From assembly GCA_004431415.1 (NCBI GenBank), contig QPMI01000252.1, forward strand, positions 1-64,000: a stretch of DNA of 64,000 nt, in the 5' to 3' direction. This DNA is from Cyanophora paradoxa CCMP329 (Eukaryota; Plantae; Glaucophyta). Under the pieces are notes generated by a model, which was given only the letters and a program-made list of their open reading frames with translations, was not told the DNA's origin and searched no databases. Below are positions 1-64,000 of this stretch, one piece after another. Both the position numbers and the translations under genes were made by a program. Every line of letters begins with the position of its first letter. The first letter of the stretch is position 1.

Positions 1-3000
1 CCCCGACGTCGAGGGCCCCCAGTCGCTCCCCACCCGCGCCGGCGGCCGCGTCTCCGTCTACGAGGCCGCCGACTCGGAGGACGAGGCCGAGTACGTCGTC
101 TCCAAGGTCCGCCCCGCCCCGCCTGACCCCGCCCCGCCGCCTTGCCCCGGCCCCGCCGCTGCCGAGCCCCGTCTCGTGCGGCAGATCGCGTCGCTGCTGG
201 AGAGCAAGGAGGCGGCGCCCGGCGAGATCGCCGTCCTCTTCCGCACCACCGCGCAGGGTGCGCCCCGCCCCGCCCCGCCCGCCCCGCGCCGGCGCCGGGG
301 CGCGGGGCCGACGCGGGGGCCAGCGGACGCGCTGCTGTCGGAGCTGGACGGGGCGGGGGTGCCGTTCCGCTTCCTCGGGGGCCACCACCTCTTCCGCCGC
401 CGCGAGGTCCGCGACATCATCGCCTACCTCCGCCTCATCCACAACCCCGACGACGAGGCCGCCATGGCCCGGGTCCGCCCCGCCCCGCCCCGCCCCGCCC
501 ACGCGAGCCGGCCGGGGCTGAGCGCGCCGAGCAGGTGATTAACGTGCCGGCGCGGGGCGTGAGCGACGCGACGTGGCGGGAGGTGCGCGCGTGGGCGCGC
601 TCGCGGCACCAGCCCGTCTTCGCGGCGTTGCGGGCGCTGGCGGGGGCGGGGGCGGCGGGGAGCGCCCCCGTGGAGCACCCGTTCGCCCCGCGCGTCGTCG
701 CCGGCCTGGCCACATTCTTCGAGGACATCTCCTCGCTCCGCGCCGGCGCCACCGGGGCCGACTCCGGCCGCTCCCCGAGCCCGGGCTCGGCCCCGCGGCA
801 CCGCCTGGGGAGCGCGGCGGAGGTGGCGCGGGGGGTGCTGGAGCGCGTGGGGTACGTGTCGTACCTGGAGGACCACTACGAGGCGGCGTCGAAGGGGCGG
901 CTGGGGACGCTGAACGAGTTCCTGCGGCGGCTCGAGGGGGAGTACGGGGCGCTGGGCGAGGCCGGCCTCGGCGTCCTCCTCCAGGACGTCGCCCTCTTCT
1001 CCGTCCGCCCGCCCCGCCCCCGCCCCTCGCCGCCGGTCGAGCGGGGCGGGGCGGGGGGCAGGACACGGACGACATGGACGGGCGGCGGCCGGCGGTGAGC
1101 CTGATGACGCTGCGCGCCTCGCGCGGCTTCGAGTTCAAGGCCGTCTTCGTCATGGGGCTCGCCGAGGGGACCCTCCCCGCCGCCGGCGCCGCCGACGACC
1201 CCGCCCTCATGGCCGAAGAGCGCCGTGCGCCCGCCCCGCCCGCCCGCCCGCCCGCCCGCCCGCCGGCTCGGAGCCGACTCGGGGCGCAGGGCTGGCGTAC
1301 ATGGCGATGACGCGGGCCAAGGAGCGCCTCGTGCTCTCGTACGCCGCGACGGCGGCCAAGAGCCACAGCCCGGCCGCCGCCGGCCTGCGCGGCGAGGCCC
1401 GCGTGCCCGTCGCCCGCTCCCGCTTCATCGACGACCTGCCCGGCTCGGTGGGCGTCACCCGCGCCGGCGACCGGAGCCGGGAGCTCGAGCGGGAGCAGAC
1501 GCTGGAGGAGCTGCTGGAGAACCTCCCGGGGGCGGACGACGACGAGCCCGACGCGCGGCCCGCCTCCCCGCCCCGCCCGCATCCGCCCGGGCTCCGCCGC
1601 CCTCGCCGGCCGCCGGCCCCGAAGGGCCGCACGGGTAGCGTCACCGTCGTCGACGGCAGCGGCTCCAGCCGCGTCCGCTCCCCGGCGCCCCGCTCCCCGT
1701 CGCCCCGCCGGGCCGCGTGCCCCTGCCCCTCACCGACGCCCCTTCCCTCAACGGCGCCTCGGTGCGCGTGCGGGCCGGGCCGGCGTCGGCCGCCGCCGCC
1801 GCCGCCGCGGCGGGGGCACCAGGGCTGGTGGAGGGGTCGGAGGGGGCGGTGGAGGGGGAGGGCGGGCGGACAAGTTCTTCGACCCGTTCGACCCGGAGGC
1901 GGAGCTGCCGGACGACGCGGAGATCGACGCGCTCTTCGAGAAGGAGATGGCGGAGAAGGGGAACACGGACGCGCTGGACCTGCTGCCCGAGCTCGACGAG
2001 GCGGAGCTGGCGGCGGGGCTCGACGACCTCGACCTCGACATCGACATCGACGAGATCCTGAAGAGCGTGACGGGCGTGGGCGAGGGCCTCGGCCTCGACG
2101 ACGACCTCGACTCGGGCGAGGTCCCCGCCGACACCGCCCTCCTCCAGAAGACCATCAAGGAGCTCCAGGAGGGCGGCCGCGCCGCCCGCGCCGACCTCGC
2201 CCTCGACGCCGACGAGGAGGAGGAGGAGGAGCTCGAGCTGGAGCTCGAGATCGAGGAGGAGGAGGAGGAGGGTGGGGCGCTGCTGGAGGGGGCCGGGGGC
2301 GGGGGCCTCGACATCGACGTGGCCGACCTCGAGGGCCTCGGCCTCGACGAGGACGACGAGGACGGCGACCTCCGGTCCGCCCTTTCTCCCTTCCCCCCGT
2401 CCGCCGCCGCCTGAGGCGGCCTCCCGCGCAGCACGATCCGGGCCGGCCGAAGAAGCGGGCGGTCGCGCAGCCGCTCAACTCGAGCCGGCGCGGCTTCCGC
2501 GCCACGGACGGGGACGAGGACGAGGAGGAGGAGGAGCTCGACCTCGAGCTCGCGGAGGATGACGAGGCGGGGCTGGCGCCGCGGGGCCCGGCCAAGGGCA
2601 AGGCCGGGGCGCGGGGCCGGCGGGAGGTGGAGGCGGGGGAGGAGGAGGAGGACGAGGACCTGGCGCTGCTGGACGAGGCGCCGAAGCGGGGCAAGAAGGG
2701 GGCGCAGCGGAAGCCGAGCCGGCGGTCGCGGTTCGTGGCGCGGGAGAAGACGCCGGCGCTCCCCGCCACCTTCGACTTCCGCACCTCGCCGAGAGCGGCG
2801 GCCGCCTCCACCGCCCGCCACCCGCACCCCGCCCAGATCGCCGCCCGCCGCGTCCGCCCGCCCCGCCCCGCCCCGCGCACCCGCCCCGCCCGCCTGACGG
2901 CGCCCGGGCCGGCAGATGGAGCCCGGGGAGCGCGTGGTGCACGAGCAGTTCGGGCCGGGGACGGTGGTCGGCTGCGGGCCCTCCCTCGACGGCAACGACC

Positions 3001-3750
3001 TCGAGCTCAAGATCGAGTTCGACAGCGGGCGCCGCAGCCGCCTCCTCGCGAGCGTGGCGAGCCTCGTGCGCGAGTCGAGCCTGGGCGAGCTGCCGCCGGC
3101 GGCCATCGCCGAGGAGGGCGAGCACGAGAGCGCCTTCGCCGCCGCGCGCCGCGCGGAGAGCGCCCAGCGCGCGAAGGCCGCGGTGGGGGCGCTGCCGGAG
3201 CCGGCGGTGATCGCGGAGCGGGCGCTGCGGGCGGTGGGGCGCAGGAGGCGCGGCGGGCGGGGCGGGGGAGGACGAGCTGGCGGGGCGGACCTCGAGCTGC
3301 TCGCCATGGACTCGGCCCGCGACTCCGTCGCCCTCTCCGCCCCGCCCCGGGCTCCCCCCCGGCGCCTCCTCCCCGTCCCGGCCCCTCGTCGCCCCCGCCG
3401 GCGCCCCCTCGGCCCCCGCGCCCCGGCCCCGGCGCGGCCCCGGCGGCGCCGTCGACGGTGCCGGCGGTGTCGGCGGGGCCGGCGACGGCGCCGGTCTTCG
3501 CGGCGGACCTCGCCCCGCCAGCGCCCTCCCGGCCTCCACCTCCCTCGCCGCCCGCCTCAAGGCCCGCGCCGGCTCCGCTCCCGCCGCCCCGTCCCGCCCC
3601 GCCCGCCAGGCCCCCCGCCCGCCCCGGCCCCGGTCCCGTGCAGGCCCCGCCGCCCCGGCGGGGCGCGCCAAGGGCAAGGCGAAGAAGAGCGCCGGGGAGG
3701 CGCCGGCGGACGGCGCCCCCAAGCGCCGCGGCCGCCCGCCCCGCGCGTGA
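1..3750 (+). CDS. UvrD/Rep/PcrA-like SF1A helicase, spliced, 5' part outside window. Acidic linker, Tudor-like C-terminal domain, terminal AT-hook-like motif
   Basis: Spliced exons give IAVLFRTTAQ (motif IV), GGHHLFRRREVRDIIAYLRLIHNP, VSLMTLRASRGFEFKAVFVMGL (motif V), EERRLAYMAMTRAKERLVLSY (motif VI), GERVVHEQFGPGTVV...KIEFDSG (PcrA/UvrD C-terminal domain) and PKRRGRPPRA* (TGA 3748-3750). GT-AG introns, e.g. 1003-1061. Confidence 0.88.
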
Positions 3751-3967
3751 GCCACGCCGCCTCGCCCCCGTTCAGACGTCAGATCTAGAGCCCGAGCCGT
3801 TTTGTCCCAGGCCGACCCTTTTTGATGCTTCACCGTGCTTTCTTTAGTTAGCGATCGGATGCGAATACGTACAGCAGCGCTGGAACCGGGCAGGAGGGGC
3901 CGGGAGAAAGGTTTGTTTGGGGCGGGCGGCGAGGTTCGGGGCGGTAGGGGTGCGCGCGGGGTCGACG

Positions 3968-5078
3968 TCAGCGGGGGCGGGCGGGGGCGGGGCGGCGGGG
4001 CTCGGGGGCGAGGGCGAGCTGGAGGGAGGCGCCGCGGAGGTCGGCGGTCGAGGAGGCGGTGAAGGCGAGGAGGGAGGCCACGAGGGCGTACTGCAGCAGC
4101 GCCCCCCACGCGTTCCGCTTCCGGCTCGCCCCGCTCTCCACCTTCCCAATGAGCGCGGGGAAGAGCGCCGGCCCTGCGCCCCGTCCGCGCGTTACGGGAC
4201 CGATCCGAGGGAGCTGGCCGAGGGGCCGGGGCGGGGCGCGCCGACGAAGAACAGGAAGAGGAGCACGCAGAGGATGAAGAGCTTGACGCGGTAGGCGGCG
4301 GCGCAGGGCGCGCTGGCGCGCAGGGCGCGCCAGACGTAGAGCGTCGCGCTGCAATGGAGAATGCCCGTTGAGAAGAATAAGCCGGCCATCGACTGGTGCA
4401 CCTGCGGCGCGCCGGCCCGGGAATCGAAGGCAGGATATCGATAGATGGGGCGGGAGCCCTCAGTGCACCTGTGACGCAATGGTGATTGGAATGTCCTCTC
4501 CCAGCAGTATCGCATCGGCGTCGGGCTGCATGGGGACGACTGCGTGCAGCGCGAGGAAGAGGCCAGAGAGGATGCCCGTGACCGTCGCAGTCAAGTTCGC
4601 GAGCCGCACGGCGCCCTCGTACGCGCCGAGCACGTCGAGCGCCTTTTCCTGGAGCGCGAGGAGCTGGAGGACCGCCGCCAACGCGAACAACGCCCCCGCC
4701 AGAGTGAAGCCCAAAGAGTAGACGTAGGACTCCGGCGCATGGTTGCTGCGCGCCGGCCGCACTCAAGGCGCGCGTGCACACGCGTACGCGTACGTACGCA
4801 TGCGCAACGACGTGCGCACCCTGTCAGCGAGATCGGCGGCGTGATGAAGCTGGTGTGGTGCAGGAGCTGGGTCAAGATGTAGCAGGTCACGATGGTCGCC
4901 CCAGCGATTGCGCAGCCTGCCGCCGGGACGAGGACAGCGGGTCCGAGGCGCCTGAGCACGCAGTGAACCCTGAGCCAACGAAAGCCCGAGCCCCCGAGCC
5001 GCACCGACTCACGCCACTCTCCTTGGCTGCCCTCGACGGGAGAAGCGCGACGCTGTCCTCGTCTGGCGCGGGCGCCAT
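3968..5078 (-). CDS. Frag1/DRAM/Sfk1 (TMEM150-like) multipass membrane protein, spliced, start uncertain
   Basis: Joined exons: ...TIVTCYILTQLLHHTSFITPPISLTG|NHAPESYVYSLGF...|VHQSMAGLFFSTG...VKLFILCVLLFLFFV|GPALF...GALLQYALVASLLAF. The PxISxxG..PES motif and about 6 hydrophobic segments fit the family. Confidence 0.7.
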
Positions 5079-5449
5079 TCCAGCAGCTCAGCAGCGTGCG
5101 CGGCGACCAGCAACTTTAGCAAACGATCGGCCTGTGCTGAGGCGCCGGCCTTGGCTTTGCAGCGCTTGCTCTGCGGGGGGCTACCGAATCTTCCGGCCGT
5201 TTCCTTGTTGCGGCTCAGGTGCCGTAGGAAGGCCACAAAAGGCACTGCGAGCCTCGGGAAAGCTACAGGAAGGCCGAGGCCAGCATCCAGACGCGCCATC
5301 AGCCCTCCGACGGTTGATCCCCCCGGAGACAAGTTCGGAGCTCAGTTCGGAGACAAGGATGGCGCCGGCTCGGCCCAAAGCGCTACATGTGACAGCAGCT
5401 TCGACGAGGAACAGCTTTTAGCCGGCTGGCCAAATGACGCTCGCCGCTC

Positions 5450-7536
5450 ATGCCGAAGATGACCTCGACCAGAAGCTACGCTCACCGCCGCGACAACAGG
5501 CACCGAAGTTTGGAAGGGTGCGCAGAAATCCCTGTTAGACCTTCTGGCGGCCACCAGGCCGAGTCTCGGCGCAGAGATCAGCGGCGGCGCAATCGGACTC
5601 GGAATTCTCCGAGGCGGGAGCCCCGGACCGGCCCGCAGAGGCCCGATACCGCTGCACGCCTCGCGAGAGCGGCTGGGGACGCCGCTGCAGTACGCGAGGC
5701 GGCAGACGGTGGCGGTGCCGGGCTTCCGCCGCTCCTTCCTCGCCCAGATAGCGCACAGCGAAGACGAGCACGAGGCGGCGGGGCGGCGGAGGGCGAGCCG
5801 GAGCGGGCCGGGCGGCGGGCTGCGGCGGCCGTCGCCGCCGAGGAGCCGGCGCGGGGCGCGCTGGAGGCGCTGGCCATGGAGGCGGGCCCGCGGAAGCCGC
5901 GGCGGGTGCTCCCGTGGGAGGAGCCGCGTCGGCTCGAGGAGGCGCGCCGGCGCGCGGCGGAGGAGGCGAGCGCCTCGGGCCTGCAGCCGCCGCGCCGCCA
6001 CGGGGCGGAGAGCGGCGAGAGCAGCGACGGGCGGGACGAAGAGGCGCACGCGGCGGCGGGCGGGGGCGGCGGGGCGGCGGGGCGCTCGCGGCCGGCTCGC
6101 CGCGGCGGGCGGACGCGGGGATCCTGAGGCGGCGGCTCGGGAGCTGCGGGGGGCGGCGTCGGCGGCGGAGCACCCGAACGGGCCGTCTCGGAGCGCGGCC
6201 ACCACCGCAACGTGAGCTTCGATGGCCGCGCCGACGCCGGCGGCGGCGAGGGGGCGAGCAGCGGCCCATGCGCCACGCCCGCAGCGAGCGGCTGCGCTCG
6301 CTGGCGAGCAGCCGGGCGGAGAGCCCGTCGTCGCGCGCCCAGTCCCCCGCCTCGTCAGCGGCGGCCTCGGCCTCGGGCCGGGCCCGGGGGCGGGCGCGAG
6401 CCTCAGGGCCTCCACGTCGTGCCGCGGGCGGCGTGGGGCGAGGTGCAGCTGCTGCGGCAGGTCGGCTCGGGGGCGACGGCGGACGTGTACGAGGGGGAGT
6501 GGCGGGGCCAGCGGGTGGCGGTGAAGCGCTTCCTGTACCGGTGCGAGGAGTTCACGCGGGAGGAGGTGGAGCGCTTCCGCAACGAGGCGGCCGTGCTCGA
6601 GCGCCTCCGCCACGCCGCCGTCGCCCGCCTCCTCGCCGTCGGCGACCGCCCCCGCACCTCTTCCTCCTCACCGAGCTCTGCCCCGCCGGCACCCTCGCCG
6701 ACGCCCTCCGCGCCCGCGCCGACGCCGGCCGCCGCTTCACCGCCGGCGAGGCCGCCGCGGTGGGCGCGGCCGTGGCCCGCGCCCTCGCGTACCTCCACTC
6801 GCGCCAGCCGCGCGTCGTCCACCGCGACGTCCGCCCGCCCCGCCCCCCGCCCCGCCCGCCCGCCCCGCGCCCCGCCGACGGGCCCGCGCGGGCGCAGGTG
6901 AAGCCGGCGAACGTGCTGCTCGGCGCCGACGGCGAGTGGCGCCTCGCCGACTTCGGGAGCGCGACGCACCTGCAGACGGCGGCGGGGCGGGGGCCCGCCG
7001 GCGCCCGCGCCGTCAGCGTGAAGCGGCGCATGGGCGACGAGGGCTCCTTCTTCTACCTCGCCCCGGGTGCGGCCCCCCGCGCCGCGCCCCCGCCCCGTCC
7101 CCCTGACCGGGGCGCAGAGGTGATCCGGGACGAGCCGGCGGACGAGAAGGTCGACGTCTACTCCCTCGGCATGGCGCGCCCGCACCCCCGCCCCCGCCCC
7201 CGGGGCCGGGCGCGCGCTGACGGGTGCGCAGCTGCTGTACGAGGCGGCGACGGGGCGGCGGCCGTTCGAGGGGAGCGGCCTGGCGCCGATGGCGGCCTCG
7301 CTGGCGGCCGCCACAGAGGGCCTCCGCCCGGCGCTCCCCGAGGAGGGCCCCGCGGCCGCCTGGCGCCCGTGATCCGGGCCTGCTGGGCGCACGAGCCGGA
7401 CGCGCGCCCCTCCGCCGCCGACGCCTTCCGCCTCCTCGACGAGCTCGCCCGGCCCCGCCTCCCCCTGCCCCTCTCCCCCGGCACCCCCGCCGCGCCCCTC
7501 CTCCCTCCCCAACGGCCCCCGCCCCTCCTCCACTAG
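5450..7536 (+). CDS. TKL/Raf-like protein kinase, spliced, N-terminus uncertain
   Basis: VGSGATADVYEGEWRGQRVAVK, FRNE, HRD|VKPANVLL, LADFG, YLAP|EV, KVDVYSLGM|LLYE, RACWAHEPDARP; stop TAG at 7536. Confidence 0.88.
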
Positions 7537-7776
7537 CCCCCGCCCGGCCCCTCCGGAGCCGGCATCCTTCATGCGCTTCCGACGGCGTCGGCGTCGCCAT
7601 TCTAAGGCGGCGATGGCCCCGCCCTCCAATTTTGCAAAGCTTTAGGCACAGGCCTCTGTACCTAGGTATTCGTTTGGAGCTTATTTGCATCTGTACGCTG
7701 TGAATTTATGGTATCCATCTCGTACGCGTGCGACCGGTACCGGAGCTCGATCGCGAGGGGCTCGCCGAGCCTCGGA

Positions 7777-7990
7777 GAAGAGTCGAGGGGGGCGAGCTCG
7801 AGAGGAAGCGCTAGCTCGAGGGCCCGGGCCGGGGAGGGGCGGGGAGGGGTGGCCCGGCGGGGGCCCGGGCGAGCTCGAGCTCGAGGCCGAGCTCGAGGGG
7901 CCCGGAGGGCGAAGAGTCGAGGGGGGCGAGCTAGCGCTCGCGATCGAGAGGAAGCCTTGAAGCTCGAGGGAGGGGCGGGGGGAGGGGCCC
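7777..7990. repeat. Degenerate ~134-bp tandem duplication rich in GAGCTC/CTCGAG, upstream of the GNAT gene
   Basis: GAAGAGTCGAGGGGGGCGAGCT at 7777-7798 and 7911-7932; CGAGAGGAAGC also occurs twice. Confidence 0.55.
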
Positions 7991-8093
7991 GGAGGGAGGT
8001 GTCGGGAAGGGGGTACCGGTGCACGTGCATAAGAAACTGCCCGGCCGCGGCCAGCTAGCGCTGCGCCTGCGCAGTCTGCAATCGAGCGCGCCC

Positions 8094-8839
8094 ATGGCCT
8101 CGGAACCACAGCTGCACTTGAGCTTCCGGCACCCGACGCTGGCGGACCTGCCGGCGCTGGCCGCGCTCGAGGCCGCCTCCTATCCCGCCGACGAGGCAGC
8201 CAGCGAGACGCAGCTGAAATACCGCATCGAGCACGCCAACGACCTCTTCCTCCTCGCCGAGGTGCCCCAACCGCGCTTCAAACCCCCGCCGCGCGCGCCA
8301 CGCCATTTTCCGCCTCCCGCCGCCGCGCTCGCGGGCTAATTATGACCGCGGGCGCTCCGCGCGGGCAGGACGCGGAAGGTCTAGCAGGTTTCGTCTGCGC
8401 GACGGCCTCCTGGGACACGAGCCTCACGCACCACTCGATGCGGCACCACGACGCCGACGGCGAGAGCGTGAACATCCACTCGGTCGTCACGCGGCACGCC
8501 CTCCGGCGCCGCGGCGTCGCGCTGCGCATGCTGCGGGAGTACGAGGCGTGGATGCGGGCCGGCGGGGCGCGGCGGCGGCTCCTGCTCATCACCAAGGCGG
8601 ACGTGCAGCCGCTCTACGAGAAGGCCGGCTTCACCTTCAGGGGCGTCAGCCCCGTCGTCCACGGTCCGCCCCGCCCCAGCGCGTCGCCCGGCCATGCGCT
8701 CCGCCTGCCACTTACGCCCCCGGGGCCCCTAGGGGAGACGCCCTGGTCCGTGCACGTGCCGGACGCGCGCCGGAGCGGGTTTCCCTCACCATGACCGCCC
8801 CCGCGCCGCAGGAACGAGATGCACCTCGAGCTGGCGTGA
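8094..8839 (+). CDS. Arylalkylamine/polyamine N-acetyltransferase-like GNAT (AANAT/PAA1 family), 4 exons
   Basis: LAALEAASYPADEAAS..LKYRI, GFVCAT, VNIHSVVTRHALRRRGVA, LLLITK..LYEKAGF, VVH|GETPW|NEMHLELA*. Includes a 13-nt microexon at 8733-8745. Confidence 0.88.
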
Positions 8840-9357
8840 GGGGCCGGCCCAGCGCCCGCCCACTCGCCCGCCCGCTCGCCGCGCCCGCCTGCTGGCGTCC
8901 CGCCCACCAAGACGCCGCAGAGCGAGCCCGAGCGCGGTCCGCATCCCTGTCTTTAACTGATTGGCGCCCCTCCGTTCGGCCCGCGACCTCCCTGTGCAGC
9001 CGCGGCGGTCTTAACAGCGAGCGCTAGCCTCGGAGCCGTAGAGGCGACCCGCGGCCGCCCGGCGGCCTTCGCTCCCGGGCCGGGGCCGGCGCGCACTTCG
9101 CGGAGACCTCGCGTGCGCCCGACCTTTAAACTCTACGATAGCCGCTTTCACTCTGCCATACGCAAATGTAACTGTCTGCATAGCAATACGTATATGCTCG
9201 TTACGTGCTAACTTAGTAAGGTTATACCCTCTAGATCTAGCACGGCAAAACACCGAGAGAACCGTGAGTGAAGCCGTGAAGCGAACTAGCGACTCTAGGG
9301 AACTAGTCAAATCGAAGTAAGGTACCTAGGGGCCCACGCCGCCTGCTAGGGATCTAG

Positions 9358-10846
9358 GAGCGCATTCTGGTCCAAAATTAATACAGCAATTGGGTTGGGA
9401 ATTATGTGTTGTGTGATGGCGCAGCGAGGGGGGCAGCGGGCTAGGCGACAGATAGCAGTAATGGAGGTTGCATGCTACTGAACACGATACATTAGGCGGC
9501 GTCTAGCCCCGTCACCATCGGTTTTCGACCACTGCGGGCGCGGGATTCGCGGCGCGGGATCGGCAAGACAGCTACACGAGTGCTAGGGAATCGGCGCGCA
9601 TAGGTCCTTTTTGCTAGCGGATCCCCGCTGCGCGCCCGCGCGCCAAGGTCCCGCGCGCCCGCTTGCGGAGGGGGGGGACAGCGATTCCGTCATGCAGTCC
9701 GCGCTGCTAGCGCTCTGGTCGCGTTATGCATGCGCGGTACAGCGCAACGATTGCGTTGTGTACCGCTTCGGGTCCTCCGCGCTGCCGCCGCCGCGCCAGC
9801 GCCGGTTTTGGGGCTGCCCAAAACCGGGGGGGACAGCGTTACGAGGCACCAGCTCCAGCCACACATCGCCCGGTGTGCGAAACGCTCGAGCGCGTCGCAC
9901 TCCCCAGGCGCCGCCGCTGTATCTGGCGCCTCCATCTGGCCCCGCTCGCCGCCGCAGTACACGCCGCACATCGCGGCACATGTACAGCTACTGCTATAGG
10001 TCCGTGGCTCACTTTGCATCGTGCTCGGTTCGCTCACCGCGGGCGATCCGGCGCGGCGCATCTGGCGGTTCGTCGCCCTCGCGCCGCCGCCGCATGTCAA
10101 TGCGATCCCGTGCGCGCTCCATCACGAGCCGAAAAGCCGGCGCTGAGGTCTGCACACGCCCGCGCCGCCCCCTGCGCCGAGCGCCGACCGCGGCCTGCCC
10201 GCGCTCATTTGCGCAGGGCGATCTCCGTTACCGCGCGTGCTCTGGGGGCACCTCGCCGTCGACGCATGGGACTCAATGGCTGCTGGCGTCTTGCGCAGTC
10301 AGAGCCAGGATCGCCGACGAGCTGCAGCATGCCGCCCCATGCCCTGCGCGCGCGCGCTTCGCCACAACCACGTATCCGCGGTGCGCGGGCCAGCCGCCTT
10401 TGCCCGCTCTTTGATATTCAATCGGAGGGTCTTTTTGAGCGTGGCGTCAGCCACGCTGGACGCCGCTCGCGCAGGGATCCCGCCCCCCGCCGCCCCGCCA
10501 ACCACGTACCCCGGTACGAGGCCCGGCCCGCGCCCCCGGCCCTGGCTCTGCCGGGCGGGGCCTTAGTGCCGCGCCCGGTGGGCCGCCGAATCGCTTGGGA
10601 GACGGCGCTGAACGCTGCTCCCGCAGGGCCCCCGCCCCACACCCCGGCTCTCCGTCGCCCCGCCAACCACGTACCCCGGTACGAGGCCCGGCCCGCGCCC
10701 CCGGCCCTGGCTCTGCCGGGCGGGGCTCTAGTGCCGCGCCCGGAGGGCCGCCGAATCGCTTGGGAGGCGGCGCTGAACGCTGCTCCCGCAGGGACCCCGC
10801 CCCCCGCCTCCCCGCCCCCCCGCCAACCACGTACCCCGGTACGAGG
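9358..10846 (+). repeat. Left long inverted-repeat arm (~1.49 kb, no recognisable coding content)
   Basis: Matches the reverse complement of 19861-21301 with a handful of substitutions and homopolymer indels. Confidence 0.9.
10490..10846 (+). repeat. ~160-165-bp internal tandem repeats of the arm (2 full units + partial)
   Basis: CCAACCACGTACCCCGGTACGAGG begins at 10498, 10663 and 10823. Mirrored units lie at about 19861-20165. Confidence 0.88.
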
Positions 10847-10864
10847 TACGAGGCCCCCGTACCC

Positions 10865-13555
10865 CGGCGGCCGGCGGTGAGCCTGATGACGCTGCGCGCC
10901 TCGCGCGGCTTCGAGTTCAAGGCCGTCTTCGTCATGGGGCTCGCCGAGGGGACCCTCCCCGCCGCCGGCGCCGCCGACGACCCCGCCCTCATGGCCGAAG
11001 AGCGCCGTGCGCCCGCCCCGCCCGCCCGCCCCGCCCGCCCGCCCCGCCGGCTCGGAGCCGACTCGGGGGCGCAGGGCTGGCGTACATGGCGATGACGCGG
11101 GCCAAGGAGCGCCTCGTGCTCTCGTACGCCGCGACGGCGGCCAAGAGCCACAGCCCGGCCGCCGCCGGCCTGCGCGGCGAGGCCCGCGTGCCCGTCGCCC
11201 GCTCCCGCTTCATCGACGACCTGCCCGGCTCGGTGGGCGTCACCCGCGCCGGCGACCGGAGCCGGGAGCTCGAGCGGGAGCAGACGCTGGAGGAGCTGCT
11301 GGAGAACCTCCCGGGGGCGGACGACGACGAGCCCGACGCGCGGCCCGCCTCCCCCGCCCCGCCCCGCATCCGCCCGGGCTCCGCCGCCCTCGCCGGCCGC
11401 CGGCCCCCGAAGGGCCGCACGGGTAGCGTCACCGTCGTCGACGGCAGCGGCTCCAGCCGCGTCCGCTCCCCGGCGCCCCGCTCCCCGTCGCCCCCGCCGG
11501 GCCGCGTGCCCCTGCCCCTCACCGACGCCCCTTCCCTCAACGGCGCCTCGGTGCGCGTGCGGGCCGGGCCGGCGTCGGCCGCCGCCGCCGCCGCCGCGGC
11601 GGGGGCACCAGGGCTGGTGGAGGGGTCGGAGGGGGCGGTGGAGGGGGAGGGCGGGGCGGACAAGTTCTTCGACCCGTTCGACCCGGAGGCGGAGCTGCCG
11701 GACGACGCGGAGATCGACGCGCTCTTCGAGAAGGAGATGGCGGAGAAGGGGAACACGGACGCGCTGGACCTGCTGCCCGAGCTCGACGAGGCGGAGCTGG
11801 CGGCGGGGCTCGACGACCTCGACCTCGACATCGACATCGACGAGATCCTGAAGAGCGTGACGGGCGTGGGCGAGGGCCTCGGCCTCGACGACGACCTCGA
11901 CTCGGGCGAGGTCCCCGCCGACACCGCCCTCCTCCAGAAGACCATCAAGGAGCTCCAGGAGGGCGGCCGCGCCGCCCGCGCCGACCTCGCCCTCGACGCC
12001 GACGAGGAGGAGGAGGAGGAGCTCGAGCTGGAGCTCGAGATCGAGGAGGAGGAGGAGGAGGGTGGGGCGCTGCTGGAGGGGGCCGGGGGCGGGGGCCTCG
12101 ACATCGACGTGGCCGACCTCGAGGGCCTCGGCCTCGACGAGGACGACGAGGACGGCGACCTCCGGTCCGCCCCTTTCTCCCTTCCCCCCCGTCCGCCGCC
12201 GCCTGAGGCGGCCTCCCGCGCAGCACGATCCGGGCCGGCCCGAAGAAGCGGGCGGTCGCGCAGCCGCTCAACTCGAGCCGGCGCGGCTTCCGCGCCACGG
12301 ACGGGGACGAGGACGAGGAGGAGGAGGAGCTCGACCTCGAGCTCGCGGAGGATGACGAGGCGGGGCTGGCGCCGCGGGGCCCGGCCAAGGGCAAGGCCGG
12401 GGCGCGGGGCCGGCGGGAGGTGGAGGCGGGGGAGGAGGAGGAGGACGAGGACCTGGCGCTGCTGGACGAGGCGCCGAAGCGGGGCAAGAAGGGGGCGCAG
12501 CGGAAGCCGAGCCGGCGGTCGCGGTTCGTGGCGCGGGAGAAGACGCCGGCGCTCCCCGCCACCTTCGACTTCCGCACCCTCGCCGAGAGCGGCGGCCGCC
12601 TCCACCGCCCCGCCACCCGCACCCCCGCCCAGATCGCCGCCCGCCGCGTCCGCCCCGCCCCCGCCCCGCCCCGCGCACCCGCCCCGCCCGCCTGACGGCG
12701 CCCGGGCCGGCAGATGGAGCCCGGGAGCGCGTGGTGCACGAGCAGTTCGGGCCGGGGACGGTGGTCGGCTGCGGGCCCTCCCTCGACGGCAACGACCTCG
12801 AGCTCAAGATCGAGTTCGACAGCGGGCGCCGCAGCCGCCTCCTCGCGAGCGTGGCGAGCCTCGTGCGCGAGTCGAGCCTGGGCGAGCTGCCGCCGGCGGC
12901 CATCGCCGAGGAGGGCGAGCACGAGAGCGCCTTCGCCGCCGCGCGCCGCGCGGAGAGCGCCCAGCGCGCGAAGGCCGCGGTGGGGGCGCTGCCGGAGCCG
13001 GCGGTGATCGCGGAGCGGGCGCTGCGGGCGGTGGGGCGCAGGAGGCGCGGCGGGCGGGGCGGGGAGGACGAGCTGGCGGGGGCGGACCTCGAGCTGCTCG
13101 CCATGGACTCGGCCCGCGACTCCGTCGCCCTCTCCGCCCCCGCCCCGGGCTCCCCCCCGGCGCCTCCTCCCCGTCCCGGCCCCTCGTCGCCCCCGCCGGC
13201 GCCCCCTCGGCCCCCCGCGCCCCGGCCCCGGCGCGGCCCCGGCGGCGCCGTCGACGGTGCCGGCGGTGTCGGCGGGGCCGGCGACGGCGCCGGTCTTCGC
13301 GGCGGACCTCGCCCCCGCCAGCGCCCTCCCGGCCTCCACCTCCCTCGCCGCCCGCCTCAAGGCCCGCGCCGGCTCCGCCTCCCGCCGCCCCGTCCCGCCC
13401 CGCCCCGCCAGGCCCCCCCGCCCGCCCCGGCCCCGGTCCCCGTGCAGGCCCCGCCGCCCCCGGCGGGGCGCGCCAAGGGCAAGGCGAAGAAGAGCGCCGG
13501 GGAGGCGCCGGCGGACGGCGCCCCCAAGCGCCGCGGCCGCCCGCCCCGCGCGTGA
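10865..13555 (+). pseudogene. 5'-truncated duplicate of the UvrD-like helicase (motif V onward)
   Basis: Begins at the duplication junction just before motif V and lacks motifs I-IV. Confidence 0.8.
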
Positions 13556-13772
13556 GCCACGCCGCCTCGCCCCCGTTCAGACGTCAGATCTAGAGCCCGA
13601 GCCGTTTTGTCCCAGGCCGACCCTTTTTGATGCTTCACCGTGCTTTCTTTAGTTAGCGATCGGATGCGAATACGTACAGCAGCGCTGGAACCGGGCAGGA
13701 GGGGCCGGGAGAAAGGTTTGTTTGGGGCGGGCGGCGAGGTTCGGGGCGGTAGGGGTGCGCGCGGGGTCGACG

Positions 13773-14885
13773 TCAGCGGGGGCGGGCGGGGGCGGGGCGG
13801 CGGGGCTCGGGGGCGAGGGCGAGCTGGAGGGAGGCGCCGCGGAGGTCGGCGGTCGAGGAGGCGGTGAAGGCGAGGAGGGAGGCCACGAGGGCGTACTGCA
13901 GCAGCGCCCCCCACGCGTTCCGCTTCCGGCTCGCCCCGCTCTCCACCTTCCCAATGAGCGCGGGGAAGAGCGCCGGCCCTGCGCCCCGTCCCGCGCGTTA
14001 CGGGACCGATCCGAGGGAGCTGGCCGAGGGGGCCGGGGCGGGGCGCGCCGACGAAGAACAGGAAGAGGAGCACGCAGAGGATGAAGAGCTTGACGCGGTA
14101 GGCGGCGGCGCAGGGCGCGCTGGCGCGCAGGGCGCGCCAGACGTAGAGCGTCGCGCTGCAATGGAGAATGCCCGTTGAGAAGAATAAGCCGGCCATCGAC
14201 TGGTGCACCTGCGGCGCGCCGGCCCGGGAATCGAAGGCAGGATATCGATAGATGGGGCGGGAGCCCTCAGTGCACCTGTGACGCAATGGTGATTGGAATG
14301 TCCTCTCCCAGCAGTATCGCATCGGCGTCGGGCTGCATGGGGACGACTGCGTGCAGCGCGAGGAAGAGGCCAGAGAGGATGCCCGTGACCGTCGCAGTCA
14401 AGTTCGCGAGCCGCACGGCGCCCTCGTACGCGCCGAGCACGTCGAGCGCCTTTTCCTGGAGCGCGAGGAGCTGGAGGACCGCCGCCAACGCGAACAACGC
14501 CCCCGCCAGAGTGAAGCCCAAAGAGTAGACGTAGGACTCCGGCGCATGGTTGCTGCGCGCCGGCCGCACTCAAGGCGCGCGTGCACACGCGTACGCGTAC
14601 GTACGCATGCGCAACGACGTGCGCACCCTGTCAGCGAGATCGGCGGCGTGATGAAGCTGGTGTGGTGCAGGAGCTGGGTCAAGATGTAGCAGGTCACGAT
14701 GGTCGCCCCAGCGATTGCGCAGCCTGCCGCCGGGACGAGGACAGCGGGTCCGAGGCGCCTGAGCACGCAGTGAACCCTGAGCCAACGAAAGCCCGAGCCC
14801 CCGAGCCGCACCGACTCACGCCACTCTCCTTGGCTGCCCTCGACGGGAGAAGCGCGACGCTGTCCTCGTCTGGCGCGGGCGCCAT
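13773..14885 (-). CDS. Frag1/DRAM-like membrane protein, second copy
   Basis: Duplicate of 3968-5078. Confidence 0.68.
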
Positions 14886-15256
14886 TCCAGCAGCTCAGCA
14901 GCGTGCGCGGCGACCAGCAACTTTAGCAAACGATCGGCCTGTGCTGAGGCGCCGGCCTTGGCTTTGCAGCGCTTGCTCTGCGGGGGGCTACCGAATCTTC
15001 CGGCCGTTTCCTTGTTGCGGCTCAGGTGCCGTAGGAAGGCCACAAAAGGCACTGCGAGCCTCGGGAAAGCTACAGGAAGGCCGAGGCCAGCATCCAGACG
15101 CGCCATCAGCCCTCCGACGGTTGATCCCCCCGGAGACAAGTTCGGAGCTCAGTTCGGAGACAAGGATGGCGCCGGCTCGGCCCAAAGCGCTACATGTGAC
15201 AGCAGCTTCGACGAGGAACAGCTTTTAGCCGGCTGGCCAAATGACGCTCGCCGCTC

Positions 15257-17348
15257 ATGCCGAAGATGACCTCGACCAGAAGCTACGCTCACCGCCGCGA
15301 CAACAGGCACCGAAGTTTGGAAGGGTGCGCAGAAATCCCTGTTAGACCTTCTGGCGGCCACCAGGCCGAGTCTCGGCGCAGAGATCAGCGGCGGCGCAAT
15401 CGGACTCGGAATTCTCCGAGGCGGGAGCCCCGGACCGGCCCGCAGAGGCCCCGATACCGCTGCACGCCTCGCGAGAGCGGCTGGGGACGCCGCTGCAGTA
15501 CGCGAGGCGGCAGACGGTGGCGGTGCCGGGCTTCCGCCGCTCCTTCCTCGCCCAGATAGCGCACAGCGAAGACGAGCACGAGGCGGCGGGGGCGGCGGAG
15601 GGCGAGCCGGAGCGGGCCGGGCGGCGGGCTGCGGCGGCCGTCGCCGCCGAGGAGCCGGCGCGGGGCGCGCTGGAGGCGCTGGCCATGGAGGCGGGCCCGC
15701 GGAAGCCGCGGCGGGTGCTCCCGTGGGAGGAGCCGCGTCGGCTCGAGGAGGCGCGCCGGCGCGCGGCGGAGGAGGCGAGCGCCTCGGGCCTGCAGCCGCC
15801 GCGCCGCCACGGGGCGGAGAGCGGCGAGAGCAGCGACGGGCGGGACGAAGAGGCGCACGCGGCGGCGGGCGGGGCGGCGGGGCGGCGGGGCGCTCGCGGC
15901 CGGGCTCGCCGCGGCGGGCGGACGCGGGGATCCTGAGGCGGCGGCTCGGGGAGCTGCGGGGGCGGCGTCGGCGGCGGAGCACCCGAACGGGGCCGTCTCG
16001 GAGCGCGGCCACCACCGCAACGTGAGCTTCGATGGCCGCGCCGACGCCGGCGGCGGCGAGGGGGCGAGCAGCGGCCCATGCGCCACGCCCGCAGCGAGCG
16101 GCTGCGCTCGCTGGCGAGCAGCCGGGCGGAGAGCCCGTCGTCGCGCGCCCAGTCCCCCGCCTCGTCAGCGGCGGCCTCGGCCTCGGGCCCGGGCCCGGGG
16201 GCGGGCGCGAGCCTCAGGGGCCTCCACGTCGTGCCGCGGGCGGCGTGGGGCGAGGTGCAGCTGCTGCGGCAGGTCGGCTCGGGGGCGACGGCGGACGTGT
16301 ACGAGGGGGAGTGGCGGGGCCAGCGGGTGGCGGTGAAGCGCTTCCTGTACCGGTGCGAGGAGTTCACGCGGGAGGAGGTGGAGCGCTTCCGCAACGAGGC
16401 GGCCGTGCTCGAGCGCCTCCGCCACGCCGCCGTCGCCCGCCTCCTCGCCGTCGGCGACCGCCCCCCGCACCTCTTCCTCCTCACCGAGCTCTGCCCCGCC
16501 GGCACCCTCGCCGACGCCCTCCGCGCCCGCGCCGACGCCGGCCGCCGCTTCACCGCCGGCGAGGCCGCCGCGGTGGGCGCGGCCGTGGCCCGCGCCCTCG
16601 CGTACCTCCACTCGCGCCAGCCGCGCGTCGTCCACCGCGACGTCCGCCCGCCCCGCCCCCCGCCCCGCCCGCCCGCCCCGCGCCCCGCCGACGGGCCCGC
16701 GCGGGCGCAGGTGAAGCCGGCGAACGTGCTGCTCGGCGCCGACGGCGAGTGGCGCCTCGCCGACTTCGGGAGCGCGACGCACCTGCAGACGGCGGCGGGC
16801 GGGGGCCCGCCGGCGCCCGCGCCGTCAGCGTGAAGCGGCGCATGGGCGACGAGGGCTCCTTCTTCTACCTCGCCCCGGGTGCGGCCCCCCGCGCCGCGCC
16901 CCCGCCCCGTCCCCCTGACCGGGGCGCAGAGGTGATCCGGGACGAGCCGGCGGACGAGAAGGTCGACGTCTACTCCCTCGGCATGGCGCGCCCGCACCCC
17001 CGCCCCCGCCCCGGGGCCGGGCGCGCGCTGACGGGTGCGCAGCTGCTGTACGAGGCGGCGACGGGGCGGCGGCCGTTCGAGGGGAGCGGCCTGGCGCCGA
17101 TGGCGGCCTCGCTGGCGGCCGCCACAGAGGGCCTCCGCCCGGCGCTCCCCGAGGAGGGCCCCGCGGCCGCCCTGGCGCCCGTGATCCGGGCCTGCTGGGC
17201 GCACGAGCCGGACGCGCGCCCCTCCGCCGCCGACGCCTTCCGCCTCCTCGACGAGCTCGCCCGGCCCCGCCTCCCCCTGCCCCTCTCCCCCGGCACCCCC
17301 GCCGCGCCCCTCCTCCCTCCCCAACGGCCCCCGCCCCTCCTCCACTAG
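15257..17348 (+). CDS. TKL/Raf-like kinase, second copy
   Basis: Duplicate of 5450-7536. ORF 16078-16833 carries the kinase N-lobe through DFG without a break. Confidence 0.85.
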
Positions 17349-17905
17349 CCCCCGCCCGGCCCCTCCGGAGCCGGCATCCTTCATGCGCTTCCGACGGCGT
17401 CGGCGTCGCCATTCTAAGGCGGCGATGGCCCCGCCCTCCAATTTTGCAAAGCTTTAGGCACAGGCCTCTGTACCTAGGTATTCGTTTGGAGCTTATTTGC
17501 ATCTGTACGCTGTGAATTTATGGTATCCATCTCGTACGCGTGCGACCGGTACCGGAGCTCGATCGCGAGGGGCTCGCCGAGCCTCGGAGAAGAGTCGAGG
17601 GGGGCGAGCTCGAGAGGAAGCGCTAGCTCGAGGGCCCGGGCCGGGGAGGGGCGGGGAGGGGTGGCCCGGCGGGGGCCCGGGCGAGCTCGAGCTCGAGGCC
17701 GAGCTCGAGGGGCCCGGAGGGCGAAGAGTCGAGGGGGGCGAGCTAGCGCTCGCGATCGAGAGGAAGCCTTGAAGCTCGAGGGAGGGGCGGGGGGAGGGGC
17801 CCGGAGGGAGGTGTCGGGAAGGGGGTACCGGTGCACGTGCATAAGAAACTGCCCGGCCGCGGCCAGCTAGCGCTGCGCCTGCGCAGTCTGCAATCGAGCG
17901 CGCCC

Positions 17906-18651
17906 ATGGCCTCGGAACCACAGCTGCACTTGAGCTTCCGGCACCCGACGCTGGCGGACCTGCCGGCGCTGGCCGCGCTCGAGGCCGCCTCCTATCCCGC
18001 CGACGAGGCAGCCAGCGAGACGCAGCTGAAATACCGCATCGAGCACGCCAACGACCTCTTCCTCCTCGCCGAGGTGCCCCAACCGCGCTTCAAACCCCCG
18101 CCGCGCGCGCCACGCCATTTTCCGCCTCCCGCCGCCGCGCTCGCGGGCTAATTATGACCGCGGGCGCTCCGCGCGGGCAGGACGCGGAAGGTCTAGCAGG
18201 TTTCGTCTGCGCGACGGCCTCCTGGGACACGAGCCTCACGCACCACTCGATGCGGCACCACGACGCCGACGGCGAGAGCGTGAACATCCACTCGGTCGTC
18301 ACGCGGCACGCCCTCCGGCGCCGCGGCGTCGCGCTGCGCATGCTGCGGGAGTACGAGGCGTGGATGCGGGCCGGCGGGGCGCGGCGGCGGCTCCTGCTCA
18401 TCACCAAGGCGGACGTGCAGCCGCTCTACGAGAAGGCCGGCTTCACCTTCAGGGGCGTCAGCCCCGTCGTCCACGGTCCGCCCCGCCCCAGCGCGTCGCC
18501 CGGCCATGCGCTCCGCCTGCCACTTACGCCCCCGGGGCCCCTAGGGGAGACGCCCTGGTCCGTGCACGTGCCGGACGCGCGCCGGAGCGGGTTTCCCTCA
18601 CCATGACCGCCCCCGCGCCGCAGGAACGAGATGCACCTCGAGCTGGCGTGA
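17906..18651 (+). CDS. AANAT/PAA1-like GNAT, second copy
   Basis: Duplicate of 8094-8839. Confidence 0.85.
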
Positions 18652-19171
18652 GGGGCCGGCCCAGCGCCCGCCCACTCGCCCGCCCGCTCGCCGCGCCCGC
18701 CTGCTGGCGTCCCGCCCACCAAGACGCCGCAGAGCGAGCCCCGAGCGCGGTCCGCATCCCTGTCTTTAACTGATTGGCGCCCCTCCGTTCGGCCCGCGAC
18801 CTCCCTGTGCAGCCGCGGCGGTCTTAACAGCGAGCGCTAGCCTCGGAGCCGTAGAGGCGACCCGCGGCCGCCCGGCGGCCTTCGCTCCCCGGGCCGGGGC
18901 CGGCGCGCACTTCGCGGAGACCTCGCGTGCGCCCGACCTTTAAACTCTACGATAGCCGCTTTCACTCTGCCATACGCAAATGTAACTGTCTGCATAGCAA
19001 TACGTATATGCTCGTTACGTGCTAACTTAGTAAGGTTATACCCTCTAGATCTAGCACGGCAAAACACCGAGAGAACCGTGAGTGAAGCCGTGAAGCGAAC
19101 TAGCGACTCTAGGGAACTAGTCAAATCGAAGTAAGGTACCTAGGGGCCCACGCCGCCTGCTAGGGATCTAG

Positions 19172-21301
19172 GAGCGCATTCTGGTCCAAAATTAATACAG
19201 CAATTGGGTTGGGAATTATGTGTTGTGTGATGGCGCAGCGAGGGGGGCAGCGGGCTAGGCGACAGATAGCAGTAATGGAGGTTGCATGCTACTGAACACG
19301 ATACATTAGGCGGCGTCTAGCCCCGTCACCATCGGTTTTCGACCACTGCGGGCGCGGGATTCGCGGCGCGGGATCGGCAAGACAGCTACACGAGTGCTAG
19401 GGAATCGGCGCGCATAGGTCCTTTTTGCTAGCGGATCCCCGCTGCGCGCCCGCGCGCCAAGGTCCCGCGCGCCCGCTTGCGGAGGGGGGGACAGCGATTC
19501 CGTCATGCAGTCCGCGCTGCTAGCGCTCTGGTCGCGTTATGCATGCGCGGTACAGCGCAACGATTGCGTTGTGTACCGCTTCGGGTCCTCCGCGCTGCCG
19601 CCGCCGCGCCAGCGCCGGTTTTGGGGCTGCCCAAAACCGGGGGGGACAGCGTTACGAGGCACCAGCTCCAGCCACACATCGCCCGGTGTGCGAAACGCTC
19701 GAGCGCGTCGCACTCCCCAGGCGCCGCCGCTGTATCTGGCGCCTCCATCTGGCCCCGCTCGCCGCCGCAGTACACGCCGCACATCGCGGCACATGTACAG
19801 CTACTGCTATAGGTCCGTGGCTCACTTTGCATCGTGCTCGGTTCGCTCACCGCCGCTCACCGGGGTCCCTGCGGGAGCAGCGTTCAGCGCCGCCTCCCAA
19901 GCGATTCGGCGGCCCTCCGGGCGCGGCACTAGAGCCCCGCCCGGCAGAGCCAGGGCCGGGGGCGCGGGCCGGGCCTCGTACCGGGGTACGTGGTTGGCGG
20001 GGCGACGGAGAGCCGGGGTGTGGGGCGGGGGCCCTGCGGGAGCAGCGTTCAGCGCCGCCTCCCAAGCGATTCGGCGGCCCACCGGGCGCGGCACTAAGGC
20101 CCCGCCCGGCAGAGCCAGGGCCGGGGGCGCGGGCCGGGCCTCGTACCGGGGTACGTGGTTGGCGGGGCGGCGGGGGCGGGATCCCTGCGCGAGCGGCGTC
20201 CAGCGTGGCTGACGCCACGCTCAAAAAGACCCTCCGATTGAATATCAAAGAGCGGGCAAAGGCGGCTGGCCCGCGCACCGCGGATACGTGGTTGTGGCGA
20301 AGCGCGCGCGCGCAGGGCATGGAGGCGGCATGCTGCAGCTCGTCGGCGATCCTGGCTCTGACTGCGCAAGACGCCAGCAGCCATTGAGTCCCATGCGTCG
20401 ACGGCGAGGTGCCCCCAGAGCACGCGCGGTAACGGAGATCGCCCTGCGCAAATGAGCGCGGGCAGGCCGCGGTCGGCGCTCGGCGCAGGGGCGGCGCGGG
20501 CGTGTGCAGACCTCGGCGCCGGCTTTTCGGCTCGTGATGGAGCGCGCACGGGATCGCGTTGACATGCGGCGGCGGCGCGAGGGCGACGAACCGCCAGATG
20601 CGCCGCGCCGGATCGCCCGCGGTGAGCGAACCGAGCACGATGCAAAGTGAGCCACGGACCTATAGCAGTAGCTGTACATGTGCCGCGATGTGCGGCGTGT
20701 ACTGCGGCGGCGAGCGGGGCCAGATGGAGGCGCCAGATATAGCGGCGGCGCCTGGGGAGTGCGACGCGCTCGAGCGTTTCGCACACCGGGCGATGTGTGG
20801 CTGGAGCTGGTGCCTCGTAACGCTGTCCCCCCCGGTTTTGGGCAGCCCCAAAACCGGCGCTGGCGCGGCGGCGGCAGCGCGGAGGACCCGAAGCGGTACA
20901 CAGCGCAATCGTTGCGCTGTACCGCGCATGCATAACGCGACCAGAGCGCTAGCAGCGCGGACTGCATGACGGAATCGCTGTCCCCCCCCTCCGCAAGCGG
21001 GCGCGCGGGACCTTGGCGCGCGGGCGCGCAGCGGGGATCCGCTAGCAAAAAGGACCTATGCGCGCCGATTCCCTAGCACTCGTGTAGCTGTCTTGCCGAT
21101 CCCGCGCCGCGAATCCCGCGCCCGCAGTGGTCGAAAACCGATGGTGACGGGGCTAGACGCCGCCTAATGTATCGTGTTCAGTAGCATGCAACCTCCATTA
21201 CTGCTATCTGTCGCCTAGCCCGCTGCCCCCCTCGCTGCGCCATCACACAACACATAATTCCCAACCCAATTGCTGTATTAATTTTGGACCAGAATGCGCT
21301 C
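19172..21301. mobile_element. Nested 2.13-kb element with ~680-bp terminal inverted repeats and TAG TSD (truncated left arm joined to right arm)
   Basis: TAG at 19169-19171, GAGCGCATTC from 19172; 19172-19853 is inverted at about 20620-21301; TAG at 21302-21304. Confidence 0.8.
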
Positions 21302-21638
21302 TAGTGTCCCTGATAGCCGCCGCTCGCGGCGTGGAGATCTAACTCCAAATTTAGTCGACGAAACTTGAAAGTTGAAACTGCGCAAAATTGCGAATGAGAT
21401 AGACTGAATCTAGATCTAGATCTAGCTATGGTCGAAACTTGATCATGAAATAGGAAATAGCACTGCACAAAACTGTACGCGACATTCTCGAGCGCGTACT
21501 ACGCGTACGGTATGCCCTCGTAAATGTGGCAACTTGGCAACATAAAAAAAAGGGGTTCGCAAGGGCGGGCGGGCGGCGGGGGCCGGGCCGGCCGCGGGGC
21601 GGGCTCCGGATCCGAGGCTCGTGATCACAATCCGATGA

Positions 21639-23214
21639 TCAGGGGCTCTCGCCGGAGTCGTCGGAGTCGCGGTCGTCGTCGTCGAGCTCGGCGTCCTCGT
21701 CCTCGTCCTCGTCCTCGTCCCCCTCCTCCTCCTCGTCCTCCTCGTCCTCGTCCTCGTCCCCCTCATCCTCGTCGAGCTCGGGGCCCTTGGCGGCCGTCGC
21801 GTGCACCGCCGGGGGCCCGACCGCCCCCGCCGGCTTCTGCGCGGAGAGGGTCGCCGCCCCCTCCAGCCCCAGCGCCCCGCGCGAGGCCTGCAGCTCCGCC
21901 GGCGCCTCCAGCCCCGCCGCCGGCAGCCCGGGGCCGGGGCCGGGCCGGGGCCGGCCGAGGGCGCCGGGGCCGGGGCGGAGGCCGGGCGGGGCCTCGCGGG
22001 GCGGCTGCGCGCCCTCGAGTTCCTCGGCGGGGGCGGGGCGGTGGGGCCGGTGGGCGTGGGCGGGCGGGGCGCGTCGCGATCGGCGAGGCGCGAGCCGAGG
22101 GCGCCGACGGCGAGGCCGACGCCGAAGCCGGCGGTGCCGGCGAGGGCCATCTCCTCCGCCGCCGCCGCCCCGGGCGCCGCCCCCGTATGCCGCGGCCGCG
22201 GCGACGCGTACGACGCGTGCCGCTCCGCCCCCGCCTCCTCCGGCGCCTCCTCGTCCACCTCCACCCCGCGCCTTCGCGGCCCCGGGCCCGCCGGCGCCGC
22301 GTGTCCGTGCGGCGATGCCGCCGCGGCCGGCGCCCCGCACGCGTACGAGCACGCGTAGGGCCCCGGGGCGCAGGGGCCGTGCCCGGCGTGGGCCGCGCCC
22401 GTCCCTGCCTTGCAATTGGCGAGCAGGGGCGCCCGCTCCAGCTCCTCTCGCCCCGCTCGCCTACAGCTCGCGTCAGCGCATGCGCAGGCCCCCCGCCGGC
22501 GATCATCGGATCACAGAGACTGAGAAGAGCCTCTTCCGCACCTGCCGCAGAGGAAGCAGAGGCCCGCGATCCCCGCACTCGCAAGCACTAGGCCGGCCCC
22601 TGCAGCAAAACACGATTCCGTACGCGTAAGTATTCGAAAATCAGGCATAACTGGTGAACGCGAAGAAGCTTCATGATCAGCGAACCGCCGATTACGAGGC
22701 TGAGATGGCTTTCTTCTTTAATTTCCTTCGAGCCTCCTCCCATGGACTGGGCCTCCTGCTCCCCTGCTCGCGCCGCCAACCGGATCAAATTCTCGTGATC
22801 GATATCTAAATGCCTTTTCCAACGGGCGCTGCACCTTCGATCCCAGAAGTGGCTTGTCCAGGCAAGCACCGGAAAGACTTTGGCATAAACTTGGAAAGAT
22901 GAAATGGGGTGCAGAGGCTCGCGCCGACGCAGCAGATGGACGTCCGATCGGCGGAGGATTCTACCTCGGTCGGGTAAGCCGTCCGGTCACGTACGTCAAA
23001 CTTGCTTCAACGAGCAGGTGATTAAGCTCGCACCTGCTGCAGTCGCGCAACAGTGGATCATCTGCGCGCCGACCGCTGTGCCGGAACATACGCCAGATCG
23101 GCAGCAGTCGTCGCATTCGGACGAATTCAGAGCCGCGGTTGCGTCTGCGGCGACGACGACCGCCAGCGCCAGGCCCAGAGCGCCAGCCAGGACGAGCCTT
23201 GCCACATGCCGCAT
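21639..23214 (-). CDS. Hypothetical type I membrane protein: signal peptide, Cys-rich ectodomain, one TM helix, low-complexity acidic tail
   Basis: MRHVARLVLAGALGLALAVVVAADA, ECDDCCRSGVC..IHCC|..ICCVGASLC, then SLVIG|GAGLVLASAGIAGLCFLCG|RRAGR via four frame-preserving GT-AG introns; ends in a poly-D/E tract. One probable homopolymer frameshift near 22265. Confidence 0.6.
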
Positions 23215-23306
23215 TTTGGCTGTACCCGTTGTTTTTGGGGGTACGCGTGCTTCCGCATCGCCCGTCTCTCTGTCTGCAAGCCCCGGCGTAGGCGGAATCG
23301 AAGCGT

Positions 23307-24672
23307 ATGGCGGAGGCGGGGGAAGCCTCGCCGGCGAAGGCAGCCGATGGCGGAGGCGAGGATGTCCAGCAGAGGCCGAGCGAAGCTGACGTTGTCGATA
23401 GGAAGGCGAACCGGGAGCGCGGTGATCGCAAGGAGAGCCGACGGAGCCGCAGCCGGTCGAGGTCGCCCAGCCGGAAGAAGCGCTCTCGTTCGCGGTCGAA
23501 GGACAGGCGGCGGCGGCGGCGTAGCAAGTCGCGTTCGCGTAGCAGAGACCGTCGTTCCCGTTCTCGCAACCGACGTTCCCGCTCCCGTTCGCGAAAGGAT
23601 GGCAAGGATGGCACGCCCAATGACAAGACCCCTGGACAGCCTGCCGAGCCTGCACAGCCGTCTCCGGAAGAGCTAGCGGCGAGGGAGGCCGAGCGCGAGC
23701 GAGCGGAGGAAGAGCGGAAGGTGCGCCGGACACGGGCCAACCCATTGCACCGCGAAGCTGACGCGCTCGCTGGGCAGGCCCGCGAAGCTAAGGAGAAGGC
23801 GGATAGGGAAGAGCGCGAGCGCAAGGAAGAGGAGAACATGTCAGAGCTTGACCGGTTGAGGCGGCAGAAGCTGCGCGAGATCCAAGTGCAGCGCGAGAAC
23901 GAGATGAAGTGCGCACAGCCATTCGCATGCTGCGGCCTGGCTCGGGCCGACCCGGCTGCGCGCGCAGGGCGGAGCGGGAGTTTCGCGAGCGCGAGCGCCA
24001 GTTCGAGGCGAGGGAGCGCGAGAAGGCCCGGGACCGCGAGCGGGAGCGGGAGCGGGACAAGGACCGCATACGCGAGGAGGAGAGCGCGCGGCGGAGGTGC
24101 GCCCGGCGCGTGCCGCGTCGGCGTGTTCGCGGGGGCCGATGCGGGGCCGGGGCGCAGGTACCGGGAGTCGAGCTCGGAGGAGGACGAGCGGGACCTGTCG
24201 CCGCGGCGCGTGAAGCGGCGCGAGGAGCGCCGCGCCGAGCGCCGCAAGCTTCGCCAGAAGGAGCGTGAGGAGGACGAGCTCGACCGCCAGGTCGAGGCCG
24301 AGGTGCCGCCCCGCCCGCGCCCCGCGGCCCGCGGCGGGCTCCGCCGACGCGCCTGCGCAGGACGTCAAGTGGGAGGAGGAGGAGGCGCGCCGGCGGGAAG
24401 AGAAGGAGCGCCTGGCGCGGGAGCGGGCCGAGGCGGTGCGGGGGGTCCCGAGTGGGCGGGGCGCGGGGGCGGGGCTGACGGGCGGGGCAGGAGGCGGAGC
24501 GGAAGCGGAAGGAGGCGGAGGCGGCGGCGGCGGAGGAGCGGCGGCGGTTCGAGGAGCGGATGATGGCGGAGCTCGCGGCGCAGGAGGCGGAGCGCAAGCA
24601 GAAGGAGGCCGAGGCCGAGGCGCGCGCCGCCGCCGAGCGCGCCGCCCGCGCCGCCATCTTCCAGGACTACGC

Positions 24673-24706
<34 letters not shown>

Positions 24707-25426
24707 GCGATGCAGGGGCAGGCGGGGGCGGGGGCGCGGGGCTCGCCGGACGAGGACGTGGAGATGGACGTGGGGGGCGGGGCGCCCTCGCCGCCCCCCG
24801 TGGCGATCGTCGGGGGCGTGCGGCTGGCGCCGGGGCGGCGCGCCGGCCCCGTGAAGTCGGTCTTCCGGGTGGAGGACGACGAGTCGGGGACGGGCCCCAA
24901 GGCCAAGAAGCGCACCCTCGTCACCCTCGACGACGACGGCATGCCCGCCAAGCTCCCCGCCGCCCCCGCCCCGGCCCTGGCCCCGCCCGCCCTCTCCCCC
25001 GGCGACTTCGCCGCGAAGGCCGCAGCCGCGCTGGCGGCCAAGGCGGCGGAGAACCCGGCGGCGGCGGCGGCAGCGGCGGCGGCGGCGGCGGCGGCGTTCG
25101 CTGCGAAGCTGGGGAAGAAGAAGGGGGAGGAGGAGGCGCCGAAGAGCGACCGGGAGGTGCTGGCGACGGCGGTGGACTGGGGCGCGCTGGAGGGGGCGGG
25201 GGCGCTGGAGGGGAGCGTGCGGGCGTGGGTGGCCCGCAAGGTGGGCGAGCTGCTGGGCGAGGAGGAGGCGACGCTGATCGACTTCATCGTGGGGAAGCTC
25301 AAGGCCCGCTCCGACGCCGCCTCGCTGGCCCAGCAGCTGCAGCCCGTCCTCGACGAGGACACCGACGCCTTCCTCGTCCAGCTCTGGCGCACCCTCCTCG
25401 CCCAGGCACGCGCCGCTAAGAAGTAG
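23307..25426 (+). CDS. RBM25: RBM25/Snu71-like splicing factor (RS region, RE/RD-rich region, C-terminal PWI domain)
   Basis: VDWGAL...VRAWVARKVGELLGEEEATLIDFIVGKL...LQPVLDEDTDAFLVQLWRTL is an RBM25-type PWI domain; mixed-charge RE repeats upstream. Confidence 0.8.
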
Positions 25427-25922
25427 CCCCCCCCCAGCGTTGTCCCCCTGCAGCGCCCCGCGCCTCGTGTGTGTCGCACGGTCAATTGCAATTGATGGAC
25501 AACTCTCAGCGCCATAGCATACAAAGCAACCCTCTACAAGCTTAAGGCCAAGCTAACCATTTTTTGAAAACGAAAACAGGCGATCTGCGCCTGCGCTTAC
25601 GTATACTGTGATCGAGCACGTGCAGCGTCCGCTGGGAGCGCCGAGCTACGCGGGGGCCACTCGGAAGGACGATAAGGAATTTGAAATCTTTACACTTGCA
25701 CTTTACAAGAGATGCGACGAGGCCCTACGTAGACGACTCCAAAAATGGATGGCGGGACGACTGCCGAGAACTGCCCGAGGGGAGAAGCGAACCGCAAGGG
25801 GACTAGGATAGACAGGACACAACAGGGGAAAGCGAGGGGGGGAAGATAGAAAAGAAGGGCACCCAAAAAGGGAGAGTGGCGGGGCGGGGCGGGGCGCCGC
25901 GCCGCACGGGCGGGCGGGCGGC

Positions 25923-28085
25923 TCAGCCGAGCTTGGCGCCGATGATCTTCTCGCACTTGGTGAGGATGTGCTTGCCGTACGTGTACTTCTTGAGCATGGC
26001 CGCGTTGTTGCGGACGAGGGAGAGCACGTACTCGCGCTGCCGGTCGTCCGACACCTCCTGCGCGCCCCCCGCCGCCCGTTACCTCCCCGCAGCGCCCGCC
26101 GGCGGCGAGGGCGGGCGGCCGGGGCGGCGCACGATGATCTTCTGGATGACGTAGTTGCCGAACTGGTCCCGCATCATCGCCAGCAGCGGGTTCCTGCGCG
26201 GCGCGTCGGCACGTGCGGGCGGCGTGGGCGCGGGGCGGGGCGGGGCGGGGGCCGCACGGGTCGGAGCGGGTGCCGAGGATCTCCTCCACCATCGAGTGCT
26301 TCTCCTCGTCCGTCCCTGCAGCGTGCGCCCGCCCGTCGGCCCGGCCCGGGGCGGGGCGGGGCGGGGCGGGGCGGGGGGTGTCGGACCGAAGCCGAGGCAC
26401 TTCTCGATGACGTTGGAGGCGAACTTGTGCTGGGAGAGGGGGAGGACCTGGCCCCGCAGCTTCGAGATGATCCCCGTCCGCTCGTTGCGGTCCCCGTGCT
26501 CGAGCACGTGCTGGATCACGTAGTTGCCGTACTGGTCCTGCACGAGGGAGGCGGCGTTGCGGAGGATCTCGTCGAGGATGGGGTTCTTCTGGTAGGGGAG
26601 GCAGTGCTCGAGGATGCGCTGGATGACGCGGCAGCCGTACGGGTGCGTCGCCAGCATCAGCACCGAGCCCCCGAACGAGTCCACGATGAACTGGATCACG
26701 TTCGGCGCCACCCGCTCGATGCACTTCTGGATCACGTGGTTCCCGTTCTGGTCCTTCACGCACTTCATCACGTGCCCGTCCAGCTCCCGCACAAGCGCCT
26801 CCTGCTGCTCCTGCGGGGGCGCCTCGGCCGGCGGCGCGCGGGAGAGGGCGGGGCGGGGCCGGGGGGAGGGCGCCGGGGCGTGCGCACGGGCTCGATGACC
26901 TCGAGGGCCTTCTGGATGACGCGGCAGCCGTACATCTGCAGCGAGAGGGCGAGGACGTGGCCGACGAGCTGCTGGGCCAGCGCCTGCGTCTCGCTGCGGG
27001 TGCCGTGCTCGAAGAACTTCTGGATGACGTAGTTGCCGAAGACGTCGGTCATGAGGCGCAGGCACTCCGGGTAGACCTCGGCGAAGACGAGCTGCTTGTC
27101 GGCGTCGGTCGCCGTCTCGAGCTTCTGCTGGATGAAGCGGGAGCCGTGCTGGTCCACGCTGAACTCCACCACGTGCCCCGCGATGTCCCGCAGCTCGAAC
27201 TTGCGGCTCTTGTTGTTGCGGAACTCCTCCAGCAGCGAGGAGCGCGGCTTGTCGTCCTCGGGCATGCCGGCCATCGCGCCGTTGCGCATCGGCGAGAGCG
27301 GCATCGGCGGGGAGCCGTACTTCGGGTCCTTCCCCCGCCGCTTCATCCCGCCGAGGTCGTCCGGCAGGCGGCCGCCGCGGAAGGGCGGCGAGGCGGGGGC
27401 CCCGGGCGGGCCGAGCGGCCCCAGGCCGAAGGGGTCCGAGTCCCAGAGGTCCTCGGGGCGGCCGAGGGGCACCGGGGCGCCGTAGGGGCCCCCGGGGGGC
27501 ATCTTCCCCATCATCCCCATCGCCGGCACCGTCGGCACCCCGTTCGGCTTGCCCATCGGGGGCATCCCCGGCGGGAAGCCCATCATGCCGAGCATCGGCA
27601 CCGGCGGCGCCGCCGCTGCCGAGACGTCAGCCTCGCGCAGGGCAACGGAGGGGGGCGAGGAGAGGGACGGGCGGACTCATGCCGTAGGGAGGCGGGTACA
27701 TCATCTGCTGGGGCAGGCCGGGTGGGGCGAAGAAGGGCGGCATCCCGTACGCTGCTGCCGCGGCGGCGGCGGCGGCAGCGGCCGCCTGTGCCTGGGCTTG
27801 GGCCTGGGCCTGAGCCTGGGCTTGTGCAGAGCCCGGCGGATACGCCCGCATGCCGTTCTGCATCTGCTCGCGGGTTCAGGGTGGGCCCGATCACCGGCAG
27901 CGCGCGACAATCCCCGAACCTGCATGACGACATCGTGCGGGATGCCCTGCAGATTGGAGAAGGAATCGTGAGGAAGGCGCGGGGCGCGGGGCGCGGGTCG
28001 CGCGGGCGCGGACCTGGGCGTAGAGGTACTCGGAGAGGTCGTCGCCGAAGGGGGGCGGCGGCATCCCCAGGCTCGTCAGGCCCAC

Positions 28086-28118
<33 letters not shown>

Positions 28119-29587
28119 AGCAGCAGCTGCCGCGGCGGCGGCCGCGGCGGCCGCCGCCGCGTGCGGGATGGACGGGACGGTCGGAAGCGGAGCACCGACC
28201 GCGGCCGACGCAGCGACAGCGGCGGCAGCAGCGGCCGCTTGCCTCTGCTGGTTCTCGACCATCGCCTCCACTAACCTCCTCTGGTCAGCGCTCTGCCGGA
28301 GGGAAGCACAAGTGAGACGGGTGAAGCGAGCGAGGGCCGGGGGGAGAAGGACGCGCGGCGCGGGCGAACCGCGGCAAGAGGGGCCTCATTGAGCGAGAGG
28401 CCGTTCATGCGAACGTCGAGGGCCCCCGCCTGGGCGTCCATGTACTGCGCGCTGTGCCCGCCAGCATTCCCGAGCGCAGCCTTGCCGGCCAGCGCCCCGC
28501 GCGCGAAGCTCCCCGGCGAGGGAGGGTTGTTGTCGAGGACGGGCGCGGGCATTGCGGGTTTTGCAGCCACTCCCCCTGAGGGGTGGTTGGCGCACAAAAG
28601 GAAAGGGAAGAAGAAGGACGCAGCGAACCTGTCGCAGAGGGGCTTGCGGGGCGCTGAGGAACCGCCAGATTGCCCGCCAGCGCCTTGTACACGGGCGATG
28701 GAGTGCGCGGAAAGTCCTCCTGGATGCGGTCGACGAGGGAGGACTTTGGCCGGCTGCCGACAGGAGCCTGGATTCCGGCTGCGCCTGCTGATAAAGCAGC
28801 AGCAGCCGCCGCAGGCAGACCGAGCGTTGATGCCAAGTCGTCCCTTCCCGCTCCGGGCCGACCCTGTGACCGGTCAACTTCGTGTACGTGAGCGCTGGGC
28901 GCGCGGGACATTGATTCACCACGTTCATCGCAGCTAGTTCCTTCATAGCGTCCTGTGCGTCCTTCTCTGCATCCGCGGAGCGAGCTGGGCAGCGATAAGT
29001 GGTTCGCAACAGTCACGAGTGTACGTGGCCGCACTCTGGGCGAGGCGCGCTTGGTGCCATGATCGCCAAGAGAACAGAGGAGGAGGGAGCCTGGTCAAAA
29101 GAAGTAGCGGGAACTTGTGAGCGCCGCGCCCGGAGGCCGATCACCACGTAGTCGGGCAAGAAGATGCGCACCGTGGGTCAAGATTACGCTGAGAAGTGTA
29201 GTATGCGTAGTACGCGGGATCCGCGCGGGGGTCCTCCGGATTCACGAGCTCGGGCGAGGGGGGCGGCTGCGTGAATGCCATTGGAAAGGAAGGGAAAGGT
29301 GCGATCAGCGGTTCGTCGGATAAGCATGTAGGAATGCAGTGGAGGCACCTGATCGCTGACAGATGGGGGGGCGCTCGAGGGGCGCCCTGGACCACCAGCG
29401 CGAAGTGCTGCACGTACTCTCACGTGAGTGGGGGCGTCGCGGGCGATGTGGGCGCGCCCCAGTCACGGATCTCACCCTCGATCGCTTTAGAGACGATGCT
29501 CGGCCGCTCGCGGGGTGGCTCCATCCCCTCTCCTGCTTGCATGGCGCTGCGTGTAAGGGCCGCTGCGTGGAGAGCCACGGAGGACAT
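25923..29587 (-). CDS. PUM: Pumilio/PUF RNA-binding protein, 8 repeats, plant APUM1-6-like N-terminal motifs, start uncertain
   Basis: Repeats SRFIQ, NYVIQ, CRVIQ, NHVIQ, CRVIQ, NYVIQ, SNVIE, NYVIQ; C-terminal KKYTYGKHI; N-terminal [22 protein letters not shown] and [18 protein letters not shown]. Confidence 0.93.
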
Positions 29588-29787
29588 GAAAGCTGAGTGC
29601 GTTGATGGAGAGCTCAGCAGCCCATCCTTCCTGCTTTTGCTGGCCTTCGGCCTCTGCTGCGCAGCGAGCGCAGTGTACCCCGCGCAAGCCGGTACGGGTA
29701 CGTCGTCCGGCCGCTCCTCGCGGCTGGCTGTTTCGCGGCCTTGTACGCACGAAATCGACGCCGGCCAACACAGCTGTACATGGCAGA

Positions 29788-31899
29788 ATGGACGAAGAGA
29801 GCCTTTTCTCAGGTTCCGCTGCTTTTTCACTAGCGACTTCTGATGCACTGATCCGCCCGCTTGTAGCTGTTCTAGACGAGCTCGGAGAGGTGCGTCGTAG
29901 AACCCGGGAGCAGGCCGAGACGTCCTTCGAAATCGCGCAGCGCATCGGCACCCTCACCGAAATCGGAGCGGTGAGTGCTCGGATAAGTGAAAGAAAGATG
30001 TCCTGTTCTTAGCTAAGCTTCTTGAAAGATACACGCGAGCCCCGGGCGTGCGCTGGCGTCCAGCGCGTCGGCCGCGGCCCAAGCGGACGCCGCGGCGGCC
30101 TCTGCAGCATACTCCGGATTCCATTCCGGCGCGAGCCACTCCCAGGGGCTGCCGAATGCGTACCAGCCGGCGCTGCGGAGGCCGGCGTCGGCGTCAGCAG
30201 TCGGGGCCACGGACGCGGCCCTGGTGAGCCGCATGGAGCAGCTGGAGGAGCGCCTGAGGAGCGTCGAGCGGGAGAATGGCGACTACAAAAGAAGGCTGCA
30301 GCAGACAGCCTCCGAGCTGCAGACGCTGCAGAGCCGCCCCGCAGCAACTTTCGCGAGCTCGGCGGGGCGGGCCAGCGCGGGCGAGATGAGCGCTGCCGCT
30401 GGCCGCGACGCGCTCGCGTTCGGCGCGACGGAAGCCTCACGTCCGCCGCGCCCCCCCTCCCCTCCTTCCCTCGGCCCCGACCGGGCCCTCCCTTCCGCCT
30501 CCCCCTCCTCTCCTCCTATGCCTTACACCACTGGGTTCTACGGCCCCCGCCTCGCCGATCGGTCTGCTCTTTTTCTTTCCTCGGCGCCTTTGCCCGCTGG
30601 ATCGGGCGGCAGGTTCATCCCGGGGAGCGGGCCGTGCGCGTCGTGCGCGCTGCGGGACCGGGAGATCGCGGCGCTGCGGGAGCGGGTGCGGGAGCTGCAG
30701 CAGCGCAACTTCGAGCTGCAGCTCGAGCAGGAGCGGGGCCTCCAAGAGCAGCGCCAGCAGGCCGGCGAGCAGCGCGCCCAGCAGGAGGGCGCCCGCTCCG
30801 AGGAGGTCCGCCCCCGCCCCCCCGGGGCCGCCGCTGGCGTCGCTGAGGGGCGCGCAGGCGGCGCTGCTGGAGGAGGCGCGGGCGGACATCCGCGAGGCGA
30901 CGGGCGCCATCGAGCGCCTTGAGGCCTCCCTCGCCGCCGAGCGCCGCCGCGCCGCCGCCGTGCCCCCGCCCCGCCCGCCCCGCCCGCCCGCCCCGGGCCC
31001 CGCCGCGGGTCCTGCCTGACGCCCCCGCAGGCCGAGGAGGAGGCGGGGGAGCTGCGGGCGCGGCTCGCGCACGCGCACGGCAAGGGCAAGGGGAGCGCGG
31101 GGAGCGGGCACAGCAAGGGCAAGGGGAGCGCGCACGGGCACTCGCACAGGGCGTGCCCGTGCGCCTCCTGCCTCGAGGAGAAGGAGCGCCTGCGCGCCGC
31201 CATCCGGGTGCGTGCCGGCCGGCCCGGCGGCGGGGCGGGGCCCGGGCCGAGGCGGGGCGGGGCGGGCCCGGGGCAGGTGCTGGCGGACCAGCGGGACGCG
31301 GCGGTGGCGCGGGCGGGGGCCTCGTCTCGGAGCTCGACCGCACCGTCGAGGAGCTCGCCTCGCGCACCGTCGAGCTCGGCGACGAGCACCGCCGCCGCGC
31401 CCGCGACATCCTCCGCCCCTTCGCCCCGCGCCCCGCCGACCGCCCCCGCGAGCGTGAGGCGCCGCCCGAGGAGCGCGGCGGGCGGGCGGCCGCGCGGTCG
31501 GCGGCGCGGCGGCGGGGCAGCAGCGTCTCGGAGGGCAGCCTCGAGGCGGAGGAGGAGAGCTGGCGGACGACGGCGCGGAGCCCTGCTCGCCCGCCGCCCC
31601 GCTCGCCCTCGCGCACCCGCGACCGCGACTGGGAGGAGGCGGAGGAGGGCCGGCGGCGGCGGGACCGGCCGCCGCGGCGGGAGGAGGAGCGGGAGGAGCG
31701 GGGCCAGTGTTACTACGTGAAGAAGGCCGGGGAGGAGGCGCGCGGGGACCCGCGGGCGGAGGTCGACCGCGCGTACAAGCTGGTCTCCGTGTGGCGGGAC
31801 CGCGTGCACGCCCTCGAGGACGCCGTGCGGGGCGACCCGGGCGGGCGGCCCCGTCGCCGCCCCCTCTCGACCCGCGACGACCCGTACGACTTCAGGTAG
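29788..31899 (+). CDS. Hypothetical coiled-coil protein with two CxxC motifs and a His/Gly-rich repeat
   Basis: MDEESLF...; MEQLEERLRSVERENGDYKRRLQ; CASCALRDREIAALRERVRELQ; HGHSHRACPCASCLEEKE; GT-AG introns; ends PYDFR*. Confidence 0.6.
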
Positions 31900-32208
31900 C
31901 CCCCGCGGCACCCCGGCCGATGCGCTCGTCAATTTAGCTCTCCGTGGCTCATTCCTCGAATGCATCGCTTTGATTGATTGAAAGGTACTCAAAAACTGCC
32001 TACAGTAGCACACGCTGCGCGGCGGGGCACACGGCCTGTCGAAGCACAAGGGGGGTACACTCCGGGGCGGGGCTGCGCCTCCGGAAGGAAGGTTGACGAG
32101 ACTGGCGAAGTGTGTTGGAGGGTCAAGACGACATAGGGTAGCAATTGGATGTTGGTCGAGGGAAGGGGCAGGCGCCCCTGTCGCCGGGGGGCGCGGAGCG
32201 GAGCGCCC

Positions 32209-35200
32209 TCAGCGGCGGGCCGGGGGCCCGAGGCCCGGCGGGGGACGGAGGCCGGGCGGGGGGGAGGGGGAGGCGGGCGGGGGCGCGTCCTGGGGGAGGA
32301 GGCCCGGGGGCAGGGGGATGTCGGCGGAGGGGAGGATGGGCGCGCCGACGCGCTCCTTGACGGCGAGGAGGCGCGACTCGAGGGCCTCCACCTCGCGTCG
32401 CGCGTTCTCCACCTCCCGCTCCAGCGTCTCCACGCCCCGCGGCGGGAAGAGGCCCGCGGCGCCGTGGCCGAGGGCCCCCTCCCCCGGGCCCCCGAGCCGC
32501 TGGCTCATCGACGCCAGGTAGAGCCCCAGCGCCGACGGGTTCCCCGCCGCCTGCGCGAAGATGCTGCCGCCCCGCGTCAGCGCCCCGCGAGGCGGGCCGG
32601 GTCCGGGGGCGGGGCGGGGCGCGGGCACCTGGTGAGCTGCTCGCGGGAGAGGGAGGAGGAGAACGAGGCGAGGCCGGGCGGGGAGCCTGCGGCGGAGAGG
32701 CCGAGGAAGGCGTCGAGGGGCTGGGGGCCCTGGCCCTGCCCCGCCACCGTCACCGGCTTCTTGATGTTCTGCGCCCCCGCCGCCTGCTGCTGCTGCAGCG
32801 CCGCCGCCATCGCCGCCATCAGCGGCTGCACTCCGATGGCCCCAGCCGGGTTCGCCGGGTTCGCCGGCCCCGCCAGGCCCGGGGGCGGCGGCGGCCGGGC
32901 GGCGAGGCGGGCGGTGGGGGTCGAGGCGCCCGAGCCGGCGAGCTCGGACTCGGGGGTCGGCGAGGGGCCGGCCTCCTTGGACTGCGGCGCGGTCAGGGGC
33001 CCGGCGCGCGCGGGACCGCCGCGGGCGGGGGCGGGGCGGACCTTCTCGGCGGCGGCGCGGGCGGCCTTGTCGGCCTTCTCCTTCTCGCGGCGGGCCTTCT
33101 TCTCCTTCTTGCGCTGCTGCTTCATGGCCTCGCGGTCCGGCTCGCCCTCCTCCCCGCTCGAGCCGCTCCCGTCGTCCTGCTCCCGCTGCCCCGCCTGCTG
33201 CTGCTGCATCTGCTGCTGCTGCTGCTGGAGCACCAGCAGCTGGCTCGTCGCGAGACTCTGCAGCAGCGGCTGCCCCAGCGGCGGCTTCCCCGCGCCGCCC
33301 TTGGCGTCCTTCAGGGGCGGGGCGCCCATGAGGGGCTGCCCGGCCTTGCCGCCCCCGACGAGGGGCGGCGGGGTGGGGAGGACGGCGCCGCCGGCGGCGG
33401 CCGGCGGGGGCATGCCGAGGAGCGAGGAGCCGTCGGCCTTGAGCTTGCCGGCGGCCACCGGCGCCGCGGGGGCTGCCACGGCGGCGGCGCCCTTGCCGCC
33501 CGCTTGGCCTGGGCCTTCTTGCTGGCCGAGTTGTTGGGCGAGGCGCTGGGCGTCGTCGCCCCGCTGGGCGCCCCCGCCGCCCCACCGTCGGCGTCGTCGG
33601 GTTCGGGCTCGGCAGCAGCGCCGGCGCGCCGGCCGCCGGGGGGCTCGCGGCGGCGGGGGCCCCGGCGGGGCGGAGTGGGGGATTGGGCGGGCGGGGAGGC
33701 GTGGAGGGGGCGGTGGGGGGCAGGTGGATGGGGGAGAGGAGCGGGTGCCCGAGCAGCTGCGGGTGCTGCTGCGAGGGCCCGAAGAGCGGGCTAGAGCCCG
33801 GGGGGAGGGAGTGTTGGGGGCCAAAAGGGAAACCCTGGCCAGGCGCGCCCATCGCTGTCTGCATCACGGGGCCCGCGCCCGGGCCCCCAGCCCCGTTTGG
33901 GGGCCCCGTAGGAGGTACGCCGAAAGGAAGGGGGAACTGGCCGTGGCCCCTGAAGGGTCCCGGCCCGCCTGCTCCTGACCCCGGACCGCTGCCCAGGCCG
34001 CCGGCAGGCGGGGGCGAGGCGGGGCGGGCGGCGCCGCCGGCCCCGCCCGCGAACGCCATGCCGGCGCCCATGATGGCGGGTCACGCAGCGCAGCCGCCTC
34101 GCCGGCCGGCGCGCCAGCGCCCTTGCGCATGCCTGCCGGTCGCGGTCAGCGAGAATACTCAAACGGCGGGGCAGCTGGGGGTCGCACCCTCGGGATGGGG
34201 GCCGGGAGGGGTGGGCAGGAGGGATGTGGGAGTGGGCAGCACGGCGCCGCCGGCGGAGGTCTGCTGGCCGCCGGACTTGCTGGCCTTCTGCGAGCCGCCC
34301 TGCTGCTGGCCCTGCTGCTGGCCCTGCTGCGGCTGCGGCTGGCCCTGGCCCTGCCCGCCCTGCGGCTGCGGGGCGAGCAGCGGGGGCGGCGACCAGAGGA
34401 TGCCGCCCTCGGGGGGGCGCGGGGGGAGGCCCCCGCCCAGGAGCGAGCCGGGGCCGCCGCCGAGCCCGAAGCCCTGTAGGGGCGCCCCGAGGAGGGAGGG
34501 CGGGAGACCGCCGGCGCCCGGGGCGCCGCCGTGCCAGGGGGCCCCGGGCGAGCCGCCGCCGCCCGAGGCGCTGCTGGCCGAGGCCTGCAGCATGTTCAGC
34601 AGGCTCTGCACGATGTTGTTCTCCTCCGGCGGCTTCCCCCCGGCGGCCGCCGGCGGGGGCGAGCTCAGATGCGGCGGCTTGCCGGCGCCCTGCGCCTGCG
34701 CCTGCGCGCGCTGGCGCTGCGCCTCCTCGCTCTGCGGGTGGGACTCCCACGGAGCCGGCGCCGAGCCGACGCTGATGTTCACCTCGGGGAGGAGGGCGCG
34801 CAGGACATCGACAGCGCTCTCGCCCTGCCCCGCACGCTGCGCCTGCTGCTGTGCCTGCTGCTGCTGCGCCTGCGCGGCGGCGGCGGCGGCCGCTGCGGCT
34901 GCGGCGGCGTGCATGTGGGCGAAGCGCTGCTCCATGGCAGCGGCCTGGGCCTGGGCCTGCTGCTGCTGCTGCTGCTGCTGCATCTGCTGCTGGGCCACGA
35001 ACGCGAGGCTCGCGAGGTTCGCGCCGAGGGGCGGCAGCGGGAGCCCGAAGGGCCCGGGCTGCGGCTGCTGCTGCTGCGCGGCAAAGGCGGCGGCTGCGGC
35101 TGCGGCGGCGGCTGCGGCGGCGGCGGCGGCCTGCTGCTGCTGTGCCTGCTGTTGCTGGGCCTGCTGCTGCTGGGCCTGCTGGGCGTGGAGTTGGTGGAGG

Positions 35201-38200
35201 TGCTGCTGCTGGAGCTGCTGCGCCAGCGTGTGCTCGTCCATGCTCCCCGAGGGCGGCGCGAGGATGCCCGGCGGGGCCGACGGCGCCGAGGCGAAGAGGC
35301 TCGCCAGCGGGATGGGGATGCCCGGCGGGTGCCGGTCGACGCCAGGGGGCTTGCCCGAGGCCGGGACGGGCGAGAGGCCCGGCGGGGGCCCGGGCACGGC
35401 GCGCGGCGTGCTCCGCCCGCTCGCGCCATCGCCGGCCTCGCCCTCGCCGGGCTTGCCGCCGAGGATGCCGAGGGCCGCCAGGCGCGAGCCGAGGCCCGGC
35501 GGCGGCCGATCGCCTTGCCGTCCCGAGTCTGCACCATCTCCGGTGGGATGAGCGGGGCGAGGCCCGGGGCGGGGCCATGCCGGCGCGGCCGGCGCCGACG
35601 GCGGCGAGGGGCGAGGCGCCGGCGGGGGGCGGAGGCCCGGGGGCGGGGCGGGCCGGGGGCCTCGTGGCCGCCGAGGCCCGGCGGGAGGCCGAGGTCGGCG
35701 TCCTCCATCGACTGCGCGAAGCGGAAGCGGGAGAAGGTCCGCCCGCTCGCCGCAGCCGACGGCGGCACCGGCAGCACGGGGGCGGCGGCGGGAGGGTCTC
35801 GGCGGGGGCGGGGGCTGGGGGAAAGCGGGGCGGGGGCGGGGGCGGGGCGGGGATGGCGGGGGCGGGGCGGAGGGCGGGGGCGGCCTCGGGCTCGTCGAGG
35901 TCGTCGAGAAGGTCGGTGGCGAGGGCGATGGCCGACTCCGCCCACGGGTCGAAGTCCAGCTCGTCCCCGGCGCTCGCCCCGCCCCGCTCCAGCTCCCGCC
36001 GCCCCCGCCGCTGCCGCCGCCGACCCCGCCTTGCTCGCCGCCGCCGCTGCGGCCGGCTCCTGGGCGGCGGAGGCAGCTGAGGCGGCGGGGCGGCGGGGGC
36101 GGCCTTGCCGGGGGCGGCGGAGGTGGCGGCGCTGGCGGGTGCCGAGGAGGAAGCGGAGGCGGCGGCGGCGGCGGAGGAGGAGGCCGAGGTGGCGGGGTGA
36201 GGGGCTTGGGGGCGGGCTGGAGGCGGCGATGCCGGTCTGCCAGGGGGGATGGGGTCGGGGTCGCCGAAGGCGGCGTCGGCCTTGCCGACGGAGCCGAAGC
36301 CGAGGCCGCGGCTCTCGCGGTCCGGCTGCGGCAGCACGCCCGTCGCCTTCATCCACGGCTCCTCCCCGTCCGTCTCCTCCGACACGCTCTCCGCCCGCTG
36401 CTCCCGCGTCTCCTCCGGCGCCCGCAGCGGCTGCGCCGGCGCCTTCCCCCGGCTCCCCGCCGCTGCGGCCGCGCCCGAAGCCCCAGGCGCAACCGGCGCC
36501 GCCCCCTTCGCCGACGACGGCGTCGACGGAGGGGCCGGCACGCGCGCCGCGCTGGCGGCGGCTGGAGAGGCGCCGGCGGCGGCGGCCTTGGGCGAGGGGC
36601 GCGGGGCGCTGCCGCTGGCGGGGGCGGAGGCTGCCGCTGAAGGCGGGCGGGCGGCAATCTCGACGCTGAGGGAGCGCACGGCGCCCGGGCGGGCCTGCAC
36701 GAGATGGTCGTCCTCGCTCTCGCGCCTGTTGAGGATGCCGGGCGACTTGGCCTTCGTCCCGGTGCCCCTGCGCGCAGCGTGAGCGCCACGAGCGCGCTGC
36801 CGGGGCGGGCTGGAGGCGCACCATGAGGCAGTCGGAGGGAGGGCGGAGGGGGAGGGCGGGCGGTCGAGGGAGGAGGACGAGGTGGACGCGGGGACCTTGG
36901 GCTTCGACTGCGGGGGCGGAGCTCAGGGCGGGTCGGGCAGCGAGCGCGAGGCGGATAGGTCGAACCTCCTTCGCGGCGGAGAGGGTCGGCCATTCCACGG
37001 TGTCGGTCTTCGCCGCAAGGTTCACGATCGGCTCCGGCGCGGGCACGGGCTTCCAGGCCGGCTTCGGCGCCTGCGCGGACAACTTGAGAGGGAGAAGAAA
37101 AAAAGAGCGAGCGCGGCGCGGACCGAGCGCCCTTCGTCGTCATCAAAGGCGTCCTGCGGGATGGGCGGAGGCGACGGGCGGAGGCTCCCCGAAGACGCTG
37201 CAAGAAGAGGTAAGCGGATTGCACAAGAGCAGATCAGTCCAAAGCTGGCGGACTGTGGCGAGGCGCAGTCGAGCGCGGGAAGCCAACACGCCAAGTGATC
37301 CCGACCGAGTCCGGAGGCGGCTCGTGGTAGCCGGGCTTCCTGCAGCAGTATGAGCAGGCGCCAGCGCAGCGATCGCATATCAGAGAACGGCGCAAGACCG
37401 CACAGGTAGACTTGCTCGTCCTCTGTGAACTCTTCGTCCGGAGTCACCTCATGAAGATACATGCAGTCCGGATTGGTGCAGTTGATGTTCTTCAAGAAGA
37501 GATTGCAGTACTTCGTCGTGCCAAACGACGCGCTGTGGTGTGCGGTTGGCGAGGGCCTCTGTAGAGCGCTTCAAGGCACTACGCACCGAAGCACACGGCC
37601 CTCCATGTAGAGGCCATCGACAGCAATGATGCAGGCGATGGCCTCCTCCTTGCGGGCGAAGGTGACATAGCACGAGAACGATGGGCCCGAGGCTCCTCCC
37701 GGGTTATACACATTGTTCTTGTTCACAACCACCTTGATAACCTTTCCGTACTGGCCGAAGTACTCGTGGCGCCGGAGAAGCTGCAGACAGAACGAAGGTC
37801 AGCGCGCAGAACATCGAGGCACCGGCGCAGCGACGCATGCGCACATCTTCCTTCGTCAGCTGCGGCGAAAGGCCGATGACATAAACGAGGTTCTTCTGCA
37901 CGACACGGACACCGCTGAGATGTTTCCGCGAGCCCTTGGACGCCTGCTGCTTCGCAAACTTGTCCTTGTTCTTGCGCTCCACGGTCATGCGAGCGAGCCT
38001 GCTCAGCAAAACGCGAGAAAGAGATCAGATGCGCGGACTGGAGGGCAGATGGCGGCGTTGCGACTGGCCGCGCATCATCGCGACCGATGATTCGGGCGGC
38101 AGGAGAGCGCCAGTGCTTAGTGTGCGCCAGCTGCTCTTCTAGTATCGCTAAGACGCGACGAACGCACTCCGCTGCATCGGGCTGCCGGAAGGTGTACTTG

Positions 38201-38517
38201 TCCTCTGAATACGGCGACCGGCATGCTGGGCATTTCCCGTTCAGGTTCTCCTTGATGTGATGCCAGCACCAGAGGCAAATCTGCGCTCGGCGCCGTCAGC
38301 GCGGCCGAATGCCGCGCGTGAGCGCCGCGGGCCATGCGCCCGCGGCGATTGCGGCCGCAGCACAAACCTGATAGCCGCATTGGCACGGAATGAAGTTTCG
38401 GTCGGTGATGTCGAGCTCTGCGCGTCGCCGTGAGCCCACCGCCAGCCGGCCACCATCGCCACTCGCACCTTCGAGGCAGAGGGGACACTCTTTGGCGTCC
38501 TCCTCATCGGAATCCAT
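32209..38517 (-). CDS. NOT4: NOT4/CNOT4 E3 ligase (C4C4 RING, RRM, C3H1) with very long Q/P/A-rich C-terminus
   Basis: CPLCLE|ELDITDRNFIPCQCGYQ|ICLWCWHHIKENLNGKCPACR; VRVVQKNLVYVIGL; EYFGQYGKV; RASFGTTKYC..C.NPDCMYLHE. The 3' extent assumes a single gene. Confidence 0.9.
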
Positions 38518-38741
38518 CGCTGGAGCTCGCGATGGACCCGCGGCTTCGCCAAGCGCCGGAGCGCGCTATTCGGGGGTATAGCGTGCAATTCAAACCGGGG
38601 TAGAGAATTGCAACAGCGACACCGGCGAGCGGTTGGCCCAGGAGAGCTCTTCCCGCATGTTTTTGGCGGGCATGTAAGCGGCTCGTAGCTGGCCCTCCGC
38701 CAGCAGTCGCCTGACCAGCTCGCTCGCTGGCCATGGTCCTC

Positions 38742-38954
38742 GCTGCCCGTATCTCACGTGCACAAGCTGCTGGAGGACCTGATCAATGCACCGGTTTGGT
38801 TAGCTAAGAAATATTCTACTACTGGCCCACCCTCGCAGCCATGATCTGTCTGCAGCTCTAGCGCCTGCGCGGCGTGCTGAACTCTGAGCACTCCCGAGCA
38901 ACTAGGATGTCTCAGCTGTCCGTATCTCACGTGCACAAGCTGCTGGAGGACCTG
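38742..38954 (+). repeat. 40-bp direct repeat, 1 mismatch, 173 bp apart
   Basis: GCTG(C/T)CCGTATCTCACGTGCACAAGCTGCTGGAGGACCTG at 38742-38781 and 38915-38954. Confidence 0.85.
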
Positions 38955-41900
38955 CGCAACGCGGGGAAGCTCCTCAGGCGCTGGAGGGGAGAGCCGTCCG
39001 TCGTGAAGAGGGAGGACATGGAGGATGAGATGTGCGACATATACACGCGCGTGGCGGCGTTCAGCTGGTCGCAGGGCCACATGGACGCCATCGCCGAGTC
39101 CGGGGCGCTCGAGACGGTGACGCGGCACCTTCCCGAGACGGAGCTGCCGCGCGTGAAGGCCGCAATGATGCGCATGCTCCTTACCTTCGCCTCCAAGCCC
39201 CGCTACGGCGTGAGCGCCTCGCCCTCCCCTCCCGCACTGCGTGCCGCCTGCTTTCTCACGCACCCGTCTGACTGCAGCGCTACATGGGTGAGCGGGCGGG
39301 TGGGCGGGGCGCACCCTGCCGCCGCGCTCTGAGCGGGTTGCGCGCAGGGCTGAACCACGGGCTGGGGCCGCTGCTGGTGTCGGAGATCCGGGCGCTGGCG
39401 GCGCCCGTGTGCCGCTTCTGGGAGTACGACCTCGCCGTGAACGGGGCGGACCCCGACCCCGCGGCCCCTGCCGGCGCTCCGACCACCGCCGCGCCCGCCA
39501 CGGGGGCCGGCGCCGGCGCCGGCGCGACGGCGCCGGCGAGGAGCGCGGGGCGGCGGCGGCGGCCTCGCCGGCGCGGACGCGGACGGGGGCGCTGCGGACG
39601 GCGACGGCGGCGACGAACCCGCGCACGCCCGTCGCCTTCACGAACAGCGCCGCAGCGCCGCCCGCCACCGCCGGCCGCGGGCGCCACCGCCCGGCCACCG
39701 TCACCCCGGAGCCGCCCCGCGCACGGGCCGCCCCGAGGCCCGGGCACATCGCGCCCCGCGGGGGCCGGGGCGGAGGCGGGGGGCGGGGCCGGGGCGGCGG
39801 GGGAGAAGCGTGCGCCGCTGGACGCGCTGTCGCTGGAGGTGCTGCTGCTGATGGTCGTCGCCCTGCGGCACCTCCTCGCCGAGGCCGCCACCGCCCAGGA
39901 GGCCCGCCCCCGCCGCCCCTCGGGCCCGCCCGGGGCGCGCTCGGGGTGACGCCCCGGCAGATGTGGGAGTACGCGGCGTTCGAGCTGTGCGTGGACCTGC
40001 TGCAGCAGGCGGTGCCGGCGCTGGCGGAGGCGGCGGGGGAGATCGCGAGGGGCGAGGCGGACGGGGACGGGGAGGCGGCGGACGAGCTCCGCGACGTCCT
40101 CGCCATGGTCGACACCCTCGAGGCCCGCCCGCCCCCCGCTCCCTCCCCGTTGTTCGGGCTCACGCGCCGCCCCGCCCCGCAGATCAACCTGTACGGCGCG
40201 GTGAGCCACCTGCTGGCCCCCGAGAAGAACCGGGAGCGCTGCTGCGGGCTGGCGGGGGCGGTGGCGGCCGGCGCTGCGAGCCGGCCGCTGGCGGCGCTGC
40301 TCTGGCTGGTGCGGAACAGCGACCTGGAGGACATGGCGCAGATCGCCGCGCACGCCCTCTGGCGCCTCGCCTCCGCCCCGGAGGCCCACGCCGCGCTCGT
40401 CGAGCACGGCGCCGTCGACGCCGCCGCCGAGCGCCTCTTCCTGCGCCCCCCCGGGGCCGGCGGCGCGCAGGTGGCCGGCGTCTCGGCGGCCGTGCGGACG
40501 GCCCTCACCCGCGCCCTCCTCAACCTCGCCACCTCCCGCGTCGGCTCCTCCGCGCGCCCCTTCCGCCCCCGCTCGCCCGCCCCGCCCCGCTGACGGGGCG
40601 CAGGCACTGGCGCGGCGGGCGGGGGCGGACCTGCAGTGGAACCCCGTCACGCAATGGCTGGAGGCCGACTACCGCACCTACGCCGTCGCCCTCCTCCCGC
40701 ACGCCCCCGCCGAGCCGGCGCCGGCCCCGAACCCCGCCGCCCGCAAGCCCGTCTTCCTCCCCGGCGGGCCCTCCGAGCGCGCCGCCGCCGCCGCCCGCGC
40801 CAAGGCCGCCGCCACCGTGCCCCGCCTCCTTCTTCCTCTTCCCTTCTCTCTCCTCGTCTTCTCTGAGCCGCCGGGCAGGGCCCGCGGCTGGGGCACGGGA
40901 CGTCGCTGTACGTGACGCTGGAGGGTGCGCGGGGGAGCAGCGGGGAGCGGGAGCTGCAGCTGGGCCCGCACTCGTTCCCCGACGGCGAGGCCGAGTCCTT
41001 CTACGTCGACTGCGGCAACCTCGGCGCCCTCCGCCGCGTCGCCCTCCGCCTCTCGCCCCCGGTCCCCTCCCGCCCTCTCCCCCTCTTCCTCTTCTCCCCG
41101 CCCCGCCGCCTCACGCCCTCTCAGGGCCAGAAGCTGCGGCTGGCGCTGGTGACGGTGGCGGACGAGGTGCAGGGGAGCGAGTACCGCTTCCCCTTCCCCG
41201 CGCACACCTCCTTCGCCGACCCCGTCCTCCTCCCCGTCGCCGAGGGCGCGCCCCGGCCCCACGCCGAGCCCGCCGCCGGCATGACGCGCCTTGAGCAGTG
41301 CGGCGGGAGCGGGAGGACGACTTCCTCCTCGCCGCCCTCGACCTCCTCGTGCGCCCCCGGGCCCGGCCCCCCCGCCCACCTCGTCCGCCCCGCGCCCGAC
41401 GCGGCCGGCAGCACCGGGTCGTCTGCGTGGAGCCCGAGCCCCCCGACAGCCTCGCCGCCTACGACCTCGCCCCCGCCGCCCCCGCCCCCCAGGGTCCGCG
41501 CCCCCGCCCCGCCCGGCCGCCTGGCCGCGCGGAGACGGGGCGCAGGGGCGCTGGCGGTGAACCCGGCGGCGGCCTTCGGGCTGCTGCACCTGCTCGCCGC
41601 CTCGCCGGCGTCGGGCCTGGCGCCCCGCGCCGAGGAGCTCCTCGTCGAGCTCCTCGACGCCGGCTCCCTCTGCCCCCTCCCCGTCCTCCCCGCCGCCCTC
41701 GAGGCCGCCCTCGCGCGCCTCGCCCGGCCCCGCCTCACCGGCCCCGCCGTCGACCGCCTCTTCTCCCTCGCCGCCCGCTGCGTCCGCCGGCGCCCCGACG
41801 TGCTCGCCCAAGCCCTCCCCGCCAGCGGCAGCTCCTGCGCCGCCCTCCTCGTCGCCCTCCTCCGCGAGCCGCCCTCGGGCCGGCCGCTGCCGGGGAGCCC

Positions 41901-44813
41901 GAGGCGCCCCCGAGGGGATCCGCCTGCGGGCCGCCGAGATGCTCCACGACCTGGTGCGCCTCTACGGGCAGGCCGAGGCGGCCGTGCAGGGCGGCCTGCC
42001 CGAGGCCGTCGGCGAGGCCGTGGCCGCCTGCCTGCGGGGCATCGCGGCGCGCCCCGGGGCGGCCCCCAGCGCGCACACGGTCGAGTGGCAGGCGCGCCTC
42101 GCCGAGGTCCTCCTCGCCGCCGTGCGGGAGCCGCGGCTGAGCTCCGAGGGCCGGCGGCGGCTGCACGGGATGCTGCCGCTGCTGCTGGACGCGGCGCGCC
42201 TGCACCGCTCGCTGCACGCCTCGGGGGCCCTCGCCGCGCCCCTCGCCGAGCGCCTCTGGGCCTCGAGGCCGCCCTCCTCGCCCTCGTCGCCGACATCTGC
42301 GCCCAGGACCCCCTCCCCTCGTCCGCCCGCCCCCGTCCCCGCCCCGCCCCGCCCCGCCCCGCCGGCCTCGCCCGCTGAGGGGGCGGCAGGTGTCGCTGTG
42401 CAGCACGTCGGAGCGGGCGCGGCGGCGCGCCCTCTCCACCGTCCTCACCGCCCTCGCCCACGCCGTGCGGGGCCCCCTCGAGCCCGCTCGCCCCCCCGCG
42501 GCGCGGCGGGACGCGGGGGCGCAGGAGACGGCGCAGCGGATCGCGGCGCTGCTGCCGCTGCTGACGGCCCTCGTGCTCATCCCGGAGAACGTGCCCCTCG
42601 CCATGTTCGCCGGCCCGCACACCTTCGCCCGCATCCACGGCGCCCCCGAGCCGGCCTCCGCCTGGCGCGCCCGCCCCCCGCCCGCCCGTCGCCCCCCGCG
42701 CGCGCGGCTGAGGAGCGGGGCGGCAGGTTCGTGCTGGAGACGGACGGGCACGGGGCGCGGCGGCAGCGCCCCTCGCCCGAGTCCTTCGCCGGCCCCCGCG
42801 CCGTCGTCTTCCCCGTCGTCGAGCCCCCGCCCCGGCCCCGGCCCCGCGGCCCCTCCCCGCCCCCCTTCGCCGGAAGTGCCCCCCTCAGCGCCATCCCCGA
42901 GGAGCCCGAGACGGCCCGCTCCGGCGTTGGGTCGGATTCGGGCCCCCGCGCGCGCCCGCCGGCGCTGGACGTGACCCTCCCCTCGGAGGCGGGCTCCCCC
43001 GCCGGCACCGCCCTCCTGCTCCGCTCCGCCGCCTCGCTGCCGGCGACGCTCGCGGCGACCTCGCCGGGGGCGACCTTCGCGGGGCGCCCCGGGGCGACGG
43101 GCCTGCTCTCCCCCTCGCCCGGGACCGGCGTGCTCGTCGAGCTGAGCAGCCCCGCCAGCTCCCGCGCCCGCTCCCCGGCCCCCTCCCTCGCCTTCGCCCT
43201 CCACCCGCCCGCCTCCGCCGGGCCCGCCCCGCCCTCCCGCGAGGGCCCCTCCGCCGCCGCCTCCCCGGCCTTCTCTGACGGGACGGGCCCCGCCACGCGC
43301 CTCACCTACGGCGAGAGCGAGGAGAACTGGGGGTGCGGGCCGCCCCGGCGCCCTCTCCGGCGCCGCCGACGGGGCGGGGGCAGGTACCTGCTGGAGGCGT
43401 GCCGCGCGGCGCTGGCCGTCATCGCCCCGCCCTCGCGGCCCCCCGACGAGAGCGCCACGCTCGCCGTGCCGGGAGGCCCGCCCGCCCTCCCTCCTCCCCT
43501 CTCCTGCCCTCGCCTCCCGTGACGCCGGCGCAGCGCGGGTGCCGGTGTCGCTGGAGGCGGAGGCGGCTGTCGCGGCCCTCCTCACCGCCCTCAAAACCGT
43601 CCTCGAGCAGACCGACTGGTGGGGTGCGCGCCCCGCCCCCGCCTCCCCGCCCCCCCCCCGCCCCCACCCGCCTCCTTCCCGAGCCGAGGCGTGCGGGGCA
43701 GGGCGGCCGCGGCCGGCGATGGGGCGGGAGCTGGTGCGGGGGCTGCTGGAGGCGGTGTGCGGGCTGCTGGGGGCGCGCCTCCCGCCGCTGCCGGCCTTCG
43801 CGGCCCTCTCCGTGGCCTTCCTCCTCTGCAAGGACGAGGAGCACGCCACCGTCGTCGCCGCCGCCGACCGGCCCCTCCTCCTCGCCAAGGCCCGCCCCCC
43901 TCGAACCCGCCTCCGCCCCCGCGCCGCTGACCGCCGGCGCAGCTCGCCGTGAAGGCCGGCCCGAACGACGCGACCGCCGCTGAGGCCGCCCTCGTCAGGT
44001 GCCCGCCCTCGCGCCGCGCCCCGCCCCGGGGGCTCGCCTCAGGCCCCGGCAGCTGCGGCCTGCTCCACTTCATCGCGACGCACCCGCCCCTCCTCCCCGC
44101 CGTCGCCCTCGTCCGCCCCGCCCCGGCCCCTTCACGTTCCCTCCCGATCCGCACCCCCGACCTCTGGGCGCAGCCGGAGATCGTGTACCCGCTTGTGGAC
44201 TGGCTGGTCTCGGGGCGGGCCCCGTGGCCCTGCGAGAGCCTCGTCCTCGCCCTTCTCGAGATCCTCCTCCGCGGTCCGCCCCGGCCCGCCCCGCACGCCC
44301 TGCACCCCCGCCGACGGGCCGGCAGCGTGCCCCGTGACGGTGGCGCCGCCGGGGCCACCGGGGCAAGGGGCGGCGGGGCGGCGCGGGGCGCGGGGCCGGC
44401 CGCTGCACCCGTACCACGAGAAAGCCCGCGAGCTCATCCCCGCCCTCCAGCTGCACCTGGGGGCGTACCCCTCGCCCGTGCGGGCCGGGGCCGGCGTGGG
44501 CCCCGTGCAGAAGGGCAACCTGGTGGACGCGGCGGCCCTCCTGCTCAAGGCCCTCTCGCCCGTCTCCGCCCCGCAGCTCCGCCGCCAGCGCGAGCAGTGC
44601 GCCCCCTGGCCCCGCCCCGCGCCCCGCCCGTCGCCCCCCGGCGCGACGCGGCGCAGCATCGGGCAGGTGTGCGCGACGGAGACACACAAGGCGGAGCTGG
44701 CCGCCTGGACCCGCGCCCGCGACGCCGCCCGCGAGGCCGCCCGCGCCGCCGACCCCGCGCCCCGCCCGCCCCACCGCCCTCCCCCGGCCCCCTCCGCCCG
44801 CCCCCGCGCGTAG
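38907..44813 (+). CDS. Large multi-exon ARM/HEAT-like helical-repeat protein with an internal PLAT/LH2-like domain
   Basis: DAIAESGALETV; AAHALWRLASAPEAHAALVEHGAV (ARM-like); GTSLYVTLEGARGSSGERELQ...F.DGEAESFYVDCGNLGALRRVALR (PLAT-like). The single-gene assumption is unverified. Confidence 0.55.
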
Positions 44814-44849
44814 CCGTGTGCCTCGAGCCCTGCCATTCAACAGCGGGGC

Positions 44850-45755
44850 CTAGAACGTGAACTTCAGGCGCTCGTCCTCGCGGAAGGATGCGTAGACCTG
44901 CGGGCGCAGGGCAGCGGCGATCAGCCAACGCGTGCGAGCGACGCAGACGGAGCACCTGGTAGATCTGGTCCGACGAGGCGACCTCGACGGTGACCGTGAG
45001 GCTCGTGTACTTGCCCTTGGCGTTCGTGCTCCACTCGTCCTCCCGCACGGGCCGCCCGATGACGACCTCCACCCTCTTCACGAGGTCCAGCGCGAACTCC
45101 GCGCCTCCCAGGCCCACCGCCTGCCCGCGCCCCGCGCGCTCCGTGGGGCGCCCCGGCGCAGCCGACGCGCCCCCCCCGCACCTTGAAAATGAAGGGACAA
45201 GGGTAGGCGAGCGCCTCGAAGACCTGCAGCCGCTCCTGCGCGTTCTCCAGCACCTCCTTCGCGGGCGCCGGCGCCGGAGCGTCGGCGTTAACACGCTGCT
45301 GCGCCGCCGAGTGCTTCCCCCGGGAGAACTGCGGCGGCAGCGGACCCTTGCCGGCGACCCATTTATTCACTGGCGAGCGCGAGCGTGCGTGAGCGCGGGC
45401 CTAGCTGTGATCGAAGGGATGCGGCGGACCCATCTGCTCCTCCTCAAATCTGCTCTGTGCGTAAGAGCGAGATCGAGGGAACCAGCTGGACATGGGCGCA
45501 CGACAGGGCCGCCTTCTTGTTGCCCGCCTTTTTCCTGAACGCGAAGCCGACGCCGCCCTGCGAGACCTCGTAGCCCCGATCGCGCTTCTCTTTCTTCGCT
45601 GGCTTCTTCTCTGGCTGCTGCGGCTGCTGCTCTGCCCGCACGCGCTGCGGTGCCTGAACCGCCGCCGTCCGGGCGCGCAGCGGCTGGAGACAGCTGGCGC
45701 CGGCGCGACGCAACGACGGTGCGCAGGAGCCCCCCAGGAACGTCGTGAACGCCAT
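44850..45755 (-). CDS. DUF493/YbeD-family protein with predicted plastid transit peptide
   Basis: Starts MAFTTFLGG; YPCPFIFK|AVG...STNAKGKYTSLTVTVEVASSDQIYQ|VYASFREDERLKFTF*. Confidence 0.82.
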
Positions 45756-45840
45756 CGCGGCACGCGCTAGCTAACTGATCTACCCGTCAAAGTGATCCGC
45801 CGCGGAATCGATCCCACGGCGCTAGAAAGCATCACCGAAG
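45756..45840. promoter_or_regulatory. Putative bidirectional promoter (85 bp between divergent ATGs)
   Basis: ATGs at 45755(-) and 45841(+) with a lower-GC spacer. Inferred from geometry only. Confidence 0.5.
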
Positions 45841-46597
45841 ATGTTGGCCTTCGCGATCCCAGCGGTCAGTTCAGTCCAGCAGCGCGTGGCGATCGCTGCG
45901 AGCGAGTGGCGGGCCGCGGACCGCGCGGCGGCGGCGCGGCGGCGGCTGGCGGCTCCGCGTGCGAGCACCGAGCTCAGCGGGAGCTCTAGCAGGCCCGTAC
46001 GCGTGTTCGCCGCGTCCGATCCATCCAACGTGTGGAGCAAAAAGCCGGCATGGTTCGTCTCGACGCTAGCTCGAGCGCCCCTAGGCTAGAGCCTGGCTGC
46101 GCAGACTGACTCCCCAGTCTCTGAAATGCAGGTGTCAGCCCTGGACCATCGTTCTGACGGTGTGCACGTCAGGCACACCTAGTCCTCGAGGGGCGGGCGC
46201 CGGCCCTCGGCGACGGCGAGGGGGTCGAGGGGCAGCGGCCCGGGCCCCGCGCCGGGGCGCCGGCCCGAGGCCGCGTTGCCCTTGCGCTCACATCCTGACG
46301 AGTCCCGCGCACGCACAGGGCGGCGGTATCATCGGCGGCTCGTGGGCGGTGTTCCACAACCAGTGCACGTGGGTGACGGGCCTCGTCTCCCTTCCCGTCC
46401 TGGCATGGTGGTTTCTGTTCCTCGGTGATCCCCGCCGTCCCCCGCCCCCCGCCTCGCCCCGGCCCCCATCGTACTTTCGTCCGCCACAGCGCAGGCTAGG
46501 CGAGCCCTTGCCGACTGACGCCGTCCCCCTCGCAGTCCTGTACCCCCGCGCCTACCGGGAAGCGTACCTGAACGGGAGCCTGGATGAGCTCGACTGA
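45841..46597 (+). CDS. Small cyanobacterial/plant-type membrane protein (DUF6737-like) with predicted plastid transit peptide
   Basis: Starts MLAFAIPAV; spliced VWSKKPAW|CQPWTIVLT|GGGIIGGSW...LAWWFLFL|VLYPRAY. Confidence 0.75.
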
Positions 46598-47018
46598 ACG
46601 CGGGCGGTCGCCGGGGCCCCCGCTGGCCCTCCTCACAAGCAGTCGATAGAGCCCACGAACGCCCCGAGCCGCCGAGCGCGCCCGTAGAGGGAACGTGGCT
46701 ATGGATGCCCCGGCCTCGCGGAGCCGTCCTCTTCCGCTGCTGCAGAGCAGGCCGCAACCTGGCAACTTCGTCGAACCTCGGAGTCGTGGCCGGCGTGCTC
46801 GAGCGGATCATTCGCACAGCTGCGCATGCAGCCCCCCCACTCATGTGCACTCACACCCCAGTGAAGCTAGCGCTCTGTCGGGATCCCAAACTACCCCCAA
46901 GCAAGCAATCGAAATCAGTGTGCCGGCCGGGCGCACTGGCACGTGCTTGAAACACTACACGGAATCTACGACTGCGGGGCGGCGCGGCGGGGGCGGCGGG
47001 CCTAGCCTGGGCCTATAG

Positions 47019-48362
47019 CTAGACCATGTGCATGAGGTGGAGGAAGAGGACGATGGTGCAGTACTGGCCGAGGGCGAAGGCCGCGCTCCGCAGCACGGGG
47101 CTGTCGTTCATGTAGAAGACGGGGTACAGCGCCCGCGCGAAGCAGTACATGCTAGCGCACCAGTTGGCCACCTGTAGGGTTCAGAGTTAGTCTTCACCGA
47201 GGAAATATGTTGTCTGCATTTTGATATCACTCATACCGCCGAGTGGTCGCCCTGTACCCCCGCCCCGCCCGCTGAGCGGACTGGCCGGCGGATGGGAGGG
47301 GGAGGAAAAGGAGCGGGCGGACCTGAATGTAGGCGATGGTGGCCGCCGCGAGGAAGGGCGGCAGGCACTCCATCGCGTTCTGGTGCGCCCATGTTGCCCG
47401 CTGGGCCCAGCCCGGCAGCCTGCCGCACGATCAGCGGCCGCCTTGCGTGGATGGAGCGGGGGCGGCGGGGGCAGGGCGCGCCTGGAGAACATGGCGCGGG
47501 GGGCGCTGAGGTCGTAGCCGCCGGGAGCGAAGACGCGGGCGAGGGCGGTGAAGAGGAAGGGGAAGTAGACGAGCGCCGAGGCGATAGCTGCCCGCCCTCG
47601 TTACTTTTGAGAAGGCTGCCGCCCCGGTCGAGCCGCACCCATGGCGTAGAGCACGGTCTCCTCGGGGAACTGCACGGGCTCCATCTTCGTCGCCCAGATC
47701 CAGTTCGTGATGTCGAAGATAGTCGCATCTGCCGCCGCTCCGCGTCAGCTTCGACGCGCGCGGCCGGGAGCTACAGCGCGGGGGTTCACCCTTGTAGTGC
47801 GGCTCGGCGCCCTGCAGGCCGTCGAGCACGTATCCGGCCTGCGCGCGGCGTGACGGTGAGACGGCAGCGCTCGACCCGCCGGTGCGCGCGGCGGCGTTTG
47901 GCCTCTTAACGCGTCGTTATAAAGCATATCTCGTCTGGACTAGAGCCTTGGCTCGCTGCGCACCTGCTCTCTCACGAAGGCCTCGACGCTGTGGAAGAAC
48001 GCGAGCGGGTCGTTTGACGCGCTCGAGGCCGCGTCTGCGGCCGCGTTCGCAGCGCCAGTTTTCATCCGAGCAGCCTCGGCCGCGGCCCTGACCGCGGCCG
48101 GGCTCTGTGCCGCGCTGGCGGCCGTCGGAGCCAGGAGCGCAGCGGCTGCCGCTGCGAGCTTGCCAGCGCCGAAAACCCGCAGCTTCGATGAGGACTCAGG
48201 AGCGCTGGCGTCGCAGCTGACTGTGAAGCGGACAGCCGGCCGGCACGTGCTCGCGGGCAAGCCTCTCCTGTGCGGCCGGGACGTGGCTACGTTCACGGAG
48301 ATTTGAGCTGTCCTGGCCGGCTGGCCATTGCGCGGGAGCGCTACGGTTGCGGTGAAGAGCAT
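47019..48362 (-). CDS. Cyanobacterial-type MAPEG family protein with predicted plastid transit peptide
   Basis: Starts MLFTATVA; LVYFPFLFTALARVFAPGGYDLSAPRAMFSR|LPGWAQRATWAHQNAME; ARALYPVFY..LRS. Includes a 15-nt microexon (GDHSA). Not visible as a single ORF in the track. Confidence 0.85.
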
Positions 48363-48866
48363 CTCCGGTCCGGATCCAGCGCGTGTGATCGAACGTACCC
48401 ACCACGTTGAGCGGATACGTATAGGTACCCCCCTCTCTGGCCGCCCCGCCCCCTCCCTGCGACAGGCCCAGGCGCACAAAGAAAAGACGAAATCGATGTA
48501 CATGCGGTTATATTGACACTGCGACCTCGTACACCTGCGACGATAACTAGAAATGTCAAATGAACTTAAGTGACTGAAGCACAAAAAGCATCGAAGCATC
48601 CCTTGGAAACTGTTGCTGACGGCGGATGCACAGCTCTACTGAAAAATAAAGAGGATTGATAGCGAGCAAGATCTAGTAACTGAAAACAGGGATTCGAGGC
48701 GTGGGGATAATTATGGGAGAACCCCTGATGGCACAGCACTACTGTAGAATGATAGCGAGCAAGATGGTTCTGACTGAAAACAGAGGTGTGGGGGGGTGGG
48801 AGTATCAGAGAAGCAGGAGAAGCTCCAGCGCGAGTGGAGGGATCCGGCCGAAGGCAGAGTTGTGGT

Positions 48867-49568
48867 TCAGCGCTGCTGCGACAGCTTGGAGCCCGAGACA
48901 ACACGCGAGAGAGCCCTGCAAAAACCCACGAGTCGGCGCCACACTCGCTATCGTGCAGCAGGACGGCATCCGCACCTCACGATGTTCTTCTTTGCCAAAG
49001 GAATCCGATTTTTGGCCGGCACGTCGGCGAGCGCCTCCCTGACCACGATAGGGTCCTCCTTGGCTTTCACCGCCTCCTCCTTGGAAGGGGCCGTGAGGTT
49101 CACGAGGGAACGCGTGCGCCCCAGCTGCAGAGGTCTCTCCTTGCGGAAAAACGCTGCAGCCAATCTCAGGGAGAGCCCTCAAGAAAGAAGAGAGCTGCAA
49201 GCTCACCCTGAAGGCGCTCACGGGCTCCAACGCCCTTAGGGGACACCTGTGGGGACTCGACGACCGGCGGCACTTCCTTGGTCTCTTTGGCCTGCTCTTC
49301 GGCCTCAAGCTGGAGCTTGGCAGTGCAGAACGCCTTGTAGCACTTGAAGGTGCAGAAGGAGAGCATGTCGACTCCGAAAGTTTTGGTTACGGCGGGCTGG
49401 GTGTCCATGAAGAGGCGGCACCCATGGCACCTTGTCTGCCCCGCCCGCCTCAGCTGCCGACGGCGCGGAGCAAGGGGCGAGGCAGACCATAGCAAGGCGG
49501 GGCACGTCATCCAGGCGGGCCTCGCCAGCAGAGGAGGACCCGATCGCCGTTCCGACGGCGACAGTCAT
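48867..49568 (-). CDS. Small hypothetical protein with TRASH/MYM-like Cys motif
   Basis: CHGC-x(18)-FCTFKC; GT-AG introns; predicted end RALSRVVSGSKLSQQR*. Confidence 0.5.
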
Positions 49569-49668
49569 CTGATAGTTCTTGCGGGCTGATTACAATGTTG
49601 CGCGGTAGATGATTTCCTCGTAAGCCACTGCGCGGCCGCGCGATCAACGCCGGAAAACCAGAATTCAT

Positions 49669-51106
49669 ATGGTTTGCGACGGCCTCAGCCGGCAGCGCAG
49701 GCCATCTAGACGGGCAACCCGCCTCCGCGAGGCAAGGAAAAGTTCCTCACGCAGTTCTCTATCGATTCTAAGGACGGGCGGCGGCGCAAGCGCCCAGAAA
49801 CTGGACCGCCGCACATCACGAGAGCTCAAAGGAGCCAACACGGACCTACTGGAGCCCGAATCGTCGTCCTCCGAGATGATCAAGTCACACATTCAAGTCT
49901 GTGAAGGCGAGAGAGATAACCGGCGTCCGGTCAGGAGAGCGTAAAGAATGTCTCTGCGCGGAAAGGGCCGTGCGTCAGCCCACGGATAGGCAGAATACAT
50001 GCGAGCCGCCTCGTGCCGTCCAGGGCCGCGGGAGGCCGCCAGCAGCAGCTGCAGCGCACCGGAATCAACAGTTGTGTGTGTACCCCCGTTGAGCGGCGGT
50101 ACCCTCATCGGCTGAGCACCGTCGACACGCGGTCGCAGCGCACCATCTGGAAGAATGGCGCACCCGCCTCCTTCTCGGGGCGTGTTTGAGCGGATCATCC
50201 GGATGTTCTTCCCCCAGAACCCGACCACGACCATGGCGGCCGACGCCTTCCGCTTCCCTGCCCCCGGGTGCGCCCCGGGACCTCCAATGCTGTCATGGAA
50301 CCGTCTGGGCCGTTGCGCGCCCCCGCGTGATACTTGCCGCCTGATGGCACTGCATCTGCGCCTATTGCGATGGTGCCGTCGCTCGTCCAGCGGCGCAGCT
50401 TGATGAATCGCTAGCAGTGGAATCCTAGAGTGCCCCTCCGCGGCGGCAGTCGCGCGGCTTCTGATCGCATCGTTCCGCAGCTCCCAGCCGGCCGCGTCGA
50501 TTCCGCGTGGCCCCGAGGGGCGGGCGTTCACCGTGAAGTACTTTGACCGCGGCGCCAAGTATTCCGCCCGGGCGGTGAGCTGCTCCGCCGCTCCGAGCAC
50601 CGCAATGTCGCCTGCAGCCTCACCCCGCGAACGCAGGACGTGGTTCAGCAGGAGAAGGTCGTCGTCGAGAGCACAACGGCCACCACGCCGTTCTCGGGGG
50701 ACCTCCCCCCCTTCCCCGGCGTGTGAGTCGCTTGGTTTCGCCTGCGCAGAGGACTCGCCGCCTTCTCTGACCACGAGTCGCGCAGGCCGCAGAAGAACAT
50801 CATGCCTTGATGTCTTGGCGTTGCGCAGATTAGACTCTAGACAGGCACAGGATTCACAATGCACAATACTTTCCCTGCAAGCGACGAGAGAGCAGGCCGC
50901 GCGGTCGCTTTGAGATAAGCTAATTGGGGAAGGACCCCCTTCCCCTTCCCCCACTTGCAATTGGGGGTGTTCGGGTGCCCACCCTAGGCCAAAATGAAAT
51001 GTCCCGACCTCCCCAAAGCGGCGGCTGCCCCCGGAGGATCCCCAGCAGTAGGTTATTTTCATCGCGTAGGCCGCCTTCCAAGGATAGGCCTCGCAGACGG
51101 GGGTAG
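49669..51106 (+). CDS. Possible hypothetical spliced gene, structure unresolved
   Basis: ATG 100 bp from the divergent gene and candidate GT..CAG introns. No recognisable domain. Confidence 0.3.
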
Positions 51107-51325
51107 CTGGATCTGCGCCTCGTTTTTCGAGGCTTGCGTTTCTGGCACTGCTCTACTATCCTCCTGAGGGCCCGGCATCCCCCGGGTACCAGCACGTAGC
51201 GCGTAGCTACCGTGTAAAGAGCATAAGAGTCGGTTCAAAAAAAAGGTGGGTGCGGGTTCATAAACCTTAAGCAGATCTAGATCTAAAGCTACTTGTTAGG
51301 GCGGAGGCCGCGGCTGCGGCGGGCC

Positions 51326-54020
51326 CTAGGGGTCGGAGCGCTTGGGGGGCGGGGCGGGGGAGGCGGCGCGCTTGTGGTCGACGGGGACGATGCGGCCGGC
51401 GTCGCCGCCGATGTCGTCGGCGGCGGGGCCGACGTCGGCGGTGGCGCTGGAGGCCTCGAGGAGGCCCGGGGAGAAGGGGGCGGGGATGGCGTGCTGCCGG
51501 AGGATGGTCGGCTCGCACGCGCGCGCCTTCGCCATGTCGATCACCACCGTCTTGTCGCAGTCCAGCGCGAAGCTGCCAGGCGTCTCACGCGCGGCGGCCG
51601 GGGGCGGGGGGCGGGGCGGGCACCGGCCGTAGGGCTCGCCGCAGGAGGAGACGAGCTGCATGAGCTCGGCGAGGTTCTTGACGGGGGCCCCGTTGAAGTG
51701 CGTCACCTGCACGTTCTGGAAGCTGCGGCGGGGTCAGCGCCGGGAGGGCGGCGCGGGGGGTCGCGGGGGGCGCCTCTGGTAGCCGGTGTTGCACTCGGCG
51801 GAGAGGACGTGGGAGAGGACGACGACCTGCTCCCCGGGCTCCGCCTGGAGCCCGTAGAAGGCCAGGCTGCAGAGCCGCACGGGCGCCTTCGACTCCCACC
51901 CGGAGCCGTACTCCGCCTGCAGGTACGGCCGCGAGAGCTCCACGAAGACAAGCCCGCCGAAGATCAGGTACCGCGGCCGCCGGTCGTACATGTGCTGCGT
52001 GCCAGAGGCCGGGCCTGTCATGCGGGGCGGGGGGGCGGGGGGCGGGGCCGGGGTTGCGGACGACGGGGACGAGGGGCCGGATGACGTCGAGGGGGAGGTC
52101 GACGGAGAGCTCGGCCCCGCCCCGCAGCACCCGCAGCGTCGTCGTGTCCCCGAGGAACTTCAGCGTCACCAGGTGCCGGAAGAGCACCCGCTCGCCCTTC
52201 CGGAACGGGATCGTCCCGTCGTTCGCGATCTGAGCGGCGAGCGCCGGCTGAGCGGAGGGGCGGGCGGGCGGGCGCGGAGCGGGGCGGACCTGGACGCCGT
52301 CGACGGCGAGGACGACGTCGCCCTCCTGCAGGCGCCCCTGCGCCGCCGCCAGCGGCAGCACGCGGTTCACGTACACGCCCGTCTGCCCCGCCTTCATCCC
52401 GCACGACTTCCGCAGGTCCGGGTTCTCCAGCGTTTGCCCTGCGGCGGGGCTCGCGCGGGGCCGGCGGGGCGGGGCGGGGCGGGGCGGGCGCGCAGTAGAA
52501 GCCGAGGGAGCAGAAGCCGGTGTAGCGGTCGTGGCGGGCGATGTCCTCCAGGAAGTGCTCCAGCACCGGCACCGGGATGATGTACCCTGCCGCCCTGACC
52601 GTCGGCACCCGCCCGCGCGGCGGCGGCGCGGGCGAGGCGGCACCGATGTTCTCGGCGTCGACGAGGGTCTCGAAGGCGACCCCGATCAGCTTCCCGTCCC
52701 GCAGCGCCGGGCCCCCGCTGTTCCCGCTGTTGATCGCTGCCGGGCGACGGGCCGTGAGGCGCGTGGGCCGCGGGCGGGGCGCGCTGCAGGGGCGCGGGGC
52801 GGCACCGGCGTCGATCTGGACGGCGAGGAGGGAGGTGCTCGTGTGCGAGTAGGTCTGCACCTCGATGCGCGAGACGACGCCCTCCGTCACGCAGATGTTG
52901 TCGCCGCCCGTCGGGTACCCTGCCCCCCGCCCCCGGCCGTCGGCCCCGGACAGGCGCGGGAGGGGACGGGGAGGGGCGGGGCGGACCGATGACGGTGACC
53001 TGGTCCTGGAGGTCGGGGATGCCGCCGAACTCGAGCTGCTCGACGCCCGCCCAGAAGCCCTCCTCCTCGACCGTCAGCAGCGCCAGGTCGCACTCGTGCG
53101 CCACCGCCAGCACCCGCGCCGTGTACTGCGCCCCCGCCGCGTCGCGCCCCGCCCCGAGGCCGCAGCGCGCGCGGCAGGCCGGGGCGCCGGCGGCGCACCT
53201 TCTCCGCGTCACCGTGCTTCCGGACCTGCACCGAGGTCTGCGGGCGGCGTCAGCGGGCGCCCCGGGCGCGGGGGGGCGGAGGTGGCGCGCCTGGTTGGCG
53301 ACGCTGTGGGCGTTGGTGACGATGCGGCGGCCCTCGATGGCGAAGCCCGACGACGTCGACTTCGACTGCCGCTTCATCTGCCTGCGCGCCCCGTCAGCCC
53401 CCGCCGCCGGCAAGCAGGCCGGCGGCCGGCCGCGCACCAGGGCATGCTGAAGTTCTGCAGAGCGCGCGGTAAAAATAGGGAGCGGTGAGAAGGGATACGA
53501 GGAGGGAGAGGGGGGCAGGAGGCAGAGGGGGGCAGGAGGGACCGGGGACATGCAGGTCGCGAAGATCTGTGGTGGCGGGCAAGGTCAGAGGGTGGCAGGG
53601 AGCGCGTGCGGCGGCAAAGCAACGAGGACAGACCTTGACGACGGATGAGAGGGGCAGGTTACTGTACTCCTCGCGGCCCTCGGCGGGCACGGGCTGGCGC
53701 TTGGCGACCTCGGAGGCCGGGGCGCTCTGGCGCCGCATCTCGGCCGCGATCATCTCCTGCAGCATCTGCCGCATCCGCGCCGGGTCCTCGGACACCCGCA
53801 GGTCCCCGTTCGAGGTCGACGCCGCCGCCTGCGGTTCGGCCGAGGCCGACTGCGAGGAATGAGTTTCGCTGGAGTGGCCGGCTCGTACCGGAATAGCATC
53901 GTACGCACCGGGGCCGTCATGAAAGAGCGCCCAGCGCAAGGAACCGCCTTCGTTGGGGAACGCAGCGCGGCCCCGAAGAAAGAGCTCGGGCGCCTCCGAA
54001 CGCCTGGAGCCGAACCTCAT
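51326..54020 (-). CDS. Deg/HtrA serine protease (plant Deg2/9/10-like, with PDZ domains), at least 13 introns, start uncertain
   Basis: Catalytic triad motifs [24 protein letters not shown]; [18 protein letters not shown]; [10 protein letters not shown]; YLIFGGLVF. Confidence 0.93.
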
Positions 54021-54773
54021 CTTAGATCGGGGGCGGGTCGGGTGTTCATTCAAAGGAAAAAGCACACCCCTGGCCTTGATTGGTTTCAACGTGAGTGTCG
54101 ATGTGCACCGCGAGCTCTGCGTGCCAGGAAAGGTTCGGAGATTTGGGGTGCAATTCGATCTAAGCCAGCGGGCGCGCGCAGACGGACCTTTGTCGTGGAG
54201 AGGGACAGCCGCATGATAGCACGCGTGGCAGCGCAGGCCATGTGCGTGGTGAAAGCTATGTGCCCGACGCTGGGCGGGGATGGAAAGGCCAACATGTCGA
54301 AGCACCTGGGCGCTGCGATCTCACGTGAGCGGAAACATAGAATGAAAGCAGGGGGCGTCTGTGCAATCGCTCACCAACTTTCCACGTCGAATGATAAGCC
54401 TAGCTGGGCCCGAGATTCTTGTATCGGGTCGGCAGAAAACGTGCAAGTGTACTTGTGCGTGCACGCGCAGCTGCTCTATCGCCTCGAGGGGGCTCTGGCT
54501 GGCCAACTAGGCGAACGACCAAGAATGTTACCGCCCGGATCCGAGCCGGCGTGGGGAGGGCAGGCCCTGCCCGGCCTTCAATTTTGGCTGAACGTCGGAA
54601 TGTACCAGTACAAACGTTAACGCTGTAGCTACTCCTAGCTATAGGGCCTGACGTGCTGCGCGCGCGTGCTGGTCTAGATCTGTAACTGGAATTCAAATGC
54701 TCTCGATCGAGCTCGCCGCGGCGCCAGACCTGTAGCGCCCTAGCTAGCCGCTGAGCTATAGCTAGCTGTAGGC

Positions 54774-57700
54774 CTAGAGCTTGATGACCTGGAGGGCGCC
54801 GCCGGAGGTGCCGATGAGGAGGGCCTCGGAGTGGCGGGCCCACTGGACGGCGAGGATCCCCTCGTTGTGGATCTTCATCTGCCGCAGCAGCCGCCCCGAC
54901 GCGACGGAGAAGATGAGCACGAAGTTGTCGAAGGAGCCGCACGCGAGGAGCCGCGCGTCGGGCGAGAGGGCGAGGGTGCACGCCCACGAGGACGGGTGCC
55001 GCATCACGTGCTTCGACTGGCCCGTGCGCGTGTCCCCGATCTTCAGGAAGTGGTCCCGCGAGCCTGCAGGCCGGCGCCCGGCCGTAAGCGAGCGAGGGAG
55101 GTAGGCCGGGGGCCCGGGGTGTGGGGGCGCGGGGCGGGGCGGGGCGGACTGGTGACGAGGACGCTGGGCTCGCCGACCTCGAGGTCGAGGATGTAGTCGA
55201 CGTGCTGCGAGACCTCCCACAGCGGGCCCTGCCCCTCCGCCCCCTGCCAGTCCCACGCCACCAGCGCCCGGTCGAGCCCCGCGGAGAGGAGCAGGGCGCC
55301 GTCCGGGGTGAAGCGGACGGCCTTGACCCAGGAGCGGTGGTGGCGCAGCACGCGCGTGCACTTCAGCGTCTGCAGGTCCCACAGCCGCACGCTGCGGTCC
55401 ATCGAGCCCGACGCGAGGCAGCGGTCCCCGGGGGCCACGTCGCAGCAGAGCACCGCGTCCTCGTGCTCCTCCAGCACCCCCACGCACTCCGCTGCCCATC
55501 GGATTGGGGCTGGCCCTCGGGTGGGGCCGGGGCGGGGGCGGGGCAGGCGGACCGGTGCGGGCGGACCAGACGCGGACGGTGTGGTCGAAGGAGGAGGAGA
55601 CCACGAAGGCGTCGGTCTGGGAGGGGCGGGGGAGGGCGGGGTCGGGGGGCGCAGGCGAGTGGGGGGGGCCGGGGGCGGACGGAGGTGAAGACGGCGCGGG
55701 TGACGATGGAGCGGTGGCCCGAGAAGCACGCCATGCAGTCCCACGCTGGAGGCCGCCGCGTCAGCTGCCGGCCGGAGGAGGGCGGGTGCGGGGCGGGCGG
55801 GCGGGGCGGGAACGCGCTGTTGGCGTCCCAGATGCGGATGAGGCCGTCGTAGCCGGCGGTGAGGAGGCAGTGCGGCGCGATGTGCGACGCCTGGATGGAC
55901 TTCAGGCCCCCGGGGTGCGCCAGCACCGTCTGCGCCGGTTCAAGCCCGGCAGGGCGGGCAGGCGAGGCGGGCGGGGCGGGCGGGGCGGGGGTGCCTTGGG
56001 GAAGACGTAGATGTCGAGGGAGGAGAAGAGGCCGTCGAGCAGCCGCGTCTTCCGCACCAGCGCCCGCACCCCGTCGTGTCGCCCGTCCTGCCCCGGCCCC
56101 GCCCTCGCCCTCGCCCTCGAGCACGGGGCGGCGCGAGCGGCGCGGGGCGCACCTTGGGGATGCCCTGCAGCAGCATCTCCGCCATGTGCACTGCGCCGCC
56201 TGGGGTTCGCGGCGGGGCCGGCGGCGGCGGGCGGCGGCGGGAGGGGGCGGGGCGGACGCTTGACGACGGGGCGGTCGAAGTCGAGGGCGCGCTCGAAGAG
56301 GGGCAGGCTCGAGCCGACGAAGTGCGCCGCCAGCTCCGACGCCCACCGGAAGCACCTCACGTACGCGTCCTGCCCCCCGCCGCCTCGGCCGGAGCGGCGC
56401 GGGCGGGCGGGGCGGGGCGGGGGCGCGCGTTGAGGCGGGCCGGCTCGGCGGTGCCGGCGGCGAAGAGGAGGAGGCAGGCGCAGAGGTAGTAGTGGTCCAG
56501 CAGCCCGCTCACCCCCGCCACCGCCGCCGCCCGCGCCGCCCAGAACTCCGCCTCTGCCTGCAGCTCGGCCTCTGCGGCCCCCGCCGCGTCGGCTTGGAGC
56601 GGGGGCCGGGGCGGAGCGCCCCGCGGACCGGACTTCTCGGAGTCGGGCTTGGCGGAGGCGTACGGGTCTTCGTCCCCCCCTAGCCGCCGGTCCTTCGCCG
56701 CCGCTGCCGCCCCGTCGGGAGGGCGGGGCGCGGGGGGCGGGGCCGGGGCCGGGGGCGGGGGCGGACAGCGGAAGGCGGACATGACCTGGAGCATGCGGGC
56801 GACCTGCTGCTTCTCGCTCGCCTCCATCTTGCGCGCCGCCGCCTTCCGCGCCGCCGCCTCCGCCGCCGCCACCGACGCCGCCGCCGCCGCCGCGTCCGGC
56901 GGGCCCGGCCCGGTGTCCCCCGCCCCCTCCGCCCCCGCCCGCCGCCGGCCCCCTGCGGCGCCCCTCCGCGGCCTCCGGGGCGGGCCGCCCTCGCCTCCGG
57001 GGCCTGGCCCTCGGCGGGGGCCGAGGGGGCGTCGGGGGCTCGCCGGCGTCGGGGCCGGGGAGCGGGGCGAGGGCTCGCCGTCGGGCGGGGCGGGCTGCGG
57101 GGCGGGGGACGGCTGCTTGGCGAGGGAGGAGGCGCTGTGGGCGTGGGCGAGGGGTTGGTGAAAGGGTTGTGGACGGGCGGGCGGGCGTCGATGTGCAGCT
57201 CCAGCGACGTGAACGAGCGCTTCAGGTACTTGAAGAGCTCCGGGTACCTGCCTCCCGCTCGGAGCCCGCCCCGCGCGCCGCGCCCCGCGCGCAGCGGGCG
57301 GCGGGGCGCACGCGGCGGTGACGGCCTCAACGACGGCGACGGCGCGCTTCCGGTCCGCCGCCGTGCTCATCCGCAGGTGCTCCAGCAGCGCCTCCACGTA
57401 CCGCTGCCCGTCCTTCGCCCTGCGCCCACCCGCCCCTCGGCGCCCCGCCTGCGGCCTCTGGGCACGCCGCGCTGCCGCCGCACCCGCTGCGCTGGCGCTC
57501 GAAGACGGCCAGGAAGTCGTCGATCTGCACCACCAGCTTCTCCAGGATCTCCAGCTCCTGCAGCACCCAGAGGCGCGTCAGCCGCCGGTCCGTACGCTGG
57601 CAGCACAGCGCGCACCGGGTCCGGCAGGCGCATCGCTGGGTTCACCTCGTTCACCCCGTTCAGCCTGTCGCGCGTTAGATACGTATACGCTTCCGGGGAG

Positions 57701-57821
57701 CGTGCTAGGCGACGCACTCGGCCTCGTCGAAGTTCTCCTTGCGGAAGAGGTTGACCAGGATCGGCGGGTGCAGCAGGTCGAGCAGCCGGCTCAGGAAGTG
57801 GTACGGCACGGCCACCTCCAT
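54774..57821 (-). CDS. Protein with helical N-terminal region and C-terminal WD40 propeller (about 7 repeats)
   Basis: LLTAGYDGLIRIWD, GHRSIV..VVSSSFDHTVRVWS, LASGSMDRSVRLWD, LLSAGLDRALVAWD, LLACGSFDNFVLIF. The upstream exons join in frame. Confidence 0.8.
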
Positions 57822-57985
57822 CACGCCGGCGCCGGCCGCGCCGGCTCGCGCCCACCGAGCTCTAAAGGCGCTGCAGTTGATAAAAACAAAACGTTTACTG
57901 GGAGGGGCTGCACGCCGACAAAGGAGCTGTCGGAGGGGGGACCAGTAAAAGACGGGTAGTGGTGTCTCCGGGCGCACCTTCGAAG

Positions 57986-60900
57986 ATGTCGAAGGACAAG
58001 TGGCGCGAAGAGGAGAATTACGCGTCATTCAGCGCCGGTGCGTACGCTCGCTGGTTCCAGGGGCACCGCGCCTCGACCAAGCCGTCCGTCTCGCAGAAGC
58101 GGACTACGAGGACGGCCAGTGGATCAATGGGGAGTTCTACGGTGCGTTTCGTCGCGTCCGAACAAAGCGATAGAGGCGCGCGCTCGGTCGCCCTGCTCGA
58201 CTCATTCACACGGACCTCTCAGGCCGGGAGCGCAAGCGGAGAGCGCAGGCAAGCGAATGAAGGCGCCGCGCAGAGCGCCGCGTGCAGCTAACACCGCCGC
58301 AGGGTGGGAAGAAGGACGCAATCTACGGCATCTTCGCGGACGAGGTCGACGACGAGATGGCGTCGCGCGGGAAGAAGAAGCGCGGCGGCATCATCCACGA
58401 CAGCAAGGCCTCCTCGTCGGGCGCCTCGGCGGCCGCAGCGTGCGCCCGCGACGCCCCCCCGATGGCGGCGTGCCGGGCCGCTCAGGGGCGGGCGGCGGGC
58501 AGGTACAAGCCGATGAAGTTCGTGAGCGGGGGCGTGGTGACGCACGGGCCGGACGACAAGAAGGAGAAGGAGCCGAAGCGGGTGCGCTTCAGCATGGACC
58601 AGGACGACGAGGAGGACGAGGAGGACGAGGACGCCGGTGCGCACCGCCCCGCCGGCCGCGCGGGGGCGCGGCGGCGCGCGGGGCCGATGCGTCGGGCGGC
58701 GCAGGCAAGCCGAAGGCGGGGAAGGGCCGGTTCGACGACGACGATGACGAGGAGGAGGAGGCGGGGGGCCGGCCGAGCTTCGGGGGCGCGTCGGGGTCGC
58801 GGGGCAGCCTGGGGAGCATGGCGAGCTCGCGGAGCAGCATGGACGCGGACGACTCGGACGGCTTCGAGGGCGGCGAGCCCGAGGAGGAGCCCGACTTCCG
58901 CAAGCGCCTCAAGCAGCGCCGCCGCCGCATGGCCGGTCCGCCCCGCAGCGCCCCCCGCCCCGCCCCGCCCGCCTCACGCGCGCCCCGCAGCCGCCGACTC
59001 GGACGACGAGGAGGACAGCGGGTCGGAGGAGGAGCGGGCGGCGCGCTCGGGCGGGGGCGCGGCCGCCTCGTTCGCCTCGCTGCGGCGCGGCAACGTCGAC
59101 CCGCAGGAGGCCCGCCGGCAGCGCGCCGCGGCCGCCGCCTCCCGGGCGAGCGCCGGCTCGAGCTCCGGGGCCGGGGGCGGGGGCGAGAAGGCGGAGGAGG
59201 CGGAGTTCGTCCCGCAGAGCTTCTACAGCAGCCGCCAGATGAAGAAGCCCAGCGCCGCCGCCGCCGCCGCGGAGGGCGGCGCCCGCGGCGGCCTCGGTTC
59301 CGGGGGCGCGGCGGCCGGCGGGGACTGGCAGGAGGCGGCCCCCATGGCCGATTTCGAGCGTCACACGAAGGGCATCGGCTCGAAGCTGCTGGCGAAGATG
59401 GGCTACGTGCCCGGCCAGGGCCTCGGCGCCCGCAAGCAGGGCATCGCCCGCCCCATCGAAGTCAAGGCGCGCTCCCGCCCCGCGCCCCGCGCCCCCCGCC
59501 CGCCGGGCCGGCGCTGAGGGGCGCGCAGCTGCGGAAGAAGAACGAGGGGCTGGCGTTCAGCGGGTCGGAGAAGATCGAGCAGCCGGAGCTGCCCTCGGCG
59601 CGGCTCGTCGCGAAGAGCGAGTTCCCCGAGGCGCCGGCCGAGCCCGACGCGCCGCCGCTGCCCAAGGCGTGGAAGAAGGAGAGCGCGGGGCAGGCGCGCA
59701 AGGCCCGCCGCAAGATCTACAAGACGGCCCAGGAGATCCTCGACGAGGAGAGCGCCGCCATCGACTCCGGCGCCGCCGCCCCCGCCCCCGGCCCCGCCCA
59801 GGCCCGCCCGCCCCCGCTCCCCTCGGGCGCCGCCGGGCGCGGCTGACGGCGGGCGGGCGCAGCGGCAGGTGATCGTGGACATGCGGGGCCCGCAGGCGCG
59901 CGTCGTCACGGACCTGCGGCAGCTCAAGGGCCAGCGGCCGGGGGCGGGGCAGGCGGCGGGGCCCCCCTCGCTCTTCCCCGAGCTGCAGCACAACATGCGG
60001 CTGCTGGTGGACATGGCGGAGTCGGACCTGCACAACGTGCAGCGGCGGCTGCGGGGCGAGCAGGACACGCTCGTCTCCCTCAAGCACGAGCGCGACTCCC
60101 TCGAGAAGGAGCTCGCCGAGATCGAGCGCCGCGCCGAGCGCGCCACCGCCGTCCTCGACATCCTCGGCGCCGCCCTGCGCGGCGCCGGCGTGGCGACCGA
60201 GGCGGCGGCGGGGGAGGACCTGGAGCAGGCGGGGCGGGCGCGGAAGCGGCGGGAGGAGGGCAAGGGCGCGCTCAGCGTGGAGGCCCTCGCCGAGACCTTC
60301 GAGCGCCTCCAGTCCGACTACGCCGAGGAGTACAAGGCCCGCCCCCGGCCCCACCCCCGGCCCCCGCCGCCCCCGGCCCCCGGCCCCCCGGAGCGCGGCG
60401 GCTGACACGCGGGCAGATGTACGGGGTGGGGGCGACGGCGGTGGGCCTCGCCAGGCCGCTGCTGGCGGCGCGGGTGCAGCGCTGGGGCCCGCTCGAGGAC
60501 GCCGAGCAGCCGGACGTCCTCCGCACCGTCGCCGCCCTCCAGCGCGCCCTCTGCGCCGCCGCCGACGGGCCCCCCGACTTCTCCCGCTCCGGCGCCGGCG
60601 GGGAGGACGCCTACGCCGCGCTCGTCTGGGAGTGCATCCTGCCCCGCGTCCGCGCCGCCGTCTCCGCCGGCTGGCAGGTGCCCCCGCCCCGCCGCCCCGC
60701 CGCCGCACGACCCGGGCCGAGCGAGGGGCGCGGGGGCAGGTGCGGGAGTGCGAGGGGATGGTGTCGTTCCTGGAGCGGTGGCGGGGCGTGCTGCCGCCCT
60801 CGGCGACCACCAACGTGCTCGCCCAGCTCGTCCTCCCCCGCCTCGCCGCCGAGGTCGAGGCGTGGGACCCGCGCTCCGACCCCACCCCCATCCACGCCTG

Positions 60901-61959
60901 GCTCTTCCCCTGGCTGCCCCACATGGCCGACATGCTCCAGTCCCTCTACCCCACCATCCGCCACCGCCTCTCGACTGCGCTCGCCGCGTGGCACCCGTCG
61001 GACGGCTCGGCGCACGCGCTGCTGGTGCCGTGGCGGACGGTGTGGGAGGGCCAGGGGATGGAGGCCCTGCTGCGCGCCGCCGTGCTGCCCAAGCTGGCGC
61101 TGCTGCTGCGCGACTTCCCCATCAACCCCTTCGAGCAGTACCTCGAGCCCTTCCACTGGGTGACCGCCTGGGCGGACCTCATGCCGGTGGGCATGCTGGC
61201 GGGCCTGCTGGACGCCGAGTTCTTCCCCAAGTGGTACCGCGTGCTCTACGGGTGGCTCGCGCAGCGCCCCAACTTCGAGGAGGTGACGGCGTGGTACATG
61301 GGCTGGAAGGCCCAGCTCCCCGCGGCCGTCGCCGAGACGGAGGCGGCGCGGGCGTGGCTGACGCGCGCCCTCGACCTCATGAACGACGCCGTCTCCGACC
61401 CCGACGCCCCGCCCCGCCCCGAGCTCGCCCCCCCGCCCGACCCCTCCTTCGTCCGCGCCCCCGCCCTGCCCCGCCCCGCCCCGCCCCCTCCTCATCCCTT
61501 CGCCTGCAGGTCTTCCCCGGAGCGCCCGTCGGGGCTGTCGGCGGCTTCCCCGCCGCCCCGCCGCCGCCGCCCCCCCGCCGCCGCCGCCGTCGGAGGGGCC
61601 GCGGCGGGGCGGGGCGGGGCGGCCGCGGCTGGAGGTGCCGGCGGGGCGGCCCGGGGCGGAGCCGCGGGCGTCGTTCCGGGACGTCGTGGAGCGGGCGGCG
61701 GCGGAGCACGACATCACCTTCCTCCCCACCGGCCGCCGCTCCGCCAGCGGCAAGCCCATCTTCGCCTTCGGGTGCGCGCGAGGGCCCCCGCCGGGCGGCT
61801 CGGGGGGCACGGGGCGGGCGGCTGACGGGGGGGCGCTGCAGGGCGGTGCACATCATCGTGGCGGAGGACATCGCCTACGTGGGGCGCAAGGGGGACACCG
61901 AGTGGGCCCCCGCCTCCCTCGACGCCCTCCTCCAGCAGGCCGCCCCCGCCCGCCGCTAG
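57986..61959 (+). CDS. TFIP11: Tuftelin-interacting protein 11 / Ntr1 / STIP (G-patch + GCFC), spliceosome disassembly factor
   Basis: [13 protein letters not shown]; KDAIYGIF; [22 protein letters not shown]...PIEVK|LRKKNEGL; [12 protein letters not shown]; [11 protein letters not shown]; WHPSDGSA; FFPKW; [13 protein letters not shown]. Confidence 0.95.
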
Positions 61960-62070
61960 GCCCCGCCCCGCCCCGCCCCTCCCCCACGCCCTCTCTCGCC
62001 ACCATAGCATCCACGGCGCCCACAGCTCGCTTTCGTGCGCGTAGCGCGGGAACTCGAAGCTTCGCGAGAC

Positions 62071-62130
62071 TTCGGAGCACACGGGCCGGGGCCGGGGCCC
62101 TTAGGAGCACACGGGCTGGGGCCGGGGCCC
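62071..62130. repeat. 30-bp tandem repeat x2
   Basis: TT(C/A)GGAGCACACGGGC(C/T)GGGGCCGGGGCCC twice. Confidence 0.8.
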
Positions 62131-62511
62131 GGGGGGGACCCGGGACTGCGTTGGGGTGGGGCACTTCACCACATTTTGCCAAGTTGCCCCGCCCCGGCGC
62201 GGCACCGCATTCTCTGAGCCTCGGCCTCATCACCAGCTTCAAGGCTTAATCGGGCTTACTAGTTAATCGTGACCACTTATCATGATCAGGCTTGCAACTT
62301 GGCAATTCGGCGGCGGCGATCATCGGATCGGAACCGAACTTCGAAACTTGAAACTTCGGAAGTCTAATCTCAGCCGATCATCGCATTTGGGGCCGCGGGG
62401 CCCAGCCAGCTATGAGATGCCACTCAGTGACTGGGCCATGATGACAATCGGGTCATAAGCAAGCCGCTGAGCTCAAGCTGTACGTGTATACTATGATACT
62501 ACTGTGGGAGG

Positions 62512-62840
62512 CTAAGTTGTAACTTGTAGGCTAGCAGGCCTGGGCCCCGACGCCCTGGAACTGCGGCACGCCGCACCGCTGCCCGCTGTGCCACCCCCCC
62601 GCACTCGGGGCGGGCTCCTGCAGCTACCTAGGCCTCGCCGCCCTTGCTGCTGCTGTACACGGAGCCGATCTCCTCTCCTCTCCTCTCCGAGGCGGCCGGG
62701 CTCCAGGGGCGGCCAGACGTTCACGACGTCGACACGCGCGCCCCACGGGCCTTCAGCTCCCGCACCAGGTTCGGCCCCGCCGCCCCCGTAGCGCCCCCGC
62801 CCGCTAGGAACCTGCCGCTGCGCTCAGGCCGGGCGGAGGT

Positions 62841-62890
<50 letters not shown>

Positions 62891-64000
62891 CCGGAGAGGG
62901 GTGCGAAAGCGCGCTCTTTGTGAGCTGAACCCCGCGAGGGCGCCGGGATGCGTCAGCGGAAGCCTCTCGAATGGGGCGCGGGGGCGGGGGTCACCTCGTC
63001 GCAGTCCCGTACGGAGAGGCACCAGAGGGCGGGGCAGGCGGCGAGGAGGCCGGCGAGGCTGGGGGCGTCGTCCGCTCCGAAGGGGCAACGAGCGAAGGAG
63101 AGGGAGCGGAGGGAGGTGTGCGGGCCGGAGAACTGAAGGGCCTCCAAAACGCGACCAGCGCCGTCCACCCTCCCTAGTTTAAGCAGCGCGGGGCGCGTGT
63201 GGGCGGCGTGAGGGGGCAGAGCGTGCGCATCGCACCTCCCGCAGGGCCGCGCCGGCGCGGGATCTCGAGGCGAGGGCGGCGGCCCACCAGTCGGAGCGCG
63301 TGAAGCGGCCGTTGAGGGTGAGAACCCGCAGGGGGGGGAAGGAGCCGGCGGGGGGTGGGGGGAGCGGGGGCCGCTCGGAGACCGCGCTGAACGCGTACAT
63401 ATCATTATCAATGGTCAGACTGGAGAGGGCCGGCAGGGCGGCGAGGGCGCGGGCCGAGCCCGGCCCGCCAGGCCCCGCGAAATGGTCGTAAACGTCGCTC
63501 GAGATGTAGAGGGTCTCGAGGGTGGCGGCGGCCCCGCTCCGCTCCAGGCCGCCGAGCGCGACGGGGCGGGGCAACCAGCTGATTTGCAGCTTGCGCAGGC
63601 CCGCCACCAGGAGCAGGTCCTCCCAGCAGCCTGCGCACCCATCAGCGCGGCGTGTATTCGAGGGCGAGGGAACCGGAAGGGAGTACCGTCCAAGACGATC
63701 CCCGTCAGCTCGAGGGTGTGGAGCGACGGGGCGCAGCGGCGGACAATCGCCCCGAGCAGAGTAGAGGCCTCCTCGCAATATTGAGGCATGTCACCGACAT
63801 TCACCTGCGCGGAAATACTTGAATGTGAGGCGGCGCGAGCGGCGCCAGGGCAGCAGCGGCAGGCGCGGCAGGCCCTGAGGTAGTGAAGGCTCAGCTTGGC
63901 GGCCGGGACGGCGGCGAGGGCGTCGAGGCAGGCCCGGAGCTCGCCCGTGGCCCCCGGGGGAAGGGAGAGGAGGCGGAGGGAGACAAGGGAGGGCCAGCAA
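62512..64000 (-). CDS. LRR/RNI-like protein, 3' part only; 5' end beyond window, stop uncertain
   Basis: LxxLxL units: SLHTLEL, GLRKLQI, TLETLYI, ALSSLTI, PLRVLTL, SLRSLSF, CPALWCLSVRDC. Confidence 0.55.
62845..62889 (+). repeat. Poly-G homopolymer (about 45 nt), probably intronic
   Basis: Uninterrupted G run. Confidence 0.9.

Follow-up and report, generated by a model that had tools for sequence, protein, structure and literature searches.

The closest described systems are the single-copy Pack-TIRs of animals. In the route most often described for them, a broken TIR element takes up DNA from close by and remains next to its donor; according to Tan et al. (2021), 57% lie within 15 kb of the donor, 68% show microhomology and the median cargo is 224 bp (PMC8277862). 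The same paper describes Ssk-FB4 of Drosophila melanogaster (FoSTeST), a long-armed, repeat-bearing and non-autonomous element that acquired host gene sequence through template switching, one of its junctions showing microhomology and the other an insertion; it moved and multiplied, occupying three sites with 9–10-bp duplications (PMC8277862). Composite insertions of maize Ac/fAc (Zhang et al. 2014) are transposon-bounded copies of flanking DNA, 14–24 kb long and with an internal microhomology junction, which reversed-ends transposition generates at a new site, together with a fresh duplication (PMC4270019), and Pack-MULE and Pack-CACTA elements are non-autonomous TIR elements that contain host gene DNA (PMC6379663, PMC8903248). 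Among element families, IS3EU has TA..TA ends and usually 6-bp duplications (PMC10045372), and its sister GingerRoot has mostly TA..TA and occasionally TG..CA ends (PMC12730594; PMC10045372).

We analysed a stretch of 64,000 nucleotides (the window) from contig tig00001065 of the 2019 assembly of Cyanophora paradoxa, a glaucophyte alga that is probably haploid and whose genome was assembled with PacBio RSII, Canu and Quiver (PMC6704402). Copies and arms were delimited by self-alignment of the window, and short-read contigs from one 2012 run and three 2024 runs were aligned to the interval 8300–11900 only; neighbouring short-read contigs share a 30-letter overlap, and 15 of the 162 contig joints were listed. 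Cargo genes were scanned against Pfam exon by exon rather than as joined spliced models, and an Rfam scan of the window gave no match. The resulting features are collected in Table 1.

Table 1. Coordinates, within the window, of the element, the duplicated tract, the junctions and the cargo genes.
Feature	Position	Strand	Description	Basis
Whole element, 11,972 bp	9344..21315	.	ends TGCTAGGGA...TCCCTGATA	contig boundaries, target duplication
Left target-site duplication	9338..9343	+	GCCGCC	flank comparison
Right target-site duplication	21316..21321	+	GCCGCC	flank comparison
Left arm, 1,503 bp	9344..10846	+	14-bp asymmetric tip; inverted repeat starting at 9358; tandem array of 165-bp units (10479-10846) containing G4-like motifs	
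Right arm, 1,455 bp	19861..21315	-	165-bp array 19861-20173; 14-bp asymmetric tip	
Nested unit, 2,158 bp	19158..21315	.	copied left end and right arm; GCCGCC on both flanks	
Donor tract	1083..10040	+	host DNA 1083-9343 and the element's first 697 bp	self-alignment
Captured copy of 1083-10040	10865..19853	+		self-alignment; depth 1.4-2.0 times single copy
Junction 1	10847..10867	+	18 nt of filler templated from the adjoining repeat unit, then 3-nt microhomology CGG with 1083	
Junction 2	19844..19861	+	copied tract ends; GCTCACCG present twice as a short templated repeat; 2-nt microhomology CG shared with right arm	
UvrD/PcrA-like helicase, 3' half (copy)	10865..13555	+	UvrD C-terminal and PcrA Tudor domains	
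Frag1/DRAM-like membrane protein gene, complete; duplicate of 3968-5078	13773..14885	-		weak collinear Pfam matches
Protein kinase gene, complete; duplicate of about 5434-7536	15241..17348	+	start codon uncertain	Pfam
GNAT acetyltransferase gene, complete; duplicate of 8094-8839	17906..18651	+		models g6706, g6712

The locus fits the description of a Pack-TIR of the gap-filling kind. Host DNA lies between both ends of one TIR element that has a target duplication, the parental copy adjoins it in cis (1083–10040) without a single substitution, and the breakpoints are internal to the element, with CGG and CG microhomology and templated filler. Like the animal Pack-TIRs, it is an internally deleted TIR element filled with DNA from less than 15 kb away, in single copy and near its donor (PMC8277862). 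In contrast to them, its cargo is 8,958 bp long, 40 times the median of 224 bp; it holds three whole intron-containing genes and the element's own left end, and it sits in a glaucophyte alga between ends that appear to be of IS3EU/GingerRoot type. It is not of the multicopy (FoSTeST) kind, because no loaded element was found at new sites: the cargo occupies one locus, at a depth of at most about 2 times single copy. Whereas Ssk-FB4 moved, the element here has several genes, a 6-bp duplication and no sign of movement. Unlike the Ac/fAc insertions, it has its junctions inside the arms and occupies its original site; unlike Pack-MULE and Pack-CACTA elements, it has a 6-bp duplication (not one of 8–11 or 3 bp), non-CACTA ends and whole genes from the adjoining locus. 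The mechanism is already known and the scale is unusually large. The novelty claimed for the locus by the sequence-only reading, that of several intact genes still next to their donor, was overstated, since cis capture into a broken TIR element had been described (PMC8277862). In an incomplete literature collection, we found no report of cargo capture by IS3EU elements or by Cyanophora TIR elements.

The arms form an inverted repeat (9358–10799 against 19861–21301) with 5 substitutions and 3 indels, which bears out the earlier estimate of at least 1.44 kb. Their terminus word occurs three times, with 0 expected by chance. Contig depth, a rough measure, is 27–35 times single copy for the arms; a value of about 30 corresponds to about 30 arms and therefore to roughly 15 elements. 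No transposase is coded in the arms, the arm ORFs have no homologue and are absent from the protein collection, and a search of viral and metagenome contigs for the element terminus gave no match. Both arms end inside their 165-bp arrays, which contain G4-like motifs, at mirror positions that agree to within about 50 nt.

The true ends of the element are 9344 and 21315. These lie 14 bp outside the TAG that the sequence-only reading had taken, with a GAGCGC terminus, for the target duplication, and TAG is internal. In four of four runs, the 2012 run included, the flank contig stops at 9372; given the 30-letter overlap, 31-mers common to other loci therefore begin at 9343 and not at about 9358. 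For a terminus at 9358, a merge at 9343 has a probability of about 2e-9 with random flanks; positions 9344–9347 are all compatible. On the other side, the shared contig of run X11 continues 14 letters past the right arm, covering 21302–21315. Out of all boundary pairs, 9344/21315 combines a 6-bp direct repeat, GCCGCC, with equal 14-bp tips; 6 bp is the longest flanking direct repeat for any pair tried, and two random ends match over 6 bp with a probability of 0.001. A 5-bp reading of the duplication is disfavoured, and GCCGCC is seen at one locus only. Deleting 9344–21315 in silico brings back a hairpin that spans the empty site and has a stem of 9 bp; the empty site proposed previously consists of sequence that belongs to the element.

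The right end is of TA type (it reads TAT) and the left end of TG type. The ends resemble those of IS3EU/GingerRoot transposons in the 6-bp duplication and the TA-type right end, and a left TG is occasional in GingerRoot (PMC10045372; PMC12730594). By contrast, the mixed TG..TA pair and the 14-bp imperfect tip followed by an inverted repeat of more than 1.4 kb with satellite arrays set the element apart; the assignment, made by ends and duplication, is putative. Other classes were rejected. A 3-bp TAG duplication (PIF/Harbinger or CACTA) fails because 14 bp beyond TAG are common to copies at both ends. The Foldback/MULE class (FB4, Pack-MULE) requires a duplication of 8–11 bp, and the maximum here is 6 bp, which goes against the Foldback transposon named in the earlier reading; the architecture is Foldback-like in a descriptive sense, with long inverted arms, internal tandem repeats and arms without coding capacity. 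For hAT, whose YAGGG termini lie directly inside an 8-bp duplication, TAGGGA is present at 9347 and CAGGGA at 21312, yet the 8-bp flanks of these two do not match.

Between the arms, the direct copy of 1083–10040 described by the sequence-only reading is confirmed by self-alignment: over 8,958 bp there are 45 single-base indels and 0 substitutions. Almost all indels fall in G or C homopolymer runs, read contigs contain the additional C that copy 2 has at 8926 and at 9073, and the kinase and helicase frames, broken in copy 1, are restored in copy 2. The 45 indels are long-read consensus errors, and true divergence between the copies is rejected on these grounds. The copy also includes a third, partial arm (19172–19853), as had been noted. 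Because it matches the left arm at both 9756 and 9919 and the family at large has the right-arm base (C) at 9756, where the left-arm allele is private, this segment is a copy of the local left arm. There are two copies of the cargo, and contig depth gave no sign of a third.

The proposed identities of the cargo genes held in part. Besides the helicase 3' half, the kinase (protein kinase domain, E 7e-25) was recovered, and the acetyltransferase, previously read as AANAT, was placed at the level of GNAT (E 2e-11); the DRAM/Frag1 matches are weak (E 0.04–0.08, in three collinear exons). The GNAT exon matches model g6706, and the same cluster includes g6712, the second copy. All three genes were doubled together with their upstream DNA. 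Across junction 1, the reading frame of the helicase half continues from that of the arm repeats. The published model g6707 starts with an exon in the arm (9980–9999) and extends through the copied half; this arm–helicase fusion is a predicted gene model.

We consider it likely, although well short of certain, that the locus arose by very recent in-place capture of neighbouring DNA through template switching, probably in a single event. In this scenario, the starting point was a young element without genes, one of a multi-copy family of long-armed DNA transposons moved in trans, and its insertion at GCCGCC is shown by the ends, the duplication and the roughly 30 arms. Its centre was later lost, as the retained arms of 1,503 and 1,455 bp with their near-mirror array endpoints show; a break at the palindrome or a gap left by excision would be the cause, and both ends would have stalled or been trimmed to the arrays. 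The left 3' end would then have slipped twice on its own repeat and primed 9.8 kb upstream through 3 nt of microhomology. Synthesis of 8,958 bp would have run through the three genes and back into the left end of the element, after which the new strand may have folded, annealed to its own start at a 9-nt inverted repeat and been linked to the right arm over 2 nt of microhomology. The product has stayed at the donor locus as a local three-gene duplication between transposon ends. The sequence itself is observed; the order of the steps and their assignment to one event are our reconstruction.

At junction 1, the filler is a 7-nt repeat of the bases before 10847 followed by another short piece copied from the adjoining repeat unit, and at junction 2 the copy stops at the equivalent of 10040; at both, the filler is templated from within 30 nt of the left partner. 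Short templated insertions and minimal priming are a hallmark of polymerase-theta end joining (PMC12426944), and the filler suggests a process of that kind. The tract closes with 9 nt that are reverse-complementary to 1092–1100 at its start (p 0.001–0.008 against random positions, post hoc), and two more filler bases of junction 2 extend this match. One repair event is favoured because filler and 2–3 nt of microhomology occur at both junctions and the 9-nt inverted repeat spans the tract ends. The 0 substitutions between the copies and the private left-arm allele at 9756 in the internal arm are also in its favour. The earlier proposal that one synthesis event explains both junctions is thus supported as probable.

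An identical final sequence would result from two steps, a 9.8-kb tandem duplication (1083–10846, with its breakpoint in the element) and then an independent deletion in the downstream element, which would make the 'Pack' geometry a by-product. Internal deletions are common in long-armed elements, and junction 2 also permits a reading as local slippage over 10 nt plus an additional C. We nevertheless regard this history as unlikely: the copies lack any substitution, the deletion would have stopped exactly at the 9-nt inverted repeat of the tract start, and both arms are broken at nearly mirrored positions.

Two further explanations concern the assembly, and here the read contigs bear on the matter. 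In run X11, the first letter of one contig is 10865, the exact start of the copy; a break is expected there because two different upstream neighbours meet at this point. Across the three 2024 runs, the tract contigs are 1.4–1.8 times as deep as the median of other-locus contigs and, with all three agreeing, 1.5–2.0 times as deep as the adjoining upstream DNA is estimated to be, so the check for two-copy depth came out in favour of a duplication (1.4–2.0 times single copy), although the ratios stay under 2 and contig depth is a coarse measure. No contig spanning junction 1 is among those listed, and in runs X1 and X18 one contig passes from the upstream DNA through 1083 unbroken, a merging that graph cleaning can cause. 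The left junction is backed indirectly by reads and is not an assembly artefact. Junction 2 was not seen in the read contigs on 8300–11900, where arm contigs cross 10040 unbroken among the 15 of 162 joints listed; this would be expected if a 1-in-30 branch had been pruned, an unproven account. Of the two junctions that had been proposed as real, the left one is thus supported, and the right one, seen in the assembly only, is a putative junction resting on that assembly and on its own form.

Junction 2 might be a mis-join through the long palindrome in a region where the assembly shows errors, with a full-length element hidden downstream of a real duplication and a real junction 1. We rate this partial artefact as improbable: consensus errors would not produce the templated repeat at junction 2, and the arms, which differ by 5 substitutions, switch cleanly at the junction. 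That the whole duplication is the artefact of a chimeric read would fit copies that differ by sequencing-type indels alone and the unbroken passage through 1083 in X1 and X18, but it is very improbable and already largely refuted by the read contigs, given the X11 break exactly at 10865, the depth in three runs and the biological form of the junction 1 filler. Equally slight is the chance that a transposase made the structure, by alternative transposition as in the maize composite insertions of 14–24 kb (PMC4270019) or by a Pack-CACTA-style fusion of two neighbouring insertions, which leaves cargo between two partial elements (PMC6379663): the new junctions lie deep in the arms and not at termini, there is no new target duplication with a terminus–flank junction, and the internal left end shares the flank of the outer end, as a copy would and a second insertion would not.

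The 12-kb unit shows no sign of having moved. The suggestion that it could be moved in trans was overstated, as there are only two cargo copies and the nested 2,158-bp unit has the same end pair. This nested unit would compete with the 11,972-bp unit for transposase, and the 9-kb direct repeats may collapse, leaving the 2,158-bp unit. We think it distinctly doubtful that a single repair event turned the 12-kb unit into a transposition-competent element of IS3EU/GingerRoot type, loaded with three host genes, intact and expressed, and with a new arm–helicase fusion gene, which a resident transposase could mobilise in culture.

What is known of the acquisition of whole genes by cut-and-paste transposons comes mostly from inference on old and decayed copies. 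In this cultured, probably haploid alga, the donor and its copy, the two junctions and the two ends remain intact and identical, so that the route of capture can be read base by base, and the following step, be it movement, collapse, or the silencing or expression of the additional genes, is open to watching in culture. For the family, the corrected ends would move it from the TAG-duplication class to the little-studied IS3EU/GingerRoot type. Capture in the manner favoured here would mean that gap filling can bring in 9 kb of DNA, with several whole genes, in one step.

The published gene model g6707 (P0003, 858 aa), at 9980-13555, is a chimera of transposon arm and the C-terminal half of UvrD, which its exon 2 is predicted to enter in frame after junction 1, where the left arm meets the captured copy. 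The donor gene at 1-3750 encodes a helicase of UvrD/PcrA-like type, in which a long acidic region is combined with a PcrA Tudor domain at the C-terminus. This layout is bacterial-type, in an algal gene that has introns, and the protein is possibly targeted to an organelle.

Comparison of the donor tract (copy 1, 1083-9343) with the captured duplicate (copy 2, 10865-19157) revealed about 37 and about 8 single-base losses, respectively. The frameshifts that copy 1 seems to carry in its kinase and helicase genes stem from assembly errors rather than from pseudogenisation. Ordinary neighbours lie beyond the element, and about 45 consecutive G residues occur at 62845-62890.

Gene-model exons and neighbouring genes
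Feature	Position	Size	Strand	Description	Basis
g6707 exon 1		20 nt		inside transposon arm	published model
g6707 exon 2	starts 10791			crosses arm repeats and junction 1	published model
PWI-domain (RBM25-like) gene	23307-25426			ordinary neighbour	
Pumilio-like gene	25930-27234		minus	ordinary neighbour	108-nt repeats

The arms vary in both the length and the unit sequence of their tandem array. In contigs from short-read runs X19 and X11, other copies of the element exit the array at 10808 and run on into a 26-nt hairpin-like word similar to the palindrome at 9802-9827. Across the flanks and the outer arm (9150-9720 and 21316-21560), CTAG occurs at 10-30 times the density seen elsewhere in the window.

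The reconstructed empty site, in which 9329-9343 is joined to 21322-21334, forms a hairpin whose 9-bp stem is perfectly paired and whose loop is 5 nt long, the loop side being the element's insertion point. This hairpin could be one of the genome's many micro-palindromes, or it could reflect a target preference.
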